A stretch of DNA of 64,000 bases from an uncultured delta proteobacterium (GTDB lineage Bacteria; Desulfobacterota; Desulfobacteria; Desulfobacterales; SG8-13), in NCBI GenBank assembly GCA_963787235.1, contig CAWBCG010000009.1, positions 8,426 through 72,425 of the forward strand. Reading direction: 5' to 3'. The notes under the pieces were generated by a model. The model did not search any database and was not told the DNA's origin. It worked only from the letters and a program-made list of their open reading frames with translations. Shown in pieces: positions 1 to 64,000 of this stretch (the first letter of the stretch is position 1; the number at the start of each line of letters is the position of its first letter). The translations under genes and the position numbers were made by a program.

Positions 1-1554
1 ATTTACTGGTCCGATGTCTACCGGTTTCAATCGACCCACGAGCTCGGCATCACCGGGTCCTGCCCGATTCTTGACCAGGAAGGGACCCTTCAAGCGGTTG
101 TCGGTGTCGACATTACCCTGGAGAGCCTGGCCGAATTCGTCGCTTCCCAGAGGCTCGCGAAGAACGGGAAAATATTTATCATAAACGATACCGGCGAGGT
201 CATCACTGTCGGAAGCCGGCCGTACGATGATGCCTCCGGTGTGAGCGGCGGCCGACTGCCGCGACTGAATGATCTCGGGATTCCGTGGTTTGAGGATGCC
301 TATCGAATCCACATGGCCTCCGGTGCTGAAATTCTGTCCTCCACCACCGGCGGCCGCACCTATCTGGGATTCTTCTTTCGATTTCCCGCTGCCTTTGACA
401 AAAAATGGAAAATTGCGGCGGTCATTCCAGAAGCGGAAGTCGTCGGACCGACACGCAAAATTATTTATAAGGCCTTGTTGATCACCGTGCTGATCACGGT
501 GATTTGTCTGCTTCTGGTCTATGCGGCTTCCGGCTGGATCACCCGACCGGTAAAAAGACTGGCGCTGCAGGCCGGAAAGATCAAAGATTTTAAACTCGAA
601 GAGGTCACGGGGGTACAATCGATTTTCACGGAGATCCGGTCTCTGAATGACGCCTTTATCGCCATGAAGAGCGGGCTGGCCTCGTTCGGACGCTATGTTC
701 CGGCCGAGCTTGTCCGGCAGCTCATCGCCACCGGCCGCGAAGCCAGGCTCGGCGGCGAAAGGACCCGATTGGCCATTTTGTTCACGGATATTGTCGGATT
801 TACGGCCCTTTCTGAAACCATTACGGCCGAAGAACTGATGTTGCAGCTCTCGACCTATCTGGATCGCCTGACGCGGGTTATCGAAAAGGAGCAGGGCACG
901 GTCGACAAGTACATCGGCGACGCCATCATGGCCTTCTGGGGAGCGCCGCGTGAAGTGGAAAACCCGGCCTTGTTTGCCTGTCGCGCGGCTTTGAGCTGCA
1001 GCAAAGCGGTGGCCGATTTGAACCGCCAATGGCGTGCCGAAGAAAAGCCGGCCATGCCGACTTGTTTCGGCATTCATTTTGGAGAGACGATTGTCGGAAA
1101 CGTCGGCTCAAATCAGCGCATGAACTACAGCATCTTTGGCGACAACGTGAACCTGGCCTCCCGGTTGGAGGGCATTAACCGGATTTACGGCACCAATATC
1201 ATCGTCAGCCAGAGCGTTTACGAGGCGGTTGACAAGCAGATGATATGCCGGCCGCTGGACATCGTCGCGGTCAAAGGTAAAAAGAAGAGCATCGCCATCC
1301 ATGAACTACTGGCCGCTAAAGACGATGATGGGGCAGAGGTGCTGGCGTCTTTTTGCGCCCGTTTTGCGGAAGGAATCGACGAATATCGGGGCCACAACTG
1401 GGAGCGGGCGTTAGCTGTCTTCGAGCAGCTGCAAGAAGAGAGCCCGAGCGATCATCCCGTAAAGCTATACATCAAACGCTGCCGGAACATCATCGACGGC
1501 TCGGTGACCGTGCCACCGGACTGGGACGGCTCCGTAATTATGAACGAGAAGTAA
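1..1554 (+). CDS. Membrane sensor class III adenylate/guanylate cyclase (Cache-like extracytoplasmic domain, TM, HAMP-like linker, cyclase domain); 5' end lies outside the window
   Basis: Frame 1 is open from base 1 and runs into tracked ORF 241..1554. TM segment ALLITVLITVICLLLVYAA. Cyclase motifs LAILFTDIVGFT, KYIGDAIMAFWGAP, FGDNVNLASRLE. Confidence 0.85.
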   Translation: MYWSDVYRFQSTHELGITGSCPILDQEGTLQAVVGVDITLESLAEFVASQRLAKNGKIFIINDTGEVITVGSRPYDDASGVSGGRLPRLNDLGIPWFEDAYRIHMASGAEILSSTTGGRTYLGFFFRFPAAFDKKWKIAAVIPEAEVVGPTRKIIYKALLITVLITVICLLLVYAASGWITRPVKRLALQAGKIKDFKLEEVTGVQSIFTEIRSLNDAFIAMKSGLASFGRYVPAELVRQLIATGREARLGGERTRLAILFTDIVGFTALSETITAEELMLQLSTYLDRLTRVIEKEQGTVDKYIGDAIMAFWGAPREVENPALFACRAALSCSKAVADLNRQWRAEEKPAMPTCFGIHFGETIVGNVGSNQRMNYSIFGDNVNLASRLEGINRIYGTNIIVSQSVYEAVDKQMICRPLDIVAVKGKKKSIAIHELLAAKDDDGAEVLASFCARFAEGIDEYRGHNWERALAVFEQLQEESPSDHPVKLYIKRCRNIIDGSVTVPPDWDGSVIMNEK

Positions 1555-1666
1555 AAAGGGGTCATTTACTAATAAATTCGTTACATTGAAACTGTGACGG
1601 GCGAAATCTAAGGATTAGGGACGGAAATAAGCTATTATCCCGATCGACAGGTCAAGGAACATAGAC

Positions 1667-2050
1667 GTGGTTAAAATCCTCATCATCGGTTCCGGTGGTT
1701 TTCTGGGAGCCATCATGCGTTATTATGTGAGCGGGTATGTTCAAAACATTTCGATCAGTTACAGCTTTCCGGTGGGAACACTGACGGTGAATCTCATCGG
1801 GTGCTTCATTATCGGGGTGATCTCGAAGCTGGCTGAAGATCTCGGCCTATTTTCCATCGAAACCCGTTTGTTTCTGACAATTGGCTTTTTAGGGGCATTC
1901 ACTACCTATTCGACCTTTGGATACGAAACCCTGAATTTGTTGAGGAACAATGAGTGGCTTTATGCATTTATTAATGTCGGGCTGCACATGTTTCTGGGCA
2001 TCGGGGCTGTATGGGCCGGTAGAAGCATCGTGCTATTGGTGTGGAGATAA
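1667..2050 (+). CDS. crcB: Fluoride ion channel CrcB/FluC
   Basis: 127 aa, four hydrophobic helices. Family-typical GGFLGAIMRY, GTLTVNLIGCFIIG and LGAFTTYSTF motifs. Confidence 0.9.
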   Translation: MVKILIIGSGGFLGAIMRYYVSGYVQNISISYSFPVGTLTVNLIGCFIIGVISKLAEDLGLFSIETRLFLTIGFLGAFTTYSTFGYETLNLLRNNEWLYAFINVGLHMFLGIGAVWAGRSIVLLVWR

Positions 2051-2052
2051 TT

Positions 2053-2529
2053 ATGGAACTCGACACGGATGGATGTCTTTTGCGGATTCTGATCGGCGAA
2101 AGCGACAAGCACAAGGGTAAACCGTTATACGAGTGGCTTGTACTCCGCGCTCGTGAAATTGGACTGGCCGGTGCCACCGTAATCCGGGGTGTTATGGGCT
2201 TTGGGGCCAACAGCCGCATTCATACGGCAAAAATTCTGAGACTTTCAGCTGACCTCCCAGTTGTTATTGAAATTGTCGATACTCGGGAAAAAATCGAACG
2301 CTATCTGGAAGCCGTCGAAGGGAATATCAAAGGAGGTCTGGCAACCATAGAAAACGCCGATGTCCGCTTTTACCGCAGCGATAAAAAAAAGGTCGTAGCG
2401 GTCATCGATTATGCGACTTGCTCCTGTTTATTTAACAGGATAACAGCTCAACAGGCGCTCGCGGACGATTTCGAAGATGTCGCCGAACCGCAAAACACCG
2501 GTGACCGCATCACCTTTTTTGACGATTAG
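2053..2529 (+). CDS. DUF190 (PII-like, UPF0166) protein, the usual crcB partner
   Basis: LRILIGESDKHKGKPLYEWLV...ATVIRGVMGFG matches my recollection of DUF190. The ATG at 2053 follows the crcB stop; GTG 2041 is an alternative start. The C-terminal ~33 codons overlap the convergent CBS gene. Confidence 0.7.
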   Translation: MELDTDGCLLRILIGESDKHKGKPLYEWLVLRAREIGLAGATVIRGVMGFGANSRIHTAKILRLSADLPVVIEIVDTREKIERYLEAVEGNIKGGLATIENADVRFYRSDKKKVVAVIDYATCSCLFNRITAQQALADDFEDVAEPQNTGDRITFFDD

Positions 2530-2976
2530 GGGTTGATGAACGCCCATGACGTAATAGTTCAGCGCTTTTTCCAGGTTGTCGTCTTCCTTTATATATTCTG
2601 ATTTTTCGGGAACATGCATAGCCTCGGCAACCGTAACCCTGCTGCCGCGTTGGCAAATGTTTTCAGCCGGTTCCATCCACAGCTTGAATTCCTTTACTGC
2701 CTCCTCTACAAATCCAGCTGTCAATGTGTGACCTTTTTGCTCTCGACGAACTTTCCGGTAGTTGGTTTCCAACGATCGAAAGATATCGATTATCGTGACT
2801 TTGCCGACAAAACGGCCTTCTTCGTCCACGACAATGGCGTCTCGATGGGCGTGTCCCCCATCGGTTTGTCGTTTTTTTTCTAACGCTTGCAGCACATCGG
2901 TTAAATTGTGTTGTTTTTTGACGGTGACATAGTCTGAAATCGGGATCATGACCTTTTTTACAAGAATGTCTTTCAC
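2428..2976 (-). CDS. CBS-domain pair protein
   Basis: 182 aa. Two CBS-like repeats (VMIPISDYVTV...IVVDEEGRFVGKVTIIDI and AEAMHVPE...LIVKKGDAVTGVLRFGDI). Confidence 0.75.
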   Translation of the reverse strand: MKDILVKKVMIPISDYVTVKKQHNLTDVLQALEKKRQTDGGHAHRDAIVVDEEGRFVGKVTIIDIFRSLETNYRKVRREQKGHTLTAGFVEEAVKEFKLWMEPAENICQRGSRVTVAEAMHVPEKSEYIKEDDNLEKALNYYVMGVHQPLIVKKGDAVTGVLRFGDIFEIVRERLLSCYPVK

Positions 2977-3165
2977 TTTTCACCTCAACAGTCGTATGAT
3001 AATCAAACCTTGATGATTGATGGTATCTGGCGTTACAAATTCCCAGATTAACCATTACCCGACCACCCAGTTCTGGAAAATTATTAAAGCCCTCAATGAA
3101 ACCGTGGATGGGCACTGATTAAAGCATTCAATTATATAAAAAAATCAAGTTTTGACCCATCTTGG

Positions 3166-3645
3166 TTATTTTCCGACGGCGGTTTTCATGCTGTCAAAAT
3201 GCCGCGTGGCCGACTCGAATATAACGAACTGGATGAGCTGCTCGGTGGTTGCCTCGCCCCCGAAGGCGGGCATACTGCCTTTACGGTCGAGCTCATCGTC
3301 GGTCAATCCGGCGACAAATGCGACCATCTCGACGCTGTTTTTTCGCAGCGCTTCTATGGCCTCGGCCTTGGTGCAATCCGCATGTTCCCGGGCCTGCTTA
3401 TCGGACATGGCATTGATTTGATCCATGGTCAGAGGCGGCAGATCTTCGCCCCGGACGATCATCCCGGCCATATCGAATATAGCGAAGTGACCGGCACCCA
3501 GATGGTAAGCGGTGGCTCCCACCGGCCATTCCTCCGATTTGCAGACCTTGCGCCAGTCATCATCGGATAAATTTTCCACAAATGCCATCACGTTATCGCT
3601 GAAACTTTTGATTCGCGCGGAGATTTCTTTGGCTCGCTGGCTCAT
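3166..3645 (-). CDS. DinB-like / four-helix-bundle metal-dependent protein (tentative)
   Basis: 159 aa with a WPVGATAYHLGAGH motif and helical composition. Assignment is from general resemblance only. Confidence 0.45.
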   Translation of the reverse strand: MSQRAKEISARIKSFSDNVMAFVENLSDDDWRKVCKSEEWPVGATAYHLGAGHFAIFDMAGMIVRGEDLPPLTMDQINAMSDKQAREHADCTKAEAIEALRKNSVEMVAFVAGLTDDELDRKGSMPAFGGEATTEQLIQFVIFESATRHFDSMKTAVGK

Positions 3646-3663
3646 GTTTTCCTCCTTTTAGAT

Positions 3664-4380
3664 TCAAATTCCTAAAAATGCCTTCCGGAAGCGGTCGCTT
3701 TCCAGAAGCTCCTTTCCGTTGCCCTCTTCGACGATCCGGCCGGTTTGCATCACATAGCCGCGATCGGCCAGATCGAGCGCTTCTCGGACGTTCTGCTCCA
3801 CGAGCAGGATGCTGATACCTTCCTGTTTGAGCTGCCGCACGGTGTCGAGTACCTCGTCCACCAATATCGGTGCGAGTCCCAAAGAGGGCTCGTCCAGCAT
3901 GAGCACTTTCGGGCCGGACATGAGCCCCCGGCCGATGGCCACCATTTGCTGTTCGCCGCCGGAAAGGGTCGACACGGCCTGGTCACGGCGCTCGCGCAGG
4001 CGCGGGAAGAGGTGGTAGACAAAATCGAGGTTTTTCTCTATCTGCGGCTTGTCCTTGAGAACGAAGGCGCCGAGACGAATGTTTTCCGCAACGGAAAGCG
4101 GCTTGAAGAGCATTTTTTCCTCCGGCACGTAGACAATACCGATCCGGACGATCTCCTCGGTGCGCAACCGCTGAATCTCGCGCCCCTTAAAGCAGATGCG
4201 GCCTTCAAAGGCTTTTTGGGTTCCCATGACCGCCCGCAGCAGCGTCGATTTCCCGGCTCCGTTGGCACCCACCACGCAGACGGTTTCACCTGCATCGAGT
4301 CGGATCGAGATTCCATGCAGGACCGGCAGCCCGGAGTAGCGCACGCGGATGTTCTCGACTGTGAGTATCGGCTGCGCCAT
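3664..4380 (-). CDS. livF: Branched-chain amino acid ABC transporter ATP-binding protein LivF
   Basis: Walker A GANGAGKST, signature LSGGEQQM, Walker B LMLDEPSLGLAP. Last gene of the liv operon. Confidence 0.9.
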   Translation of the reverse strand: MAQPILTVENIRVRYSGLPVLHGISIRLDAGETVCVVGANGAGKSTLLRAVMGTQKAFEGRICFKGREIQRLRTEEIVRIGIVYVPEEKMLFKPLSVAENIRLGAFVLKDKPQIEKNLDFVYHLFPRLRERRDQAVSTLSGGEQQMVAIGRGLMSGPKVLMLDEPSLGLAPILVDEVLDTVRQLKQEGISILLVEQNVREALDLADRGYVMQTGRIVEEGNGKELLESDRFRKAFLGI

Positions 4381-4383
4381 CGG

Positions 4384-5130
4384 TCAGGTTACCTCGCCGG
4401 AGTGTTCGGTCACGAAACGCTCTCCCAGATAGGCTTTAATGACCTTCGGGTCATTGGCGATCTGTCGGGGGAGACCGTCTGCGATTTTACGCCCGTAGTC
4501 GAGCACGATCACGCGGTCGCTGATGTTCATTACCAGCTCCATTACGTGTTCGATCAGCATGACCGTAATCCCCATGTCACGGTGAACGGATCTGATAATC
4601 TCCAAGATTTCTTCGATTTCACCGGGATTCAAGCCGGCAGCTACCTCATCGAGCAACAGCATTTTAGGGGACGTGCCCAGAGCGGTTGCCATTGTCACGC
4701 GTTTCTGGGCAGCAACCGGCAGTTCACTCACCATGGCGCCGGCCAATTCTTGCAGGTTGAGTTTCTCCAGAATGTCTTCCGCCCGCCGTCTGGCTTGCGC
4801 TCGCTTGTGGGTGTGCATGAAAGCGCCCACCATCACGTTTTCAAAGACGCACAGATCGCCGGATGCCGCATACACCTGAAAGGTGCGGGCCAGGCCGTGC
4901 CGCGCGACCTCATAGGCCGGTAGCCGGGTGATATCCTCACCGTCGAAAATGATATGCCCGGCGGTCACCGGATGCAGCCCGGCGATGCAGTTGAAAAGAG
5001 TGGTCTTGCCGGCGCCGTTCGGGCCGATGACTCCCAGCAGTTCATCTTTATCAAGCGCGAAAGATATTGCGTCGTTGGCGCGCAGCCCGCCGAAATCCTT
5101 TGTCAAATTGCGGACGTCCAGCAGCGGCAT
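4384..5130 (-). CDS. livG: Branched-chain amino acid ABC transporter ATP-binding protein LivG
   Basis: Tracked ORF 4384..5820 trimmed to MPLLDVRNLTKDFGG (ATG 5130). GPNGAGKTT, LLLDEVAAGLNP. The start shares one nucleotide with the livM stop (TGATG). Confidence 0.9.
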   Translation of the reverse strand: MPLLDVRNLTKDFGGLRANDAISFALDKDELLGVIGPNGAGKTTLFNCIAGLHPVTAGHIIFDGEDITRLPAYEVARHGLARTFQVYAASGDLCVFENVMVGAFMHTHKRAQARRRAEDILEKLNLQELAGAMVSELPVAAQKRVTMATALGTSPKMLLLDEVAAGLNPGEIEEILEIIRSVHRDMGITVMLIEHVMELVMNISDRVIVLDYGRKIADGLPRQIANDPKVIKAYLGERFVTEHSGEVT

Positions 5131-6137
5131 CAGCGCGACCTCCGGCGGCGGATTTTCTCGACGAGTCCCCATATGCCGCGGGGCTCGGCGGCGGAGATGA
5201 CCATGATGATGGCGGCGTAAATGATCAGGTCGATACCGACCAGGCCCGCCGAGGCTCCCAGCCATTCCTTGAGGTAGCTCTTGAGGGGGATCAGGACGCC
5301 GGCACCGATGATCGGACCCCACAAAGACCCGGCTCCGCCCAGCATGGCCATCAGGGCAATCAGGATCGAAAGGTTCAGGCTCATGGTGTCTTCGGGTTCG
5401 ATGTTTTTGATGTAACAGGCGTGAAAAGAGCCGACCACGCTGACGAACGCGGTGGCGATGGCATAGGTCTTGATCTTCGCCCAGTGGACATTGATGCCGA
5501 GCGACTGGGCCACGTTCTCGTTGTCCTTGATCGCCCGCAGCTGGAAGCCCAGGCGCGACTTGCGGAACCAGTTCATGTAGAGGATGCCGAGCAGGAAGAA
5601 GACGAAGATGACGTAGTAGTAGTACACATCTTCCCGGAAGATCAGCCGTAAAAAGTCCGGTGGCGCATATTTGATGGGGGATATCTCCAGGCCGCGCGCG
5701 GCACCGACAAAACCCCACACTTCGAAGAGGTCCTTGAGCACCAGGGAGGTGGCGATCGTTGCGATGGCGAAGTAATGGCCTTTCAGGCGGAAGAGGGGAT
5801 AGCCGATGATAAACGACCAACTGACCGAGAAGAGGACGCCGATCGGCATCGAGAACCAGAAAGGGATGTCCCAGCGGATGAGCATGACCGCAGTGGTGTA
5901 AGCTCCGATGCCGACGTACTGGGCCTTGCCAAGGTCCACCTGTCCGCCGTATCCGCCGATGGTGTTCCAGCCCATGCCGTAAAGCGAGAAAATGAAAAAC
6001 TGGATCATGGTCGCCATTGCAAAGGCCGAGTGCGGAAATAGGGGAAAAACCAGGAAAGCGGCACCGACCAAAATGGCGATGATCAGGTCCGAGCGCGGAA
6101 AATCGGAAAAGTCAAACGCGTTCTTCAGTGCTTCCAT
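5130..6137 (-). CDS. livM: Branched-chain amino acid ABC transporter permease LivM
   Basis: Polytopic membrane protein. Start trimmed to MEALKNAF (ATG 6137), overlapping the livH 3' end by 13 nt. Confidence 0.85.
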   Translation of the reverse strand: MEALKNAFDFSDFPRSDLIIAILVGAAFLVFPLFPHSAFAMATMIQFFIFSLYGMGWNTIGGYGGQVDLGKAQYVGIGAYTTAVMLIRWDIPFWFSMPIGVLFSVSWSFIIGYPLFRLKGHYFAIATIATSLVLKDLFEVWGFVGAARGLEISPIKYAPPDFLRLIFREDVYYYYVIFVFFLLGILYMNWFRKSRLGFQLRAIKDNENVAQSLGINVHWAKIKTYAIATAFVSVVGSFHACYIKNIEPEDTMSLNLSILIALMAMLGGAGSLWGPIIGAGVLIPLKSYLKEWLGASAGLVGIDLIIYAAIIMVISAAEPRGIWGLVEKIRRRRSR

Positions 6138-7039
6138 CCGAACAACCCCCGCGGCCGAACGACCATGATCACGAAATAGGCCACATAAACCCACATGTAC
6201 TTGAACGACGTCATGGGGATATCGGACATCCAGTCGAACTCAAAGGTGTAGGTCATGAAATCCCAGAATCCTGGGAGTTCGGTGATAAGGCCGACGATGA
6301 TGCCGGCAAAAAATGCGCCCGGCACACTGCCGAATCCGCCCAGGGCGACGATGGCGAAGGCGAGCATGGTAAACAAAAGGCCGATGTACGGGTTTACGGA
6401 CCAGAAGTTGACGATCAGCGCGCCGGCGACGGTGACCGATGCCCCGCCGATTCCCCAGGCCAGGGCGTTCATACGCTCCGTGGGAATGCCCATGTAGCGC
6501 GCCCCCTGCGGGTTGAGCGCAGTGGCGGTCAGGGCCTTACCGGTCCGGGTGCGGTTCATTAGTAGCCAAACGGCAGCGAAGGCCACCAAAGACAGACCGG
6601 CGGTAGCCAGTTTGGTGGCCGGGATGATGATGCCCAGACCGATATCGAAACTCTTGCCGACCAGGAGGCCCTGATGCACGGCGCGGTCATTGGGGCCGAA
6701 AATGAGCAGGGCCAGATTGCGCAGAAATAGCATCAACCCGAAGGTCCCCAGGAGCTGGGCGATCATCGGTCCGCGCAAAAGAAATTTGATGAACCCGAGG
6801 TAGCAGATGATACCGAGCAGAAAACCGACGGCAGCGGCCACAGGAAGGGTGAACAGCGGATCGATGCCGACGGCCTGGGCCGTCAGGAGCCCGGTGTACA
6901 TGCCGATCATGAGGAATTCGCCGTGGGCGAAGTTGATGATGTCCATGACCCCGAAGATGATGGTCAAGCCGAGTGCCACCAGACTCAAGGCCATGCCGAA
7001 AAGAATCCCGGCTGCCAGGGAGCTGAAAAGAATATCCAT
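6125..7039 (-). CDS. livH: Branched-chain amino acid ABC transporter permease LivH
   Basis: 304 aa. GVMDIINFAHGEFLMIG motif typical of LivH permeases. Confidence 0.9.
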   Translation of the reverse strand: MDILFSSLAAGILFGMALSLVALGLTIIFGVMDIINFAHGEFLMIGMYTGLLTAQAVGIDPLFTLPVAAAVGFLLGIICYLGFIKFLLRGPMIAQLLGTFGLMLFLRNLALLIFGPNDRAVHQGLLVGKSFDIGLGIIIPATKLATAGLSLVAFAAVWLLMNRTRTGKALTATALNPQGARYMGIPTERMNALAWGIGGASVTVAGALIVNFWSVNPYIGLLFTMLAFAIVALGGFGSVPGAFFAGIIVGLITELPGFWDFMTYTFEFDWMSDIPMTSFKYMWVYVAYFVIMVVRPRGLFGWKH

Positions 7040-7140
7040 AGTCAGGGTGCTGCCTCAGAAAATAATGAACCCCGTCTCTTGCCGGCGGCGAAGCGACCGG
7101 AAAGAGACGGGAACACAAAGGTGAACCGACGGCTGCTTTT

Positions 7141-8454
7141 TTACCACTTGGGGAACGGGTAAATCATGTCGGTCGTGGCGACATCGAAGGGATAGACGAT
7201 TTCCAATCCGACCGTTCCGTCCGATCCCTTTTGGTACTGTCCGATCAGACCGGAACCGAGCACGTTTTGCCCGATCTCCTTGCCGGAGGTGCTGAACTTG
7301 ATGCCGGCCCACGGCACCACCAGCTGATCGCCGGGGATTTCGATGGTATTGGCGGCGGCCTGAATGTCAGCCGGTTTGGTGGATCCGGCTTTTTCGAGGA
7401 TGTAGACCCACGTCTGCAGCCCGGTGAAGGAGCGCGCCGAGGCGCCGCTCAGATCATTGCCGGTCTTGGCCTTGTAGAGTTTGTTGACCTGGCCGGCCAG
7501 TGGTTTGACCTTGACAACCAGCGGCAGGAAGACGGTGCGGGTCAGGATGCCGACGATATCCTCGCCCAGGGTCTGTTGGAACTCGGGCGTCTCGAAACCG
7601 GCATCCTGGCCCCATATGATTTTGGGTTGGATTTTCTGGGCTTTGAGGGTCTTGATCATCAGGATGGCGTCCGACGTGTAGGAGGCAAACAGCAACGTAT
7701 CTGCCCGGGAGGCCTTCAGCGAGCGGACCTCGCTGGATAGATCCGGGGCTTCCTTGGCGTAGAGCAGCGATTTTTTGAGATCGAACCCGTATTCTTTGGA
7801 AAACTGCTCGATCAGGGCCGAGACGAAAGAGCCCCACTCGGTTTTTTCGCAGGCCGAGGCAAGGTTGACGATATCTTTCTTGGGAACGGCCTTGACGCCC
7901 TTGGCCTGACCCTCGGTGAGGCCCTTCAATAACTCGAAGAGGTCTTTGGTAAACCAGGTGTCGTGGGGGGTGGTGCGCCAGAACCACTTGAAGCCGCGTT
8001 CGGTCAGTGACGGCGAGGTGGAGGAGCCGTTGATCATGGGCACGCCGTACTGTTCGGCCACGGCGCTGACGGTCTTGGTGACCGAACTGTGGTAACAGCC
8101 GAGCAGGCCGTCGACCTTGTCATCCAGAATCAGTTTTTTGGCCAGGTCGGCTCCCAAGGTCGGGTTGCCTTCGTGGTCTTTAACGATCAGCGTGATCTTG
8201 GCGCCGCCCAAACTCTGGATGCCGGCTTTTTGGGCCATGGTCATGTTGATGTCGGCCATGGCGGTGTTGGCGATTTCGGCCGCCAGCTCGGCCCCGGCCC
8301 GCAATTCACGGCCGGCTGCGGCCGCTCCGCCGGTCAACGGATAGAGAACGCCGATTTTGATTTCTTTCTCGGCCCGGGCGCCGCTGGGCAGCAGAAGCGC
8401 CGCGACGACGACCAGCACGACGGACAATGACGTAAATCTGGCGATACTTTTCAT
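7141..8454 (-). CDS. Periplasmic branched-chain amino acid (Leu/Ile/Val-type) binding protein
   Basis: Tracked ORF 7141..8691 trimmed to MKSIARFTSLSVVLVVVAALLLPSGARA (signal peptide). AAAAGGAGG lies just upstream of ATG 8454. IKIGVLYPLTGGAAAAG is typical of this binding-protein family. Confidence 0.85.
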   Translation of the reverse strand: MKSIARFTSLSVVLVVVAALLLPSGARAEKEIKIGVLYPLTGGAAAAGRELRAGAELAAEIANTAMADINMTMAQKAGIQSLGGAKITLIVKDHEGNPTLGADLAKKLILDDKVDGLLGCYHSSVTKTVSAVAEQYGVPMINGSSTSPSLTERGFKWFWRTTPHDTWFTKDLFELLKGLTEGQAKGVKAVPKKDIVNLASACEKTEWGSFVSALIEQFSKEYGFDLKKSLLYAKEAPDLSSEVRSLKASRADTLLFASYTSDAILMIKTLKAQKIQPKIIWGQDAGFETPEFQQTLGEDIVGILTRTVFLPLVVKVKPLAGQVNKLYKAKTGNDLSGASARSFTGLQTWVYILEKAGSTKPADIQAAANTIEIPGDQLVVPWAGIKFSTSGKEIGQNVLGSGLIGQYQKGSDGTVGLEIVYPFDVATTDMIYPFPKW

Positions 8455-9104
8455 ATGATGTCCTCCTTTTATCGTGATACGGTTAAAGGAAACGTCCGCG
8501 TATTCGGGGCCCCTGCGACGGCTGCAGGGCAGATCAGTCTTGCCGGCCGGAAACAAAAGACCGGGTCGATATGCATTACTTTGATTCAAAAACTGACTGA
8601 AAAAAGAGGTGAGGCATCCTCCGGGCTGCGTGCGTGGGTCGATACAGCCGACGGTGGCAACAGCAACACACCAAGTGTCTGCGTATTTCATTGTCTTTAT
8701 AAGACGCCTTCGGGACTGTCAAGCGGCATATTCACAGAGGGGGGCAAGACGACTAAATGCCCGATATTGCTAAAACTCGCCGGCGGATGGTTTGAATTTG
8801 GTTTGAGAAGGGGAAAAAGAGACCAACATCAAAATATCGACATCCCCAGTTGTTCTTGGATGTCCGTATATATTATTTTCGCCACGTTTCTGTTCGTATT
8901 CATTTGAAAGTCGTCTCCAATATATTTTAGAATTCATAACGTAGCTATAACAACTTTATATTATTTATAATGTCAACACAAAAAGAGGGAAAGCGGCGGT
9001 GAGGTTTGGGATTTCATAGGACTTCATTATATATGCGGCGCGAATAGGCCCCCATTAAGTCGCCTAACGGTTTTTTCGGTTACGGTTCATCCGATGTTTG
9101 GTTT

Positions 9105-9890
9105 TTAGAAAAGCGTCATGTCTTCGTCTTTCAGATCGGAAACGAACATATGGCCCGGGGCGTGGGTGATCACCAGCGGCAGGGGTGTGGAGGTGGCCGC
9201 CAAGGCCGAGGTAACCCCGCAGGCCCAGAATACCGGAACTTCTCCCGGTTCGATGGTGACCGGGTCGCCGAAATCCGGGCGATCGATGTCCTCGATGCCG
9301 ATTTGGTCCGGATCGCCGATATGGACCGGTGCGCCGTGGGTCAGGTGGAAACGGGTGGTGATCTGGACCGCGCGGACGGCCTGTTCGGGAGTCATCGGCC
9401 GCATGCTGACAACCAGGGGTGCTGAAAACTGGCCGGCCGGGAAGCAGGCGCGCTTGGTGATGTACATGGAAACGTTTTTACCTTCCGTGATGTTTCGGAT
9501 CGGAAGACCGGCGGACTGCAGGGCGTTCTCAAAGGAGAAACTGCAGCCCAGAAGGAAGCTGACCATGTCTTTTCCGAATGTGTCAGTGACGGCTTCGACT
9601 TCTTCCGTCAACTCTCCCTTGCGGTAGATCCGGTAGCGGGGCAGATCCTGACGCAGATCGGCCCCGGGGGCAATTTTAGGCTCGTAGACCCCGGCCTCGA
9701 GAACATCGAGTATCGGACAGGGTTTGGGGTTGCGGACACAGAAGAGAAGAAAGTCAAAGGCTTCCTGCTGCGGCAGCATGACCAGGTTGGCCTGAACAAA
9801 GCCGCGGGCCGCGCCCGAGGTCGGTTTTCGCCACTCTGCGGTGCGAATCCGGTCCCGCAGCTGGGCCGCGGTGAGGTTTTCTGGGGTCAT
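9105..9890 (-). CDS. DUF1445 family putative hydro-lyase (D-glutamate cyclase-like)
   Basis: 261 aa. GFVQANLVMLP, NPKPCPILDV and THAPGHMFV motifs as I recall them for this family. Confidence 0.7.
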   Translation of the reverse strand: MTPENLTAAQLRDRIRTAEWRKPTSGAARGFVQANLVMLPQQEAFDFLLFCVRNPKPCPILDVLEAGVYEPKIAPGADLRQDLPRYRIYRKGELTEEVEAVTDTFGKDMVSFLLGCSFSFENALQSAGLPIRNITEGKNVSMYITKRACFPAGQFSAPLVVSMRPMTPEQAVRAVQITTRFHLTHGAPVHIGDPDQIGIEDIDRPDFGDPVTIEPGEVPVFWACGVTSALAATSTPLPLVITHAPGHMFVSDLKDEDMTLF

Positions 9891-9911
9891 GGGGTATTCC
9901 TTCGAATTAGG

Positions 9912-10170
9912 GGTTTAGCCGGTTTAGCCCGTTATCCCGTTAGCCCGTTTGCAGGTTAAGCCTGTTCGACACATGGTGGATGGCACGCTTTTGTTGATTG
10001 GAAAACAATGGAATGAGATACCGAATCGTTAAAACAGTTCTATTTAATGAAATCAAATGCTGCAGTCAACCGACACAACTGACTCAACCGGCTCAACGGG
10101 CCAAACGAGCTCAACCGGCTAAACGGACCCAACCGGCTCAACGGGCTAAACCGGCCCAACTGACTCAACC
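9912..10170. repeat. 9-mer-array palindromic intergenic element, copy 1
   Basis: Left array GGTTTAGCC GGTTTAGCC CGTTATCCC... (9912-9968). Core about 9969-10065. Right array of about 12 units TCAACCGGC TCAACGGGC CAAACGAGC... (10066-10170). Ends 4 nt before the aminopeptidase stop codon. Confidence 0.85.
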
Positions 10171-10174
10171 TATT

Positions 10175-11365
10175 TTATACAATATTGACTTCTTCGTTAA
10201 ATTTTCCCAATTGACGCAGGCCGTTGTCCGTGACGACGTGGGTGTTTTCAATGCCGACGACACCGACTCCCGGAAAGATCAGTTTTGGTTCGAGAGCCAC
10301 GATCATGTTCTGCTGAAACTCGAGCCGCTGCCCCTGGGCCAGAAAGGGGTATTCATCCAATTCGATGCCGATGCCGTGACCGATGAAACGGATGCGGCGG
10401 TCACCCACACCCATGAAGTTGTCGGCGTATCCCAGTTCGGTCGCCATGGCGACCGCCATGTCGTAAACGTCGCCGGTTCGAACCCCCGGTTTGGCTTCTT
10501 TCTTTACCATCGACTGCACGGCCAACATGGCCTGGTGCGCCTGAAGCAGTTCATCCGGCAACCCCTCGATGGCGAATATGCGCGTGTGGTCGGACAAGTA
10601 ACCCTGGTGGGCGAAGACATAGTCGAACAGGATCGGTTCGCGGCGCTGGATCGGCCGGAAACCCGGTCCCTGAGCCACGGCCGGGCTCAGCGCCGCGCCG
10701 CCGGTGGGAGAGGCCAGGTAGCTGGGCACGGCGGCCGCCGGTCCGGCCATCAGGTGTCCGTAAAACAGCTCACTGCCCCAAAGGCGCATCCGGATGATCC
10801 CCTGGTGTCCCAGCCGGCGGGCCCGGGCTTCGATCAGTCCGGCCAGCTCGATTTCAGTGATCCCTTCCCGCAGATACTCCCTTACGCTGTCGGCGACCTG
10901 GTCCGAATAACCGGCTGCAGTGGTGATCAGACCGATTTCGTGGTCGGATTTAACCGCCCGGATCAGGCGGACAACAGTCGATATGTCCGAAATCTCGGCT
11001 GCGGAAAAGATGTCGCGGTAGGCGAGGTAGAGGTTGGCGGGCAGGACATCGAGTTCGAGACCCAAACGGCGGGGGAGGGTGTGGCCATTTTGGCGCAGCA
11101 ATTCCGGCAGTTCCTGCGGCCGGGATAGGGGAACAATTTTTCGGAGCGGCGATTCGGCCATGGCCCGTTCAATGTCCTTGCGGACCATCAGCAGCGGTTC
11201 TCCGTCAACCGGCACGAAGAGATGGGCCTGCTGGATGGTGCCGGTAAAATAAAACAGGTCCGAGTTTTGAAGGATCAGCGCCGCATCGATTCCGGTCTTG
11301 TCCAGCCGCTGTTTGAGATGATCGATTCTGGTGTCGATTTCGCTGGATGGTGTGGTAAGGGTCAT
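10175..11365 (-). CDS. M24 family Xaa-Pro aminopeptidase / prolidase-like peptidase
   Basis: HGIGIELDEYPF and VALEPKLIFPGVGVVGIENT metal-site motifs, with a creatinase/prolidase-like N-domain. ATG 11365 (MTLTTPSS, GAGG upstream) is preferred over GTG 11392. Confidence 0.8.
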   Translation of the reverse strand: MTLTTPSSEIDTRIDHLKQRLDKTGIDAALILQNSDLFYFTGTIQQAHLFVPVDGEPLLMVRKDIERAMAESPLRKIVPLSRPQELPELLRQNGHTLPRRLGLELDVLPANLYLAYRDIFSAAEISDISTVVRLIRAVKSDHEIGLITTAAGYSDQVADSVREYLREGITEIELAGLIEARARRLGHQGIIRMRLWGSELFYGHLMAGPAAAVPSYLASPTGGAALSPAVAQGPGFRPIQRREPILFDYVFAHQGYLSDHTRIFAIEGLPDELLQAHQAMLAVQSMVKKEAKPGVRTGDVYDMAVAMATELGYADNFMGVGDRRIRFIGHGIGIELDEYPFLAQGQRLEFQQNMIVALEPKLIFPGVGVVGIENTHVVTDNGLRQLGKFNEEVNIV

Positions 11366-11426
11366 AACCCGCCTCGTTTTAACTTCCGGCACTTCTTTGG
11401 GAATCTCTATGAATCTTTATGAATCA

Positions 11427-12443
11427 TTATGAATCATTAGGCGTCATGCGCACGGACTCGTCGTCATCGATTTTCCAGCAGCGGACGAGGTGATCCGGAG
11501 TGACCGACCGCAACGGGAGATCCGCCTGCCGGCAGGTGTCGTCGCCCTTCGGACAAAAGTCCTGAAAAACGCAGCCTTCGGGCGGCGGTCCCGGTACAAC
11601 GCCGCCTTCTTTCAGTTGAAGGTCCGCTTTTTGGTCGCTGTCGACATCCGGTATGGCCGCCAGCAGCGTTTGCGTGTAAGGGTGCTGCGGGTGGGCATAG
11701 AGTTCTTCTGCCGGCGCATACTCCATGATGTAGCCCTTGTTCATGACGGCGACCTGATTGCAGAGGTATCCTACCACGTTCAGGTCATGCGAAATGAAGA
11801 GGTAACTCAAGCCAAGACGGTCCTGCAAGTCTTTCAACAAATTAATCACTTGGGCCTGAATGGAAACATCCAAAGCCGAAATCGGTTCGTCGCAGATGAT
11901 CAGGGCCGGATCGACGCTCAGTGCGCGGGCAATTCCGATCCGCTGTCGTTGGCCGCCGCTGAACTCATGCGGGTAGCGCCCGGCACTCTCCGGTGACATG
12001 CCGACCATCTCCAGCAGTTCTGCGAGGCGGTCTTTGCGGCGCTGTCCCCGGGGTGTCCCTACAATACGCAGCCCCTCTTCGATCGACTGCCCGACCGTCA
12101 TACGGGGATTGAGCGATCCGTAGGGATCCTGAAAGACAATCTGCATCTGCTTGCGGTACGGCTTCAACTCTCTTTCCGTCAGACGGCTGATATCGTCTTG
12201 TTGAAAGAAAATCAGGCCGTCATCGGGACGCAAAAGCCGCATGATCATACGGGCGACCGTCGATTTGCCGCAACCGCTTTCTCCCACCAGGCCTAATGTT
12301 TGGCCCTGCCGGATCTTGAAATCGACCCCGTTGACGGCTTTTATCCATCCACTGATCCGCAGAAAAAAACCGGAGCGGACCGGAAAATGCTTTTTCAGGT
12401 CACGGACCTCGAGGATGATGTTCTCTTCTGGGTTCGGGTTCAT
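11427..12443 (-). CDS. Oligopeptide/dipeptide ABC transporter ATP-binding protein (OppF/DppF-like)
   Basis: GESGCGKST, FSGGQRQRIGIARAL, ICDEPISALD, and a C-terminal oligopeptide-type extension with Cys residues. Confidence 0.9.
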   Translation of the reverse strand: MNPNPEENIILEVRDLKKHFPVRSGFFLRISGWIKAVNGVDFKIRQGQTLGLVGESGCGKSTVARMIMRLLRPDDGLIFFQQDDISRLTERELKPYRKQMQIVFQDPYGSLNPRMTVGQSIEEGLRIVGTPRGQRRKDRLAELLEMVGMSPESAGRYPHEFSGGQRQRIGIARALSVDPALIICDEPISALDVSIQAQVINLLKDLQDRLGLSYLFISHDLNVVGYLCNQVAVMNKGYIMEYAPAEELYAHPQHPYTQTLLAAIPDVDSDQKADLQLKEGGVVPGPPPEGCVFQDFCPKGDDTCRQADLPLRSVTPDHLVRCWKIDDDESVRMTPNDS

Positions 12444-12466
12444 TGGCTTGATATCGACTCATCGGG

Positions 12467-13456
12467 TCATTTACGGTCGCGTGCGAAAAGGACCGGGCAG
12501 CGAGCCTGGTGACCGCCGCCGTAATCGCACATTTGAGGATACTGCTCCCGGCAGCTTTGTACGGCGTGGGGGCAGCGCGGGTGAAAAGGACATCCCGGCG
12601 GTTTGTGGGCCGGGTCGGGGACGGCGCCGGGGATGCTGTAGAGACGCCGTCCTCTTTTGGCGCGCGTGGGCAGTGACGCCAGCAAACCCTGGGTGTAAGG
12701 GTGCTTCGCATCACCAAAGATGTGCCCGGTTTTACCCTGCTCGGCGATAATGCCCGCATACATGACGAAGACCCGATCAGCCACGGCCGATACGACCCCG
12801 AGGTCGTGGGTGATGTAAAGGACCGACATTCGGTGTTTCTGCTGCAGGGCGCCGAAGAGCTTCAAGATCTGGGCCTGAACGGTGACATCCAGCGCCGTGG
12901 TCGGCTCGTCGGCGATCACCAGTTCCGGGTCACAGGCCAGGGCCATGGCGATCATGACCCTCTGGCGTTGTCCACCGCTGAGTTCGTGCGGATAGGCATT
13001 GAGGCGCTCTTCCGCAGAGGGGATCCCCACATCGGTCAAAAGCTGGACACAGCGACGGTGCAGGGCGTCTTCGTCTATTTTCTTGTGGATCCGAATGGCC
13101 TCTCCGATCTGGTCGCCGATTTTGAAAACCGGATTGAGGGAGGTGAGCGGTTCCTGGAAAACCATGGCGATGCGATTGCCTCGAATATGCTGCAGGTCTT
13201 CTTCCCCCAGTTGCAACAGGTCCTCGCCGGCGAAAAGGATGCGCCCTCCCGCAATTTCGCCCGGCGGCTGGTTGACGAGGCCGAGAATGCTGAGGGCCGA
13301 GACGGTCTTGCCGCACCCGGATTCGCCCACCAGGCAGACGGTTTCCTCGCGTCCCACCTCGAAACTGACGCCGTCGACGGCTTTCGCCACGCTGTTTTCG
13401 GCGCCGTGAAAATGGACCTTGAGGTTCTCGACCGATAGAAGGATCTCTTTGTTCAT
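12467..13456 (-). CDS. Oligopeptide/dipeptide ABC transporter ATP-binding protein (OppD/DppD-like)
   Basis: Tracked ORF trimmed to [16 protein letters not shown] (ATG 13456). The rejected 31-codon extension (LNGLNRLNRLNG) is a read-through of the 9-mer array. [25 protein letters not shown]. Confidence 0.9.
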
Positions 13457-13458
13457 TA

Positions 13459-13688
13459 GTCCGTTGGGTCGGTTGGGTCCGTTGAGCCCGTTAAGTCGGT
13501 TGAGTCGGTTGAGCCCGTTGAGTCGGTTGGCCGCCGCATACCATTTCATTAACTTGAACGGTTTTAACGATTCGGTGTCTCATTCCATTGTTTTCCAATC
13601 AACAAAAGTGTGTCACCCACTATGTGTCGATAAGGCTGAACCGGCAAACGGGCTAACGGGCTCAACCGGCTTAACGGGCCCAACCGAC
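13459..13688. repeat. 9-mer-array palindromic intergenic element, copy 2 (core inverted relative to copy 1)
   Basis: Left array GTCCGTTGG GTCGGTTGG GTCCGTTGA GCCCGTTAA GTCGGTTGA... (13459-13532). The core is the reverse complement of the copy 1 core. Right array GGCTGAACC GGCAAACG GGCTAACG GGCTCAACC... (13634-13688). Confidence 0.85.
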
Positions 13689-13689
13689 A

Positions 13690-14859
13690 TCACCGCTCCC
13701 GTAGCCTTGGGTTCAGCGCGTCGCGCAGGCCTTCCCCGAAGAGGTTGAACGCCAGTACGACCACGAGGATGGCGATGCCCGGAATAAACGTGAGCCAAGG
13801 GGCATCGAAGATGAAGTTTTGGCCGTCCGACAGGATGTTGCCCCAGGTGGCATGCGGCGGCGGAACGCCGAAGCCGAGAAAGCTCAGACCGGCTTCGGTA
13901 AGGATGGCCGAGGCAATGCCGAGAGTGGCCGACACCAAGACGGGTGCGACGGCGTTGGGCATCATGTGGCGGAAAATAATTCTTAGATTACCGACACCCA
14001 AGGCTTGGACGGCGGCGACGAAGTCTTGTTCGCGCAGGGCGAGAAATTCGGCGCGCACGAAGCGGGTGGTTCCCATCCAGCTGGTCAGGCCGATGACGAT
14101 CATGATGTTGTAGATGCTGGCCGGCAAAAGGGCCACCACCGTGAGGATCAAAAAGAACGTCGGGAAGCAGAGCATGATGTCCACCAGTCGCATGATCAGC
14201 GTGTCGACGGTGAGGGTCTTGAGGTTAAACAGCCCCATTCCGCGCACGGATTGATGCCTCTTTTGCGTGCGTGCGAAAATAAGCCAAAGAATGACAATGC
14301 CGCCCAGAACCAGCAGTGCTGCTCCCCAGAAGGGTTTTAGAGCGAGCAGGGTGCCGCCGGCGAACAGGATGACCGCAACCAGGAGGTGATCCAGCCGAAC
14401 GGAGTTTTGACCGAAATATCCGGCAATACCCCCAAGAAAAATTCCGATAACGACGGATATGCCGACAGCCACGAAACCGACGGTCAGCGACACCCAGGCG
14501 CCCTGAAGCATTCGGGCGAACACGTCCCGCCCGAGTTCATCGGTACCGAGCAGGTAAATTCCGAAGGAGGGCATTTCATCGGGTTGCAGCGATGCCAGGT
14601 TTGGCCTGGAGAAGGGGGGACGCAGTTTCTCCTGGAGCCGGATGATTGACGGGTCGAGAAACGGTTTGGTGCCGGAGGTCAGCAGCAGACCGACAACGGC
14701 AGTCGTAAAAAACAACAGAAAAAACACCATTCCGATCACTGCCAGGCGGTTCTGCTTGAAGATCGACCAGAACTGTTGCCAGAGGCTGCGTCTGGGGGTC
14801 TGGGGACGTTCGAGTGTGTTTTCCGGTGTGGGTGGCACCGGATGTCGGTTTTGCATCAC
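13690..14859 (-). CDS. Oligopeptide ABC transporter permease (OppC/DppC-like) with a long N-terminal extension
   Basis: 389 aa polytopic protein with a binding-protein-dependent transport inner-membrane motif region (ALREQDFVAAVQALG). ATGA overlap with the upstream permease gene. Confidence 0.85.
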   Translation of the reverse strand: MMQNRHPVPPTPENTLERPQTPRRSLWQQFWSIFKQNRLAVIGMVFFLLFFTTAVVGLLLTSGTKPFLDPSIIRLQEKLRPPFSRPNLASLQPDEMPSFGIYLLGTDELGRDVFARMLQGAWVSLTVGFVAVGISVVIGIFLGGIAGYFGQNSVRLDHLLVAVILFAGGTLLALKPFWGAALLVLGGIVILWLIFARTQKRHQSVRGMGLFNLKTLTVDTLIMRLVDIMLCFPTFFLILTVVALLPASIYNIMIVIGLTSWMGTTRFVRAEFLALREQDFVAAVQALGVGNLRIIFRHMMPNAVAPVLVSATLGIASAILTEAGLSFLGFGVPPPHATWGNILSDGQNFIFDAPWLTFIPGIAILVVVLAFNLFGEGLRDALNPRLRER

Positions 14860-15815
14860 AACCGTATCCTCGGGTCGACTACCATGTACAGAAGGTCGGA
14901 TATGAAGGTACCGATCAGCACCAAGACCGCGGATATGAAGTTGACGGTTAGAATGACCGGGTAGTCTCTGGCCAGGATGGCTTCATATGCCATTCGGCCC
15001 ATACCCGGCCAGGAGAAAATCGATTCGATGATAACCGAGCCGCCGATCAGACCCGGCAGGATCAGCCCGAACATCGTTACGAACGGCAGTAGGGCGTTGC
15101 GCAGGGCGTGCCGGTAGTGGACATCCTCGGACGGCAGGCCCTTAGCCCTGGCCGTGCGGATGTAGTCCTGGCCTTCGACCTCCAGCATCTGGCTGCGGAC
15201 GTAGCGTGACAAAACAGCGATTCCGCCGGTGGCGCCGAGGATCGAGGGCAGTAACAGGTGCCAGATCCGGTCCATGACCATGTGCATCGGGGAGGTGTCG
15301 CCCATACCGAAGGTCCGCATGCCGATGACGGGCACTTGGAAATGCGTCACTACCAGGATGATGAGCAGATAGGCAAAGAAAAAACCGGGGATGGAGATCA
15401 GGAAATAGGCCACAAACGTGGATCCCTGGTCGAATAGGCTGCCGCGGCGGATGGCAGCCCGGATTCCAACCGGGAAAGACAGCGTCCAGGTCAGGATGGT
15501 GCCGACCACGAACAGCGGCAGGCTGTTGAGGAAACGATCCCAGATTTTTTTGAGGACCGACTGATTGTCTTTCCACGAAACGGTCTTGCCTGTGAAAAGA
15601 TCTTTGTAAAACAGCAGATATTGAGCATACAGCGGTTTGTCCAGGTGAAACTGCTGGCGAAACCGTTCCACCATTTCGGGGGTGAACTTGGGGTTCATCG
15701 GGTCGACTTGGCTGGGCTCCCCTGGCGCCAGATGAATAATCAAAAACGACACCACCGACACGAAAAACAAGGTGACGATTTTCTGGATGAAGCTGCGCCC
15801 GATGAACGAGATCAT
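14856..15815 (-). CDS. Oligopeptide ABC transporter permease (OppB/DppB-like)
   Basis: 319 aa. Typical N-terminus MISFIGRSFIQKIVTLFFVSVVSFLIIHLAPGEP and EAA-like loop YIRTARAKGL. Confidence 0.9.
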   Translation of the reverse strand: MISFIGRSFIQKIVTLFFVSVVSFLIIHLAPGEPSQVDPMNPKFTPEMVERFRQQFHLDKPLYAQYLLFYKDLFTGKTVSWKDNQSVLKKIWDRFLNSLPLFVVGTILTWTLSFPVGIRAAIRRGSLFDQGSTFVAYFLISIPGFFFAYLLIILVVTHFQVPVIGMRTFGMGDTSPMHMVMDRIWHLLLPSILGATGGIAVLSRYVRSQMLEVEGQDYIRTARAKGLPSEDVHYRHALRNALLPFVTMFGLILPGLIGGSVIIESIFSWPGMGRMAYEAILARDYPVILTVNFISAVLVLIGTFISDLLYMVVDPRIRL

Positions 15816-15824
15816 TTAGTTCCG

Positions 15825-17960
15825 TTATCCTTCAGCATTAAATATAGGAACTTCAGGTAATTTTATCCATTTGTTAAAGTAAAACATAAAATTACCGGTC
15901 TTGGTCGGCGTGATTTTTTCATAGACCGTTTGGCCTTCGTTGCCAACGGTCTTGATGACGATGCGTTTGTCCAGCACGGCCGTCCATTTGCCGACGTACA
16001 AAAAGGTATACGGCTGCTCCTCGGCAATGATGTCGTGCAGCCGATGGCAATCGGCCACCAGCTTTTGATGGTCGTATTCCTGTCGGATTTTGACGATTAA
16101 ATCGTCCGCCGCCTTGTTCTTGAAGGCGACAAAGTTGAGTTGGTTCGGGTGGGTCTGGCTGGAATGCCAGATCTGATAGAGGTCGGGATCGATGCCCATA
16201 GACCATCCCAGAACGATGGCATCGAAGTCGAGCTTGTTGACCCGCTCCTGGATAAACACCGACCACTCCAGCAGGTCGGTGCTGACATCGACACCGATCT
16301 GCTTCCAGGCATCCTGGGCAATCGCCAGGATGGACTTGCGGATGTCGTTTCCGCTGTTGGTGATAAGGGTGAAGGACAGACGTTTGCCGTTTTTTTCCAA
16401 CCACCCCTCGGCGTTGCGTTTCCAGCCCGCCTCCGTCAATAGTCGCAGCGCCCCTTGCGGGTCGTAGGGGACGGGCGGGATCTTTTTGTCGTAGTAATCG
16501 GTTTGCTTTGGAAAGGGTCCGGTGATGCGCTCACCCTGGCCATAGAGCACGTACTTGATGATCTTGTCGACATCGATGGCCATGCCCAGGGCCAGGCGCA
16601 CCCTGCGGTCATTGAAGGGTTCACGACGCATGTTGTAGCCGATATAGGTGTAGCCGAAGGAGAGCCCTGAAAAGCTTTGGAAAAGAGGGTCGGTACGCAG
16701 ACGCGCCACCTGATAGGGCTGGACTGAATAGCTGTCGACGGTGCCCGCGTAAAATTCCATCTCCTGCGTGAGAACGTTGGGGATGATGCGATAAGCAAAG
16801 GTCTTATAGTTGGGGGGCCCGTCCCAATATTCCTGAAAACGATCCAAAATAATGTATTGGTCCGACTGCCACTCTTTGAACTTGAAGGGACCGCAACCGA
16901 CCGGACGGCGATTGAAGCTGCTGTCGCGCACACTGAAGTTCTGCGGGTCAAGACCGCGCGCAAGGGCCTCCTTCCGCAAGGCCTCGCGGTTGAGCAGATG
17001 TTCGGGCAAAATGCCCATCTGCCAGGTACCGATGGCAGGTGAGTAGAGCCGTTTGTAAACGATTCGGACGGTAAGCGGATCGATGACCTCCACCGTTTTG
17101 ACCGGTTCGTAATCACTGGTGCGGGGTGAAAGGTTTTGGGGGTTCATGATGGCGTCGTAGGTGAAGCGCACATCGTCGGCCCCCAACGGATGGCCGTCGT
17201 GAAATCGGACACCCGCTCGGAGATGAAAAACGATAACCGGATTCTGTTCCGTGGGCGGCAGGATGTCTTTGGCATAGGTGTCCAGACGTTCGGCCGGCAA
17301 CGGTTGGTCGGGTTGCAGGTAACGGGCACTCTCAAATGCCTCGAAGTAGCCTTCGCCGAGCAGGCTCCGCAAGTGGGCGAAGAGATCCTGGTCGACCTCG
17401 CTGAGTCTCAACTTGATGCGGGCCGGTGCATCGACCGTGAATGTGATGTCCGCTGCGGGCGACGTCGTCGTTGCGTCAGCGGCTTTGCGGGTCGCGGTAA
17501 ACCGATGCGGCGGTAAAACGGTGATGTCGGTGATTCGGTCGAGCGTCGCTCTCAGGTTCGGGTCCATTGGCGCGTTCGAGGCTTTAGCGCTGCGGATCAG
17601 GTCGGCGACGGATTGCGGGTCGGTCGTATCGGTGCCGGACGGCGACACTTGCGGGTTGACATAGAAGTAAGCCTCTTCGTAGAGCTCCCAACCAGATGCC
17701 ACCCGGCCGCGATATCGCAAGTTTTGGTCACGGTCGATCAGGCCCTCGAAAACGTGGGACTCGATCTCGCTGCTGGCTGAATCGGCCGAAAGAATGGGGT
17801 TGAGCAGACTGGCATCGCCGGTTGAAGCGCTCACATAAGTGCTGAGCCGGTCGGGATTTCCGCGTGTTTCCTGTTCGTAGGTGGGGACCCAGAAGTAAGA
17901 CTGGAGTAAGATAACGATCAACACCAGCGGCGCGAATATCAGAAGCCGTTTTATTGTCAT
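15825..17960 (-). CDS. Family 5 (peptide/nickel-type) extracellular solute-binding protein, unusually long (711 aa), N-terminal membrane anchor
   Basis: N-terminal TM LLIFAPLVLIVILL. SBP_bac_5-like core (FHDGHPLGADDVRFTYD, GCGPFKFKEW, LGWSMGIDPD). First gene of the peptide ABC operon. Confidence 0.85.
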   Translation of the reverse strand: MTIKRLLIFAPLVLIVILLQSYFWVPTYEQETRGNPDRLSTYVSASTGDASLLNPILSADSASSEIESHVFEGLIDRDQNLRYRGRVASGWELYEEAYFYVNPQVSPSGTDTTDPQSVADLIRSAKASNAPMDPNLRATLDRITDITVLPPHRFTATRKAADATTTSPAADITFTVDAPARIKLRLSEVDQDLFAHLRSLLGEGYFEAFESARYLQPDQPLPAERLDTYAKDILPPTEQNPVIVFHLRAGVRFHDGHPLGADDVRFTYDAIMNPQNLSPRTSDYEPVKTVEVIDPLTVRIVYKRLYSPAIGTWQMGILPEHLLNREALRKEALARGLDPQNFSVRDSSFNRRPVGCGPFKFKEWQSDQYIILDRFQEYWDGPPNYKTFAYRIIPNVLTQEMEFYAGTVDSYSVQPYQVARLRTDPLFQSFSGLSFGYTYIGYNMRREPFNDRRVRLALGMAIDVDKIIKYVLYGQGERITGPFPKQTDYYDKKIPPVPYDPQGALRLLTEAGWKRNAEGWLEKNGKRLSFTLITNSGNDIRKSILAIAQDAWKQIGVDVSTDLLEWSVFIQERVNKLDFDAIVLGWSMGIDPDLYQIWHSSQTHPNQLNFVAFKNKAADDLIVKIRQEYDHQKLVADCHRLHDIIAEEQPYTFLYVGKWTAVLDKRIVIKTVGNEGQTVYEKITPTKTGNFMFYFNKWIKLPEVPIFNAEG

Positions 17961-18080
17961 GGACGGTCACTGAAACGTGTGCTTACCAAATGGGCGGCGT
18001 CGGTTATCGCTCCGGCTGCAGGAACGGTGTCACCGGTAAAGCCAAACAGAGGTCATCTCAGCAAGGTTACGGAAACTAAG

Positions 18081-18112
18081 AAAAAGCGCGGAGGCGCATT
18101 GTCGTGCGCCGC
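18081..18112 (-). terminator. Rho-independent terminator candidate after the Lys-rich protein gene
   Basis: On the minus strand: GC-rich interrupted stem (GCGGCGCA/TGCGCC..CGC) followed by TTTTTCTT. Confidence 0.5.
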
Positions 18113-18191
18113 ACTATCAATCCCGAAGACCTGTCAGAACTTGGTGTGATTGACGCCGTATTTGCAGAAAAGAGCCATTTTGGGACGGAAT

Positions 18192-19442
18192 CTAAGTCGT
18201 TCCGCGCGCGGCCGGCGCCGCCTTTTCATCCGGCGCAGTTTCAGGCGGATTGTGCTCATCACTCTTGGGCGCCGGAGGGGGTATTTCCGCTGGAGGAGCC
18301 TCCAGTTTCTGCTCAGGTGCCGGACCCGCTTTAAGAGAGGCTATCTGCTCTTGGATCGAATCCATTTTCTGCTGGATGAAGTTGGCCAATATAGCATCCG
18401 GCTGCAGAGCGGCAGCCCGTCCGAGATGGGCTTGGGCCGTCTGAAGGCCTTTGATGGTGCCTTTTTCTGCCGCCACATCGGCTTTGTAGAGCAGTATCGT
18501 GCGGGTGATCATTTGCAGACGCTCGGTGATGATGGCGCGATCTTCGGCACTGGTCGCATACGCGCCGGCCTGAGTCAAGATGGACTTGATCTTGCTGAAA
18601 TCCGGGGAACCGGCGGCCTCGATGCTCGCGTCGGCTTTTTGAATGTAGTGCATGAACAACATCGGAAAGACGTCTCGCCGGGTATACACTTCTTTTGTTT
18701 CTTCCGGCGGTTTCACGCCGGGCAGAACGGCCAGTTTTTCGCGACCAAGTGGGGAAAATCGGCCTTTCCAGACTTCAATGGCATTGTCGCGTTCAACCAC
18801 ATAGTACTTTCTCATGTTCTGCAGGCTGGCGACAAAAATCAGAAAAACGATCAGGGCCAGCGCAGCACCGGCGTAAACGAGCATTTTCTTCATGGGATCT
18901 GGTTCCTCCTTCGGCGGCAGTAAGCTGTCGCCGACTTCATGGGTTTTAGGCAGCACCGGAGTCCACGTGGTTTTCGGGGTCGCCGGGGGAATGGTGTCAT
19001 CGGTTGAGGCTTCGGCCGATACGTTTTCCGAGACCTCTGAGCTGGCGGTCTCGGTGCTTTGTTGGGGACTTGGGCCTTTTTCGGTTTTACGGTCCTGGTT
19101 TTCCACTTCAGGGCCTTTCTCGTTTGCGTTCGGCGAATCGCTGCCCGCGGCATTGCCCCTGATCTCTGTTTTTCCAGTTGTTGTTTTCGCGGATTTCTTG
19201 GCACTTGCGGCGGCTGCCCGGGTCGACGCAGTTGACGATTGAGGTTTCGCTTTCTTCTTTCTGGTAGTCTTTACGCCTGCGCCGCCGGCCTTTGTTGATT
19301 TTGCCTTGCTCGATTTGGCAGAACGGGTTGTCTTTTTTGCAGTGGTCGCTGATTTCGATTTCGACTTCCGCTTTGTTTCTTTGACCGTTTCCGGCTGCGG
19401 TTCATCTCCTGGAGCAGGTTTTTCCGGATTGTCCTTAGCCAT
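18192..19442 (-). CDS. Membrane-anchored protein with a histone H1-like Lys/Ala/Thr/Ser-rich N-terminal tail; function unknown
   Basis: About 110 N-terminal residues of KSKSKSATTAKKTTRSAKSSKAKSTKAGGAG...KKKAKPQSS, an acidic/Pro-rich linker, one TM (MLVYAGAALALIVFLIFVASL), then a helical about 190-aa C-domain. Confidence 0.6.
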   Translation of the reverse strand: MAKDNPEKPAPGDEPQPETVKETKRKSKSKSATTAKKTTRSAKSSKAKSTKAGGAGVKTTRKKKAKPQSSTASTRAAAASAKKSAKTTTGKTEIRGNAAGSDSPNANEKGPEVENQDRKTEKGPSPQQSTETASSEVSENVSAEASTDDTIPPATPKTTWTPVLPKTHEVGDSLLPPKEEPDPMKKMLVYAGAALALIVFLIFVASLQNMRKYYVVERDNAIEVWKGRFSPLGREKLAVLPGVKPPEETKEVYTRRDVFPMLFMHYIQKADASIEAAGSPDFSKIKSILTQAGAYATSAEDRAIITERLQMITRTILLYKADVAAEKGTIKGLQTAQAHLGRAAALQPDAILANFIQQKMDSIQEQIASLKAGPAPEQKLEAPPAEIPPPAPKSDEHNPPETAPDEKAAPAARGTT

Positions 19443-19868
19443 AAGTCCCCCTTCACTGCCTGGTTACCAGTATTTTTGTCAACCGATCCCTTATCACGGC
19501 TCCTTTGATTTTGTAAATAATATTTTACCGCAAAACCGTGGTTGACCGTGGACGCTAATTGTGCTCATTTAGCCTCTGGTGACTGTGTTCGGTACGCATC
19601 TATTTGGAACGTCACCATCCGAATTGAATGACAAGGTTCTGGCGGTAACAGCCCGCTCTCCCGTTTATCCCGCGAGAGAACCCCGGTTTGAATGCGCTTT
19701 TTGCATGCCAGCGTTGCGGTCTTTGAGTTTTTGTTATCTTCGATCCCGTTGCAGCGGGACTGAGCCACGCCTCCGGTTGCAAAAACACTGCGGGTTAGGT
19801 AGGAACCGAAATCTACAATTTCTGAACGGACACCGCTAAATACAGAAGGAAAAATTCAGGAGGAAGAA

Positions 19869-20615
19869 ATGACGGCCGTAACGGTTGAATCTCACGGAAA
19901 GGTCGCACTGCTGCGACTGACAAACGGGGTGACCAACGCGATCGGGCCGGCACTGGTGGCAGATTTTTCGACCGCACTGTCGCTTATCGCGGCAGATTTC
20001 AGTGGCTGCGTCCTGGCCGGGGGGACCAAGTTTTTCAGCATCGGGCTGGATCTCCCCGCACTGATCCAACTCAACCGCCGGGAAATGAGCCGCTTCTGGG
20101 ATGCTTTGGACCAGGCGGTTCTCGACCTCTATTGCCTGCCGTTGCCGACGGCCGCGGCCATTACCGGTCATGCCACGGCCGGAGGAACGATTCTGGCTCT
20201 GAGCGCGGATTATCGCCTCATCGCAGCGGGTCGAAAACTGATGGGGTTGAACGAGATCAACATCGGTGTTCCGGTGCCGTTTCTGGCCGCTTTGATGCTC
20301 AGGCAGATCGTAGGCGACCGCACGGCCAGAGACCTTCAATACAAGGGTGATTTGATCCTGCCCGAAATGGCCAGGAGCATTGGCTTGGTGGACGACATCG
20401 GCCCCGAAGAAAAGATCGAAGCACTGGCGCTCGAAGCGATCGGGACCCTGGCGGATAAACCGGAGAGAGCCTATAGCCTGATCAAGCGCAACCGCACCGA
20501 AGCCGTTTGCCGGCAATTTGAAAGCCGGCGGAGCGAAAAGAAAGAGGAAATGCTCGCATGCTGGTTTCAACCGGCCGTGCAAGAACTGCTGAAAAAAGCG
20601 GCCGAAAAGTTTTAA
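19869..20615 (+). CDS. Enoyl-CoA hydratase/isomerase (crotonase) family protein
   Basis: GKVALLRLTNGVTNAIGPAL, FFSIGLDL and ITGHATAGGTILALSADYR are crotonase-fold motifs. GGAGGAAGAA SD upstream of the ATG. Confidence 0.85.
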   Translation: MTAVTVESHGKVALLRLTNGVTNAIGPALVADFSTALSLIAADFSGCVLAGGTKFFSIGLDLPALIQLNRREMSRFWDALDQAVLDLYCLPLPTAAAITGHATAGGTILALSADYRLIAAGRKLMGLNEINIGVPVPFLAALMLRQIVGDRTARDLQYKGDLILPEMARSIGLVDDIGPEEKIEALALEAIGTLADKPERAYSLIKRNRTEAVCRQFESRRSEKKEEMLACWFQPAVQELLKKAAEKF

Positions 20616-20660
20616 TGCAATAAAAAAGTCACAATTACAATACTCTTTGGATGTTTCTTA

Positions 20661-21479
20661 ATGGAAAGCACAAGCTTCTTTGAAGGCCTTAATCCGGTGA
20701 CACAGGCCTTTATCGCGACACTTTTTACATGGTTCTTGACGGCCCTGGGCGCGGGTATTGTCTTTTTTTTCAAGACCATCAACCGCAAGTTGCTCGATGC
20801 GATGCTCGGTTTTGCCGCCGGGGTCATGATCGCAGCCAGTTACTGGTCTCTGCTGGCGCCGGCTATCGAAATGGCCGAAGAGGCAGGCGGGACGCCATGG
20901 GTGCCGGCCGCGATCGGGTTCTTGGCCGGCGGTGTTTTTCTGTGGCTGATCGATAAAATCTTGCCCCATCTTCACGTCGGCTTTCCGATGGAAGAAGCGG
21001 AAGGGATCAGCACCAGCTGGCGGCGCAGCGTTTTACTGGTGCTGGCCATTACCATTCACAACATCCCCGAGGGTCTGGCGGTCGGTGTGGCCTTCGGTGC
21101 TCTGGCCGCCGATATTCCGTCAGCCTCTCTGGCCGGTGCGGTCGCACTGGCCATCGGCATCGGCATACAGAATTTTCCGGAAGGCGCCGCCGTTTCAGTC
21201 CCGCTGAGACGTGAGGGATTCTCGCGGTTCAGGGCTTTCTGGTATGGTCAGCTCTCGGGGGTCGTGGAACCTGTGGCCGGCGTACTGGGGGCGGTCGCCG
21301 TGATCGTCATGCGCCCGCTGCTGCCGTACGCGTTGGCGTTTGCGGCCGGCGCGATGATCTTCGTCGTCGTCGAGGAACTGATCCCCGAGTCACAGCTCCA
21401 GAAAAATACGGATGCAGCCACGATGGGTGCTATGCTTGGATTTGCCGTCATGATGACCCTCGATGTGGCCCTCGGGTGA
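20661..21479 (+). CDS. ZIP family divalent metal (Zn/Fe) transporter, ZupT/GufA-like
   Basis: [13 protein letters not shown] and [15 protein letters not shown] signature helices; 8 predicted TM segments. Confidence 0.9.
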
Positions 21480-21480
21480 T

Positions 21481-21639
21481 GTAACCGTTCACAGGGTTTC
21501 AAAGTGCGATGCGCTTCAAACCACTTAATTGTAAGCGTTTACAGGGTGCCGCAGATGCAAGGCGTTGGGTGCACAGACGTACTTTCGTACTTCAAGTGCC
21601 CGACAACAAAGCAGATGCGGTGCCCTGCGAACGCTTACA
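21481..21639. repeat. Left arm of a about 150-bp inverted repeat pair (itself internally hairpin-forming)
   Basis: Reverse complement of 22150-22297 at roughly 90% identity by hand alignment. The internal imperfect palindrome is bounded by TTGTAAGCGTT...AACGCTTACAA. Confidence 0.85.
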
Positions 21640-21771
21640 AAAAATTGCCGGGCCATCCGGCCTACCCGAACCCATCCGGCTTGGAAGGCCAAAGGTCGAA
21701 AGCATCCCGACGACTTGACCCTGAACCCTCCGACTTTTGCAACGTTGGAATTTCGTCTGTTTCAAAAATAA

Positions 21772-21811
21772 CCGGCGGTCCGTTTAACATCGGACCGCCG
21801 GGTTTTTTTTT
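21772..21811. terminator. Bidirectional rho-independent terminator
   Basis: CCGGCGGTCCG-TTTAACAT-CGGACCGCCGG, followed by T9 on the plus strand and preceded by an A-rich run (T-run on the minus strand). Confidence 0.75.
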
Positions 21812-21861
21812 GAAACGAGCTGTCGAGCCGCTCGCAAGAGAACTATCCGCCTTGACCGGTT

Positions 21862-22014
21862 TCAGCCGCAGATGCGGCAGTCGTTCAGGCACTTTTCGTA
21901 GTCTTTGTCACGTTTTTCAAGATCCCCAGTTTTTTGCGGGTCACCCCAGTGCTGTAAGATGCAATTGCTGATGCACCCCCGCTCTTCGTGCGTTATGATA
22001 CGACCTTTATCCAT
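21862..22014 (-). CDS. Small Cys-rich protein (50 aa), unknown function; not in the ORF track (below its length cut-off)
   Basis: AAGGAGA SD 7 nt upstream of ATG 22014. Hand translation MDKGRIITHEERGCISNCILQHWGDPQKTGDLEKRDKDYEKCLNDCRICG. The terminator at 21772-21811 follows. Confidence 0.45.
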   Translation of the reverse strand: MDKGRIITHEERGCISNCILQHWGDPQKTGDLEKRDKDYEKCLNDCRICG

Positions 22015-22149
22015 GGTATTTTCTCCTTAAGTTTGAATCTTTTATCACGGTAATCAAGTAGAGTGTAATCACATCCAGCCCGAATTCAACCTCAGCCTGT
22101 GCTCTCGTTTTTATCGGCCTCTGTGGTATAATATTACGTTAACCTGTTG

Positions 22150-22297
22150 GTAAGCGTTCACATGGCACCGCATCTGCTTCGTTGTCGGGCACTTGAAGTA
22201 CAAAAGTACGTCTGCGCGCCCGACGCCTTGCACCTGCGGCACCCTGTAAACGCTTACAATTTGGTTGTTTGAAGCGCATCGGACTTTGAAACCCTGT
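22150..22297. repeat. Right arm of the about 150-bp inverted repeat pair
   Basis: See left arm. Ends about 47 nt upstream of the protease gene start. Confidence 0.85.
22163..22177 (+). promoter_or_regulatory. Sigma-54-type promoter candidate inside the right repeat arm
   Basis: TGGCAC-CGCAT-CTGC. Correct GG-N10-GC spacing, one mismatch to TTGC. Points toward the protease gene at 22344. Confidence 0.35.
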
Positions 22298-22343
22298 GAA
22301 AGGTTACAGCTGTTGCGTTGAGTGCCTGCAAAGTCGGAGGGAT

Positions 22344-23063
22344 ATGCGCATGATAAAGCGAGACGGTTTACTGACAGTGGTTCTCCTGGTCGCCGGGATG
22401 GTTTTTTTTCTGCACCCGATGCTGTGCCTTGCAGAGTTTTATCGGTATGTCACCAGGGAGGGTGTGGTCCACTATGTCGGCGATCGTTCCCTTGTGCCCG
22501 AGGAATATCAGCTGGAAGTGAAAGTCTATGTTGAAAAATACGACCACCTGGACGAGAATGAAAGGGTGCTCATGCTTCAGAAGGACCGCGAGATGGATGT
22601 CAGACGCCGGCAGGAGGAGCAGCGGCTCAAAGAGCAGCTTGAACAAGAAGCCCGGTTGAAGCGTCTGGAAACCGACGTCACAATTGTGGCCAATCAGGTG
22701 CTGGTGCCGGTCACCATCGGTTATGGTCTCAAGGAGACCAAGGCTCTGTTCCTGCTCGACACCGGAGCCTCTCACCTGGTGCTTTTCAGTGAACTGGCCG
22801 GGGTCCTAAAGGTCGCGTCAACCCAGAAGGGACTCTCTATGGTGGCCGGCGGCAACCTGATCGAAACCGAGTTGATCGTGCTCGATTACCTCAAACTCGG
22901 GCCGCTCGATTTGAAAAACGTCGAGGCAACGGTGATTAAACACGAAGCGCAAACGGATGAGACAGTTCGTTTCAGCGGCCTGCTGGGGATGAATATTTTG
23001 CGCAATTCACGCTACACCATCGATTTCGAAAACAAAAAGATCCGCTGGCAGCCTGCGGAATAA
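22344..23063 (+). CDS. Retropepsin-like (clan AA) aspartyl protease with N-terminal anchor, DUF4124-like segment and coiled coil
   Basis: LLDTGASHLVL catalytic D-T-G motif. N-terminal TM LLTVVLLVAGMVFFL. FYRYVTREGVVHYVGD resembles DUF4124. The start is ATG 22344 or 22350; tracked GTG 22296 lies inside the repeat arm. Confidence 0.7.
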   Translation: MRMIKRDGLLTVVLLVAGMVFFLHPMLCLAEFYRYVTREGVVHYVGDRSLVPEEYQLEVKVYVEKYDHLDENERVLMLQKDREMDVRRRQEEQRLKEQLEQEARLKRLETDVTIVANQVLVPVTIGYGLKETKALFLLDTGASHLVLFSELAGVLKVASTQKGLSMVAGGNLIETELIVLDYLKLGPLDLKNVEATVIKHEAQTDETVRFSGLLGMNILRNSRYTIDFENKKIRWQPAE

Positions 23064-23208
23064 CCCCGATGAAAGAACACCACGGAATTTCTCAAGCGGA
23101 TCCAACGGAAATTGCTTTTCCGAGGGGTTACAAACCGGATTGGGTCATTATATTGTGTGAAAAATTTCTCCGGAAACCACGAGATCTGAATTCCGACAAG
23201 GAGGCGTA

Positions 23209-23712
23209 ATGTTTGATGCATCTAATAATTTGAGGAAGGTTATATGGCTGCTGATCTTTTCGGTTCTTACGGCTTCAACGGCCGTTGTGGCAGCCGGGCC
23301 GCCAAAAGAGATGGGGGGCTGGGAGCTCGGCAGCCCGTACAACAAGCTCTATAATGCCGTTGAGTTGGATTCGTTTAGGGGAGAAGTGGTAAAAGTCATG
23401 GAAGTTGTGCCAATGGCCGGTATGTTGCCCGCTGTCGTATTGCAGGTCAAAGAGTCCGAGGGTGAGACCGTCGATGTGCACGTTTGCCCGAGCTGGTACA
23501 TCGAGCCCGGCAGTGTCGGACTGAAACGGGGTGACAAGGTGAAAATTCGAGGCGTTTGGGCCGAGATCGACGGTCGCGATGTCTTTATGGCGTCCAAGAT
23601 TAAAAAGGGGGATTATTTTGTTCTCAAGGTACGGCTGACCAAAGACGGCACCCCTTTCTGGACCATGTCTCCAGAGCAGTTGGCTAAAGAAAAGCAGGAT
23701 AATAACGATTAG
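23209..23712 (+). CDS. Secreted protein of unknown function
   Basis: AAGGAGG SD. Signal-like N-terminus VIWLLIFSVLTASTAVVAAG. Beta-rich body (VVLQVKESEGETVDVHVCPSWYIEPG...GDKVKIRG). Confidence 0.6.
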   Translation: MFDASNNLRKVIWLLIFSVLTASTAVVAAGPPKEMGGWELGSPYNKLYNAVELDSFRGEVVKVMEVVPMAGMLPAVVLQVKESEGETVDVHVCPSWYIEPGSVGLKRGDKVKIRGVWAEIDGRDVFMASKIKKGDYFVLKVRLTKDGTPFWTMSPEQLAKEKQDNND

Positions 23713-23755
23713 TGGGAACGGATTCCCGATTTCTCTTTGTCACAGTAAAAATTCC

Positions 23756-23784
23756 TTGACAAAAACGGCTTGAAACACTAGTTT
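23756..23784 (+). promoter_or_regulatory. Sigma-70-type promoter candidate for the DUF134 gene
   Basis: TTGACA, a 17-nt spacer, then TAGTTT, about 30 nt upstream of ATG 23813. Confidence 0.3.
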
Positions 23785-23812
23785 GTGAGCATTATCTCAT
23801 AAAGGAATCGTC

Positions 23813-24253
23813 ATGGTCAGGCCGCAGAAAGATCGTTTTGTCGCATTCAAACCCAACACCAGCTATTTCAAACCGCGCGGTATTCCCATGCTGGATCTCG
23901 ACGAAGTGCGGTTGACGGTGGATGAACGCGAAGCGATTCGACTCTCCGACCTGCAGGGCTTGTCTCACGAAGAAGCCGGACGGTGCATGGGGGTTTCGCG
24001 CGCCACTTTCGGTCGCATTATACAGCGGGCCCGCAAGGCAGTTGCCGACGCCATCATCAACGGCAAAGCCATCAACATCGAGGGGGGGAGTTTTAAAATG
24101 GTCGATGCGGCACGCTTTTTTCGGTGTCACCACTGCCGTCACCACTGGGAAGAGCCGCGCGGAACCGGGAGGCCTCAGGGTTGCCCACAATGTGGAGGCG
24201 CAGAGTTTCACCGTGTCATGAACACCGGCAATAAACCGGCCCCGCCGCCTTGA
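23813..24253 (+). CDS. DUF134 (UPF0251) putative DNA-binding protein with C-terminal Cys4 zinc ribbon
   Basis: FKPRGIPM...LTVDEREAIRLSDLQGLSHEEAGRCMGVSRATFGRIIQRARKAVADA is the DUF134 sigma-70-region-4-like core. C-terminal CHHC...CPQC. Confidence 0.8.
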   Translation: MVRPQKDRFVAFKPNTSYFKPRGIPMLDLDEVRLTVDEREAIRLSDLQGLSHEEAGRCMGVSRATFGRIIQRARKAVADAIINGKAINIEGGSFKMVDAARFFRCHHCRHHWEEPRGTGRPQGCPQCGGAEFHRVMNTGNKPAPPP

Positions 24254-24465
24254 GATAATCCATTATACTTCGGTTCTGCGGCGCCTCATGTGCATTGTGA
24301 GGAAGCGACCGAAATTATTGTAGAGCGTATGTCATTTTATTCAGCTGATCCCGGTATAGCCTGAGGTCAGCTGAATTAAATTAAAGGAGGCAACAGATTC
24401 ATGGTAGAGATAATGGACAAGGTTCCGGATCCTTCCGCTAAAAAGGATCCACATAGCTGAGCAGG

Positions 24466-25254
24466 ATGCGAAAATCAACAGCGCACTCGGTGAAAATCAG
24501 GCACAAGTTTCTGGTCATGAGCGGCAAAGGCGGCGTCGGAAAAACCAGTACCGCCGTCAATCTTTCCATCGCTTTGGCGAACAAGGGCTTCAAGGTCGGG
24601 ATCATGGATGTCGACCTTCACGGACCCGATGTCCCGCGTATGCTCGGCCTGAATGCCATGCTGGAGGTGGGGCCGAACGGCAAATTGACACCAGCCAGCT
24701 ATTCAAACAATCTAAAGGCCGTGTCGGTCGAATCCCTCATGCCGACCAAAGACGAAGCCGTCATCTGGCGCGGTCCCATCAAGTATTCGGCCATTCAGCA
24801 GTTTATCGGAGATGTCGAGTGGGGAGAGCTCGATTTTCTGGTGATCGATTCTCCACCCGGAACCGGCGACGAGCCGTTGACCATCGCTCAGATCGTAAAG
24901 GATGCCAAGGCCATTATCGTGACAACACCACAGGAAGTGGCGCTGGCGGACGTGCGCAAGTCGATCAGTTTTTGTAAGAGGGTAAAGATGGACGTTTTCG
25001 GTCTGATCGAAAACATGAGCGGGTTGAGTTGTCCGCATTGCGGTGAAATCATCGACCTGTTTGGTTCCGGCGGCGGCGAAAAAACGGCCCGGCAGTTCGA
25101 TTTGAATTTCCTGGGAAGAATTCCCATCGACCCGAACGTTGTCCAATGTGGAGATTCCGGACAATGTTACCGCGATGCCAACGCCGATTCGATTGTCACC
25201 CGGGCCTTTGATGACATTGCCGGCAAGATGGCCGAACTATCCCGGAAGAATTGA
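24466..25254 (+). CDS. Mrp/NBP35/ApbC family Fe-S cluster carrier ATPase
   Basis: Deviant Walker A SGKGGVGKTS, DSPPGTGDE, CPHCG motif. The N-terminus is uncertain (see finding). Confidence 0.85.
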   Translation: MRKSTAHSVKIRHKFLVMSGKGGVGKTSTAVNLSIALANKGFKVGIMDVDLHGPDVPRMLGLNAMLEVGPNGKLTPASYSNNLKAVSVESLMPTKDEAVIWRGPIKYSAIQQFIGDVEWGELDFLVIDSPPGTGDEPLTIAQIVKDAKAIIVTTPQEVALADVRKSISFCKRVKMDVFGLIENMSGLSCPHCGEIIDLFGSGGGEKTARQFDLNFLGRIPIDPNVVQCGDSGQCYRDANADSIVTRAFDDIAGKMAELSRKN

Positions 25255-25338
25255 TACCCGTAAACTTACTTCAGGGATAAATGTCATACTGTGTGGTGCG
25301 GCGCCAATGGCAAGCCGCCTGATGCCTTTTACGGCTTT

Positions 25339-25506
25339 TCATCCGAAATCGGCCCCCGGATGAAAAGCCTTACTTGCCGACCGTTTTTCAGTTTCAGCTT
25401 CGGTGTGCCAACCGTCTTGCTGCTTCCGCATAAACCAGATGGAGCAAGATGATTGGTACTTACAGTAAATATTCGGGTCCCGGCACTCGAGACATTCATC
25501 TGTTGA
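25339..25506 (-). pseudogene. Zn-ribbon C-terminal domain segment, paralogous to 31763..31987, lying in frame directly behind the TAA of the 87-aa gene (remnant or read-through extension)
   Basis: Hand translation STDECLECRDPNIYCKYQSSCSIWFMRKQQDGWHTEAETEKRSASKAFHPGADFG. No start codon of its own. About 72% aa identity to the paralog over 40 residues. Confidence 0.4.
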
Positions 25507-25770
25507 TTAATCCGTGTCGGAATAAAGCTCTCCTTCCGGGATTTCTTCTCCCGGCCGCCAGGTCTTAAATTCAGCTGTGGTAAGATAATTTCCCTTTTTG
25601 GCTTTGCCTTCGACCCATACGATCCGCGTATTGCATTCTTCGACGGTGCGTCCCAGTTTCCGCATCCGTTTTTGCAAGGCCGTTTCCGCCGTCTCCCTGC
25701 TTCGGTGTACCGAAATAATTTTTTTCCGAGGTTGTAGAAGATTATGTTCGTCATAAATGAGGGCGTACAT
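25507..25770 (-). CDS. Hypothetical 87-aa protein
   Basis: Strong SD (AAAGGAGGAG) upstream of ATG 25770. No recognisable domain. Confidence 0.6.
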   Translation of the reverse strand: MYALIYDEHNLLQPRKKIISVHRSRETAETALQKRMRKLGRTVEECNTRIVWVEGKAKKGNYLTTAEFKTWRPGEEIPEGELYSDTD

Positions 25771-25846
25771 GGTCTCCTCCTTTCTTTATAAATGAAAATC
25801 AGGGGACGGTTTCATCTGCGGCCTCTGCCGGCGAACAGAGAGTGCC

Positions 25847-26503
25847 TCAAGCGCTCGACAACCGCCGGGCCTGATCGGCAAGCAGCGATTTGAAGCGGTC
25901 GAGGGTGACCGGATAGGGCGTCATCGGAATCCCCATCCAATCGGTGTATTCGAGAAATTCCTCCGGCTTTTCCGCCATGTAGCGGTCCATGAAGCCGATG
26001 CCGTCCAGCACGATAGCCCCTCCGGTGTGGCGCGGGAAGTTTTCATTGGCCAGTCCTTTGTCCCAACCCTTAAAAACCTTGTGGCGAAATTGTACCCAAC
26101 CCGGCGTCATCCACCAGACTTTTTCTCCGCCGGCAACCTCCCGCGCGATTTCTTCCCGCTCGGCCTCACTTGCAATCATGTCCATACAATGCGTCGCGTC
26201 GATCCGGGCCACATTCGGCCCCTGTTCCGCGATGATTTTTTGCATCGTCCGGGTGGGCTCATCTGCGTTGACGTAGCAGAATTTACCCCCGTAGACCACC
26301 AGCACCTTGTCTGCTTTTTCCTTGGCCGCTGCGATTCGGCGGATCAACTGGCGTTCCAATTCGTGAATGTCCTCATGCAACCCCGGTGTCGTGAAGTAGA
26401 GGTGATCCGTATCTAATACACCGGCCTGCTTCAAGTAATTCAGCTCAAGGCTCAGGGTACCGCAGGATACGATGGCTATTTTTGAGAATGATACACTTTC
26501 CAT
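25847..26503 (-). CDS. DUF1638 domain protein (tentative)
   Basis: 218 aa. IAIVSCGTLSLEL...LHEDIHELERQL...VVYGGKFC pattern as I recall for DUF1638. GGAGGGG SD. Confidence 0.55.
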   Translation of the reverse strand: MESVSFSKIAIVSCGTLSLELNYLKQAGVLDTDHLYFTTPGLHEDIHELERQLIRRIAAAKEKADKVLVVYGGKFCYVNADEPTRTMQKIIAEQGPNVARIDATHCMDMIASEAEREEIAREVAGGEKVWWMTPGWVQFRHKVFKGWDKGLANENFPRHTGGAIVLDGIGFMDRYMAEKPEEFLEYTDWMGIPMTPYPVTLDRFKSLLADQARRLSSA

Positions 26504-26586
26504 TTGTATTCCCCTCCGTTAGGGCTGAATTTTAGAATGCGAGTGATGTAACGGGTTGACTTCAACCGATACGGTTTCAGACCGCA

Positions 26587-28497
26587 TCAATATCTTTGAG
26601 CCAACTCATAGCCGGCATGTACGGCAGTGAATATATCCTGGACTTCGTTGGCATCCCCGATGATTTCCAGTTTGGGAACCGCCATTTGTATGTCTTTGCC
26701 CGGCCCGGGTGCTGCGCACATCCCTGAAGCCAGTATGACGGTTTGAAAAGGTGCCAGACGTTTCTTTTCACCATCCTGTTCCACTTCGACACCGTCGGCC
26801 CAAAAGGTCTTTACCGTGGTATGGGCCATCAAAGTGACGGTCGCCATCTGTTCGATTCGCATCAGTGTCAGCTTTCTGGTAATCATTTCCATCATGCTGC
26901 CGATAGGATCCGTCCTTTTGGTGGCAACGACGTCGAAACCTTGCATGCCCAATTTTTCCGCAATTTCGAGACCGGACCGACCGGCACCGATCACGAGGAT
27001 CCGAGGGCCTTTTACTTCTTTTTCTCCACCGAAATATTCCACGGATGTCATGACATACTGATCGTGCAGGCCCTCGATGTCGGGAAAATTTTGAACCGCA
27101 CCGGTGGCCCACACCAGGAGATCCGGTTGAACTTCTTGAACCAGGTCTGCATCGACTTTACGTCCCATGATGACGGATTCGGCGGTTGTCCGTGTGCAAT
27201 AATTCAACGCATACAAGCCTTCCCGCATGCTCTGCTTGCCGGGTGCCTGCCAGGCAAGCGAAAATTGTCCGCCGAGGTGGTTTTCCTTTTCCGCAATGGT
27301 TACCCGATGACCGCGTTGACCGAGGTAAACCGCCGCACTCATACCGGACGGACCGCCGCCCGCCACCAGGATCTTCAAGGGGTTTGGCGTGGGTTCCAGG
27401 GCGGGCTTTCCGATCGCCGGATTGAGGTTGCACCCCAGCGGTTCACCATTTTTTAATCGATGGAGACACCCCTGGAGACAGTAACCACAGTATCTGACTT
27501 CGTCGTACTGTCGGGTTTGCCATTTTACGATGAGATCGGGGTCGGAAATGAGCGGCCGTCCGAGGCCGACGAGGTCGGCCAGATTTTTTTGGAGAATCGT
27601 CTCAATTTTATGAATCCGTCCCATTCGTCCAGTGACGATTAAAGGAAGGTTCGTCTGTCCCCGAACCCAGGCGAGGGCATCCATTTGCGGTTTTTCCGGC
27701 AGACTGGAATGATGAAAATACCAAGGGGGGCTGAAGCATGAGCTTCCCATTCCCACGTGGATGGCAACGGCACCCGATTTTTCCACTATCTGAATGAACG
27801 GCAGCAGGTCTTCCCGGTCGATCCCGAACTCCGGAGACATCTCGTTACCCGAAATTCTGATCATAAAGGGGAGGTCAGGTGCGCCCTTTTTCACCGCTGA
27901 AAAAACCTCTTTTGCAAAAGCCAGTCGGTCCTCTCCGAAACGGTCGGATCGCTTGTTTATCTTGCGGTTCAGAAATTGAGAAATCAAATAGCCGTGCCCT
28001 CCCTGGATTTCCAACAGATCAAAGCCCGCTTCTTTTGCTTTCCGGGCTGCAGATGTGTAGCCGGCGATAATCGTGTTTATCTCTTCTTCGGTCAGCGGCT
28101 CCGATGTTTTACCGCTGGTTAAACATGTAACGGCGGAAGGGGCCTTGGGGGCCGTGCCGGTGACCATAGGATTGGCGGCTGCGCCGGCGTGATTCAAATG
28201 AAGGCAGGCCAGTCGTTTTTCCGCATGGATCACATTGACGATCTTTTTCAAATCCGCAACGCTTTCCGGCAGGTGGACACAGAGTTGTTTCGGGTGTTCG
28301 CGACCTTCGGGGGTTACGGACACCGGCTCGAGGATGAGGACAGCCGGACCGTTTCGGGCGATCTGTCGGTAGTAGATGAGTTGTCGATCGGTGACGACCC
28401 CCCCGGGCATGCCATACCCGGTTTTGATCGGTGGAAACACGAAACGATTGGCCAATTCCAGGTTGCCCAACCGATAGGGTTGAAACATGGCATCCAT
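26587..28497 (-). CDS. Two-domain NADH:flavin oxidoreductase (Old Yellow Enzyme/2,4-dienoyl-CoA reductase-like TIM barrel, Fe-S Cys cluster, FAD/NAD(P) domain)
   Basis: FQPYRLGNLELANRFVFPPI and LEIQGGHGYLISQFL (OYE). CGYCLQGC cluster. GGGPSGMSAAVYL and VIGAGRSGLE dinucleotide folds. Confidence 0.85.
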   Translation of the reverse strand: MDAMFQPYRLGNLELANRFVFPPIKTGYGMPGGVVTDRQLIYYRQIARNGPAVLILEPVSVTPEGREHPKQLCVHLPESVADLKKIVNVIHAEKRLACLHLNHAGAAANPMVTGTAPKAPSAVTCLTSGKTSEPLTEEEINTIIAGYTSAARKAKEAGFDLLEIQGGHGYLISQFLNRKINKRSDRFGEDRLAFAKEVFSAVKKGAPDLPFMIRISGNEMSPEFGIDREDLLPFIQIVEKSGAVAIHVGMGSSCFSPPWYFHHSSLPEKPQMDALAWVRGQTNLPLIVTGRMGRIHKIETILQKNLADLVGLGRPLISDPDLIVKWQTRQYDEVRYCGYCLQGCLHRLKNGEPLGCNLNPAIGKPALEPTPNPLKILVAGGGPSGMSAAVYLGQRGHRVTIAEKENHLGGQFSLAWQAPGKQSMREGLYALNYCTRTTAESVIMGRKVDADLVQEVQPDLLVWATGAVQNFPDIEGLHDQYVMTSVEYFGGEKEVKGPRILVIGAGRSGLEIAEKLGMQGFDVVATKRTDPIGSMMEMITRKLTLMRIEQMATVTLMAHTTVKTFWADGVEVEQDGEKKRLAPFQTVILASGMCAAPGPGKDIQMAVPKLEIIGDANEVQDIFTAVHAGYELAQRY

Positions 28498-28511
28498 TGA
28501 GACCTCCTTTT

Positions 28512-28835
28512 TTACTTATTGAGGACTTCTGCAATCGCCTTGGATAGCACCTCAGCAGGCTGCAGACCGACAAACCGCTGCAATTCCTTTCCATTCTTAA
28601 AGATAATCAACGTCGGAATGCTGGTAATTCCGAGTTGGATAGCAATCTGCCGATGGTCGTCGATGTTTACTTCAATTATCCTGGCCTCGCCCTTGAATCG
28701 CCTGGCTAAAGTTTCGATAATCGGTTTCTGGTCGCGACAGGGGCTACACCATGGGGATTCAAAATCCACCAATGTCACGCCTGAGTTGACCCACTCTTCC
28801 AATTTTTTAAAACTCTGCTGTTGATAATCTTTCAC
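28512..28835 (-). CDS. Thioredoxin (WCSPC active-site variant)
   Basis: 107 aa. VDFESPWCSPCR active site and IPTLIIFKNG cis-Pro loop. Only 14 nt upstream of the reductase gene. Confidence 0.85.
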   Translation of the reverse strand: MKDYQQQSFKKLEEWVNSGVTLVDFESPWCSPCRDQKPIIETLARRFKGEARIIEVNIDDHRQIAIQLGITSIPTLIIFKNGKELQRFVGLQPAEVLSKAIAEVLNK

Positions 28836-28975
28836 GGTCGCCTGTCTCTTAACTTAAAGCCTGCTCCTGACATGTTGTCAGGTTGATTTGCGCAGCAGGC
28901 ATCATACGACCTAAATTGTACACGTTGCCTCTTTACCCGCATATTTCTTGAAAAATGATTTTCAACACCTCGTTC

Positions 28976-29007
28976 AAAAAGAGGCAGGGGGGGGTATCCG
29001 CTGCCTC
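28976..29007 (-). terminator. Rho-independent terminator after the 105-aa gene
   Basis: On the minus strand: GAGGCAG-loop-CTGCCTC followed by TTTTT. Confidence 0.55.
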
Positions 29008-29047
29008 CAAACGCTCCACGGGTAAGGTGCAGGTGACATCCTTCACC

Positions 29048-29365
29048 TTAACCGCCGAAATTGCCGCCACCGAGGCCTCGCATGGCTTCTTCCGCGGTAA
29101 CGCGAAGTTTTGACAACGACTTGTCGAAAAGCTCCCTGTCGGTGCGGATGTCATCAATTCCGGTTTCGGGAGTGCAGTTGTCCCGAATCTGATCAATTCG
29201 TTGATCCATTTCCGAGATGAGGATGTGCAGGTCCTCGATGTTGGGCAGGATCTTTTCTTTCTCACCACCGGGTAGTTCTTCCATCTTGCGCACGATGTCA
29301 TAGACGTTGGCCTTCCACGCAGTGAGTTCCGCCTCCATGGTTTTACAACAATTTCTGGCTTTCAT
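29048..29365 (-). CDS. Hypothetical 105-aa helical protein
   Basis: AAAGGAGGAAATT SD upstream of ATG 29365. Coiled-coil-like composition. No recognised domain. Confidence 0.55.
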   Translation of the reverse strand: MKARNCCKTMEAELTAWKANVYDIVRKMEELPGGEKEKILPNIEDLHILISEMDQRIDQIRDNCTPETGIDDIRTDRELFDKSLSKLRVTAEEAMRGLGGGNFGG

Positions 29366-29471
29366 AATTTCCTCCTTTCGTCGCGATCCGGTATTGTGAA
29401 TAGATTTGAAACAAGGGTTTTTTTACGAGCCGGTCACCCTCCGGCTTTTGTCCTGTTTATAGTGACACACT

Positions 29472-29486
29472 CCAAAATTTGTGCCA
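29472..29486 (-). promoter_or_regulatory. Sigma-54-type promoter candidate (weak -12)
   Basis: Minus strand TGGCAC-AAATT-TTGG, about 105 nt upstream of ATG 29365. The -12 C is replaced by G. Confidence 0.3.
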
Positions 29487-29549
29487 GCGACGACGATAGG
29501 ATGTGGGGCATAATGAATAAGATATCTAACCGTTTAGAATTAATTGAAA

Positions 29550-29645
29550 TAACGTTAGCAATTATTTTGATGCTTCAATCAATTACGTTCACCGTTGACA
29601 ATGAAATGGGTTGGGGGTTATGTAAAGTAACGTTACTTAACGTTT
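29550..29645. promoter_or_regulatory. Candidate enhancer (UAS) sites: repeated AACGTT-centred palindromes
   Basis: TAACGTTA (29550-29557), GTAACGTTAC (29627-29636), TTAACGTTT (29637-29645), in the AT-rich divergent region between the 105-aa gene and activator 1. Confidence 0.3.
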
Positions 29646-29680
29646 GAATTCTCTCATGCTGGTTATGGAGTTGCGGTATC

Positions 29681-31090
29681 ATGACGAAAAAAACTCATGA
29701 AATATGGAACTTCCGGTTCGTCAATCAAATTATCGATTCCATGGCCGACGGCGTGTTTACAATGGATGCCGGTGGCCGCATTTCTTCCTGGAACCCATCC
29801 ATGGAACGCATCAGTGGTTATTCGGCTGAAGAAGTTCTGGGCAGGACTTGCGAAATTTTGCAATGCAGCCGTTGCTTCGGTAAAAAATGCCCCGCGGGTA
29901 TCAAAAAATGTGGCATTATCAAACTTGGAATCTCGGAAGCCAAGGAATGTTTCCTGAAACACAAAGAAGGCCACAACGTATCCATCATCAAGAATGCCAG
30001 TGTTGTGCGTGATGAAAATGAGAATATTATCGGGGTTGTGGAAACGGTCACGGATATGACCGAGTTGAGCAAGGCACGACGAAAAATTGAGGAAGCGGCG
30101 CTGCGCCTGGGAGAAATGCACCGGTTGGACAACATCATCGGAAAAAGCCGTGCTATGCGAGAAGTGTTTACAGCGATAAAAGCAGCCGCCGCGAGCGATG
30201 TCACCGTACTGGTTCATGGGGACAGCGGGACGGGTAAAGAACTGGTGGCCGGAGCGATTCATTATAATAGCGAACGGGCTGCCGGCCCCCTGATTACGGT
30301 CAATTGCTCGGCGCTTTCCGAGTCGCTCCTGGAAAGTGAACTTTTCGGCCATGTAAAAGGCGCCTACACCGGGGCCTTGCATGACCGTGCCGGGCGCTTT
30401 GAGGAGGCGGAGGGAGGAACCGTATTTCTGGATGAAATTGGAGAGCTGAGCCCGTACATTCAAGTCAAATTGCTGCGCGTGCTGCAGGAAAGGGAGATCG
30501 AACGGGTCGGGGAATCGAAAAGACGTAAAATCAACATCCGCATCATTGCCGCTACCCACCGAAACCTTTACGACCTCGTCCGTGAAGGTGCTTTTCGCGA
30601 TGATCTTTATTATCGTTTGAAGGTTTTTCCGATCCAGCTGCCACTCCTTGACCAGCGAAGGGATGACATACCGCTTCTGGTCGGTCATTTTATTCAAAAA
30701 CACAACAAGAAAACTGCCAAACAGATCCTGGGGGTGTCCCAGGCAACGTTGCGTATTTTCATGGATTACAGCTGGCCGGGCAATGTCCGTGAACTGGAAA
30801 ATGCCATCGAACATGCCTTTGTCGTTTGCAACCGGGAGCAGATCGAGCCGTATGACCTGCCGGTTGAGCTGAGGCAGGCGCGCTACCGACAGATAGACAA
30901 GGAGGAAGAGAAGAACCGGAGCGTTTCACGACCATATCGGCGGGTGAAAATCGACAAGAAGGAATTGCTCGAAATATTGAATGAAAGCGATTGGAACAAG
31001 GCCGAGGCCGCCCGCCGGATCGGGATTAGCCGCACGGCGGTTTGGAAGTACATGAAAAAGTGGGCCATCCCACTGAGCAAAACGCACTGA
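29681..31090 (+). CDS. Sigma-54-dependent transcriptional activator (Cys-rich PAS, AAA+, Fis-type HTH), paralog 1
   Basis: GDSGTGKELVAGAIH, GAYTGA (GAFTGA variant), [18 protein letters not shown]-terminal AARRIGISRTAVWKYMKK. PAS region carries CEILQCSRCFGKKCPAGIKKC. Confidence 0.9.
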   Translation: MTKKTHEIWNFRFVNQIIDSMADGVFTMDAGGRISSWNPSMERISGYSAEEVLGRTCEILQCSRCFGKKCPAGIKKCGIIKLGISEAKECFLKHKEGHNVSIIKNASVVRDENENIIGVVETVTDMTELSKARRKIEEAALRLGEMHRLDNIIGKSRAMREVFTAIKAAAASDVTVLVHGDSGTGKELVAGAIHYNSERAAGPLITVNCSALSESLLESELFGHVKGAYTGALHDRAGRFEEAEGGTVFLDEIGELSPYIQVKLLRVLQEREIERVGESKRRKINIRIIAATHRNLYDLVREGAFRDDLYYRLKVFPIQLPLLDQRRDDIPLLVGHFIQKHNKKTAKQILGVSQATLRIFMDYSWPGNVRELENAIEHAFVVCNREQIEPYDLPVELRQARYRQIDKEEEKNRSVSRPYRRVKIDKKELLEILNESDWNKAEAARRIGISRTAVWKYMKKWAIPLSKTH

Positions 31091-31161
31091 AGCCGATATC
31101 GACAGGATCAAGCGACTCGGTGCTGCTGGTTTTCAGCGGTCACTCCAACACAGCATCAACT

Positions 31162-31743
31162 CTATTTTTCTGAAGTTCGAAGAATCGATTTCAGGAATGT
31201 GTCTGTGTCTTGGATCTGACCCAGCCGGGCATAAAAAATCCTGGCGTTGTGATTGCCATCCAACTTTACGCCCATGTAGTAAGGGAACTTGACGCTGCCC
31301 AGTTTCCTGTGGATCGCGTCATCTGCGTCGGCGAAAACGGGAAACTTCAAGCCGTATTCTTCTTTGAATTGAGTCACCTGCAGGACTGAATTGCCGGCAC
31401 CAATGGCGATGAGCTTCAGCCTTCCCTTGAGTTCGGCGCTGCTTTCAATCTTTGCATACAATTGATTCATTTTGGGCGCATCCTTGTGGCACAGCGGACA
31501 GTACACACTGAACAGCTTGATGATCACGATGTCGGCCTTGATCTGATCCACGGAAAAAAGGCCAGATCCGGAAACGCCGAGATATCCCTGTAGACGCTCT
31601 TCTTGCGGAACAGGCAGCTCGATATCCGGAAGAACATCCCCAGCGGACGGCGGTTTATTTTTTTGATCGGAAATTTTGGCGGTTGCGCAGGCAGTCAGCA
31701 CCAGAGCGGTCAACAGGCTGACGAACACAATACTGTTTTTCAT
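31162..31743 (-). CDS. TlpA/redoxin-like thiol:disulfide oxidoreductase lipoprotein
   Basis: Lipobox LLTALVLTAC. CPLC active site in a thioredoxin-like fold. Confidence 0.8.
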   Translation of the reverse strand: MKNSIVFVSLLTALVLTACATAKISDQKNKPPSAGDVLPDIELPVPQEERLQGYLGVSGSGLFSVDQIKADIVIIKLFSVYCPLCHKDAPKMNQLYAKIESSAELKGRLKLIAIGAGNSVLQVTQFKEEYGLKFPVFADADDAIHRKLGSVKFPYYMGVKLDGNHNARIFYARLGQIQDTDTFLKSILRTSEK

Positions 31744-31762
31744 GAATTATCGCCTCCAATCC

Positions 31763-31987
31763 TTATGCCGGGGAATCGCCGGTGTGATTTATGGCCCGTT
31801 TTTCAGTTTCAGACCCGGTGTCCCAACCCTTCTGCCGCTTCTGCATGAACCAGATGACACAGGATGAACGATGTTTGCAGTATATGTTGGGATCTCGACA
31901 CGAGAGACACTCATCGCACAAGTACACGCCATGCTTCGTACACATGAAGCTGGTTTCTTTTTCAGGATGACAAGAGCATTTTCCCAT
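31763..31987 (-). CDS. Small Cys-rich zinc-finger protein (74 aa)
   Basis: CSCHPEKETSFMCTKHGVYLCDECLSCRDPNIYCKHRSSC, 10 Cys. 19-nt gap to the downstream TlpA-like gene. Confidence 0.55.
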   Translation of the reverse strand: MGKCSCHPEKETSFMCTKHGVYLCDECLSCRDPNIYCKHRSSCVIWFMQKRQKGWDTGSETEKRAINHTGDSPA

Positions 31988-32177
31988 TCCTATGTTTTTC
32001 CTTTCAAAGGGTTATATTCCTAACAATTAGAGCTCTAAGGTTTCTCGGCTTTCATCTGCCGCCAGCCCACCGGAAAGGTCGGGTCCGAAAGACAGACTCT
32101 TACTTCTGCCGGGGGTGTCGTTTTGGTCTTATGGATGCAGTCACCATGAAATAATAAATTTATAAATCAATTACTCT

Positions 32178-32669
32178 CTACCAGCTAAATTCTTTTCTTA
32201 TATCTTCAAGCACCTTTTTTAGTTCCTGCATGTCATCGCGGTTCGGGTGGCCGGCTGCGTTTGGTGCATCCTTGAGCCAAACCGGCGGTTCCGGTTTTTG
32301 AGATACTCTTTCCAATACTTCTGGATTGACCTCGCCTTGACAACTGAAAGTGCCGAGTACCTTCGCTTCGGGTACCAGGCTTTTGGCATGCGACATGGCG
32401 TCTTTCGCATGGGCCGAGCCTGCCGCTGCGCCGTGAGTGGCAAAGAGGAAAAGCCGTTGAGCCTTGATCTTTGAAAGAAATTCTAAAGACAAGGGATCGG
32501 GTTTACCGGCCTTAAGCCAGAAACCGACGGCAACCGAATCGTATCCGCTCGGATCCGGTGCTTCGTCCACAGGATAGATTTTCTTCTCGGCATCGATGAA
32601 ATCAAACACCGCATCCGCCAGTTTGCGCGTATTGCCGGATTGACTCGAATAAACGATTAAGGTCTTCAT
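32178..32669 (-). CDS. Flavodoxin
   Basis: Tracked ORF trimmed to MKTLIVYSSQSGNTRKLA (FMN phosphate loop). GGAGGAATTTCC-ATG. Confidence 0.85.
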   Translation of the reverse strand: MKTLIVYSSQSGNTRKLADAVFDFIDAEKKIYPVDEAPDPSGYDSVAVGFWLKAGKPDPLSLEFLSKIKAQRLFLFATHGAAAGSAHAKDAMSHAKSLVPEAKVLGTFSCQGEVNPEVLERVSQKPEPPVWLKDAPNAAGHPNRDDMQELKKVLEDIRKEFSW

Positions 32670-32761
32670 GGAAATTCCTCCTAAAGTAAAAGGTGTTGTA
32701 TTGGCAGCAGGGCGCTTTCGGAAGTACCGACGATGCCCTTTTACACCATCTTCCAAGAAAT

Positions 32762-32790
32762 ATCGACCCCGCCGTCACGGCGGGGTCGAT
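32762..32790 (-). terminator. Terminator-like or attenuator hairpin in the flavodoxin leader
   Basis: 12-bp perfect GC-rich stem ATCGACCCCGCC/GGCGGGGTCGAT with a 5-nt loop, followed on the minus strand by ATTTCTT. Confidence 0.4.
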
Positions 32791-32856
32791 ACAATGGAGG
32801 GGTAAAGGAGGTGTTCGATGGAGGTAATGCCAAGTCACCCCTTGGGACAAATCAAA

Positions 32857-32871
32857 GCAATTTATGTGCCA
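32857..32871 (-). promoter_or_regulatory. Sigma-54 promoter (exact consensus core)
   Basis: Minus strand TGGCAC-ATAAA-TTGC, about 190 nt upstream of flavodoxin ATG 32669 and 50 nt downstream of the activator 2 stop. Confidence 0.65.
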
Positions 32872-32920
32872 ATAACTAGCATTGGTGACGCCTCGAAAAG
32901 TGGTGGCGTTGAAAAAAAGT

Positions 32921-34315
32921 CTACGGGCTCTCTTTAAAGAAACGGTTCTGCTTGGTTGCGATACCGTATTTTTTCATATGATTCCAGACTGTTACGCGGG
33001 TGACGCCCAAAATTTCAGCGGCTTGTGACTGATTGCCGCCGGTCTGTTCCAGTGCTTCGATCAGCCGGCGTTTTTTTGTGTCGTCTCTGGTCCCTCCGGC
33101 ACTGATGGCGGTTGGTAACTCTTTTGGCTTGCCGATAATATCCGGCGGAAGGTCCTGGGGTTGAATCATGAGCCCCTGGCAGGTGACGAAGGCATATTCG
33201 AACGTGCTCTTGAGTTCCCGGACGTTGCCCGGCCAGGCGTGGGCCATCAACAGGTGCATGGCGTCCTTGGCGATTCCGTTGATTTTTTTGTCGCTCTTGA
33301 GCTGAATGCGGCGGAAGAAATGTTCGGCCAGCAGCGGAATGTCGCTGACCCGCTCCCGTAAGGGCGGGACGTAGATGGGGATGACATTGATCCGGTAGAA
33401 AAGGTCTTCCCGGAAATTCCCCTGCTCGACCAGCTGCTTCAGATCGCAGTTGGTGGCCGAGATGATTCTGACATCGATTGAAATCGGCCGCTGATCACCG
33501 ACCCGTTCGATCACTTTTTCTTCGAGCACCCGCAGCAGTTTGACCTGGGTCGAAAACGGCAGGTCGCCGATTTCATCCAAGAAAATGTCGCCGCCGTTGG
33601 CCGCTTCGAACCGTCCCGTGCGATCTTTGTGGGCGCCGGTAAAAGCCCCCTTGACATGACCGAAAAGCTCACTCTCCAGCAACGATTCATTCAAGGCGGC
33701 ACAGTTGACCTTGACGTAGGGCCGCTGCTGCGTTGACTTGGATTCGTGGATGGCCCTGGCGATAAGCTCTTTGCCGGTGCCGCTCTCACCGAATATGATT
33801 ACAGGTGCATCCGATTGGGCGGCATTGGTGATCAGGTCATAGACGCGCTGCATCGGCGCCGAGGAGCCGAGAATCCCGTGGAAACCGTCTTCGGCGCGCA
33901 GTTGACGCCTGAAAGCCTCGATCTGCGTGTCCTTTTCAATCAGCTCCGTGACATCGGTCATGGTTTCCACGCCCCCTATCACCTCGCCTTGCGCGTCGTG
34001 CAGCAAAGCCGCGTTCTTGAGGATGTGAAGATAGCGGCCGTCCTTGCGCATCATGACACAGCTCTGTTTGCGGACGTTTCCGATCCTGAACAACTGACAC
34101 CAGTGACAATCCGCTTTTTCACGAGCGGCCTCGCAGGTGTTGCAGTGCAGAATCGTACATGACCGGCCGATGATTTCATCTCTGGAGTAGCCCGTTATCG
34201 ACTCGAAAGCGGTGTTGACCGAAACGATTGTGCCACCCGTGTCGACGATCATGATGCCGTCCTGGATCGTATCGACCACCGTTTTCCAATAGGCATTCAT
34301 CTCCTGGTCTATCAT
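32921..34315 (-). CDS. Sigma-54-dependent transcriptional activator (Cys-rich PAS, AAA+, Fis-type HTH), paralog 2
   Basis: [59 protein letters not shown] region carries [21 protein letters not shown]. Confidence 0.9.
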
Positions 34316-34326
34316 TTCCGATTTCC

Positions 34327-34342
34327 TGTTAAAAATTTAACA
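34327..34342. promoter_or_regulatory. Candidate enhancer (UAS) palindrome
   Basis: TGTTAAA-AA-TTTAACA perfect 7-2-7 palindrome. Further TTTAACA half-sites at about 34368-34384. About 190 bp upstream of the sigma-54 promoter. Confidence 0.35.
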
Positions 34343-34527
34343 TATATTAAATTTTATCTTTTAACAATTTAACACTCAAAATCAAGGATTTTTACAGCGG
34401 GCTTAAGAAATTGTTGGCGGTTCAGTCGGGAGTTTGAACGCTGTATACTTACAATCATCTGTAAACACTAATAAATCAAAATAAATTGATATCAATCCAG
34501 GGGTGGGGGATTTTTTTAGTGTGTGTG

Positions 34528-34543
34528 TGGCACCCAACTTGCT
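34528..34543 (+). promoter_or_regulatory. Sigma-54 promoter (exact consensus core) of the TusA/Qmo-like/DsrE operon
   Basis: TGGCAC-CCAAC-TTGCT, divergent from activator 2. Confidence 0.75.
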
Positions 34544-34557
34544 CATAGGGAAATACA

Positions 34558-35190
34558 ATGAGCGAAAAGGAAAAAAATTTTAATCGTTCGATAACCCATA
34601 ACCTCGATCTGCGCGGAACTCTCATGCCGTTTTCTCTCTTGAAGATCAGCCAGGCCCTGAGAGGTATCGAACCGGGGGAGTCACTCGAGGTCCTGTGGAG
34701 TGATCCGGATACGCCGGCGGATCTTTTCAAAGTGCTTCCCCCAAATGCTTACGAATTGGTCGGCATGGACCGCGTTGGAGAAAAAGATCCATATTTCAGG
34801 TTAATGCTGTTGAAGCGGTCGGTCGCTGGCTGTCCCAATGAAGACGATGGCATCTGTGAAGGTCGCTGCAACCAAAATTTATTCACAACAGCCGCTGAAG
34901 AGCGGTGGACTGCATCAAAACAAAAGGAGGAAACCATGACAGAATTGAATCTCAGCGAAATTAAAGCCAGCAGCACCGTTGACGCCCGGGGCAGCGCCTG
35001 CCCGGGACCGCTTCTCGAAGCCAAAAAAGGAATCGGTAAAGTTAAGGTCGGCGAAATACTGGAGATCTATTCCGCCGATTCCGGTACCCGCAAGGACATC
35101 CCGGCCTGGGCCAAAAAGGTTGGTCACGATTATCTGGGAATACTGGAAGTCGACGGGTACGACAAACACTTTGTGCGCAGAAACAAGTAG
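34558..35190 (+). CDS. Tandem TusA-like sulfur-carrier protein (Cys-less N-domain, Cys-rich linker, canonical C-domain)
   Basis: Domain 1 DLRGTLMPFSLLK (no Cys). Linker CPNEDDGICEGRC. Domain 2 DARGSACPGPLLEAKK (CPxP motif). Confidence 0.75.
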   Translation: MSEKEKNFNRSITHNLDLRGTLMPFSLLKISQALRGIEPGESLEVLWSDPDTPADLFKVLPPNAYELVGMDRVGEKDPYFRLMLLKRSVAGCPNEDDGICEGRCNQNLFTTAAEERWTASKQKEETMTELNLSEIKASSTVDARGSACPGPLLEAKKGIGKVKVGEILEIYSADSGTRKDIPAWAKKVGHDYLGILEVDGYDKHFVRRNK

Positions 35191-35201
35191 GACACACTGC
35201 C

Positions 35202-35636
35202 ATGACATTGCCGACACCGAGTGCCACAGACGGAAAGATCCTGATTCTTGCCACGGAAAACTGCGCCTACCCCGGTGCCAATTCAGTCGGGCAGGCGCAC
35301 TCGACCTATCCGGCCAACACCTACATCCTGCGGGTGCGCGCACCGGCCCTGTTTCCGGAGCAGTTCTACATGGATTGTTATCGCAAGGGCATCAGCGGCA
35401 TCATCATCATGTCCTGCGGCGAGGAGTGTCCCTATGAGGGAGCCTATCACGCCCTGGCCAAGCGCATCGACCGGGTTTACGCCCAAATGAAGGCCAGGGG
35501 CATCGATGTCAGGCGTCTGCGGTTGACGGCCATCTGTACTGTCTGCAACCGGGCGTTTCTCAAAGAGGTCAACGACATGAACGCGTTGGTGCAGGAACTG
35601 GGGCCACCTGTTTGGAAAGAAATGGCGGCAGCCTGA
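35202..35636 (+). CDS. MvhD/FlpD-like hydrogenase delta-subunit-type iron-sulfur protein
   Basis: ILILATENCAYPGANS...YPANTYILRVRAP...GISGIIIMSCGEECPYEGAY resembles the MvhD family Cys pattern. Confidence 0.7.
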   Translation: MTLPTPSATDGKILILATENCAYPGANSVGQAHSTYPANTYILRVRAPALFPEQFYMDCYRKGISGIIIMSCGEECPYEGAYHALAKRIDRVYAQMKARGIDVRRLRLTAICTVCNRAFLKEVNDMNALVQELGPPVWKEMAAA

Positions 35637-35748
35637 GCGCCATCGGTTGCTTTTAACAATCGATCCGGCAAGGCATCGTCTTTAAACATAACACAGCGGT
35701 GCCTCGCTCGTTCGACAATACAAACTCCGGAATGAGCGGGGGAAAAGA

Positions 35749-37050
35749 ATGAAGACCCAGCACGATCTCGAATTCGACGCACTGGTGGTTGGCGGCGGCA
35801 TCGCCGGCCTCCAGGCCGCACTCGATCTGGCCGAGCAGAATAATCGCGTGGCTGTGATCGAAAAGGACGCTTCGATCGGCGGCAAGATGATCCGGCTCTC
35901 CAAAGTCTTTCCGACTCTCGACTGTGCCAGCTGCATCACGACGCCCAAAATGGCGGCGGCCGCCCATCACGACAACATCGCGATATTTACCTATTGCGAC
36001 CTTAAGCGTCTGGAACGCAGCGGTGAAGAAATCGTGGCCGCCGTTACCCAGCGTCCTCGATATGTCGACCCGGTCAAGTGCATCGGCTGCCGGCAGTGCG
36101 AATACGGCTGTCCGGTTTACGTACCGGATGAAGAGCAGGGCGGTTTCAATTTCCGCAAGGCCATCTCGATACCATTTTCGAATGCCATTCCCCAAATCGC
36201 TGTGATGGACACCGCTAACTGCACCCTGTGTGGCAAGTGCGCCAGGGTGTGCCCGACCAAGGCGATTGATTACTGCCAGAATCCGGAAAACTTCACTCTG
36301 CGGGCGAAAACGGCCATCCTGGCCACAGGTTTCAAACTGACCCAGTTGAACCAAAAAAAGGAATACGGACAGGGGCAGGTGCCGAATGTCATTACCTCCT
36401 TGCAGATGGAACGGCTGTTGGCGCCGCACGGTCCATATCAACGGGTGCTCCGCCCTTCGGACGGCAAGGAACCCGAGTCGATTGCCTATGTTCAGTGTGC
36501 CGGTTCCAGGGACAAGAGTCTGGGAGTTGGCTATTGCTCCCGCGTATGCTGCATGTACGCCATCAAACAGGCCATGCTGCTATCCGGCTCCTTGCCGCTG
36601 GCCGACATCACCATTTACTACATGGACATCCGGGCTTTCGGCAAAGGCTATGAGCAGTTCTATCAGAACGCCAAGGCCATGGGGATCGAGTTCGTGAAGG
36701 CCAAAGTGGCGCGCATCCAGCAGGGCGAAGATCAGAAAGTGACCTTGCAGTATGAAGCCCAGGAGGAAGATGGCCGGGTGGCGAATCGCGAACACGACCT
36801 GGTGGTCCTTTCGCTGGGGATGGTGCCGGACTGGAACCCGGCCGGCATATGCCCGGTTTCAACCGCCGAGGATGCCTTTATCAAAACCACGATGCCGAAA
36901 ATCGCTCCCGCGCTGACCGACATGCAAGGCGTCTTTACCGCGGGTGTCGCCGCCGGACCGAAAGACATCGTCGACACCATCGTCGAGGCCGGCGCTGCAG
37001 CTACGGAAGCGGCCAAATATCTGCGAATGTTTGCAGAGCGAGCCGCCTGA
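35749..37050 (+). CDS. HdrA-like FAD/Fe-S oxidoreductase, QmoA-sized (433 aa)
   Basis: VVGGGIAGLQAALDLAE, CASCITTPKM, two ferredoxin CxxCxxCxxxCP motifs, VQCAGSRD...YCSRVCC (HdrA-type cluster site). Confidence 0.85.
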   Translation: MKTQHDLEFDALVVGGGIAGLQAALDLAEQNNRVAVIEKDASIGGKMIRLSKVFPTLDCASCITTPKMAAAAHHDNIAIFTYCDLKRLERSGEEIVAAVTQRPRYVDPVKCIGCRQCEYGCPVYVPDEEQGGFNFRKAISIPFSNAIPQIAVMDTANCTLCGKCARVCPTKAIDYCQNPENFTLRAKTAILATGFKLTQLNQKKEYGQGQVPNVITSLQMERLLAPHGPYQRVLRPSDGKEPESIAYVQCAGSRDKSLGVGYCSRVCCMYAIKQAMLLSGSLPLADITIYYMDIRAFGKGYEQFYQNAKAMGIEFVKAKVARIQQGEDQKVTLQYEAQEEDGRVANREHDLVVLSLGMVPDWNPAGICPVSTAEDAFIKTTMPKIAPALTDMQGVFTAGVAAGPKDIVDTIVEAGAAATEAAKYLRMFAERAA

Positions 37051-37155
37051 TGTCCGCATTGTGGCGGTGGACAGCGCGTTATGTCGACGATGGAGCCTGT
37101 GCAAGTGAAAACCTTTGAGCGGCTGCGTCAGGTAACTGTGAGCAGGAGAAGGGTT

Positions 37156-39036
37156 ATGAGTTCAACAGTGCAAAAGGAAGAGAACGAGAAAAAGGTCGGT
37201 GTCTACATCTGTCACTGCGGCGGCAATATATCCGACCACATCGATGTTCAACAGCTGGCTGAAAACATCAAGAACATTCCGGGTGTGGCGGTCACTCACA
37301 CCAATATGTTCATGTGTTCGGACCCCGGTCAGGAACTGATCCAGAAGGACATCGAAGAGGGCCGCATCAATCGCGTGGTGGTGGCGTCCTGTGCTCCAAG
37401 TCTCCATGAATTGACCTTCCGGAGCGCCATCAAACGGGCGGCTCTGAACCCGTATCTCTACGAACATGCCAATATCCGCGAGCAGGTCAGCTGGGTGCAC
37501 CACGGTGAAAGCGCCACCAGCAAGGCGACCCGCCTGGTGTCCGCTGCGGTTGCTAAAGCCAGGAACCTCGAAGCCTTGGAACCGATCAGAGTCGAAGCCC
37601 GGCAGCACGTGACGGTGATCGGCGCCGGTGTGGCCGGTATGCGGGCGGCCTTGGACCTCTCCGGGTGCGGCATTGCGGTGGCCCTGGTCGAAAAATCGCC
37701 GTTTTTGGGTGGGCAGGCGGCGCAGCTGACGGAATTGGTCCCGACCGGCGAAAAAGCGGCCGACGTGATCACCCACTTGGCTACCGCCGTGGTAAAGGAC
37801 CCGCAGATCAGCGTTTTTACCAGTGCCGAAATTGTTCAGGTGGAAGGCTATGTGGGAAACTTCAAAACGACAATACGGCAACAGCCGCCGGCATCCAAGT
37901 ATGACGTTACCAGGACCATGTCCGGAAATTATCAGCCGTTTGCGGGGTTTTTGCCGGACATCCTGCCGGGCGACAGCCGTGACATTCAACTCGAGAGCGG
38001 TGTCATCGTGCTGGCCACCGGTTTCAAGACCTACAGTCCGCACAGCGGTGAATACGGATACGGTGAGAACCCCGAGGTCATCGCCTTGCCGCAGTTGATT
38101 CGAGAAATGACCCTTGCCCAAAACAACGGACGGGTGCTGCAAGTCAACGGACGCGCCATTCGGCGAGTGGCCTTCATTCACTGTGTCGGTAGTCGCCAGA
38201 TTCCCGGCATCCACGAACCGGATGAAAACGGCGAGGTGAACGAATACTGCTCGCGCACCTGCTGTAGCGCCACCCTGCAGGCCGCACTGCAGATCCGGCA
38301 ATCTTTCCCCGGAACGCATGTCTTGGAGTACTACCGCGACATTCGTACTTATGGACGGGGACAGGAAGAAGTCTACGACCAGGCTTCCGACGGCAATGTG
38401 CTCTTCTTCCGGTTCGAAGCCGACGCGCCGCCGCTTGTGGAAAAAGCGGACGGTTCCGGCTACCCGCTAAAAATAACGGTCAAGGACGTTTTAACCTTCG
38501 GTGAAAACGTCACGGCGGAAGTCGATCTGGTGGTTCTTTCAGTCGGAATGGTGCCGACGCCTATCTCCGATCTGGTGGAAATGATGAAACTACCGGTCGG
38601 TGCCGATCATTTTCTTCAAGAAGTGCATCCGAAATTACGGCCGGTTGAGGTCGCCAACACCGGCATCCTTTTGGCCGGCACCTGCCAGGCCCCCATGGAC
38701 ATCGGTGAGGCCTGCGCGGCCGCCCAGGCAGCTGCGGCCAAGGCGACCGCCCTGCTTGTCAAGGGATATGTGGAACTCGATCCGTTTGTGGCGAATGTCG
38801 ACCTCGATCGCTGCAGCGGCACCGGCCGCTGCACGGAAGTCTGTCCGGTGGAAGGTGCCGTTCGAATGGTCGACCGACAGGTCGACGGTCAACCGGTCAA
38901 GCGGGCCGAGGTGAATCCGGCGCTTTGCACGGGCTGCGGCATCTGCGTGGGCGAATGCGCGGAGAATGCCATCGACGTCAATGGATGGGCGCTGAAGCAG
39001 TACGAAGAGATGGTGGATGCCATACTGGCGGCATGA
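37156..39036 (+). CDS. HdrA-like FAD/Fe-S oxidoreductase, QmoB-like but lacking a C-terminal MvhD-type domain (626 aa)
   Basis: Start trimmed to MSSTVQKE (AGGAGAAGGGTT-ATG). VGVYICHCGGNIS, IGAGVAGMRAALDL, HCVGSRQ...YCSRTCC. C-terminal 2x[4Fe-4S] CSGTGRCTEVCP / CTGCGICVGEC. Confidence 0.85.
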   Translation: MSSTVQKEENEKKVGVYICHCGGNISDHIDVQQLAENIKNIPGVAVTHTNMFMCSDPGQELIQKDIEEGRINRVVVASCAPSLHELTFRSAIKRAALNPYLYEHANIREQVSWVHHGESATSKATRLVSAAVAKARNLEALEPIRVEARQHVTVIGAGVAGMRAALDLSGCGIAVALVEKSPFLGGQAAQLTELVPTGEKAADVITHLATAVVKDPQISVFTSAEIVQVEGYVGNFKTTIRQQPPASKYDVTRTMSGNYQPFAGFLPDILPGDSRDIQLESGVIVLATGFKTYSPHSGEYGYGENPEVIALPQLIREMTLAQNNGRVLQVNGRAIRRVAFIHCVGSRQIPGIHEPDENGEVNEYCSRTCCSATLQAALQIRQSFPGTHVLEYYRDIRTYGRGQEEVYDQASDGNVLFFRFEADAPPLVEKADGSGYPLKITVKDVLTFGENVTAEVDLVVLSVGMVPTPISDLVEMMKLPVGADHFLQEVHPKLRPVEVANTGILLAGTCQAPMDIGEACAAAQAAAAKATALLVKGYVELDPFVANVDLDRCSGTGRCTEVCPVEGAVRMVDRQVDGQPVKRAEVNPALCTGCGICVGECAENAIDVNGWALKQYEEMVDAILAA

Positions 39037-39118
39037 TGCGGCGGCCGCGGGCATGGCAAGATGCCGCCAGTAGCTGAAGCACATGCAAGGTAAACGATGA
39101 CGCACGGGAGTGAGCGTG

Positions 39119-39403
39119 ATGAACGAAGAAAATAAGACCGACAAGGCTGCCCTCAAAAAGCTGCGTGAAGATAGGGCCTGGCAGATCAGCCGGGCCAAAG
39201 AGACCGTAAAAACGCAACAGCAGATCATCAAGCGCATAACGGAGCAGATCAAAAACGATGGGAAAACGATCCCGGAGATTTCACAGGCAACCGGACTGCC
39301 GGCATCACAGGTTCTCATGTTCGTCGCGACGCTTCGCAAATATGGAGCGGTTGTCGAAGGAACGAAGGACGGGGACTATTTCCGCTACCAAATTTCCAAC
39401 TGA
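39119..39403 (+). CDS. Small (94 aa) putative winged-helix protein, unknown function
   Basis: ATG 39119 preceded by GGGAG. TIPEISQATGLPASQVLMFVATLRKYGAVVE looks like an HTH/wHTH. Confidence 0.5.
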   Translation: MNEENKTDKAALKKLREDRAWQISRAKETVKTQQQIIKRITEQIKNDGKTIPEISQATGLPASQVLMFVATLRKYGAVVEGTKDGDYFRYQISN

Positions 39404-39430
39404 ACCCAATAAATTCATGGGAGATGCATT

Positions 39431-40600
39431 ATGACGGCCTTGGTCGATCCCGATCTGTTGATCAACCTCAAAAAATTCGGTGTCGAAGACGCAGCGACAT
39501 GTTTCAACTGCGGCAACTGCACGGCGGTGTGTGCACTGTCCTCCGCCGCAACACCTTTTCCGCGCAAGGTGATCCGCTACCTGCAGCTCGGTCTCAATGA
39601 CAAACTGCTGCAGAGTCCCGAACCCTGGCTCTGCTATTACTGCGGTGATTGCAGTGATACCTGCCCGCGCCAGGCCAATCCGGGAGAGGTCATGATGGGA
39701 CTGCGGCGCTATCTGACGTCACGATATGATTGGACGGGTATATCGCGCCTGTTTTACACTTCCAAGATTTTCGAGGTGATGGCGATTATGATGGTGGCCG
39801 CCTTGGTGGGACTTGGGTTTTACTTCTTTCACGGGCCAATGCTGACAGACCGGGTGGCCCTGAACGTGTTCGCGCCCAACACGACCATCGAGATCCTCGA
39901 CTTGATCATGCTGGCGGTGCTCTCCTTCTTCTTATTGTCCAATGCCTATCGGATGTTCAGGGCCGTCATGGGCGAGCCCGACCAATACGGTGCGACAACC
40001 AACGCCGGAGGCAGCGGGGCGTTGGGGGTGTCCCTGCGGGGCATTCCCTTGAAGACTTATCTGAAAGAGGCCAAAGAATTCATCCTTCAGTTTTTGACCC
40101 AGAAAAAATTCAACTCCTGTGGGACACAGCCGCAGCGGCAACAATGGATCGTTCACCTTCTGATCATGACCGGTTATTCCACGGTTTTTCTCCTGGTTGT
40201 TGTCGGAATCCGCTGGTTTCAGCGTGATGAAATCTACGCCCTGTGGCATCCGGTGCGACTGCTGGGCTACTACGCCACCTTTGCGATTCTTTACGGTGTC
40301 TCCTACGCGATCATCGGGCGGATCCGAAAGAGCAAGACGGTGTACAAGCACACTCATTCATCCGACTGGGCATTTCTGGTTCTTTTGTGGTTGACCACTT
40401 TCAGCGGCATTTTGATTCATTTTACCCGTCTGTTGGAAATGCCTATGAGCACCTACGCCATCTATGTCATCCATCTGATGATCGCCGTGCCGATGCTCGT
40501 GATCGAGGTTCCGTTTGCCAAGTGGACCCATCAACTCTATCGGCCGCTGGTGCTGTATCTGATGAAAGTCAAAGAGCGGGCCTTGTCGGCATCGGCTTAA
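39431..40600 (+). CDS. QmoC-like fusion: HdrC-type 2x[4Fe-4S] domain plus NarI/HdrE-like multi-helix membrane (cytochrome b-type) domain
   Basis: CFNCGNCTAVC and CYYCGDCSDTCP, followed by 5-6 hydrophobic helices with conserved His (HLLIMTGYS, LIHFTRL, VIHLMIAVP). Confidence 0.75.
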   Translation: MTALVDPDLLINLKKFGVEDAATCFNCGNCTAVCALSSAATPFPRKVIRYLQLGLNDKLLQSPEPWLCYYCGDCSDTCPRQANPGEVMMGLRRYLTSRYDWTGISRLFYTSKIFEVMAIMMVAALVGLGFYFFHGPMLTDRVALNVFAPNTTIEILDLIMLAVLSFFLLSNAYRMFRAVMGEPDQYGATTNAGGSGALGVSLRGIPLKTYLKEAKEFILQFLTQKKFNSCGTQPQRQQWIVHLLIMTGYSTVFLLVVVGIRWFQRDEIYALWHPVRLLGYYATFAILYGVSYAIIGRIRKSKTVYKHTHSSDWAFLVLLWLTTFSGILIHFTRLLEMPMSTYAIYVIHLMIAVPMLVIEVPFAKWTHQLYRPLVLYLMKVKERALSASA

Positions 40601-40638
40601 ACTTAAGATATAAATTCACTGAGGAAAGGAAGTTAAAA

Positions 40639-41016
40639 ATGGCTGAAAACGAAGAAAAGATTTTATACATTTGCACCCATGCCGACGATAATCCGGAAAA
40701 GGCGGCGATGCCGTTTGTCATGGCCAATGCGGCCCTGGCCATGGACATCAAGGCGACGGTCGTTTTGCAGGGCAACGGCGTTTACCTGGCCCGCAGAGGT
40801 TACACGGACAACATGGGGCGACCAGGCGGTTTTCCTCCCGTTAAGAAACTGGTGGCTGAATTCATGGAACTCGGCGGAAAGCTGCTCGTGTGCGTGCCCT
40901 GCATCAAGGAGCGCAATATCGATGAATCCAGCGACCTGGTCGAAGGAGCGCAAACAACCGCCGCCGGCGCACTGAACGTGGAAGCGATAGAATCAAATGC
41001 GGTGCTCGTTTATTAA
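40639..41016 (+). CDS. DsrE/DsrF-like sulfur-relay family protein (125 aa)
   Basis: Tracked ORF trimmed to MAENEEKILYICTHADDNPEKAAMPFVMANAALAMD (GAGGAAAGGAAG SD). LVCVPC Cys pair. Confidence 0.75.
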   Translation: MAENEEKILYICTHADDNPEKAAMPFVMANAALAMDIKATVVLQGNGVYLARRGYTDNMGRPGGFPPVKKLVAEFMELGGKLLVCVPCIKERNIDESSDLVEGAQTTAAGALNVEAIESNAVLVY

Positions 41017-41050
41017 TCCTGTATTATGTAAACGACCAGAGGTTGACGTC

Positions 41051-41755
41051 ATGAAAGAAACCAGGGTCAATGTCATGCCGAAAAGGGTAACCGACCTAAT
41101 CGAAGCCAGGCGAAATGGCGCAGAGGTTTCCTGTGAAACGGCTTTTGAAATCGTGCCGGTAGACTTCGAGCATCGCCATAATCCGTTCCAGGCGTTTGTG
41201 TTTCTCTGTCGCTACTCCGGTATCGTGGACAAACGACCATACACTTTCAGAAAGTGCTATGCCCGCGGATGTCCGCACAACTTGTGCCCCCATGTTTCAC
41301 AAGCGGTACTGATCGCCAATCGCTACCTGCAGAGAGACTACCGTCGGTTACGCGAAGCCGAAATCGAAGTGGCAGAAAAACTCTTTACGCTTAATGAGAT
41401 GGTCGTTCAATTCGACACGGCCAAGGAAGAACGCGATGCAGTCCTGACCATAGACGATTACATCGGAATCGCCAAAGAGGGCAATGCCGTTGAGGTGGTT
41501 ATAGACCTCGAATATGTCCCGGCGGTGGAGCATTTCGTCCACCATGAAAATTCGCAGACATTTCTAACTGTCAATTTTGTCATTATCTGCCTGGGGGGCA
41601 AGTGTCATTTCGAGCGTTGCTTGGCCTGTTACCCGACCGAAGAGGAGAGACAGGAGAAACCGCTCATGATGCAAGTGGCCAATGAACGCCTGAAACTGAT
41701 GTACCAGAATTTTGACGGGGCCGGAATCATATACGAAGAACGCTTCTTTGTATGA
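41051..41755 (+). CDS. Cys/His-rich protein of unknown function (234 aa)
   Basis: Start trimmed to MKETRVNV. CYARGCPHNLCPH and CLGGKCHFERCLAC clusters. No family recognised. Confidence 0.6.
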   Translation: MKETRVNVMPKRVTDLIEARRNGAEVSCETAFEIVPVDFEHRHNPFQAFVFLCRYSGIVDKRPYTFRKCYARGCPHNLCPHVSQAVLIANRYLQRDYRRLREAEIEVAEKLFTLNEMVVQFDTAKEERDAVLTIDDYIGIAKEGNAVEVVIDLEYVPAVEHFVHHENSQTFLTVNFVIICLGGKCHFERCLACYPTEEERQEKPLMMQVANERLKLMYQNFDGAGIIYEERFFV

Positions 41756-41816
41756 CGCCCAATTCGGCCGGTCCGTTTGTAAATCATCACTTTAATGAAT
41801 TAGAAAGGTATTTTGC

Positions 41817-42398
41817 ATGTTGGATATAACCCATACGTCGATGGATGAAAGAGTGGAAACGCTCGAACAACGAATAGTGCATCTGGAGGGTGAATTGCAG
41901 GCCGTAAAAGAAAACATGCCCGACGATCAGCTCTCGATGGTCGTCTTCAGCGGAGATCTCGATCGGGTTCTGGCTGCCTTTATCATCGCCACCGGTGCAG
42001 CGGCGATGTACGAGAAAGTCGTCATGTTTTTTACCTTCTGGGGAACCTCGGTATTGCGGGATCTGAAAAAGACCGTTAACAAAAAAGATCTGACCGCCAG
42101 GATGTTTGGTCAGATGCTGCCGAAAGGCGCCGGCCAATTGAGGCTTTCGCAGATGCACATGGCCGGGCTCGGCACCCGGATGCTCAAGGGCCTGATGAAA
42201 AAGAAGGGTGTGATGTCACTTGAAGATCTCATGAAAACGGCGGCTGAATTCGGTGTCGAGATCATTATCTGCGAAATGTCGATGGATCTGATGGGTTTCA
42301 GTATGGAGGAGTTCATCGACTATCCCAATGTCTCGTTGGCCGGGGCGGCTAATTTCCTGGGGGAAGCCGCTAACAGCAAAGTGACGCTTTTCATATGA
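41817..42398 (+). CDS. DsrE/DsrF/DrsH-like (DsrE2-type) family protein with N-terminal coiled coil
   Basis: LSMVVFSGDLDRVLAAFIIATGAAAMYEKVVMFFTFWG and EIIICEMSMDLMG match my recollection of the DrsE_2-type family. Confidence 0.7.
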   Translation: MLDITHTSMDERVETLEQRIVHLEGELQAVKENMPDDQLSMVVFSGDLDRVLAAFIIATGAAAMYEKVVMFFTFWGTSVLRDLKKTVNKKDLTARMFGQMLPKGAGQLRLSQMHMAGLGTRMLKGLMKKKGVMSLEDLMKTAAEFGVEIIICEMSMDLMGFSMEEFIDYPNVSLAGAANFLGEAANSKVTLFI

Positions 42399-42485
42399 TT
42401 TTATCAGATTGCATAACCATTGGTGAATATGGTAGAGGCGTTTAGATTTTTATCTTTCAACCCGACTGCATAAGGAGACGACCAA

Positions 42486-42845
42486 ATGACCAACAACGTC
42501 GTGATTGCGTTATCCTGCGGCACGAATGACACCAACCGCGCCACCCGAGCCATTCACCTGGCCACCATCGCCCACAAGGAAGGCAAAAACACAACGCTTT
42601 TTCTACTGGATGAAGGCGTTTATCTGGCCAAACAGGGGATCATCACGCACGTGCGGGCCGCCACCGGCGATGTAGCCGACGACTTGCTGACGTATCTCCA
42701 GGCCCACGAAGTGCCGATTTTGGTTTGCACTCCCTGCGCTAAGGCGCGGCAGATCAATGAAGAGGATTTGATCGAAGGCTCCCGCATGGCCACCGCGGCA
42801 GAATTCATCAACATGTCCTGCGATGCCGCCGTCATCAGCCTGTAG
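42486..42845 (+). CDS. DsrE/DsrF-like sulfur-relay family protein (119 aa)
   Basis: VVIALSCGTNDTNRATRAIHLATIA...LFLLDEGVYLA...ILVCTPC, paralogous in pattern to 40639..41016. Confidence 0.75.
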   Translation: MTNNVVIALSCGTNDTNRATRAIHLATIAHKEGKNTTLFLLDEGVYLAKQGIITHVRAATGDVADDLLTYLQAHEVPILVCTPCAKARQINEEDLIEGSRMATAAEFINMSCDAAVISL

Positions 42846-42856
42846 CAAAAGTCCGG

Positions 42857-43438
42857 CTGACAGTTTCCGATGACGGCCGGTTTGGGAGCATTGGGGTGTC
42901 TCGACGCCACTTCCTCGAGAAAACGGATCTCGGCGGCATGGACATCGGCTATGGACTGCCCTGGTTCCGGATCGGTATAAAACATGACAAAGTAGACCGG
43001 ATGGCCGTAGTCCAGGGCCACACCGATCTGCGAGTTAAGTTTTGACCCACCGATTCCCGGTCCGTGACCGGCACGTGGGTCGATGATTACAATGGGTCGC
43101 ATCGGCAGGGCCGAATCCGCAACTGTGGTTTTTCGTGTTAACCGGCGTTCGATTTGGTTTACAGGCTTATCTTCCTTGGTTCGCCGGTCCAGGATACGAA
43201 TCAGAGAATAGTTCACCGGCTGATCGAAGGTGCGGCCATCGATTACCAGTTCATAGTCAAAAACCAGAACGGGCGGCTGTCCGGCTCTCAGATGCGCCAA
43301 ATAGTTGTTGCCGCGCTTTCTTAACACGTCCCAGAAAAGAATCGTCCGTTGCGTGCGATCTACCATATATTCCATGGTCGAAGACGACCAGGGCAGTGCT
43401 TGTGCAAATCCGGATATTGGATTGAACTCGTTCATCAT
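42857..43438 (-). pseudogene. 5' fragment (about 194 codons) of a DUF3141/PHA-synthase-like alpha/beta-hydrolase gene, truncated inside the G-x-C-x-G-G box
   Basis: IIDPRAGHGPGIGGSK...GHPVYFVMF...KPAVIGNCQ, after which the tracked ORF runs antisense through the DsrE gene (PDFCYRLMTAAS...). Full-length relatives are several hundred residues longer, as far as I recall. Confidence 0.55.
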
Positions 43439-43463
43439 ACCTCTCTCATATTTATCTAATGCA

Positions 43464-44627
43464 TTATTCAGCTTGAATTTTCACGACGACAATGGTCAGG
43501 TCGTCCTCCTGCTTCAGTTCGCCGCGGAATTCTTCGGCGGCAGCATGCACAGCCAGCAAGATATCGCGTGCGGTTTGGTCGGCGTTTTCTCGAATCACTT
43601 CTTTTAGGCGATCCTTTCCGAACAGTTCACCCCTTTCGTTACCGGTTTCCCAGATGCCATCCGTGCCGATGAACAGGACTTGACCGTCCTCGATGGTGGC
43701 GGACGATTCGCGGTACGGTATTGCGGCATCGACTCCCAAGGGCAGGCCTTTGCCCTTCAGACTGACAAAAGCGTCTGTTGCGGGATCATACAGCAGGGCC
43801 GGGTCGTGACCGGCCCGCACCCACTCGATTTTTTTTCGCATTCGATCGATACGGGCTATAAACAGGGTCATGAAACGCGCGGAGCGCTCCACATCTTCGG
43901 TAAATCTTTGGTTGACATCGGTGACGATTTCTCCCAGGCTGCCGCGCATGGACACCCTTTGTCGAAGGAGGCCGCGGGCGGTGGCCATCAAAAGGGCGGA
44001 TGGAAGGCCGTGGCCGGAAACATCTCCCACCGCTATGCACAGACGCTCTCGGTCTTGCTTGTCTACGCACAGGTAATCGAAGTAATCTCCGCCCGTCTCC
44101 TCGCAGTAAAAGGCCATTCCGCGCACATCCAGACCCAAGAGATTCGGTGGGGCTTGCGGCAGGAGGTTGTATTGAATTTGCATGGCCACGTCCATGGCCT
44201 GCTGCAACCTGAGGTGGGTGTCCAGTTGGGGACCGACTTCGTTAAACACCCGGCCGAGGTCACCGAACTCATCCCGGCTGCGGATATCGACTCGGGCCTT
44301 GAAATTTCCGCTGGCCAGCTTGCTGGACGCAGCTGTGAGCTGCTCCAGTGGCCGCGTGATCGAACGCGAAAACATCAGTGCCAAGCCGGCGTTAAGGGCG
44401 ATGAGCAGGACCAGGAAACCGGCCGTAACCTGCTCGACCGTGCGTACGCGGTTTTCAATGGTTTGGCGGATTTCCTGGGCGTCGTCCATCTGTGATTTTT
44501 CGATGCGGGCCGTTAGGGCATCGGCCATCAGGTGGACGTTGTGAATGCCGAAAGCCCTCAGTCCGACGATCGGCAGAATGGAGAGGGCCAGCAGCAGAAA
44601 CAGCAGCTTCCAACGGAATTTCATCAT
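43464..44627 (-). CDS. HAMP-domain PP2C-type (SpoIIE/RsbU-like) protein phosphatase
   Basis: N-terminal TM, HAMP (SITRPLEQLTAASSKLASGNF), PP2C motifs GGDYFDY, VGDVSGHG, FIGTDGIWE, QEDDLTIVVVK. Confidence 0.85.
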   Translation of the reverse strand: MMKFRWKLLFLLLALSILPIVGLRAFGIHNVHLMADALTARIEKSQMDDAQEIRQTIENRVRTVEQVTAGFLVLLIALNAGLALMFSRSITRPLEQLTAASSKLASGNFKARVDIRSRDEFGDLGRVFNEVGPQLDTHLRLQQAMDVAMQIQYNLLPQAPPNLLGLDVRGMAFYCEETGGDYFDYLCVDKQDRERLCIAVGDVSGHGLPSALLMATARGLLRQRVSMRGSLGEIVTDVNQRFTEDVERSARFMTLFIARIDRMRKKIEWVRAGHDPALLYDPATDAFVSLKGKGLPLGVDAAIPYRESSATIEDGQVLFIGTDGIWETGNERGELFGKDRLKEVIRENADQTARDILLAVHAAAEEFRGELKQEDDLTIVVVKIQAE

Positions 44628-44940
44628 TGTCCTCGACTGGATCCGGCAACTTCAAGGTGAAATCGAAGCGGACCTTTCTCATCCGTTCCCATCCCCCAAG
44701 GAAAGGGACTTATTGTTGACCCTACTGTAAGCAACGGGGGTATCAGGAATCATAATAACGCAAAAGTCATGCTGTCACAACGGCAGGCGTTTCAAGAAGC
44801 TGCCGATGGTATACAAAACGGAAAAATAAGACCGGCATTTAAGTTTTTAACAATCTTTCCGATAACACTTCCGAGGCTGGCCTGCCGGTAACCCCAGAAT
44901 AATTTACTCGACCCTCGCCAGCCCGGGAAGGAAACAGGCG

Positions 44941-46428
44941 ATGAGATCAGAAGATATCTTAGACGAAATCATCAACGGCATCGGCCAACTGCCCACTCTG
45001 CCGGGGGTTGCCATCAAGATTCTCGAAACGGTTCAGGACCAGAAGAGCGGATTGAAGGAATTGGCGGAAATCTTGTCGACCGATCCACCCCTGAGCGCCG
45101 AAGTGCTGCGCCTGATCAACTCGCCCTACTACGGTCTCAACACCCGCATCACCTCCGTGCAGCACGCGGTCAAATTGCTGGGGGCCACTACCGTCAAGAA
45201 TCTCGCGTTGAGCTTTTCGGTGGTCAAGAGCTTTCAGACCGATATAAGTGATGAATTCGATTATACCCAGTTCTGGAAGGATTCACTTTTCAGCGCCGTG
45301 GCCATGAAGTCGATGGCCAAAAACGTTTCCCGCCAAGCAGCGGATGACGCATTTTTTCTGGGCTTGCTGCACAATATCGGCATTCTCACCTTGAACCAGT
45401 GCATGCATGATCAATACAGCCTCGTTTTGACGGAAAAGCGAAAGAACCAGTCTCCCTACCATGATGCCGAGCAACAGGTTCTGGGATTTACGCACATGGA
45501 TATCGGCAGTCTCCTGGTGAGAAAGTGGGGACTGCCGGACACCTTTTACAAGCCGATACGCCACCATCATTTGCCGGCGGAACTCAAAGGTGCCAGTCCG
45601 GAAATCGTGCAGATGACGCGACTCCTGCACCTCACCTCCCTGTTGGTCGATTTCGTCAACCTGCCTGACAAGGCCTATCAACTCGGCCTGATCGAGCATT
45701 TTGCCAAAGAATACGGATTCGAGGAGCATTTCCAGTTGGAGCCGCTTCTGGAGGAAGTGGGCGACCTCACGGCGGCCGTATACCCGGTCTTCGAAATCAA
45801 GATCGATTCGGAAACCTGTTATATCGAAATGATCGAAACCGCCCGAAAAGAGCTGATCCATCTGTCATCCGATTTTTTGAGCCGTCTGATTGAGCAAAAC
45901 AAACGCATCGAAATACTGAACGAGCGCGCCACCCACGACGGATTGACCAAACTGACCAATTACCAGAGGTTTCAGGAAGTCCTGGACGAAGAAATGTACC
46001 GGTCTAAACGCTATAAATTTCCGCTCACACTGCTTATGGTGGACCTGGATCATTTCAAGAAAGTCAACGATACCATGGGCCATCTCGCCGGCGACTACGT
46101 CCTGAGGGAAACGGCCGACCTGCTGAAGAAATCGTTGCGCAAATCCGACGTCGCCGCCCGCTACGGGGGCGAGGAGTTTGCCGTCCTGCTGCCGGAGACG
46201 CCACAGGAGGGCGCCTTCATATTGGCCGAACGCCTGCGTGAAAAGCTGGCCTCGACGTGCTTCAAATATGGCGAACATACCATCTACGTCACCATGAGCA
46301 TCGGCATTGCGGCGCATTCACCCAAGACCGATTCCTCCAATGCGGACCTGATCAAAAAAGCCGATACGGCGCTGTATCGCGCCAAGGAGGATGGTCGTAA
46401 CCGGTGCTGTCTGTTCTCCGACTGTTAG
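44941..46428 (+). CDS. HDOD-domain / GGDEF diguanylate cyclase
   Basis: HDOD-type N-domain (LPTLPGVAIKILE, LLGATTVKNLAL). C-terminal DLDHFKKVND...RYGGEEFAVLLPET. Confidence 0.9.
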   Translation: MRSEDILDEIINGIGQLPTLPGVAIKILETVQDQKSGLKELAEILSTDPPLSAEVLRLINSPYYGLNTRITSVQHAVKLLGATTVKNLALSFSVVKSFQTDISDEFDYTQFWKDSLFSAVAMKSMAKNVSRQAADDAFFLGLLHNIGILTLNQCMHDQYSLVLTEKRKNQSPYHDAEQQVLGFTHMDIGSLLVRKWGLPDTFYKPIRHHHLPAELKGASPEIVQMTRLLHLTSLLVDFVNLPDKAYQLGLIEHFAKEYGFEEHFQLEPLLEEVGDLTAAVYPVFEIKIDSETCYIEMIETARKELIHLSSDFLSRLIEQNKRIEILNERATHDGLTKLTNYQRFQEVLDEEMYRSKRYKFPLTLLMVDLDHFKKVNDTMGHLAGDYVLRETADLLKKSLRKSDVAARYGGEEFAVLLPETPQEGAFILAERLREKLASTCFKYGEHTIYVTMSIGIAAHSPKTDSSNADLIKKADTALYRAKEDGRNRCCLFSDC

Positions 46429-46562
46429 GGTGATCCCGGGTCAATTCAATAGACTGGAGCCGGTGCGATTCCGTCGAAGCCGCTCTCCGAAGTCCTTTGC
46501 GGTAACAGTCTCCGGCTGCAGCGTAAATCCGATCGATCCTCGTTGTTTTCAGCCTCAATTTT

Positions 46563-47513
46563 GTGTATGGTGCGGAAGGCTTGAACAGCGGCGGGGGACG
46601 CGTGATTTTTTCTCAAACCGGTAAAATTTTTGATGATTTTTTCGTGGTGGGGCATCCGGCCATACCGGTATACTTGCTGGACGGCCCGCAACCGGTGATC
46701 TTCGACGCCGGTTTCACTCTGCTCGGCGAGCTTTATACGACCGAGATCGAAAAAATTCTGGGGAGCCGAGCGCCGGCTTTCTGTTTTCTCACCCATGCCC
46801 ATTTCGATCACTGCGGTGCCGTCGCCGCTTTCAAAAGACGCTATCCCCGGATGAAGGTGGTGGCCTCTCACAAGGCCGGCGAGATCTTGAAACGTCCGAG
46901 CGCCGTCGAGAGGATTCGCTACCTGAATCTCGCGGCCGAGGTCCTGGTGAAGCAAATCGGCGTGAACGTCATTCCGGGCGCACATTTTGAACCGTTCGAC
47001 ATCGATCGATACGTTAAAGAAGGCGATTGCGTCGAGATCGCTGCCGGCTTCTGTGTCGAAGTAATAGCGAGCCCGGGGCATACGTGGGATTGTATGAGCT
47101 ACCGAATTTCGGATAAAAATATACTGCTTTCTTCCGAAGCCGCCGGTCAGCCCGACCAAACCGGATACATCGTAACGGACTGCCTGGCTGATTACGACTG
47201 CTATCTGAGGTCGTTGCAGCAGCTCAGAGCCTTGACGCCGGAAGTGCTGTGTCCCGGTCATATCTTCGTCTACAGCGCTGAAGATGCCTCCGCTTACCTG
47301 GATAGAGCCCAGGCGGCCTGTATCGACTTTTTCAACTTTGTGTCGGCCTGTGCAAAAGAAGAAAACGAGGATGTGGAGCGCATCAAGCAGCGGATCAGGG
47401 CTCACGAGTACGATGTCAACCCGGGGCCCAAGCAGCCGGAGCCGGCCTATCTCATCAATCTGGAAGCACGGATTAGAGCGGTCTTGAAAGCCGGTTCGAT
47501 GAAGACCGGTTGA
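46563..47513 (+). CDS. MBL-fold metallo-hydrolase
   Basis: LTHAHFDHCGAV (HxHxDH) and SPGHTWDC. The start codon is uncertain (GTG 46563 or a downstream GTG). Confidence 0.8.
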   Translation: MYGAEGLNSGGGRVIFSQTGKIFDDFFVVGHPAIPVYLLDGPQPVIFDAGFTLLGELYTTEIEKILGSRAPAFCFLTHAHFDHCGAVAAFKRRYPRMKVVASHKAGEILKRPSAVERIRYLNLAAEVLVKQIGVNVIPGAHFEPFDIDRYVKEGDCVEIAAGFCVEVIASPGHTWDCMSYRISDKNILLSSEAAGQPDQTGYIVTDCLADYDCYLRSLQQLRALTPEVLCPGHIFVYSAEDASAYLDRAQAACIDFFNFVSACAKEENEDVERIKQRIRAHEYDVNPGPKQPEPAYLINLEARIRAVLKAGSMKTG

Positions 47514-47548
47514 GTTTACCGGACATCTGACATTTGAGTACTATCGAT

Positions 47549-48469
47549 ATGAACTCCCAACCCGACCTGTCCGTTGATATCGGCGGTATCCGCCTTCGCA
47601 ATCCCGTGATGACCGCATCAGGTACTTTCGGTTATGCCAGGGAGTTTGAAACTTATGTCAATTTGAATCGACTCGGCGGGATCATCGTCAAAGGGCTTTC
47701 CCTTGCGCCTAGCATGGGCAACCGGCCGCCGCGCATCGTCGAAACAGCCTGCGGCATGCTCAATGCCATCGGTCTCGAAAACGTCGGCATAGAGACGTTC
47801 ATTACCGAAAAACTGCCGTTTCTGCAGAAATTATCGACGCCGATCTTTGTCAATATCTACGGCAAGACCGTCGAGGAATACGCCGCCCTGGCGGAGCGGC
47901 TCGAGGCAATCGAAGCGGTTGCAGGCATCGAGGTCAATATTTCATGTCCAAATGTAAAGGCCGGCGGCGTGGCCTTCGGTGTTGACCCTGATGCGGCCGG
48001 CCGGGTAGTGGGCATCGTCAGAAAGAAAACATCCAAGACCCTGATCGTAAAGCTTTCGCCGAACGTCACCGACATCACCGCCATCGCCCGCCGGGCGGAG
48101 GCGGAAGGCGCCGATACTCTCTCGCTGATCAACACCATCACCGGGATGGCCATCGACGTGGTGAGGCGACGTCCGGTGTTGGCCAACGTCACCGGCGGGC
48201 TCTCAGGGCCGGCAATCAAACCGGTGGCCCTGCGCATGGTCTGGCAGGTTTGTCGGGCGGTTGAGGTCCCCGTTATCGGGATCGGAGGGATCACTACCGC
48301 GCGGGATGCGCTGGAGTTCATTATAGCCGGTGCTTCGGCGGTCCAAATTGGAACGGCCAATTTTTTCAACCCCCGCGCGACAATGGACATCCTGGCCGGC
48401 ATTTCCGATTACCTAAAAGAAAACGGTATCACCCGGTTGACCGACCTGGTTGGTAGTTTGGAAGTGTGA
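47549..48469 (+). CDS. pyrD: Dihydroorotate dehydrogenase, class 1 catalytic subunit
   Basis: NPVMTASGTFGY, NAIGLENVG, EVNISCPNV (catalytic Cys), IGIGGI. ATG 47549 preferred over TTG 47534. Confidence 0.85.
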   Translation: MNSQPDLSVDIGGIRLRNPVMTASGTFGYAREFETYVNLNRLGGIIVKGLSLAPSMGNRPPRIVETACGMLNAIGLENVGIETFITEKLPFLQKLSTPIFVNIYGKTVEEYAALAERLEAIEAVAGIEVNISCPNVKAGGVAFGVDPDAAGRVVGIVRKKTSKTLIVKLSPNVTDITAIARRAEAEGADTLSLINTITGMAIDVVRRRPVLANVTGGLSGPAIKPVALRMVWQVCRAVEVPVIGIGGITTARDALEFIIAGASAVQIGTANFFNPRATMDILAGISDYLKENGITRLTDLVGSLEV

Positions 48470-48686
48470 AACGGTTGAGCCTGTTTAGCCCGTTGAGCCG
48501 GTTGTGCCCGTTATGTTCATCAAGTTGCTTGAAATAATACGATGTTCGTTATTTTAAACGCGGAAGTTTGTCATTAGAAGGGCTCAAAAACATAATCCAG
48601 CCAGGCTGGCAAACAGCCATTTCACCTGAATGGAATGTAGAGTTCAACCGGCTTAACGGGCTCAACCGGCTCAACGGGCCAAACCG
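48470..48686. repeat. 9-mer-array palindromic intergenic element, copy 3
   Basis: Starts the base after the pyrD stop. Left array CGGTTGAGCC TGTTTAGCC CGTTGAGCC GGTTGTGCC. 128-bp core. Right array TTCAACCGG CTTAACGGG CTCAACCGG CTCAACGGG CCAAACCGA. Confidence 0.85.
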
Positions 48687-48701
48687 ATTAAGGAGGATAG
48701 C

Positions 48702-49232
48702 GTGAAGATAATCGTTGCAGTGACCGTTTTTACCGTATTGTTAGGGGCTGTTCCGGCGTTTGCCGAGGAGTTGCAGGTTGGGATGCAGACGTCCGACTGG
48801 GCTTTTAAAGACGCGGAAGGCAAGATCTATAATATGGCGAGTTGGGAGGGGAGGGTACTTTTGATCAATTACGTCGATCCCGACGTTTCGGACCTGAACG
48901 ATCACTTTACGGATGCCATGAAGAAAGCCAAGGACGACGGACGGTTAACGAATGAAAATTACAAGGGTATCGGCATTGCCGACTGTGCAGCCACCTGGAA
49001 GCCCAACTTTGCTATTCGCGCCATTGCGGGAGCAAAGGCCAAGAAGTACAACACCACCATTTTGTTCGACTACGACGCTTCACTGCGTAAAGCCTGGGGC
49101 CTTCAGAAAGACACGGCCAACGTCGTTCTGCTGGATAAAAATCATGTCTGCCGGGCTATCATCCGGGGTAGGGTTCCGGATGACCAGGTGGAAAAACTCG
49201 TGCAATTGGCCGTTGATCTGCAAGGAAAGTAG
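48702..49232 (+). CDS. Secreted thioredoxin-fold protein, YtfJ-like (tentative)
   Basis: AAGGAGG SD with a GTG start. Signal peptide VAVTVFTVLLGAVPAFA. VLLINYVDPD...ANVVLLDKN pattern. The family call is from memory only. Confidence 0.5.
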   Translation: MKIIVAVTVFTVLLGAVPAFAEELQVGMQTSDWAFKDAEGKIYNMASWEGRVLLINYVDPDVSDLNDHFTDAMKKAKDDGRLTNENYKGIGIADCAATWKPNFAIRAIAGAKAKKYNTTILFDYDASLRKAWGLQKDTANVVLLDKNHVCRAIIRGRVPDDQVEKLVQLAVDLQGK

Positions 49233-49462
49233 GTTGTGCCGGTTAGGCCCGTTGAGCCCGTTTAGCCGGTTGAACCGGTTAGGCGGTTGAGTTTTTTAGG
49301 ATAGATGAACTAAACTACAATACGGAAAGTTGGCAATAAGGATATTTCAGTCAGAAAAAAATGTCAGCAACGACGTTACCTAAATGACTGAATAGCCACA
49401 CTGGCTTACGGACCTAACGGGCTCAACCGGCCAAACCGGCTAAACTGCCCTGCGGGCCAAAC
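49233..49462. repeat. 9-mer-array palindromic intergenic element, copy 4
   Basis: Left array GGTTGTGCC GGTTAGGCC CGTTGAGCC CGTTTAGCC GGTTGAACC. About 120-bp AT-rich core. Right array CCTAACGGG CTCAACCGG CCAAACCGG CTAAACTGC. Fills the gap between two convergent stop codons. Confidence 0.85.
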
Positions 49463-50359
49463 CTAAGCGCCGATGATCAGGCGGCCGGAGGTGCAGGCGC
49501 GACAGGAACCCGAACGGAAGCGGGCCGAATCGGAGAGCGACAGGACGCCGACGATGCGGGCGGGGTCGTCTTTGTAAACGAAGAGCCGCTGGACGTCTTT
49601 TAGCAGCATTTGCTGCAGTGCCAGGGAAAGGAAATCGTTTGCGTCGCAGCTCAGAACCGGGTGTCGCATGATGGCCTGAGCCGGTGTGCCGGTTTTTTCG
49701 CCATGTTTATATGCGATAACCAGGTCGGTTTTCGAAATGACGCCAGCGGCGTGACCGGCAGGGTTCCGAATGAGGACCGCCCCGCAGCGGTGGGTCGTGA
49801 GGTCCTCGATCACCTCGGCCAGGGTATCATCCGTTTTGCAGGCCCGCACCGATGTCGTCATCACGTCTCCGACGCGCAAACGCGAGCGATTCGTTTCATT
49901 TTCGTTGCCGCGACGCACCTTTGAAACACTTTTCCCGCACGCTCTGCAATAACGGTAGAGCAAACCGACGACGTCCGGATAGGCCAGCGTGCCGATGACC
50001 CGGTCGGTTTCGGCACCGCTCACATACAGCCGGTGAACGCCTCTTGCGTGCATCAGGTCGATGGCCGACTCGAGGCTGTCGTCGGGAAAGCAGAACAGCG
50101 GTGGTGCGGCCATGATGTCGGCTGCTGCCGCTTCAACCGGCAGGTCGGCATAGAACGCGCCGATGAGATCTGTTTTGGATACGACCCCGACCGGCCGGTC
50201 ATCTTCTGCGGTCACAAGCACCGCAGCGACCTTGTTCTTGACCATTCTGTTGGTGCAATCGGATAACGTGGTCTCCCGTGACACCCGGATCACGCGCTTT
50301 CGCATCGCTTCCTGAACCAGCATCCCTCTCAATACGCTTCGCCGTTCGATGAAGACCAT
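49463..50359 (-). CDS. Four-CBS-domain protein with CxxC motifs
   Basis: 298 aa, four CBS-like repeats. YRYCRACGKS between the pairs and a C-terminal GSCRACTSG. Confidence 0.75.
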   Translation of the reverse strand: MVFIERRSVLRGMLVQEAMRKRVIRVSRETTLSDCTNRMVKNKVAAVLVTAEDDRPVGVVSKTDLIGAFYADLPVEAAAADIMAAPPLFCFPDDSLESAIDLMHARGVHRLYVSGAETDRVIGTLAYPDVVGLLYRYCRACGKSVSKVRRGNENETNRSRLRVGDVMTTSVRACKTDDTLAEVIEDLTTHRCGAVLIRNPAGHAAGVISKTDLVIAYKHGEKTGTPAQAIMRHPVLSCDANDFLSLALQQMLLKDVQRLFVYKDDPARIVGVLSLSDSARFRSGSCRACTSGRLIIGA

Positions 50360-50373
50360 CCCTATTTAGCCTT

Positions 50374-50838
50374 TCAGTCTAAAAACTGTGTGAGCATGTG
50401 GTAGAACACGTCCGACATGTAGACCATACCGATGATTCGCCCGTCTTCTGAAACCGGCAGGCGGCGGATGTGCTTATTGATCATCAGGTCCGATATACTC
50501 AGGATGTGCGTTTCAGGGCCGATGGTGACGACCTCCGTGGTCATGATATCACCGACCTGAATGCCCTTGACCTTTCCGAGCAGGTCATCGAAGAGACGAT
50601 CCGGTTCCAGATCCTCCATCTCTCCCCAGATCTTCATGTGCTTGGGTTGAATGAACAGCAGAATGTCGTACATCGACAGCAGGCCGACAAGACGATCGGC
50701 ATCATCGACCACAATCAGGCCGAAGATCTTCTTGCCCTCCTCACGGCTGGCGGTCTGGAACATTTTGACCGCCTGAGCCACAGTTTCATGCGGCTCAAGT
50801 GTGTGAAAGCGGGTGTCCATGATGTCACGGGCCAGCAT
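50374..50838 (-). CDS. CBS-domain pair protein
   Basis: Start trimmed to MLARDIMDTRF (GAGGAG upstream). Two CBS repeats. Confidence 0.75.
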   Translation of the reverse strand: MLARDIMDTRFHTLEPHETVAQAVKMFQTASREEGKKIFGLIVVDDADRLVGLLSMYDILLFIQPKHMKIWGEMEDLEPDRLFDDLLGKVKGIQVGDIMTTEVVTIGPETHILSISDLMINKHIRRLPVSEDGRIIGMVYMSDVFYHMLTQFLD

Positions 50839-51039
50839 TTCTCTTCGTCTCCTCACTTTTATAGAGGTTTTGGGTGCAGACCGTTAAGGCTGTTAATTGT
50901 CTTTTTGACACCTACATTATTTTGAAAGGAACGACAAGTGGTGAGGAGCAGACGCTTCGACACTATTGAATCCTAATAGGTTCGCTGTGGCTAAACCGCC
51001 TCTGACTGAGACGGTGGTTAAATCGCGGATGGCTTAAGT

Positions 51040-51386
51040 CCACCCTGGTTTACGCTTACGATCAACATGACCCACGTAAGCAAAACAAGGCCCAGGAATT
51101 GTTAACTGATGGCATCGAACGGGAAACCCTTGTTCTATCAGTGCAAGTACTGGGTGAGGTATTCAACGTGGTCACTCGTCACATCCCCCAACCCGGGACA
51201 TCTGATGAAGCTCGAGAGATCATTGCCACAATAAGTATTCTTCCGGTTCAGGAGATCGATCTGGCGATGGTGAACCGGGCAATCGACACCCACAAAATGT
51301 ATCAGATGCTTGTCAGTTGGAGAAATGATCCTACTAAATGGTGTTCCTGGAGGGTACATGGTAAACTATACCACCTTGTGGTATAG
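51040..51386 (+). pseudogene. Decayed PIN-domain (VapC-like) toxin gene
   Basis: LVYAYDQHDPRKQNKAQELL...LVLSVQVLGEVFNVVTR...AREIIATISILPVQEIDLAMVNRAIDTHKMYQM resembles a PIN core. The N-terminal acidic-residue segment is missing, there are stops upstream, and the C-terminus is out of register. Confidence 0.4.
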
Positions 51387-51617
51387 CCAAGGTGGCAAGA
51401 GAAGGATTAACTGGTTTATGTTACAAAGGTTTACCAACCAGGAGCGGACTTACCAATGCCAATGGCTATACATGGACGGATAGGGGTTGGCGCCTCTGTC
51501 TCTAATGGGAGGTTTTAAAACGCTAAATACCTTATAGTTGAGAGAGGTGAGATCCGTTTCGTCTTGCATCCGGATGCGTTTCCATAGAGCACCTTTCCTT
51601 TCTAAAATTCCCATTGC

Positions 51618-51965
51618 TTAAGCGCGGCGGAGTTCTTTCCCTCGGGCGGTATGAACGGCTTCCATTCCTTCCAATTGCCGGATGGTGTAAAGATGAATTC
51701 CATGCGGTTCGGTTAAAAGGCTCCTTGTCCCCAGTAAAACGCCGAACAATTCGGACCTGAAATGATGATTTAAATCTTTTCGTGTTTGCCACTCCTCGAG
51801 AAGGTTCAGAAGGTTTTTGTCTTCAATATCACAAGAGAGGGCATAGCTCAGACAGCCGGCCTCCTTTTCCATTGGTCCAATCATCGAGAGAAGCGTTTGC
51901 ACCAACTCCTTCTGTTTTTCCGGAAGCACGTTCATTGCAATTTTAACGACGATCATTGCGGTCAC
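51618..51965 (-). CDS. ABM (antibiotic-biosynthesis-monooxygenase-like) domain protein
   Basis: 115 aa. IVVKIAMNVLPEKQKELVQTL...GCLSYALSCDIEDKNLLNLLEEWQTRKDLNHHF fits the ferredoxin-like ABM fold pattern. Confidence 0.6.
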   Translation of the reverse strand: MTAMIVVKIAMNVLPEKQKELVQTLLSMIGPMEKEAGCLSYALSCDIEDKNLLNLLEEWQTRKDLNHHFRSELFGVLLGTRSLLTEPHGIHLYTIRQLEGMEAVHTARGKELRRA

Positions 51966-52133
51966 CTCCCGGCAATGCCGGCCTTTCAGATTATTCGACG
52001 ATTACGTACACATAGCTTTTAGTTGTGCGATCGTTTTGCGATGCGCAATCTTCGCCACGGCCTTGGTTTGGTCCGCCTTTGATCGGTGGATCTTGCGCCG
52101 CGGCCCTGGCGCGCTACCCTGGCTAAGTGGGTG

Positions 52134-55100
52134 TTACAGGAACAGGAGGGCTGTGCGCGAACCGGGTATTCTCACCTCGACCGAGTGTTCCTTCCGGTCG
52201 TCAATAAGGGGAATCTCCTGGTCGGGTCGCACGACCCCATCAACGGTCACACTTGCACCCCCTTTTTCTTCACGCGTTTGCAGGACCTCGATGTGGTAGA
52301 CGGTCTCCCGATAGCGGTAGTTCATTTTGAACCCCTTCCAGTCCGCAGGGAGGCACGGCGTAAAACGCAGTTTATCCACTTCACGTCTGAGACCCAGAAG
52401 CGATTCCACGATCAGCCGGTACATCCAGGCGGCCGAGCCCGTGTACCATGTCCAGCCGCCTCGGCCGGTATGCGGTGGTACGGCATAGACGTCGGCGGCA
52501 ACGACGTACGGTTCGACTTTGTAGGTGGCCGTCTCCTCGGTTGATCCGGCATGGTTTACCGGGTTGATCATATTGAAGAGCTCCCACGCGCGCCGGCTGT
52601 CGCCCAGGCGAGCGAAGGCCATTGCTGCCCAGATGGCCGCATGCGTGTACTGCCCGCCGTTTTCTCTCACGCCGGGGACGTACCCTTTTATATAGCCGGG
52701 ATTCAGCGGCGACTTGTCGAAAGGTGGATCCAGAAGCTGGATCAGGTCATGCTCGCGGCGAACGAGGCGCTCATCCACGGCTTCCATGGCCATGCGCGAC
52801 CGATCATGATCCCCCGCACCCGAAAGAACAGACCAGCTCTGTGCAATCGAATCAATCTGGCATTCGGGGTTATCTGACGATCCCAGCGGCGAGCCGTCGT
52901 CGAAATAGGCACGGCGGTACCACCCGCCGTCCCAGCCATGCTCCTCGATATTGTGACGCAGTTCGGCCGCCTCCCTGTGGCAGCGCTCGACGAAAGCGAT
53001 GTCGCCGCGTGCGCCGGCGACCTCAGCGAAGCGCATGAGCACTTCATATAGGAAAAAACCCAACCAGACGCTTTCGCCTTTGCCGTGTTCGCCGACCAGG
53101 TTCAGGCCGTCGTTCCAGTCGCCGGAGCCGATGAGCGGCAGGCCGTGTTCACCAAATTTGAGGCCGTTCAGGATGGCCCGGACACAATGATCGTAAAGAC
53201 TCGCCGCCTCTTCGGAGCGCTCGGGCAGATCATAGTAAGAGTCTTCATCCGCGTTTACCGGGCGGCCCTGGAGGAAGTGGATGGGCTCATCCAACACGCC
53301 GGTGTCACCGGTGGCGAGGACATAGCGGCACGTGGTAAGCGGCAGCCAGAGGTAATCGTCCGAACAGTGAGTGCGCACACCCCGGCCCGCTGGAGGATGC
53401 CACCAATGCTGGACATCTCCTTCCGGGAATTGACGGGCCGCGCACAGGAGCAAGTGCTCGCGCACGAGATGCGGCCTGGCGTGGATGAGCGCCATCACGT
53501 CCTGCAACTGGTCGCGGAAACCGAAGGCGCCTCCCGACTGGTAGGTTGCGCTGCGCGCCCAAAGGCGGCACGCCAGGGTCTGGTACAAGAGCCAGCCGTT
53601 GACCAGCACATTGAGGGATTGGTCGGGTGTTTCCACGTGCAGCGCGTCGAAAGTATGCGCCCAGTGCTGCCATACCGCTTCGAGTGCGCCCCGCGCAGCA
53701 GTTGAGCCTCGAAAGCGATTGACCAGATTCCCAGCGTCACCGGCATCGCGCCCGACGCCGAGCCTGAAGATGATCTCTCGCTCTTGCCCGTCAGCCAGAT
53801 CGAAGACCACCTGGATCGCGGCACAGGGATCCAGAGCGGCCCCCACCTTGCCGGAAAGACGCGTTCGCTTCATTGCAGCCGGACTTTTCAGTGTACCGTT
53901 GCGTCCGAGGAATTCCGTCCGATTGCCGGTTATGGTGCGGGTCGTATCGTCCACGTCGAAAAACGCCATCCGGTCGCGGAACTCCGTGTTATAAGGGTTC
54001 CACGCAAACAGTGCACCGCTATTCGGGTCAATTTTGGTGATAACGTGCAGGCTCGATTTCGGCCGCAGGTCGCCAAGGACCCATTCCGCATATCCGGTAG
54101 CGGAGAGTCGACGTGATCGTTTCGACTCGTTTCGCACTTTGAGCACCATGAACTTGATCGGTGCATCCAGGGCCACGTAAACCTTCAGCTCTGAGCGGAT
54201 GCCGCGTTCGGTGTGCTCGAAGACGCTGTAGCCAAAGCCGTGCCGGGTGACGTAAGGCATCGCTCCGCGGCTGGGCAGCGGTGTCGGGGACCAGAAGTGG
54301 CCGCGCTCTTCATCACGGAGATAAAACGCCTCTCCGCTTGAATCACCGACGGGATCGTTCCCCCAGGGAGTGAGACGGAACTCGTGGGCATTCTCGCTCC
54401 AGGTATAGGCAAGGCCGCTTTCTGAAATGACGGTGCCGAAGTGCGGGTTGGCCAGCACATTCACCCACGGCGCCGGCGTCACCTGCCTTTGTGCGGTGGT
54501 AATGACATACTCGCGCCCATCCGGAGTAAATCCGCCCAGCCCGTTGTAGAACATCAGATCGTGGCGAGGCAATGCGGCCACTGCCAGCGGTTTGGAGCGG
54601 TGGGTTCGGGTCGGCGAAAGGAGCGGCACTGCAGCTTCCACCAGACTGCGTCGCTTGATCTGGTCCGCCAGCGACCCCCGGCTGTCGGTGATGATGGCGC
54701 ACGCGACCGTTTGGAACAGAATGCGGTCCTCCTCCGATATCTGGTCGCCAGGTCTTAAGAAAATGCCGCCCGGCCGATCGATCACTTTGGCTTCGGTGCC
54801 GGCGGCGATGAGCCCCATGATCTGGTCGTGGAGGAGTTGCCGGTAACCGGCGTGATCTTCGTTCCAGATCACCAGGTCCACCGCCAGTCCTTTTAGGCGC
54901 CAGTAGGAATGGGCCTGCACGAGTTGGCGCACCAGGTCGATATTGGCCGGGGCTTCAATCTGCAGCAGCACAATCGGCAAATCGCCGGATATGGCGTATC
55001 CCCAGAGACCGGATTGCCCCCGGTGGTTCTTGATGAGGACGCTCGGGTCGGCTCGCAGTGAAGCATTGGCGTAGATGATCGAGCTGGCAAGACGCCCATA

Positions 55101-58100
55101 GAGTTGGGCATCGGTCTCGGAAGCATTGAACTGGCGCAGCAGCACTTGTCCATGCGTCCATGCCAGATCAAAGACGCGATCCGCGAGACGCCGATCCTGG
55201 TATTTTTCCACCAGTCGTAAGGCTGCATCGCGGGTTTCACCGATGCCGGAGACCATGTTTATCGTTGCCGATTCTTCGGGATCCAGCGTAATCCGGTAGC
55301 GGATGGCGACAATCGGATCGAGCACCGAGCCCTGGCTGCCCGAGAGCGCCCCCGTAAAAAAGCCATCAGCCCCGCTCATCGCCTGTGGATCGGCGACGGT
55401 GTTACCGCGGCCGATAAACTGCATGCGATCGGTCTCATAGGAGACGTCTCCGATCTCCGCCCCATGCACGGCCATCAGGTGCAGCATCCAGGGCGCTTGC
55501 TCGCCCTGGGAGCGGGGCCGTCGCGTGCAGAGGATCGCTCGCTGCTGGTTATGGATCTCGGTCTGCACGAAGAGATTGCTGAAGGCCGGATGCAGTGCGT
55601 CCGCGGCTTGCGGCGCCAGAACCACTTCCGCATAACTGGTAACATCGATCGCGCGGCGCGTCCGCGCGCGGTTGGTGATGCGGACGCGCCGCAGTTCGAT
55701 GTCATCCTCGGGCGAAACAGCGATCTCGGTATGGGTGTCATAGTCGTGGTTGCGACTGCGAAACTCGGCTCGCCCTTCCGAGAAGATGGCCTCAAAATGC
55801 TTCGATCGCTTGAGCGTCGGCTGATATGCGGTCGACCAGAACTCCCTGCTGGTCACGTCGCGGATGTAACAGAACGTACCCCAGTTGTCACAGGTGCGGT
55901 CTTCGCGCCAACGGGTGATGGCCAGGTCCTTCCAGCGACTGTAACCGCCGCCGGCATTGGTGATCATCACGTGGTATCTGCCGTTCGAGAGCAACTGCAC
56001 TTCCGGGTTCGGCGTGTCGGGACTGCTGAAAACACGTATCGGCGTCTCCAGAGCGCCGGAAGCCATATGGTGCTCGGAGAGCTCGGTGGTATGCGCATAG
56101 AACGCCGTCGCCTTGGGGATTCGCTCCTGGAGCAACAGCATGGTCGCCTGGAACAAGGGATCCGACTCGAAGCGCTTCTGCATCGGGCGGTCCAGGAGCA
56201 GATGGGCCAAAGACAGGAGACTCATGCCCTGGTGATGGGCCATAAAGGAGCGAACCACGGCGCTCGTTTGGCCAGGCGGCAGGCGCGAGGGCGTGTAGTC
56301 GATCGCTTCGTAGAAGCCATAACGGGTTTCAAAGCCTTCGGCAGCGAGCCGCTCGAGGTTCAGACACGCCTCCTTGGGCGCCACCATCAGCGCCAGCGCT
56401 GAAGCATAGGGCGCAATCACCAGGTCCTCGGCGAGCCCGCGTTTGAGCCCCAGACCGGGGACACCGAAAGCGCGGTATTGATAGTTGAGATGCACATCAA
56501 TGGCATTGTAACCACTTTCCGAAATGCCCCACGGCACGGCACGCTTTTTTCCATACTCGACCTGCCTGGCCACAGCCGCCTTATAGGTCTGGTCGAGCAG
56601 CGTGTCTTCGTACGCCGGCATCACCAGGAGCGGCATCAGGTATTCGAACATCGAACCGCTCCACGAAAGCAGGATCGGTTCTCCACCGGCGATAGTGAGC
56701 AGACGACCCAGGGCAAACCAGCTCTCCTGCGGTAGCTGCCCTTGCGCAATCGCTACGAAACTGGAAAACCTTGCTTCAGAAGCCAGCAGATCGTAGTAAC
56801 TCGGGTCCCGGCGTCGCTCCGCGACGTTGTAGCCGAGCGCCAGCAGATGACGCGCCTTGTCGTAGAGGAAGTCATACCCCATATCGGCCAGTTCGCCGGA
56901 TTGCCGCGCGAGGCGTTTGATGGCCGCAATCCTTTCTCTGGCGCGGCGGCTTGCTTGAGTGATGAGCCGGTGAAGCTCACCCAGCTGCTCGTTTTCCTCG
57001 GGGGTTGCTGCCGAGCCTAAACGATCCTCGATAGCCGGCAGCCACTCCCCTTTAAATCCGGATAGTTCGTTCAGTGTGGGGATCTCATCGAGGCCACCAA
57101 AGTCGTTTCGTCTGTCCGTAGAAGTCGGTGGCAGCAAGGTCCAAGGCGTGAGAAACGTCAGTTCATCGAGGGCGTCCTGGCATTGCCGGGCGAAGGCACG
57201 AGACCACCCGCTCGCCTGGCTTTCGGGGTCCGCGTCAAAACTACCCACCACCTCCACTGCAGATGTCGCCAGCCGGCCAAGGTACAGCCGTGCCGCTGCA
57301 AGCGTCGTTGGTCGGGAAACGGATGCCGAGGCCAGCTCCTTCTGGAGTTGATCGAGCTGGACCGGAGCGGCTTCTCCCGCAGCGTCCACGAGAATCCGCA
57401 TGGTGTCGCCGAGTCCGTCAAACCATCGCGCTGTTAGGATCCGATGTTCGGGAAGGGCGAGCAGACCCTGCCGCAAGGTCAACAGGTGGCCCGCGAGATT
57501 CCCGCTGTCCACCGTCGAAATATAGTTCGGTGGCAGTGGTTTCAAAGACTGGGTGTCATACCAGTTGTAGAAGTGGCCTTGGTGGCGTTCCAATTTTTGC
57601 ATCGCGCGGAACGCATTCCCCGTGCGTTCTATGAGCTGTCCGGCCGAAACATAGCCGAAGTCGTAGGCGGACAAATTCGCCAGCAGCGCAAGTCCCATGT
57701 TGGTGGGCGACGTGCGATGCGCGACCGCGCCAACAGGAGGCTCTTGATAGTTATCCGGCGGCAGCCAATTGTCTTCCGGACCGACGAAGGTCTCGAAGAA
57801 CGCCCATGTTTTCCGGGAAAGCTTCCGCAGAAAGAGGATCTGATCCACGGTTAGCTCTTCTCGCCGGCGCGCGCGGGGCCGACTGATCCACCAGGCGATG
57901 GCAGGAGAGGCAAACCAGAGGCCCAGGATGGGCCCCGCCACGGCGAGTGCGGCCGGCCTCGCAACGGTCAGATATATTCCCGCCGCAGCGGCCAGGGCGG
58001 GGGCAAACCACATTGTCCGCCAGGAGGCGGCGAGGTCTGTGCGGCTTTGGTTATCCGCGTTCGGTAGGTTCCACAACAGAAGTCGTTTGTGGGTGACCCA

Positions 58101-60884
58101 CATTCGCCAGACCGTGCGCAAAATCGCATCCAGACTGAAGAAGGCTTCATAGGGGAGACAAGTGAGCGTAAAAGCCGCTTGAACGGAGTGCTCGCCTGCC
58201 GAGCGCACCGTGACCGCAAGATGCTGCCCCAGCCGCACATCACCCGGTTTTTGAAACAGATCCAGAAGTGAGGCCATCCCGGGGGGGATCAGAATGGTTC
58301 CGATGACGGCGAGGGTCCATAGCCAGGGCGGGGACAAGACGGCCCAGCCAAGGAGAAACAACAAGGTCAACGCCGCCGGTACGAGGCTCCGACGAAGATT
58401 GTCGAAAATCTTCCAGCGGGACACCCCGGAGAGCGGATTCTTCCGGTGGTTTCCCTCGAAGTCGGGAACGCCCGGCAGCAGCCAGCGGGCAATTTGCCAA
58501 TCCCCGCGAATCCAGCGGCGCCGACGGCTTACATCCGCGCTGTAGCGGGATGGATATTCCTCGTACAGCAGCACATCGCTGAGCAGCCCCGACCGCGCGT
58601 AGCATCCCTCCAGAAGGTCATGGCTGAGGATCCGGTTCTCGGGAAAGCGTCCCTTGAGGACCCGCTCGAACGCATCGACATCATAGATCCCTTTGCCGAT
58701 GAAGGAGCCTTCACCGAAAAGGTCCTGGTAAACATCGGAGACAACCCGGGTATACGGGTCGATGCCTGGCTCACTCCCGCACAATCGCGCGTACCGCGAC
58801 CGTTTCATTCCCGACAGGCTCACGGCCACCCGGGGCTGAAGGATGCCGTACCCCTCATCGATCCGCTGCCTGTCTTCGTCGTACTGCGGCCGATTCAGCG
58901 GGTGCGCCATGGCTCCCACAAACTGCCATGCTGAATCGCGGGGAAGCTGAGTATCCGTGTCCAGGGTGATCACATACTTAACGTTTGATAACACGGCAAT
59001 ATTCCCAACGATGAGGGAGAAGCGATCTCTTGATCCGCCGCGCAGAAGCCCATTCAAATCCGCAAGCTTGCCGCGCTTGCGCTCATACCCCATCCAGATC
59101 CGGTCCCGCGGATTCCAGCGGCGCGGGCGATGAAAGAGAAAGAACGTGTCTGCTTTTGGGCCGCGGTACTTTTCGTTCAACTCTCGAATTCTCATTTGGG
59201 CCAGCCGCAACAAAGGTTCGTCCTCCGGAAGCGTTTCCTCAGGGGCGTCCCGGAAATCCGTCAGCAGACCGAAGTGCAGGTGTTCCTCTCGATTGGCCAG
59301 AAATCGAACTTCCAGCGCCTCGACCAGATCCTCGACGTTTTGCGCGCTCATGAGCATCGTCGGGATGACGGCCAGGGCGCGCGATTCCGAAGGAATTCCT
59401 TCGGAAAAGTCCATTCGCGGCAGCAAGCGCGGCGTCGCCAGTAATGTCGCCAGCCAATTCACCAGCGCCACGGCCAGATGACTTGCGCCTATCAGCAGGG
59501 GGAGACCTATCAGCGCAATCAGCCCAATCTGGTACCCCATGGCATGAATCTTCGCCAACAAACTCCCGGTGAAAATAGCCGTCATCAGCGTTATTACGCC
59601 CAGATAGAAAAGCAAAGGGAACTGACGACTTAATCGCCGAAGAGCCTCAAGGGGAGATCGGCGCACTTCCGCCATTCGTTCGAGCTGCGCCAATCCCTCG
59701 TCGATCAGGTAGAACCCGATGTGGGCCTCGCGGTCGTCGCCGCCTTTCCGATCAGCGCTCGCATGCGCCAGCTGGATTGCTTTGCGTGCCACCTCTGTCT
59801 CGGAGAAAGGACTGCTCTTCGCCGTCTTCTCCACGACGTGGCGGTAGCGATCACGGGTGGTAAAATCCATCTTGCCGTAAATGTCGCCGGGATCCTCATA
59901 CAGGGTCTGCTCGACAATGCTCATCGTCTCGACGAACTCGCGCCAGTCCATCGCGCCCAGAAAACGGAGGCTGCCGATGCTGTTGCTCATCGAGACCTGG
60001 TCAGCAGCCTGTGTCTGGTTCTCCGAGCGCACCAACTGTTCGATGGTCAGGCCGGACTCGGAAAGTCGCTGTTCAATCCAGGTGAGCGGCAAGGCCAGGG
60101 CAGGGCCTTGTCCCTGCAACCGCCGTGAAAATTCCGCGACAAAAGAACTCACCAGCAGCGGGTTCGACCGGGCCATATCCGCAATCACGAGAATCAGGCT
60201 CTTCGGGTCTTTCTCTGCAATCTCCGTCATCTGGTCCGCCCAATACTCGGCGCGGTTGCGGTCGATCCGGTCGGCAATAATCCGGGCCCCGACGCGACGC
60301 AGATTCTCGATCAGGGCCAGGCGCAGCATGATCGGTACGGCCCACAATTCGCCAAGCTTCAGGATGGTTACCGTTTGGTAGGCGGCCACGAAACTGCTGA
60401 GACTTTCCGGATCCGCCCGCCCATCGCCGTGCGAGACAATCTCCAACGCAATGTCGTACACGCGTGGGGCGCCGGCCGATGAGCCGTTCAGCAAGCGCGG
60501 CAGTTCCCGGCTGTAACCCTTGGGCAAGTGTCGCCTGGCCATTCGGATCTGTTCTTCGATCAGATAGAAGTTGTCGAGCAGCCATTCCCCGGCCGGCACA
60601 ATCCGGTGGTTGTCCTTAACGGCCGCCATCAGCAGGTTGCGGGCTTCAATCAGGACACCTTCATTCTCGGCCAATCGCGTCAGAAGCCGGTCCGAAGCAC
60701 GCCCCAAACTCAGCTTGTGCGAGGCTGCCAGCACCTTCCCGTGCTGTTTTAACTGGCCGTTGCTGAACAGTTCCGATCGCAGCGGCGGCTCGGTGCCGGT
60801 GACCTCTTTTGTCAGGCCGGTTCTGCCGAAACGCGCTTTCAAATTGAGCAGGGTACGGAGAATCCTTTTGAAACCCATCCTCAC
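52134..60884 (-). CDS. ndvB: Cyclic beta-1,2-glucan synthase (NdvB/ChvB/Cgs type: membrane GT84-like glycosyltransferase plus C-terminal GH94 phosphorylase-like domains)
   Basis: Single 2916-aa ORF. Multi-TM N-region, ITLDTDTQLPRD (DxD) and RRRWIRGDWQ motifs. The C-terminal about 1300 aa is cellobiose-phosphorylase-like (GGAFGFRDQLQD, GSGDWNDGLN, ENGGQYTHAA). Confidence 0.9.
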   Translation of the reverse strand: MRMGFKRILRTLLNLKARFGRTGLTKEVTGTEPPLRSELFSNGQLKQHGKVLAASHKLSLGRASDRLLTRLAENEGVLIEARNLLMAAVKDNHRIVPAGEWLLDNFYLIEEQIRMARRHLPKGYSRELPRLLNGSSAGAPRVYDIALEIVSHGDGRADPESLSSFVAAYQTVTILKLGELWAVPIMLRLALIENLRRVGARIIADRIDRNRAEYWADQMTEIAEKDPKSLILVIADMARSNPLLVSSFVAEFSRRLQGQGPALALPLTWIEQRLSESGLTIEQLVRSENQTQAADQVSMSNSIGSLRFLGAMDWREFVETMSIVEQTLYEDPGDIYGKMDFTTRDRYRHVVEKTAKSSPFSETEVARKAIQLAHASADRKGGDDREAHIGFYLIDEGLAQLERMAEVRRSPLEALRRLSRQFPLLFYLGVITLMTAIFTGSLLAKIHAMGYQIGLIALIGLPLLIGASHLAVALVNWLATLLATPRLLPRMDFSEGIPSESRALAVIPTMLMSAQNVEDLVEALEVRFLANREEHLHFGLLTDFRDAPEETLPEDEPLLRLAQMRIRELNEKYRGPKADTFFLFHRPRRWNPRDRIWMGYERKRGKLADLNGLLRGGSRDRFSLIVGNIAVLSNVKYVITLDTDTQLPRDSAWQFVGAMAHPLNRPQYDEDRQRIDEGYGILQPRVAVSLSGMKRSRYARLCGSEPGIDPYTRVVSDVYQDLFGEGSFIGKGIYDVDAFERVLKGRFPENRILSHDLLEGCYARSGLLSDVLLYEEYPSRYSADVSRRRRWIRGDWQIARWLLPGVPDFEGNHRKNPLSGVSRWKIFDNLRRSLVPAALTLLFLLGWAVLSPPWLWTLAVIGTILIPPGMASLLDLFQKPGDVRLGQHLAVTVRSAGEHSVQAAFTLTCLPYEAFFSLDAILRTVWRMWVTHKRLLLWNLPNADNQSRTDLAASWRTMWFAPALAAAAGIYLTVARPAALAVAGPILGLWFASPAIAWWISRPRARRREELTVDQILFLRKLSRKTWAFFETFVGPEDNWLPPDNYQEPPVGAVAHRTSPTNMGLALLANLSAYDFGYVSAGQLIERTGNAFRAMQKLERHQGHFYNWYDTQSLKPLPPNYISTVDSGNLAGHLLTLRQGLLALPEHRILTARWFDGLGDTMRILVDAAGEAAPVQLDQLQKELASASVSRPTTLAAARLYLGRLATSAVEVVGSFDADPESQASGWSRAFARQCQDALDELTFLTPWTLLPPTSTDRRNDFGGLDEIPTLNELSGFKGEWLPAIEDRLGSAATPEENEQLGELHRLITQASRRARERIAAIKRLARQSGELADMGYDFLYDKARHLLALGYNVAERRRDPSYYDLLASEARFSSFVAIAQGQLPQESWFALGRLLTIAGGEPILLSWSGSMFEYLMPLLVMPAYEDTLLDQTYKAAVARQVEYGKKRAVPWGISESGYNAIDVHLNYQYRAFGVPGLGLKRGLAEDLVIAPYASALALMVAPKEACLNLERLAAEGFETRYGFYEAIDYTPSRLPPGQTSAVVRSFMAHHQGMSLLSLAHLLLDRPMQKRFESDPLFQATMLLLQERIPKATAFYAHTTELSEHHMASGALETPIRVFSSPDTPNPEVQLLSNGRYHVMITNAGGGYSRWKDLAITRWREDRTCDNWGTFCYIRDVTSREFWSTAYQPTLKRSKHFEAIFSEGRAEFRSRNHDYDTHTEIAVSPEDDIELRRVRITNRARTRRAIDVTSYAEVVLAPQAADALHPAFSNLFVQTEIHNQQRAILCTRRPRSQGEQAPWMLHLMAVHGAEIGDVSYETDRMQFIGRGNTVADPQAMSGADGFFTGALSGSQGSVLDPIVAIRYRITLDPEESATINMVSGIGETRDAALRLVEKYQDRRLADRVFDLAWTHGQVLLRQFNASETDAQLYGRLASSIIYANASLRADPSVLIKNHRGQSGLWGYAISGDLPIVLLQIEAPANIDLVRQLVQAHSYWRLKGLAVDLVIWNEDHAGYRQLLHDQIMGLIAAGTEAKVIDRPGGIFLRPGDQISEEDRILFQTVACAIITDSRGSLADQIKRRSLVEAAVPLLSPTRTHRSKPLAVAALPRHDLMFYNGLGGFTPDGREYVITTAQRQVTPAPWVNVLANPHFGTVISESGLAYTWSENAHEFRLTPWGNDPVGDSSGEAFYLRDEERGHFWSPTPLPSRGAMPYVTRHGFGYSVFEHTERGIRSELKVYVALDAPIKFMVLKVRNESKRSRRLSATGYAEWVLGDLRPKSSLHVITKIDPNSGALFAWNPYNTEFRDRMAFFDVDDTTRTITGNRTEFLGRNGTLKSPAAMKRTRLSGKVGAALDPCAAIQVVFDLADGQEREIIFRLGVGRDAGDAGNLVNRFRGSTAARGALEAVWQHWAHTFDALHVETPDQSLNVLVNGWLLYQTLACRLWARSATYQSGGAFGFRDQLQDVMALIHARPHLVREHLLLCAARQFPEGDVQHWWHPPAGRGVRTHCSDDYLWLPLTTCRYVLATGDTGVLDEPIHFLQGRPVNADEDSYYDLPERSEEAASLYDHCVRAILNGLKFGEHGLPLIGSGDWNDGLNLVGEHGKGESVWLGFFLYEVLMRFAEVAGARGDIAFVERCHREAAELRHNIEEHGWDGGWYRRAYFDDGSPLGSSDNPECQIDSIAQSWSVLSGAGDHDRSRMAMEAVDERLVRREHDLIQLLDPPFDKSPLNPGYIKGYVPGVRENGGQYTHAAIWAAMAFARLGDSRRAWELFNMINPVNHAGSTEETATYKVEPYVVAADVYAVPPHTGRGGWTWYTGSAAWMYRLIVESLLGLRREVDKLRFTPCLPADWKGFKMNYRYRETVYHIEVLQTREEKGGASVTVDGVVRPDQEIPLIDDRKEHSVEVRIPGSRTALLFL

Positions 60885-60991
60885 TTTTTTTGTCTCCTTC
60901 TTATGACATGCCGTTCGCTGCGCACGGCTTGCGGACGTTGTCGAAAAGTATCATCACGAAAAAAACGAATTATAGAAAGTACGAAATTTAT

Positions 60992-61374
60992 TTTGTATCC
61001 TTTTCGTGATTAATCTTTCTCTTTAGGTTGAGCCGTGACCGGTCGACAGGACAAACCGATTCCGCGTGAACCATTGCGGATTGGCTGGATTATGTTGGAG
61101 AAATCGGGTCCACAGCAGTTAGGTCATCGAGGCGGCGCCAGGCTGCAAGCCCGTGCGGCCACTGTCGGCCTTTTGCATGGCGTCGAACGACATGAAATGG
61201 ATTGGATCGACTGACAGTCGATCCAAATGGTGATCCGTTATTCTCACGCTTTTACCTTTGCAGTTGCTTTGATTAAACTTGATCGAAAGAATTATCAGAC
61301 TCTTCATTTCCCAATACGAATTGCCGAATGGATTATCTCCTTTCATGTGGTGTTTGGACACCGTCAAAAATGGT
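60992..61374. repeat. 383-bp direct repeat, copy A (upstream of the glucan synthase gene)
   Basis: Aligns base for base with 62440-62822 (offset 1448 bp, no indels seen, roughly 92-95% identity by eye). Contains the 21-bp palindrome GGATCGACTGACAGTCGATCC at 61204-61224 and tracked ORF 61119..61367. Confidence 0.9.
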
Positions 61375-61442
61375 GAAAGATTTTTAATATTTGATTAGAT
61401 TCTGCCTAATTTATTTTCTGTTCCTTTTCACTCCTCACCTAT

Positions 61443-62375
61443 TCACCAAGTTGACGCCTCGATGAAACACGAACTGCCGCCACCATCATCCTGGGCGACA
61501 TTATTCATTCCGGGTGGCGTGGATTGTTCGTTTAAAAGCGTAAAAACCTGATCCGCGATGAGCTCGTGCATACTGGTGGTCGGATGCCTTTCATCCCAAA
61601 ATAAATAGCCGGCGCCGTCAAAATTGTTCGGGACTTCGGGGACTTCGAAATTCGGCGATGGATCGGTCACATTGATGAACCCGTAGGTGGCAGGATCATT
61701 TCGAACCGCCATTGTAAAAGAGAATACGTTGAATTCATACAAGCCGATCTCCGGGTGTTCAACTCTGAAATTATCCAGCATGTCCGCCAATTCGGCATTG
61801 AAATCTGTCGAAAACGCAGTTGCTTGAGAGGCTTCCGGTTTGTCCAGCATTGCGGGTATTGCTCCCAGATCGGGCAAATTCAACACCAGCAGATGCATGG
61901 CTCCGAATTGCACCAGCTCTTCCATGGCCTCGTTGATATTGGCCACCGCAGCCTGAAAATCTCCATCACCGTTGAAATAATCATTGCCGCCGATCCATAT
62001 AATGAAAAGTGCGTTGGGCGATGGCGGGGAGTCGGCGCTCGTTTTATAGGCGGTCACCTGTTGAATCAGCCCCGGGGGTACGAATCCATCGGTTTGCGCG
62101 CCGCCAAGTGCCCGGTCGGTTAACGGTGCATTCAACCGCTGCGGGTCGGCCAAATATTCGACCCAGACCGGTCCGTTGGAAAAACGGCCTTCGTAATACA
62201 ACTCCGGATCGGGTACCGGTTGGTCTTTAAAGATTACAAGATTACCGTTATCCGACAAACTATCGCCGAATACGACGATTTCATCGAATGAGGCTGCGAA
62301 TCCATTGGATGCGAAAGGGGTTAATAAAAGCAATATTAAAAACGCCTTCATTATTCTTTTGATGATTGCCTCCAT
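61443..62375 (-). CDS. Secreted GDSL/SGNH family esterase/lipase
   Basis: Signal peptide, then block [20 protein letters not shown], and a C-terminal DERHPT (catalytic D-x-x-H). Confidence 0.85.
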
Positions 62376-62439
62376 TTTATACCTCCATTTTCAATGGCTC
62401 CATACGCGTGAACTTCGGATAGAACAACCGACTCAACAA

Positions 62440-62822
62440 TTTGTATCCTTTTCGTGATTAATCTTTTTCTTTGGGTTGAGCCGTGATCGGCCGACAGGAC
62501 AAACCGATTCCGATTGAACCATTGCTGATTGGCTGGATTGTGCTGGAGAAATCGTGTCCACAGCAGTTAGGTCATCGACGCGGCGCCAAGCTGCAAGCCC
62601 GTGCGGCCACTGTCGTCCTTTTGCATGGCGTCGAACGAAATGAAATGGATTGGATCGACTGACAGTCGATCCAACTGGTGAGCCGTGATTCTCACGCTTT
62701 TACCTTCGCAGTTGCTCTGATTAAACTTGATCGAAAGAATTATCAGACTCTTCATTTTCCAATACGAATTGCTGAATGGATTATCTCCTTTCATGTGGTA
62801 TTTGTTCACCGTCAAAAATGGT
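62440..62822. repeat. 383-bp direct repeat, copy B (upstream of the GDSL gene)
   Basis: See copy A. Palindrome at 62652-62672. Tracked ORF 62567..62815. Confidence 0.9.
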
Positions 62823-62913
62823 TATGCTTACTTCCCAACGACCTTCTTGATCTCGCCGATCTTTTTTTGAACCTTGCCGGTTCTGTTTACCTCTTTGCCT
62901 AAGGATAGCCTAT

Positions 62914-63228
62914 TTATTTCACGATCAGATCATTCTTTACGGATTTGACCCCTTTGACACTCCTTGCGATTTTATTCGCTTTGTCGAGGGCCTTTTGAGA
63001 ACCAACGAACCCGCTCAGTTGAACGGTGCCCTTGTAGGTCTCGACACCGATCTCGAATGACTTGAGAAAATCATCGGCTGCAAGCAAAGATTTGACCTTG
63101 GTCGTAATGACCGAGTCGTCAACGTATTCCCCGGTGCCTTCCTGTTTGGATGTCGATGCACAGGCCACAAATGTGGCGATGAGCATAAGAAGTAAAAAAT
63201 AGCCGAAAACCCAATTCCTCTTTTTCAT
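62914..63228 (-). CDS. BON-domain (OsmY-like) lipoprotein
   Basis: Start trimmed to MKKRNWVFGYFLLLMLIATFVAC (lipobox). BON core VETYKGTVQLSGFVGSQKALDKANKIARSVKGVKSVKNDL. Confidence 0.8.
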   Translation of the reverse strand: MKKRNWVFGYFLLLMLIATFVACASTSKQEGTGEYVDDSVITTKVKSLLAADDFLKSFEIGVETYKGTVQLSGFVGSQKALDKANKIARSVKGVKSVKNDLIVK

Positions 63229-63282
63229 AGCAGTTATTCCTTTCTGTGAACATTTCACCTTACCCGGCAAGGGTTCAAATGG

Positions 63283-63414
63283 TTACACCCGTCTTCGTCC
63301 TTGAATAACCTGGATCAGCACCACGATAATGGCGATGACCAGCAAGACATGAATAACGCCGCCAAGCGTGTAGCCGGTCATCAATCCCAGCCCCCACAGA
63401 ATTAAGAGGATCAC
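63283..63414 (-). CDS. Tiny membrane protein resembling the lmo0937 family (43 aa from GTG); not in the ORF track
   Basis: Hand translation (M)ILLILWGLGLMTGYTLGGVIHVLLVIAIIVVLIQVIQGRRRV. The LGG.IH.LLVIA...I.G.R pattern matches my recollection of that family. The start codon is uncertain (no in-frame ATG upstream). Confidence 0.45.
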   Translation of the reverse strand: MILLILWGLGLMTGYTLGGVIHVLLVIAIIVVLIQVIQGRRRV

Positions 63415-63469
63415 AAATATGGTCCAACGGAAATATTTATGCCGCTACTACTTTTTAACCTTTATTAGT

Positions 63470-63484
63470 TCAAGCTTCGTGCCA
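63470..63484 (-). promoter_or_regulatory. Sigma-54-type promoter candidate (weak -12)
   Basis: Minus strand TGGCAC-GAAGC-TTGA, 56 nt upstream of the small membrane protein gene. Confidence 0.3.
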
Positions 63485-63580
63485 GGTCTCCAACACTCAG
63501 CGTCACGTCACCCATCATTCTGATATTTAACAATAATTAGTTAAAAAAACATCTCCGGGGCTGTCATTAACAGCCACATA

Positions 63581-63621
63581 AAAAGGGTCATATTTAACCG
63601 TTTGTCAAATATGACCCTTTT
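63581..63621. terminator. Bidirectional rho-independent terminator
   Basis: AAAAGGGTCATATTT-loop-AAATATGACCCTTTT, a perfect 15-bp stem whose flanks give U-runs on both strands. Confidence 0.6.
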
Positions 63622-63682
63622 CCGGTCTCCCTGGTGTTATGGGCGGCAAATGATAAGGGCAGATTGAAATTGGAATGGGAAT

Positions 63683-63808
63683 TTATGGTTTGCGGATATT
63701 GAGCTTACGCATGCGGGCGCGCAAGGTGCTGCGGTCGAGGCCAAGGATTTCAGCCGCACTGTTTTTGCCGCCGACTTTCCAATGGGTCTGTTCAAGGAAA
63801 AACACAGT
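63683..63808 (-). pseudogene. C-terminal Fis-type HTH fragment of a sigma-54-type activator, preceded by an in-frame TAG
   Basis: Hand translation ...LEQTHWKVGGKNSAAEILGLDRSTLRARMRKLNIRKP*. In-frame TAG at 63809-63811. No long ORF continues upstream in any frame up to the window end. Confidence 0.45.
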
Positions 63809-64000
63809 CTATCCAACCTTCTCTCGGGAGGAGGGAGGAATCTGCAATTTTTTCAGGTAAGCTCTTTGTTTGAGATTAGCTGACGAACACCATCAAAAAC
63901 CCATAGATTTTCGATATCCCGATTATTCTGTCAGATCTCGAGTCTCACGCCCACTTCAATGACTTGATCCCCGGGAAGGTTGAAAAACGATCCGGCGTCG

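Follow-up and report, generated by a model that had tools for sequence, protein, structure and literature searches.

Arrays of the type that border four intergenic segments of the 64-kb stretch of DNA analyzed here (the window) flank, in full-length relatives from other Desulfobacterota, a gene of the PF05635/TIGR02436 family that lies in the loop between them. The product of this gene is the four-helix-bundle 23S-rRNA intervening-sequence protein (S23p), which is Avd-like, and its presence between window-type arrays is the main new result of our analysis. The architecture is of a kind already known, that of the 23S-rRNA intervening sequences (IVS), but it occurs here in ordinary operon spacers. 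Since related copies carry the intervening-sequence protein gene, the copies in the window look like miniatures of a selfish element, and we lean toward the view that they are ORF-less miniatures of IVS-like selfish intergenic hairpin elements located in operon mRNA.

The first-pass annotation described four segments with one common architecture, and re-reading and pattern scans of the window bore this out, with two of the ends now placed at 13689 and 49232; the segments are 9912-10170, 13459-13689, 48470-48686 and 49232-49462. Each of them (copies 1 to 4) reads 5'-(SGTTNRGCC)n, AT-rich core, (GGCYNAACS)n-3', and the parts are as follows (arrays and cores are given without strand).

Copy 1 left array, 9912..9971, about 5 degenerate SGTTNRGCC units
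Copy 1 AT-rich core, 9972..10065, 38% GC
Copy 1 right array, 10066..10170, about 11 GGCYNAACS units
Copy 2 left array, 13459..13532, 8 units
Copy 2 AT-rich core, 13533..13633, 40% GC, reverse complement of the copy 1 core
Copy 2 right array, 13634..13689, about 6 units
Copy 3 left array, 48470..48512, 4-5 units, immediately 3' of the DHODH TGA (48467-48469)
Copy 3 core, 48513..48640, 39% GC
Promoter-like site in the copy 3 core, 48568..48596, plus strand, TTGTCA-17-CATAAT, facing ytfJ, a consensus match only
Copy 3 right array, 48641..48686, 5 units
Copy 4 left array, 49232..49291, 6 units, its first G being the final base of the ytfJ TAG
Copy 4 core, 49292..49401, 35% GC
Copy 4 right array, 49402..49462, 5-6 units

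The GC content is 55–66% in the arrays, 35–40% in the cores and 54.7% in the window as a whole. Every copy starts 0–4 nt past a stop codon and extends as far as the following RBS, start or stop codon, as had been claimed when the elements were said to fill their intergenic gaps. The right array of copy 1 ends 4 nt away from the pepQ stop codon (M24 peptidase gene, 10175-11392, minus strand), and in the sense of this minus-strand operon the left array is of the GGCYNAACS type and stands directly 5' of the SD and start codon of the D-Glu cyclase gene (ATG 9890), with 21 nt, including the SD, between copy and ATG. The right array of copy 2 adjoins the oppC stop codon TGA (13690-13692, minus strand), and its left array is 2–5 nt from the oppD ATG (13456, minus strand) with no intervening SD. 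The right array of copy 3 leaves the ytfJ SD (AAGGAGG) free, ending 3 nt 5' of it and 16 nt 5' of the ytfJ GTG (48702). Copy 4 sits between convergent genes; its right array adjoins the stop codon (49463-49465) of a CBS-domain gene, and a terminator-like hairpin with a T-run (49258-49296) overlaps the end of its left array. Stop codons occur in each of the three sense frames in every copy, in keeping with the earlier judgment that the elements are non-coding. ORFs called through the arrays, of the LNGLNR... type, are artefacts, and annotators should treat them with caution.

Pattern scans of the window delimit the arrays sharply. Two successive GGYTNARCC units with at most 3 mismatches were matched 41 times (expectation 2.3), 36 times inside the four segments; a stricter 25-nt pattern gave 7 matches where 0 were expected, all 7 inside them. 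A unit-based scan of the 64 kb found exactly four left and four right arrays, invariably in the order left then right, and TRF reported period-9 arrays of 4–12 copies with 69–81% matches. The 9-bp unit originally proposed stands, with the amendment that about 18% of units are 8-mers; further corrections are that the arms are unequal (for example about 5 versus about 11 units in copy 1) and that the outermost units read GGTT...AACC. Within the units the heptad AACSGGC is almost invariant. The unit also resembles a 16S rRNA loop, presumably by coincidence. Elements of this kind are not CRISPRs, as the first reading had stated: CRISPRs consist of 23–50-nt repeats and unique spacers of similar length, whereas these are contiguous 9-nt units, without spacers, in two inverted arrays.

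The GGCYNAACS unit has no self-complementarity, and pairing requires the opposite array. All four copies fold far better than shuffled controls (z of -5.6 to -6.5), the left array is paired with the right array in the minimum-free-energy fold of each of the four, and the predicted stems close 0–18 nt 3' of the stop codon. Selection on individual stem pairs found no backing: stem mismatches gave no compensatory or G·U signal (sense-strand G·U 37, antisense-strand G·U 49, transversions 100), complementarity was equal between an element's own arms and foreign arms (0.502 vs 0.503, p = 0.66), and the unit numbers of left and right arms were uncorrelated (rho 0.18). Arm pairing is a by-product of both arms fitting one consensus. 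G·U asymmetry as a pointer to the functional RNA strand was rejected, there being no bias.

Other candidate functions of the window copies fared as follows. The cores hold no conserved match to the IHF consensus. A sigma-54 promoter was rejected, the TGGCAC-N5-TTG-like strings not being kept between copies 1 and 2 or in orthologues, and so was a 19-aa ORF in core 1, whose ATG is missing in copy 2 and whose substitutions are mostly non-synonymous. Backup stop codons were discarded as a general role because they are in-frame in copy 3 but not in copy 4. From its sequence the site at 48568..48596 in the copy 3 core may be a promoter; its first hexamer is kept in the orthologous loci L046 and L040, where the second hexamers are CATATT and CAGATT.

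The search for further copies showed that the family of palindromic, non-coding intergenic elements proposed in the first-pass annotation is real. At least 44 complete copies were found among the fetched loci, in Desulfobacterales MAGs as well as in Omnitrophota and Abditibacteriales MAGs, the loci having been collected with a pattern that favors well-preserved arrays. Dozens of unrelated loci share the GGC-YN-AAC-S consensus; their genomes range from 45 to 69% GC and, by record labels, belong to three phyla. Polarity is nearly fixed, with 42 left-to-right pairs and 1 right-to-left pair, the latter flanking ytfJ. Every copy found lies between protein-coding genes, and the 36 classifiable copies comprise 31 in co-directional, 4 in convergent and 1 in doubtful divergent context. 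Between stop codon and array the median distance is 4 nt, and between array and start it is 17.5 nt; the downstream start has no SD in 10 of 23 cases. The neighboring genes have no common function, and only generic ABC ATPases and two-component systems recur within 8 kb in 65 loci.

The elements persist at orthologous junctions. L046 and L040 have them at both ytfJ junctions, and L118 has one at oppC-oppD, where the measurable gaps in relatives lacking a large insert run from about -16 to +62 nt, many of them near zero. The copy 3 core is about 81–85% identical to its orthologues in L046 and L040, and third codon positions of the adjacent gene are 83% identical; the cores are near-neutral, their rate of change being close to the synonymous one. 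In the arrays, indels of whole units distinguish species and even near-identical strains. L046 has one decayed array, and half elements with a single array exist. The core that copies 1 and 2 were said to have in common is confirmed (91% identity over 88 nt), but their relation required correction: they are one element in opposite orientation, 83% complementary over 203 nt. Copies 1 and 2 are the product of duplicative copying within one genome, and L022 has similar inverted duplicate copies. Among 44 elements there are only 7 core-core matches, mostly orthologous or neighboring, and most cores are unrelated between loci.

The full-length relatives provide the link to the intervening-sequence protein. 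The core of L116 matches PF05635 at 5.9e-25, and L071, L242, L245, L249, L252, L260 and L264 likewise combine window-type arrays with a PF05635 gene; the array-gene-array order is seen at imuB|dnaE2, GH127-like|GT4 and CCG|x junctions. The 120-aa four-helix-bundle protein is the only type of ORF ever found inside the elements, and in the minimum-free-energy folds of the full-length relatives the arrays pair across it. Proteins associated with window-type arrays form clade B and occur at only three junction types, and those of clade A are flanked by a different unit, in CTAAAGTG arrays, at 6 junction types. Protein clade and array unit were never exchanged: the 15 loci, from 9 junction types, include no cross-type case. 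ORF-less copies far outnumber ORF-bearing ones; only L071 and L116 among the 115 pattern-derived loci have the gene, and there is none in the window. The notion that the window cores are decayed PF05635 genes was rejected, since no similarity and no remnant was found in any of the four. PDB entry 2GSC, deposited as five chains, is a relative; close relatives of the protein number in the thousands among the search matches, and PADLOC gave no match for the protein.

These findings suggest how such an element might inhabit an operon. It would be transcribed as part of the operon mRNA, and its arms would then zip, with tolerance of register, into a long imperfect stem that draws together the stop codon on its 5' side and the start on its 3' side. 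Operon expression, or translational coupling, would therefore survive the insertion of about 230 nt, and in this way an insertion could occupy an operon, even against an SD-less start, and leave it unbroken. RNase III is likely to cut the stem, by analogy with IVS in rRNA, and the half-stems left after the cut would cap the cistron ends. Upkeep of the consensus and spread would require a sequence-specific factor, for which the best candidate is a putatively pentameric PF05635 protein that would recognize the arrays. More tentatively, and with odds that we would put against it, stand-alone PF05635/TIGR02436 proteins might be the sequence-specific partners of an unrecognized class of selfish hairpins, each clade recognizing the arrays of its own element, as in RAYT-REP, and seeding ORF-less miniatures into intercistronic junctions across several phyla; the 23S-rRNA IVS and at least part of the STRR-type arrays would then belong to the same system. 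If the reading holds, it joins three poorly understood subjects, namely STRR-like tandem-repeat hairpins, IVS that fragment 23S rRNA and the very numerous four-helix-bundle proteins of unknown function, and it yields the testable hypothesis that the PF05635 family recognizes the units arrayed on either side of its own gene. The reading would also account for long 'empty' intercistronic gaps and for assembly breaks in Desulfobacterota MAGs.

The type had at first not been recognized as a catalogued one. No match to an Rfam family was found in the window at the gathering score, nor any rRNA, and the four elements searched by themselves gave no match with an E of 1 or less; our literature search found neither the array sequence nor a description of these elements, whether as nonamer repeats, as palindromic repeats of Desulfobacter or as a four-helix-bundle gene with inverted repeats. 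The elements do resemble two described kinds, 23S-rRNA IVS and STRR hairpins. IVS (as in Coxiella, Leptospira and Salmonella) have a stem of terminal inverted repeats, the S23p ORF in the loop, excision by RNase III and variable heptamer repeats, and they behave selfishly and are inherited vertically once inserted (PMC4990558). Likewise, the stem of our elements encloses the rest, the loop is short and ORF-less, as in all four window copies, or holds, in the full-length relatives, the gene for the protein of about 120 aa, and short tandem repeats of variable number stand at the stem; the full-length relatives have exactly the IVS layout. The differences are that IVS lie in helix 25 or 45 of 23S rRNA whereas these elements lie in spacers, intercistronic or convergent, of protein-coding operons, that each of their arms is an array of 4–16 degenerate 9-mers where IVS have a single unique inverted repeat, and that ORF-less copies are far commoner among them than ORF-bearing ones. 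The cyanobacterial STRR, such as the hupS-hupL hairpin, are also short tandem units, capable of forming hairpins, in the intergenic spacers of operons; their function is unknown, and transcript stabilization or translational coupling has been proposed (PMC2670836). The defining arrangement of STRR and long simple-sequence repeats, a 5–11-nt unit repeated head to tail in non-coding DNA, is found in our elements as well. They differ in their degenerate 9-bp unit (the STRR unit is an exact 7 bp), their hosts (Desulfobacterales, Omnitrophota and Abditibacteriales MAGs, not heterocystous cyanobacteria) and their strict left-then-right order, and we found no PF05635 link described for STRR. Vioque reportedly described STRR in RNase P RNA in 1997.

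Four more comparisons are instructive. TAACTGA heptamers form direct repeats in marine Beggiatoaceae, cyanobacteria and Bacteroidetes, and their patchy occurrence across phyla suggests horizontal spread by a mechanism that is not evident (MacGregor 2015, PMC4679880). Like our arrays, they are patchily distributed across phyla and end a few nucleotides from start codons that often lack a canonical SD; unlike them, they come in 2–6 copies with an inverted partner in one case in 170, whereas inverted pairs are the rule in the elements, whose left array is placed at the upstream stop codon. REP/BIME/REPIN sequences are also high-copy, intergenic, palindromic, present in transcribed spacers and lineage-specific in sequence. 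The cognate RAYT gene is flanked by the repeats, and repeat sequence co-varies with protein clade (PMC2817692), which parallels PF05635 and its arrays. The REP unit, however, is a 20–40-nt imperfect palindrome that folds on its own and not a non-palindromic 9-mer in tandem, and its partner is an IS200/IS605-type tyrosine transposase and not a four-helix bundle. Integron attC sites resemble the elements in that the unit fits the core-site consensus GTTRRRY / RYYYAAC and an imperfect hairpin stands between genes; but an attC site has the order RYYYAAC...GTTRRRY whichever strand is read, and 42 of 43 array pairs have the reverse, GTTRRRY...RYYYAAC. In the elements the sites are tandemly arrayed, conserved housekeeping operons flank them and an integrase is absent. 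MITEs and MIRUs are likewise small non-coding intergenic repeats. Correia elements, which are MITEs, can carry promoters and are targets of RNase III, and MIRUs occur between operon genes. The elements lack target-site duplications, conserved internal sequence and a related transposase, and a coupling mini-ORF is impossible in them because all three frames are closed.

The strongest rival to an IVS-like selfish element, though an unlikely one, is a purely mutational origin as STRR- or LSSR-type arrays, which would arise and turn over by slippage of the replication machinery where spacers tolerate it, and which would have neither function nor mobility nor a trans partner, the inversion being incidental. 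The whole-unit indels, the near-synonymous evolution of the cores, the lack of covariation and the unmatched arm lengths all fit this idea, as do the many other 7–10-nt arrays in related contigs and the different units carried by the oppC-oppD junction in different lineages; moreover, long simple-sequence repeats, with units of 5–11 nt, have a known, scattered occurrence in bacteria (PMC4679880). Independent slippage should nonetheless lead to drift at each locus, and instead one consensus is shared by dozens of unrelated loci in genomes of differing GC content from three phyla. Nor does slippage explain the 42:1 polarity, the existence of whole-element copies with their cores, or the unfailing match between the type of unit and the clade of the PF05635 gene inside the element.

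It is somewhat less probable still that the arrays are iteron-like clusters of sites for a sequence-specific DNA- or RNA-binding regulator, marking gene ends or starts and tuning translation or transcription, with the hairpin secondary. The almost invariant heptad, a consensus common to differing GC backgrounds, arrays that reach up to start codons without an SD, and the existence of single arrays agree with such sites. But the two different RNA motifs, GUUGAGCC after stops and GGCUCAAC before starts, are exact reverse complements, which is unexplained without pairing or the logic of terminal inverted repeats, and the orientation of single arrays is explained equally well if they are remnants of full elements. 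The neighboring genes share no function, and the one candidate regulator found is the PF05635 protein itself, which leads back to the IVS-like element.

The proposal that these are non-autonomous mobile elements gains from the PF05635 gene between window-type arrays in relatives, but no sign of classical transposition was seen. A classical MITE, that is, a deletion derivative of a DDE-transposase IS whose terminal inverted repeats contain several transposase-binding sites, is very improbable. Fixed terminal polarity with GGTT...AACC outer ends, copies in both orientations, several copies per genome and the cross-phylum distribution would suit it; against it, no consistent direct repeat was present at 45 inspected pairs of ends, the 8-kb surroundings of 65 loci hold no recurrent transposase (the first reading had noted none nearby), the cores are mostly unrelated between loci, the elements persist at orthologous junctions in place of presence/absence among close relatives, and the sole internal ORF type is the four-helix-bundle protein. 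An intergenic transcription terminator or attenuator can be given hardly any weight either: the strong stem immediately after stop codons and the hairpin with T-run of the convergent copy 4 speak for it, but copies 1–3 lack a T-tract 3' of the right arm, 31 of 36 classifiable copies are within runs of genes that point the same way, among them oppC-oppD, in which essential partners would be silenced by termination, and the downstream starts often have no SD or promoter of their own.

Finally, viral contigs contained no left-right elements; their arrays are in one orientation only and of a coding type, and in the frame as read they specify Gly-Leu-Asn (GGN-CTC-AAC).

Reading of the sequence gives one plan for four intergenic elements in the window: a run of SGTTNRGCC units (left array), an AT-rich core of about 95-130 nt, and a run of the reverse-complement unit GGCYNAACS (right array).

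Elements in the window, with flanking genes identified by Pfam
9912-10170, copy 1: between an M24 (prolidase-type) peptidase gene and a D-glutamate cyclase gene, in the same gene string as opp
13459-13689, copy 2: between the oppC-type permease and oppD ATPase genes of the minus-strand opp operon
48470-48686, copy 3: between a dihydroorotate dehydrogenase gene and a YtfJ-like gene
49232-49462, copy 4: between the YtfJ-like gene and a convergent CBS-domain gene

This common inverted-array architecture, proposed for the four segments in the first-pass annotation, is borne out by pattern counts and by a unit scan as well as by reading. A degenerate two-unit pattern (up to 3 mismatches) matches the window 41 times against 2.3 expected from shuffles, 36 of these matches lying inside the four copies, and a stricter 25-nt pattern matches 7 times against 0 expected. 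In the unit-based scan the 64 kb has exactly four arrays of each kind, left always before right, and TRF reports period-9 arrays of 4-12 copies. GC content is 55-66% in the arrays and 35-40% in the cores, compared with 54.7% for the whole window. Since stop codons are present in all three sense frames of every copy the elements are non-coding, as had been claimed, and the comparison with Rfam matched no family, either for the whole window at the gathering score or for the four elements at E <= 1. Copies 1 and 2 are one element in opposite orientations (83% complementary over 203 nt); their shared core stands, at 91% identity over 88 nt, but not in the same orientation, the two copies being mutually inverted.

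Folded as sense-strand sequence between stop and start, the four copies reach -89 to -104 kcal/mol and their shuffled controls -60 to -77 (z = -5.6 to -6.5; 0 of 200 shuffles equally stable), so the expectation that each would fold better than such controls held for all four; in every predicted fold the left array pairs with the right. Such zipper-like pairing, possible in many registers, follows generically from the single consensus of both arrays and not from pair-by-pair selection, because three signs of the latter are absent. Sense-strand G·U is not favoured among stem mismatches (37, against 49 antisense G·U and 100 transversions), left arms are no more complementary to their own right arms than to those of the other 43 elements described below (means 0.502 and 0.503; Mann-Whitney p = 0.66), and the unit numbers of left and right arms are uncorrelated (rho = 0.18). 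What has to be explained is the constancy of the consensus over loci, GC backgrounds and phyla, which independent slippage would not keep.

Further copies outside the window, for which a search had been proposed, are numerous. The 25-nt pattern matched at least 115 stretches in species-representative genomes, and among the matches listed most are in Desulfobacterales or "Deltaproteobacteria" MAGs. Filtering left about 17 single arrays and 44 complete elements whose loops span 6-290 nt, a sample skewed to well-preserved arrays. Two Omnitrophota MAGs and one Abditibacteriales MAG (phyla by record title) likewise contain the complete left-core-right arrangement. Matches in actinomycetes, other high-GC genomes and viral contigs are scattered and mostly single one-orientation arrays; judged by frame, many of the actinomycete and high-GC ones look like coding repeats. 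The unit logo, part of whose pattern is set by the unit-splitting rule, is G-G-C-[T>C]-[C>A,T]-A-A-C-[C/G], with 8-mers making up about 18% of units, and it is unchanged between host loci of 45% and 69% GC. The outer ends read GGTT...AACC, and no target-site duplications are visible there. Array order is left-then-right in 42 cases against 1 reverse, the sole exception being the pair that brackets the ytfJ gene. Extrapolation from the window (4 copies in 64 kb) and from the second elements seen in about 9 of 60 eight-kilobase loci puts copy density at about 20-60 per Mb. We found no prior description of these array elements in the literature searched, coverage of which is incomplete.

The elements fill presumably transcribed spacers from stop codon to next start. 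Copy 1 stops 4 nt short of the peptidase stop codon, and 21 nt with GAAGGAA remain before the next ATG; copy 2 adjoins the oppC TGA and ends 2-5 nt from the oppD ATG, without a Shine-Dalgarno sequence (SD); copy 3 starts immediately 3' of a TGA and stops 3 nt short of AAGGAGG; and the first G of copy 4 is also part of a TAG, its last unit adjoining the stop codon of the opposite gene. At the fetched loci, where genes were called by a longest-ORF heuristic (locus L071 was settled by sequence reading), 31 elements lie between co-directional genes, 4 are convergent, 8 are unclassifiable and 1 is a doubtful divergent case in which short ORFs overlap the arrays. Finding 0-1 divergent in 36 has a probability of about 0.003-0.02, assuming that about 15% of spacers are divergent. 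Between co-directional genes the array begins a median of 4 nt after the stop codon, and the next start follows the array by a median of 17.5 nt (<=30 nt in 22 of 28). On our reading of the listed spacers, 10 of 23 have no SD between array and downstream start, and at these junctions the predicted stem closes 0-18 nt past the stop and mostly 3-28 nt ahead of the start. The cores appear able to carry ordinary signals: core 3 has a promoter-like consensus match, TTGTCA-17-CATAAT, whose first hexamer is kept in three species, and copy 4 has a terminator-like hairpin. Mechanical ORF calls run through the arrays (13419-13748, plus strand; 12467-13549, minus; 9998-11128, plus), and some stretch real genes into them, as in a 31-aa N-terminal oppD extension from an ATG at 13549; such ORFs are likely annotation traps in MAGs with these elements. 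A third junction of the same operon has a short tandem array of a different unit, without an inverted partner: at 11401-11439 a 10-bp direct repeat (3.9 copies; plus-strand GAATCTTTAT, minus-strand ATGATTCATA-like) covers the oppF end and the short spacer leading to the M24 peptidase gene.

Comparison of shared junctions shows that elements persist for long at a locus, vary by unit slippage and are occasionally copied whole. In two other species (L046 and L040) both ytfJ junctions are occupied by elements. The ytfJ genes of the window and L046 share 92% identity overall and 83% at third codon positions; core 3, at about 80-85%, is close to the latter value and thus near neutral. Differences between the arrays are indels of whole units (+18 nt left, +16 nt right), and in L046 one copy 4 array is decayed. 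The relative L118, from a metagenome and with 75% identity in OppF, has a full oppC-oppD element with a barely recognisable core and only a right array at the peptidase junction, which suggests that copy 1 probably arose by inverted copying of copy 2. Locus L022 holds a second pair of adjacent, mutually inverted copies; apart from such pairs, the cores of different loci are unrelated. GGCTCAACS arrays were absent from 79 more distant opp loci (470 kb). Measurable oppC-oppD gaps fall into small ones (about -16 to +62 nt) and expanded ones (111-524 nt), and the expanded gaps of other relatives hold elements of the same plan with other units.

Fillers of expanded oppC-oppD gaps
xCTAAAGTG / CACTTTAGx 9-10-mers: L158, L142, L143, L147, L137
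GGATTKCGG-type units: L139
AGGAGCC 7-mers: L145
plain long palindrome: L122

Fillers over L122, L129, L137, L139, L142, L143, L145, L147 and L158 also include CACGAAAA/TTTCGTGC units. TRF finds many 7-10-nt arrays in these oppC-oppD contigs, several as inverted pairs, with heptamer arrays abundant throughout. Cyanobacterial STRR sequences, 7-bp repeats with hairpin capacity found for example at hupS-hupL and proposed to act in transcript stabilisation or translational coupling (PMC2670836), are alike in being short-unit arrays with hairpin potential between operon genes. TAACTGA heptamer arrays, which end just upstream of SD-less starts in Beggiatoaceae, cyanobacteria and Bacteroidetes (PMC4679880), are alike in reaching start codons without an SD. 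A mosaic spacer at L018:560-900 resembles BIME-like mosaics in its mixed repeat types: a left array of two units, a stretch of CTAAAGTG type, a long inverted repeat of its own (CCAGGTCTGGGCCAGGG...CCCTGGCCCAGACCTG) and a right array of nine units.

Some elements with such arms carry a gene in the core. The L137 core (CTAAAGTG-type arms, oppC-oppD junction) and the L116 core (GGCTCAACS-type arms, 16 units on one side) each hold an ORF that matches PF05635, the 23S rRNA-intervening sequence protein (E = 4.7e-22 and 5.9e-25). The L137 protein (clade A) has at least 7680 homologues at E <= 1e-15 and the L116 protein (clade B) 1422 at E <= 1e-10, the latter for the most part on short contigs. Either clade has a match in TIGR02436, "four helix bundle protein", and clade B has one in PDB 2GSC, a deposition of five chains. 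Clade B genes with fetched context are in sense orientation, have their own SD and lie between left and right GGCTCAACS-type arrays; clade A genes always lie between xCTAAAGTG and CACTTTAGx arrays.

Junctions occupied by PF05635 genes (three types for clade B, six for clade A)
clade B, imuB-dnaE2: L071, L116, L242, L245, L249, L252
clade B, GH127-like-glycosyltransferase: L260
clade B, CCG-domain protein-unknown: L264, L265
clade A, oppC-oppD
clade A, upstream of imuB
clade A, RND MFP-transporter
clade A, RACo-CooC, in the acetyl-CoA synthase operon
clade A, DUF58-DUF8429
clade A, RND MFP junction with the downstream side lost at the contig end

The array unit co-varies with the protein clade: there are 0 mixed loci (8 loci at 3 junction types for clade B versus 7 at 6 for clade A), identity being 62-90% and 71-84% within clades and at most about 46%, over short stretches, between them. 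At L249 a clade A and a clade B gene lie 1.3 kb from each other, both with the unit type of their clade, the clade A gene just upstream of imuB. Identical proteins at L264 and L265 have right arrays that differ by 18 nt. In minimum-free-energy folds of ORF-bearing elements the arrays pair across the ORF (21-61 long-range pairs). At the imuB (Y-family polymerase)-dnaE2 junction, a PF05635 gene with arrayed arms is found in many Desulfobacterota. At L248:1-560 an identical clade B gene has its right array cut after one unit, followed by a short-chain dehydrogenase gene, and is either a second insertion site or a repeat-mediated assembly chimera.

The window elements belong to a repeat family whose arms match the arrays flanking clade B PF05635 genes. 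The window has no PF05635 gene and the cores of copies 1-4 no trace of one. Such an ORF can decay in place, since the oppD-oppF junction at L137:4023-4480 holds a decayed PF05635 fragment (about 35 aa recognisable) between inverted TAAAGTGACC / ACTTTAGTC arrays, which appears to be an ORF-bearing element turning ORF-less. Coxiella's 23S rRNA intervening sequence (IVS) has been described as a "selfish genetic element" with complementary borders, an ORF for the protein (S23p) in the loop and excision by RNase III; its heptamer repeats vary in number by strain, and its S23p is a homopentameric four-helix-bundle toroid (PMC4990558). PF05635 also resembles Avd of diversity-generating retroelements (PMC10053308). 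We infer that the window elements are ORF-less miniatures of an IVS-like selfish element. The arms would zip in the operon mRNA, holding the stop and the next start near each other and so preserving coupling, best illustrated by oppD, which lacks an SD here and overlaps or abuts oppC in several element-free relatives. By analogy with rRNA the stem would probably be cut by RNase III, and the PF05635 pentamer is likely to be the specificity factor that maintains the consensus.

The arrays may possibly be regulator-binding iterons, a reading that overlaps with recognition by PF05635. Pure slippage accounts for the indels and the absent covariation but does not fit all the data, being at odds with the shared consensus, the 42:1 polarity, the whole-element copies and the protein-unit co-variation. 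The first-pass suggestion of a non-autonomous mobile element gains from the same arrays flanking PF05635 genes, but the lack of target duplications, of conserved cores and of a nearby transposase speaks against its form as a DDE-type MITE. A terminator role for operon-internal copies is also disfavoured.

The window holds other repeats. A second repeat family, unrelated to the nonamer-array elements, is a ~160-nt element present twice (21480-21641 and 22147-22308), inverted, 91% complementary and flanking about 500 nt, with a palindrome, TTGTAAGCGTTTACAGGGTGCCGCAGATGC ... GCAGATGCGGTGCCCTGCGAACGCTTACAA, inside each copy. At 21770-21812, between these copies, is a strong terminator-like hairpin with a T-run after it (AACCGGCGGTCCG...CGGACCGCCGGGTTTTTTTTT), and in another species (L103:1770-1900) a relative of the ~160-nt element adjoins a GGCTCAACS-type array. 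Finally, 300-nt direct repeats (60992-61291 and 62440-62739; 94% identical, 1448 nt apart) sit upstream of two successive genes on the minus strand, one being of GH94/glycoamylase type and 2916 aa long, and each repeat contains the palindrome TTGGATCGACTGACAGTCGATCCAA.

Follow-up and report, generated by a model that had tools for sequence, protein, structure and literature searches.

The window, which is the whole 64-kb stretch of DNA analysed here, contained ten co-directional open reading frames (34558-42845, + strand), 3' of an exact sigma-54 promoter. An earlier note on this DNA had described ten such genes behind the promoter with gaps of 11-112 bp, and both the reading frames and the promoter were upheld. 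Ribosome-binding sites, together with independent gene calls, led to revised start codons for g4, g5, g7 and g8; the evidence for g4 was the site AGGAGAAGGG and a 626-aa gene call in a related locus (L003). After revision, the gaps from g1 to g10 were 11, 112, 105, 82, 27, 38, 34, 61 and 87 bp, which left the range as claimed, and no convincing terminator-like site was seen between the ten genes on the + strand. The gene-by-gene domain calls of the note held for all ten genes in Pfam and NCBIfam profile searches, together with AF2 and Foldseek for the winged helix of g5. The features, with revised starts, were as follows.

32178..32669, - strand: flavodoxin gene (Pfam Flavodoxin_3, E = 7e-35)
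32857..32871, - strand: second exact sigma-54 promoter, 3' of the activator gene and 5' of the flavodoxin gene
32921..34315, - strand: act1, divergent sigma-54 activator with Cys-rich PAS, AAA+ and Fis-type HTH (Pfam PAS_9, Sigma54_activat, AAA_lid_14, HTH_8)
34327..34374, no strand: palindrome TGTTAA-N4-TTAACA, present twice, candidate sites for activator binding (repeats D8, I3, I12)
34528..34543, + strand: sigma-54 -24/-12 promoter TGGCACccaacTTGCt (exact match TGGCACccaacTTGC at 34528-34542)
34558..35190, + strand: g1, Cys-less TusA-like domain fused to canonical TusA with CPGP (Pfam TusA, two stretches)
35202..35636, + strand: g2, MvhD/FlpD-type iron-sulfur protein (Pfam FlpD, E = 2e-18)
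35749..37050, + strand: g3, HdrA-like flavoprotein, 433 aa (NCBIfam HdrA2, 450 bits)
37156..39036, + strand: g4, HdrA-like flavoprotein, 626 aa (435 bits to HdrA 5ODC)
39119..39403, + strand: g5, 94 aa, long N-terminal helix plus winged helix (weak HTH match, AF2, Foldseek)
39431..40600, + strand: g6, QmoC-type anchor (NCBIfam qmoC, 194.5 bits)
40639..41016, + strand: g7, DsrE3-like sulfur carrier with C-x-P-C motif, 125 aa (Pfam DsrE)
41051..41755, + strand: g8, 234 aa, no family match in Pfam or NCBIfam
41817..42398, + strand: g9, soluble DsrE2-type protein (Pfam DrsE_2, E = 1e-49)
42486..42845, + strand: g10, second DsrE-like protein, YchN-like, C-x-P-C (Pfam DsrE)
42846..43438, - strand: operon boundary, truncated DUF3141 gene remnant (Pfam DUF3141, matching just positions 1-163 of the 582 in the profile)

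A search of public genomes for this neighbourhood recovered 39 related loci, all of them from uncultured MAGs or metagenome contigs, with hosts in the Desulfobacterales and the Desulfocapsaceae and, for a few bins, in other phyla. TusA, MvhD and the first HdrA-like gene were each present in 34 of the 39, the second HdrA-like gene and the winged-helix gene in 38; the anchor was of QmoC type in 36 and of HdrCB type in two. The co-conserved core comprised TusA, MvhD, two HdrA-like proteins, a QmoC-type anchor and the small protein with a winged helix; it was usually accompanied by a DsrE, g8, the activator and the promoter. Co-conservation of the TusA and DsrE genes with the Hdr/Qmo-like genes had been set beforehand as a test; it proved tight and was borne out by the figure for TusA and by a g7-type DsrE in 35 loci. 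The note had failed to match the gene order to a characterised system, and a literature search likewise found no paper describing this gene cluster.

Control by sigma-54, as the note proposed, was supported by conservation: at least 19 related loci had the same -24/-12 element in the interval from the activator gene to the operon's first gene. Exact promoter matches numbered two in the 64 kb, where chance predicts 0.26. The promoter ended just 15 nt before the ATG in the window, versus 40-100 nt in related loci. The two palindromes, 32 bp apart and approximately 155-200 bp 5' of the promoter, are candidate UAS for the activator. An activator gene adjoined the operon in 27 of the 39 loci. The window's divergent activator is indeed a Cys-PAS protein, as the note had it; its motif (C-x4-C-x2-C...W-C, plus a later Cys) was kept across orthologues and is similar to those of PAS domains that hold Fe-S or sense redox state, NreB among them. 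A - strand site comparable to 32857..32871 lay 3' of the activator in eight related loci, while a flavodoxin adjoined the cluster in three (L005, L006 and L008) and was near it in another (L089). The flavodoxin gene behind the second exact promoter is probably a member of the operon's regulon.

This regulation would fit a role outside energy metabolism, in a regulon for redox, thiol or persulfide stress. There, a Cys/Fe-S PAS sensor would induce flavodoxin, thioredoxin-type proteins and a quinol-fed complex, whose joint task would be the repair or detoxification of persulfides, polysulfides or oxidised thiols. Expression under sigma-54 control is expected to be conditional, the observed PAS motif resembles those of PAS domains such as NreB, and the window's neighbouring genes include the flavodoxin, an AhpC/TSA-like redoxin lipoprotein, a thioredoxin, an OYE/pyridine-nucleotide-disulfide flavoprotein, DUF1638 and a paralogous activator, several of which recurred near the cluster in other loci. 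However, conservation of the neighbours was only loose, at 3-4 loci each; a membrane complex of five subunits, rich in heme and flavin, would be costly for repair; and links to metVF and a second Hdr module, described below, suggest core energy metabolism. A stress function was considered unlikely.

The Cys motifs of g2 were kept and its orthologues were approximately 80% identical; as had been claimed, the MvhD-like module is a separate, unfused gene. The g3 protein consisted of an FAD/TrxR-like domain with an inserted ferredoxin domain, and retained the DCxxC motif; it scored 369 bits to methanogen HdrA 9SFI and was 32% identical to canonical QmoA. The g4 protein combined an HdrA N-terminal domain, an FAD domain and a C-terminal 2x[4Fe-4S] domain, lacked the inserted ferredoxin domain and DCxxC motif when aligned to HdrA 5ODC, and was 27% identical to canonical QmoB. 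Judged from these similarities, g3 and g4 are much nearer to methanogen HdrA than to QmoA/B; they are of HdrA type and are not QmoA/QmoB orthologues. The pair resembles a heterodimer of HdrA, since every domain of a single methanogen-type HdrA is present across the two, along with a further FAD domain. Compared with methanogen HdrABC-MvhAGD (PDB 5ODC, 8RVU), g3 scored 350-369 bits to HdrA, g3 and g4 together supplied the N-terminal, FAD, inserted-ferredoxin and C-terminal ferredoxin domains, g2 was the counterpart of MvhD and the g6 N-terminus that of HdrC; unlike that complex, the HdrA domains were split over two complementary proteins, the HdrC domain was fused to a cytochrome b, and HdrB and hydrogenase were absent. 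The g5 protein (AF2 model, pLDDT 92) matched ArsR/SmtB/MarR winged helices in Foldseek and had no Cys. In 38 of the 39 loci its gene separated HdrA2 from QmoC/HdrC, and just 31 homologues were found among 5.8 billion proteins.

The g6 protein comprised an HdrC-like 2x[4Fe-4S] domain and a cytochrome b domain of approximately six TM helices, with a weak Nitrate_red_gam match. Eight Cys, four His (H242, H309, H348, H367) and C230 were invariant across both its own clade and the canonical QmoC clade, to which it was sister in an NJ tree. The g6 protein is a genuine subunit of QmoC type and carries two [4Fe-4S] sites. Identity was 57% to an apr-linked QmoC (L038), and type I QmoABC (Desulfovibrio, Desulfobacteraceae) likewise combines this anchor with a module of MvhD type and a pair of flavoproteins derived from HdrA. 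The 57% identity and the shared ligands would suit an alternative Qmo complex still serving an APS reductase encoded elsewhere in the genome, yet this was judged very improbable. No apr genes occurred in the 64-kb window or in any related locus, and aprBA or sat was nearby in none of these, versus 11 of 44 canonical-type loci; the A/B subunits are non-orthologous to QmoA/QmoB, MvhD is unfused, and the operon has its own sigma-54 regulation. Moreover, canonical sat-aprBA-qmoABC was found in bins of the same family, Desulfobacteraceae, which, with the separate QmoC clade, indicates that the two are paralogues. Unlike type I, the operon also has a winged-helix gene between B and C and holds TusA, DsrE and g8 genes. 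The claim that this is not canonical apr-linked qmoABC was therefore sustained. Type II QmoAB(C) of Vulcanisaeta and Ammonifex (Neukirchen et al. 2023, PMC10504309), whose function was stated as unknown, shares other features: its A/B subunits resemble typical HdrA more than bacterial QmoAB and its clusters occur with or without apr/dsr. However, the window's C subunit is sister to type I QmoC, and association with TusA, DsrE, g8 or sigma-54 is not mentioned in that paper.

The carrier cysteines of the TusA and DsrE proteins were conserved across relatives. In g1, MP replaces CP in the first TusA domain and the second has canonical CPGP, as the note described; the domains were separate genes in most relatives and fused in L009, L011, L018 and L031, and the C-terminal domain was most similar to Ta1170 (PDB 1PAV). 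The closest solved structure to g7 was DsrE3A (3MC3), with the active-site Cys aligned; the first Cys of its motif was invariant and the second was kept in Desulfobacterota copies. In four Desulfocapsaceae/Desulfobulbus-type loci the DsrE was relocated ahead of the canonical TusA gene, still within the operon. The g9 protein was similar to 3PNX (1e-26, Cys conserved) and accessory (6/39 loci), while g10 was similar to YchN (1JX7). The g8 gene, in 26 of the 39 loci, had 1029 homologues, all unnamed, and 81 representative clusters among 1.84 billion; C53, C69, C74, C79, H81, C190 and C193 were invariant, and its AF2 model (pLDDT 81) had two helix/three-strand/helix repeats with no PDB fold match. 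The sHdr system with its TusA/DsrE3 relay (Tanabe et al. 2024, PMC11094781) similarly ties an Hdr-type complex to TusA, DsrE3-type and DsrE2 carriers with conserved cysteines. Unlike sHdr, the window has a membrane QmoC anchor and full-length, methanogen-type HdrA with MvhD, lacks HdrB1/B2/C1/C2 and LbpA, and belongs to a cluster hosted by Desulfobacterota with reductive-type machinery.

The related loci also varied in their modules. HdrC plus HdrB (CCG) took the place of QmoC in two, and seven had a further Hdr-like module (module 2), which follows g10 and includes a CCG subunit. This module was not found anywhere in the window, where the DUF3141 remnant occupies its position, an arrangement that recurred in two independent metagenome contigs (L001, L002). 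The window operon is a short form of a larger modular system, consisting of module 1 plus carriers. The larger system, CCG module, HdrCB swap and metVF link lay outside the earlier note, as did the flavodoxin behind the second promoter.

The preferred reading, put forward tentatively and at somewhat less than even confidence, is an HdrA-type flavoprotein complex that is switched by sigma-54, coupled to menaquinone and works with cysteine-based sulfur carriers. Electrons would pass between the quinone pool and the HdrA flavin via the QmoC hemes and then the HdrC-like clusters; a low-potential carrier, for which the co-regulated flavodoxin is the obvious candidate, would take part; and the third partner would be a cytoplasmic pool of persulfide/disulfide-carrying proteins (TusA, CxPC DsrE proteins, DsrE2), with g8 and/or MvhD forming the interface. 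The sulfane sulfur/sulfide couple has a textbook midpoint of approximately -270 mV, halfway between menaquinone and ferredoxin/flavodoxin, a position at which a flavin could plausibly bifurcate or confurcate electrons, whichever way the reaction runs. Support comes from domain content, synteny in the 39 loci, the carrier cysteines, the conserved promoter, the QmoC cofactor ligands, the flavodoxin behind the second promoter, a CoA-disulfide-reductase/rhodanese fusion beside the operon in three loci (in L023, between the activator gene and TusA), and the CCG subunits in relatives' operons, whose module could perform the actual S-S chemistry. Against it, no CCG/HdrB or other recognisable sulfur-reactive catalytic subunit was found in the ten genes or the 64 kb, which leaves persulfide reduction or oxidation without an identified active site; the carriers were retained where HdrCB replaces QmoC, and so are not simply that branch's substrate; and neither a fold nor a cofactor site could be recognised in g8. 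The quinone-linked persulfide relay first proposed thus has partial support: the carriers are co-conserved with the QmoC/HdrA core, while the missing catalytic subunit and the metVF genes weigh against it.

These genes, metV and metF (methylene-THF reductase), lay beside or inside the operon in eight of the 39 loci, were 76-85% identical to one another, and point to a folate-linked role that counts against the sulfur-carrier proposal. In L009, L012, L013, L022 and L085 they followed g8 directly and co-directionally. In Moorella thermoacetica the methylene-THF reductase is MetFV-HdrABC-MvhD (cited in PMC10553843 and PMC5861303), and metF-HdrABC synteny in Seep-SRB1g has been reported (PMC10553843). 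The order g8-MetV-MetF-HdrA-FlpD-HdrC-CCG in L012 (module 2 plus MetVF) reproduces the Moorella-like gene set. The Hdr/Qmo-like complex could thus be the electron-transfer partner of MetFV, with TusA, DsrE and g8 accessory, for example in redox mediation or assembly; complete-oxidising sulfate reducers would then pass methyl-THF electrons to menaquinone via QmoC, perhaps bifurcating to flavodoxin/ferredoxin. However, metVF was missing from the window and from approximately 80% of the related loci, whereas nearly every locus carried TusA and DsrE; four to five sulfur-carrier genes and the CoADR-rhodanese gene would be left unexplained; and bifurcation from methyl-THF (approximately -200 mV) to menaquinone and ferredoxin is, by our own estimate, slightly uphill at standard potentials. 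The window also lacks the HdrBC of the Moorella complex, to which it adds sulfur carriers, a quinone anchor and two more HdrA-like proteins. The link to MetFV is a serious rival to the sulfur-relay reading, if a somewhat doubtful one.

The operon is real, widely conserved and uncharacterised, and comes from uncultured sulfate-reducer relatives. The position of metVF in eight of the related loci opens a C1-metabolism reading, and the operon's job may also involve C1 (folate) metabolism.

Ten open reading frames, all co-directional, were identified at 34558–42845 on the plus strand, and every domain assigned to them in the earlier note was upheld by Pfam and NCBIfam. Four start codons were reset from ribosome-binding sites and independent gene calls (g4 at 37156, g5 at 39119, g7 at 40639 and g8 at 41051), giving intergenic gaps of 11–112 bp. 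The genes and associated regulatory features were as follows:

g1, plus strand: two TusA domains, MP replacing CP in the first and CPGP present in the second (Pfam/NCBIfam)
g2, plus strand: FlpD/MvhD protein, a stand-alone gene (Pfam/NCBIfam)
g3, plus strand: HdrA-like protein of 433 aa, 450 bits to the HdrA2 model
g4, plus strand: HdrA-like protein, 505 bits to the HdrA2 model
g5, plus strand: weak HTH match
g6, plus strand: full-length qmoC match (194.5 bits), HdrC di-cluster domain, weak Nitrate_red_gam match
g7 and g10, plus strand: DsrE (Pfam/NCBIfam)
g8, plus strand: no family match in Pfam or NCBIfam
g9, plus strand: DrsE_2 (Pfam/NCBIfam)
34528–34542, plus strand: sigma-54 element TGGCACccaacTTGC, an exact match at the operon start
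32921–34315, minus strand: activator gene act1 (PAS, sigma-54 AAA+ and HTH_8 domains), divergent from the operon
32857–32871, minus strand: second exact sigma-54 match, directly 3' of the activator gene and preceding a flavodoxin gene

The proposal that the operon depends on sigma-54 was borne out, since a -24 GG/-12 GC element at its start and a neighbouring bEBP were both present. Two exact sigma-54 matches occurred in the window against a chance expectation of 0.26, and the -24/-12 element was kept 5' of the first operon gene in at least 19 related loci; sigma-54 control of the operon is conserved. The PAS domain of the activator carried a conserved cysteine motif. The distance from the -12 element to the ATG of g1 was 15 nt in the window (34528–34560), compared with 40–100 nt in approximately 19 orthologous loci, so that the leader would be approximately 5 nt long, too short for a ribosome-binding site; there was no in-frame ATG, GTG or TTG 5' of the conserved LDLRG motif that might provide an alternative start. 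Rfam and tRNA scans of the whole window returned nothing, while terminator and sigma-70 scans stayed at background level. A perfect 15-nt inverted repeat (32761–32791; TATCGACCCCGCCGT a ACGGCGGGGTCGATA) was located in the flavodoxin leader, between the second sigma-54 promoter and the start of the gene; it lacked an Rfam match, and might serve as an attenuator or bind a protein.

Several other genes surround the operon. A paralogous Cys-PAS sigma-54 activator gene (act2; 29681–31090, plus strand) was divergent to genes for thioredoxin, an OYE/pyridine-nucleotide-disulfide flavoprotein and a DUF1638 protein (25847–28835, minus strand), with a one-mismatch sigma-54 site nearby (29472–29486, minus strand); a few other loci likewise have these act2-side genes close to the cluster, so that they may belong to the same regulon as a second operon. 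The interval separating the two activator genes contained a 74-aa Cys-rich protein without family match (31763–31987, minus strand), seen again beside the cluster in approximately six further loci, and an AhpC/TSA-like redoxin lipoprotein (31162–31743, minus strand). A gene for a ParA/NUBPL (Mrp/ApbC-type) Fe-S cluster carrier ATPase was situated a few kb upstream (24466–25254, plus strand), and L010, L020 and L021 had P-loop/Fer4 MinD-like genes in the vicinity of the cluster. A single ORF of 2916 aa occupied 52134–60884 on the minus strand, where G+C was approximately 0.61 against 0.53 elsewhere. The neighbouring genes in the window point towards a stress or detoxification regulon, which is a plausible reading of the operon, if a rather unlikely one.

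Homologues of the QmoC-like g6 numbered in the thousands, many of them approximately 80% identical. A genome scan produced 80 loci, all MAG-derived, which were sorted into two groups. Group B consisted of canonical-type qmoABC, in which MvhD was fused to QmoB and QmoC was 51–58% identical to g6; in L038, qmoABC was preceded by sat-aprBA. Group A had the window arrangement, never with apr genes, and derived from Desulfobacterales, Desulfosarcinaceae, Desulfocapsaceae and Desulfobulbus bins, plus three outlier bins (Phycisphaerae, Anaerolineae and one unclassified). The group A QmoC sequences from Desulfobacterota formed one clade in a neighbour-joining tree, sister to canonical QmoC.

Gene content was compared across 39 loci, i.e., the window-type loci plus those reached via g8 homologues. 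The winged-helix protein and HdrA2 (the counterpart of g4) were each present in 38, QmoC in 36 (with HdrC and HdrB replacing it in 2), DsrE in 35, and TusA with Cys, MvhD and HdrA1 (the counterpart of g3) in 34 each; the activator was found in 27 loci and g8 in 26, most shortfalls being due to contig ends. The tandem TusA domains, fused in the window, are encoded by two separate genes in most relatives. The earlier note had made its proposal depend on TusA and DsrE being conserved together with the Qmo-like genes, and across the 39 loci they were: the genetic partnership with cysteine-based sulfur carriers is obligate.

The operon agreed with canonical (type I) QmoABC only in the C subunit, since g6 combined an HdrC-like 2x[4Fe-4S] domain with a NarI/HdrE-like di-heme membrane domain. 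Eight cluster cysteines, H242, H309, H348, H367 and C230 were common to g6 and canonical QmoC, the eight Cys and four His being invariant in the g6 clade as in apr-linked QmoC, and g6 had approximately six transmembrane helices. The earlier note had likened g3 and g4 to QmoA and QmoB; their HdrA-like character was confirmed, both scoring 350–435 bits to methanogen HdrA, but orthology was not, identity to L038 being 57% for the C subunits, 32% between g3 and QmoA, and 27% between g4 and QmoB. Furthermore, the QmoB of L038 contained a VhuD/MvhD match at residues 636–768, whereas MvhD is separate in the window (g2), and the linkage to aprBA and sat was missing, there being no apr genes in the window; what had been said on these two points therefore holds, and the operon departs from canonical QmoABC on three defining counts: orthology of A and B, fusion of MvhD, and linkage to apr. 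An alternative Qmo serving APS reductase would be consistent with the shared C subunit, but AprA/AprB adjoined 11 of 44 canonical-type loci and none of 38 window-type related loci, and this explanation is very improbable. The NCBIfam qmoC equivalog cut-off (300 bits) was rejected as a test of membership, because the genuine apr-linked QmoC of L038 (207 bits) fell below it as did g6 (194.5 bits), making it non-discriminating in this lineage.

Alignment of g4 with methanogen HdrA (5ODC, 435 bits) covered the N-terminal, FAD and C-terminal ferredoxin domains, while the inserted ferredoxin domain and DCxxC motif were missing. Exactly these two elements were present in g3 (350–369 bits to HdrA), which lacked the terminal domains; from their sequences, g3 and g4 look like a complementary HdrA heterodimer. 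The g5 model (pLDDT 92) combined a long helix with an ArsR/MarR-like winged helix and contained no Cys, and its family had only 31 members among 5.8 billion proteins. The nearest structure to g7 was that of DsrE3A (3MC3), and the active Cys aligned between the two; the C-x-P-C motif of g7 was kept in Desulfobacterota copies. The protein g9 resembled DsrE2 (3PNX) and g10 resembled YchN.

There were 1029 homologues of g8, all unnamed, and a set of 1.84 billion representatives contained just 81 clusters of the family; C53, C69, C74, C79, H81, C190 and C193 were invariant. The CxxxxCxxxxCxH motif of g8 may be SWIM-like. The g8 model (pLDDT 81) adopted a duplicated helix/three-strand/helix fold, for which Foldseek found nothing in the PDB at E <= 0.001, and its distant homologues (P0305, P0290 and P0256) were uninformative, their gene contexts being unrelated or their contigs short. 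A g8 paralogue (32% identical to g8) directly followed the g8 orthologue in L085 (8001–8765), a locus with HdrC and HdrB at the place of QmoC, showing that the g8 family can occur as a pair. Cysteines were also found outside the TusA domains: three in the linker of the fused g1 protein (approximately 34860–34930; GCPNEDDGICEGRC), and others in short tails that end many Cys-less TusA-like proteins (GGCRCG, GGCDCS, GRCCR, GGSCCS and GGPSCLKSI, from C-termini surveyed in L005, L014 and L027–L030). The tails were not universal, being missing in L007, L008, L017 and L085. By analogy with DsrC, the tails could represent a flexible Cys arm.

Other known systems resembled the operon in part. The 'type II' Qmo of Neukirchen et al. 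2023 (PMC10504309), of unknown function, has HdrA-like A and B subunits, a feature that g3 and g4 share in resembling typical HdrA more than bacterial QmoAB; judged by its published description only, the position of g6 as sister to type I (deltaproteobacterial) QmoC argues against membership, and that paper does not mention a sulfur-carrier link. Linked TusA and DsrE3/DsrE2 transferases with active Cys are common to the window and sHdr (PMC11094781); however, HdrB1/HdrB2 and HdrC1/C2 had no equivalent, since none of the ten proteins had a CCG domain and there was no HdrB homologue in the window, nor was there an LbpA, as no lipoyl/GcvH-type domain occurred in the ten proteins or 30 other window proteins scanned. 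The YTD cluster (DsrEFH type II) consists of a YedE/YeeE-like membrane protein, TusA, DsrE and two DsrF/H-like conserved hypothetical proteins; compared by this description, the operon differs in having no YeeE/YedE domain, and the duplicated helix/three-strand/helix of the g8 model is not a DsrE-like fold. The cluster is real, conserved and apparently undescribed, a literature search of incomplete coverage having found no description of it, and it is best filed as a variant of the HdrA/Qmo-type complex rather than a categorically new system.

The family was modular. In L090 the order of g1–g10 was identical to the window, and was followed by four more co-directional genes, designated module 2:

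Module 2 gene 1 (L090): HdrA-like, 412 aa
Module 2 gene 2 (L090): Fer4 plus FlpD, 536 aa
Module 2 gene 3 (L090): HdrC-like, 235 aa
Module 2 gene 4 (L090): CCG-domain protein, HdrB-like, 168 aa

Module 2 occupied the downstream end of the cluster in seven loci (L011, L012, L024, L036, L090, L091 and L092, the L091 contig having the same genes as L090), usually after the DsrE2 or g10-type DsrE gene, but directly after g8 in L011 and after metVF in L012; in L089 it directly followed g8 and module 1 was missing. Module 2 was found nowhere in the window. Instead, the stop codon of g10 was abutted by an N-terminal DUF3141 remnant (42846–43438, minus strand; profile positions 1–163 of 582) whose reading frame continues into g10, and which marks a rearrangement where relatives hold module 2. 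The same junction recurred in the independent metagenome contigs L001 and L002, and the window is therefore a natural short form rather than an assembly artefact. In L085 and L092, an HdrC-like protein (100 aa) and an HdrB-like CCG protein (309 aa) took the place of QmoC, while the flanking genes were clearly orthologous to those of the window (HdrA1 75%, HdrA2 60% and g8 57% identical). A CoA-disulfide-reductase/rhodanese fusion stood beside the operon in three loci, in L023 between the activator gene and TusA.

Genes metV and metF adjoined the cluster in 8 of 39 loci, directly after g8 and co-directional in L009, L012, L013, L022 and L085, and synteny of metF with Hdr has already been noted for Seep-SRB1g (PMC10553843). 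A folate-linked role, with the complex as partner of MetFV, is consequently a serious rival reading, albeit one we consider improbable. The genes metV and metF are absent from the window, which also lacks HdrB and has only the HdrC-like domain of g6; the MetFV-HdrABC-MvhD gene set of Moorella is reproduced only in some relatives. Any explanation must include the links to the CCG-type Hdr module and MetFV.

The encoded cofactor-binding path is complete: it begins at a quinone-site cytochrome b, continues over HdrC-like clusters, and ends at the HdrA-type flavin pair with the MvhD adaptor. Such a complex would join menaquinone, a low-potential carrier, for which the co-regulated flavodoxin is a candidate, and a pool of carrier-borne persulfide or disulfide, three partners whose potentials would be suited to flavin-based bifurcation or confurcation. 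The persulfide-redox function first proposed is reasonable but under-determined. The window is only the short form of a larger modular system, and encodes no CCG or other recognised S-S chemistry site. The sulfur carriers persist in the HdrCB variants, so that a role purely as substrate of the branch replaced by QmoC does not account for them, and the interface has no candidates other than g8 and MvhD. It is conceivable, though doubtful, that TusA, the DsrE-type proteins and g8 constitute a protein-borne (per)sulfide/disulfide redox shuttle, charged by the CCG-type Hdr module and discharged by the QmoC-anchored HdrA complex, or the reverse. The soluble CCG-type module, fed by MetFV in some lineages, would then charge the carriers and the anchored complex would discharge them to menaquinone, unless the flow were reversed; bacteria would in that case have an equivalent of the CoM-S-S-CoB cycle.

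Among uncultured Desulfobacterales, Desulfosarcinaceae and Desulfocapsaceae the cluster occurs commonly, both in genomes and in metagenome contigs; MAGs with it include CAXXEA01, which has a 5.2-Mb contig, GCA_054008355.1 and GCA_963986805.1. The homologue lists for QmoC-like, g8 and g5 proteins, and a look-up of cluster members, contained only MAGs, metagenome proteins and 'hypothetical protein' entries, and the cluster is apparently absent from organisms that have been cultured or studied. Its variants, which differ in having QmoC or HdrCB and in the presence of module 2 and of MetVF, provide a natural experiment for assigning functions. Three targets for biochemistry are the new Cys/His family of g8, the tiny winged-helix subunit family of g5, and the Cys-PAS sigma-54 activator with its candidate binding site TGTTAA-N4-TTAACA at 34327–34374. 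Two open problems are touched: the role of TusA and DsrE in organisms with reductive-type sulfur metabolism, and the electron partner of Hdr-linked methylene-THF reductases. If the redox shuttle were true, the long-sought co-substrate of HdrABC-MvhD-type methylene-THF reductases would be identified, and complete-oxidising sulfate reducers and sulfur disproportionators would conserve energy from methyl-THF oxidation or sulfane-sulfur turnover.
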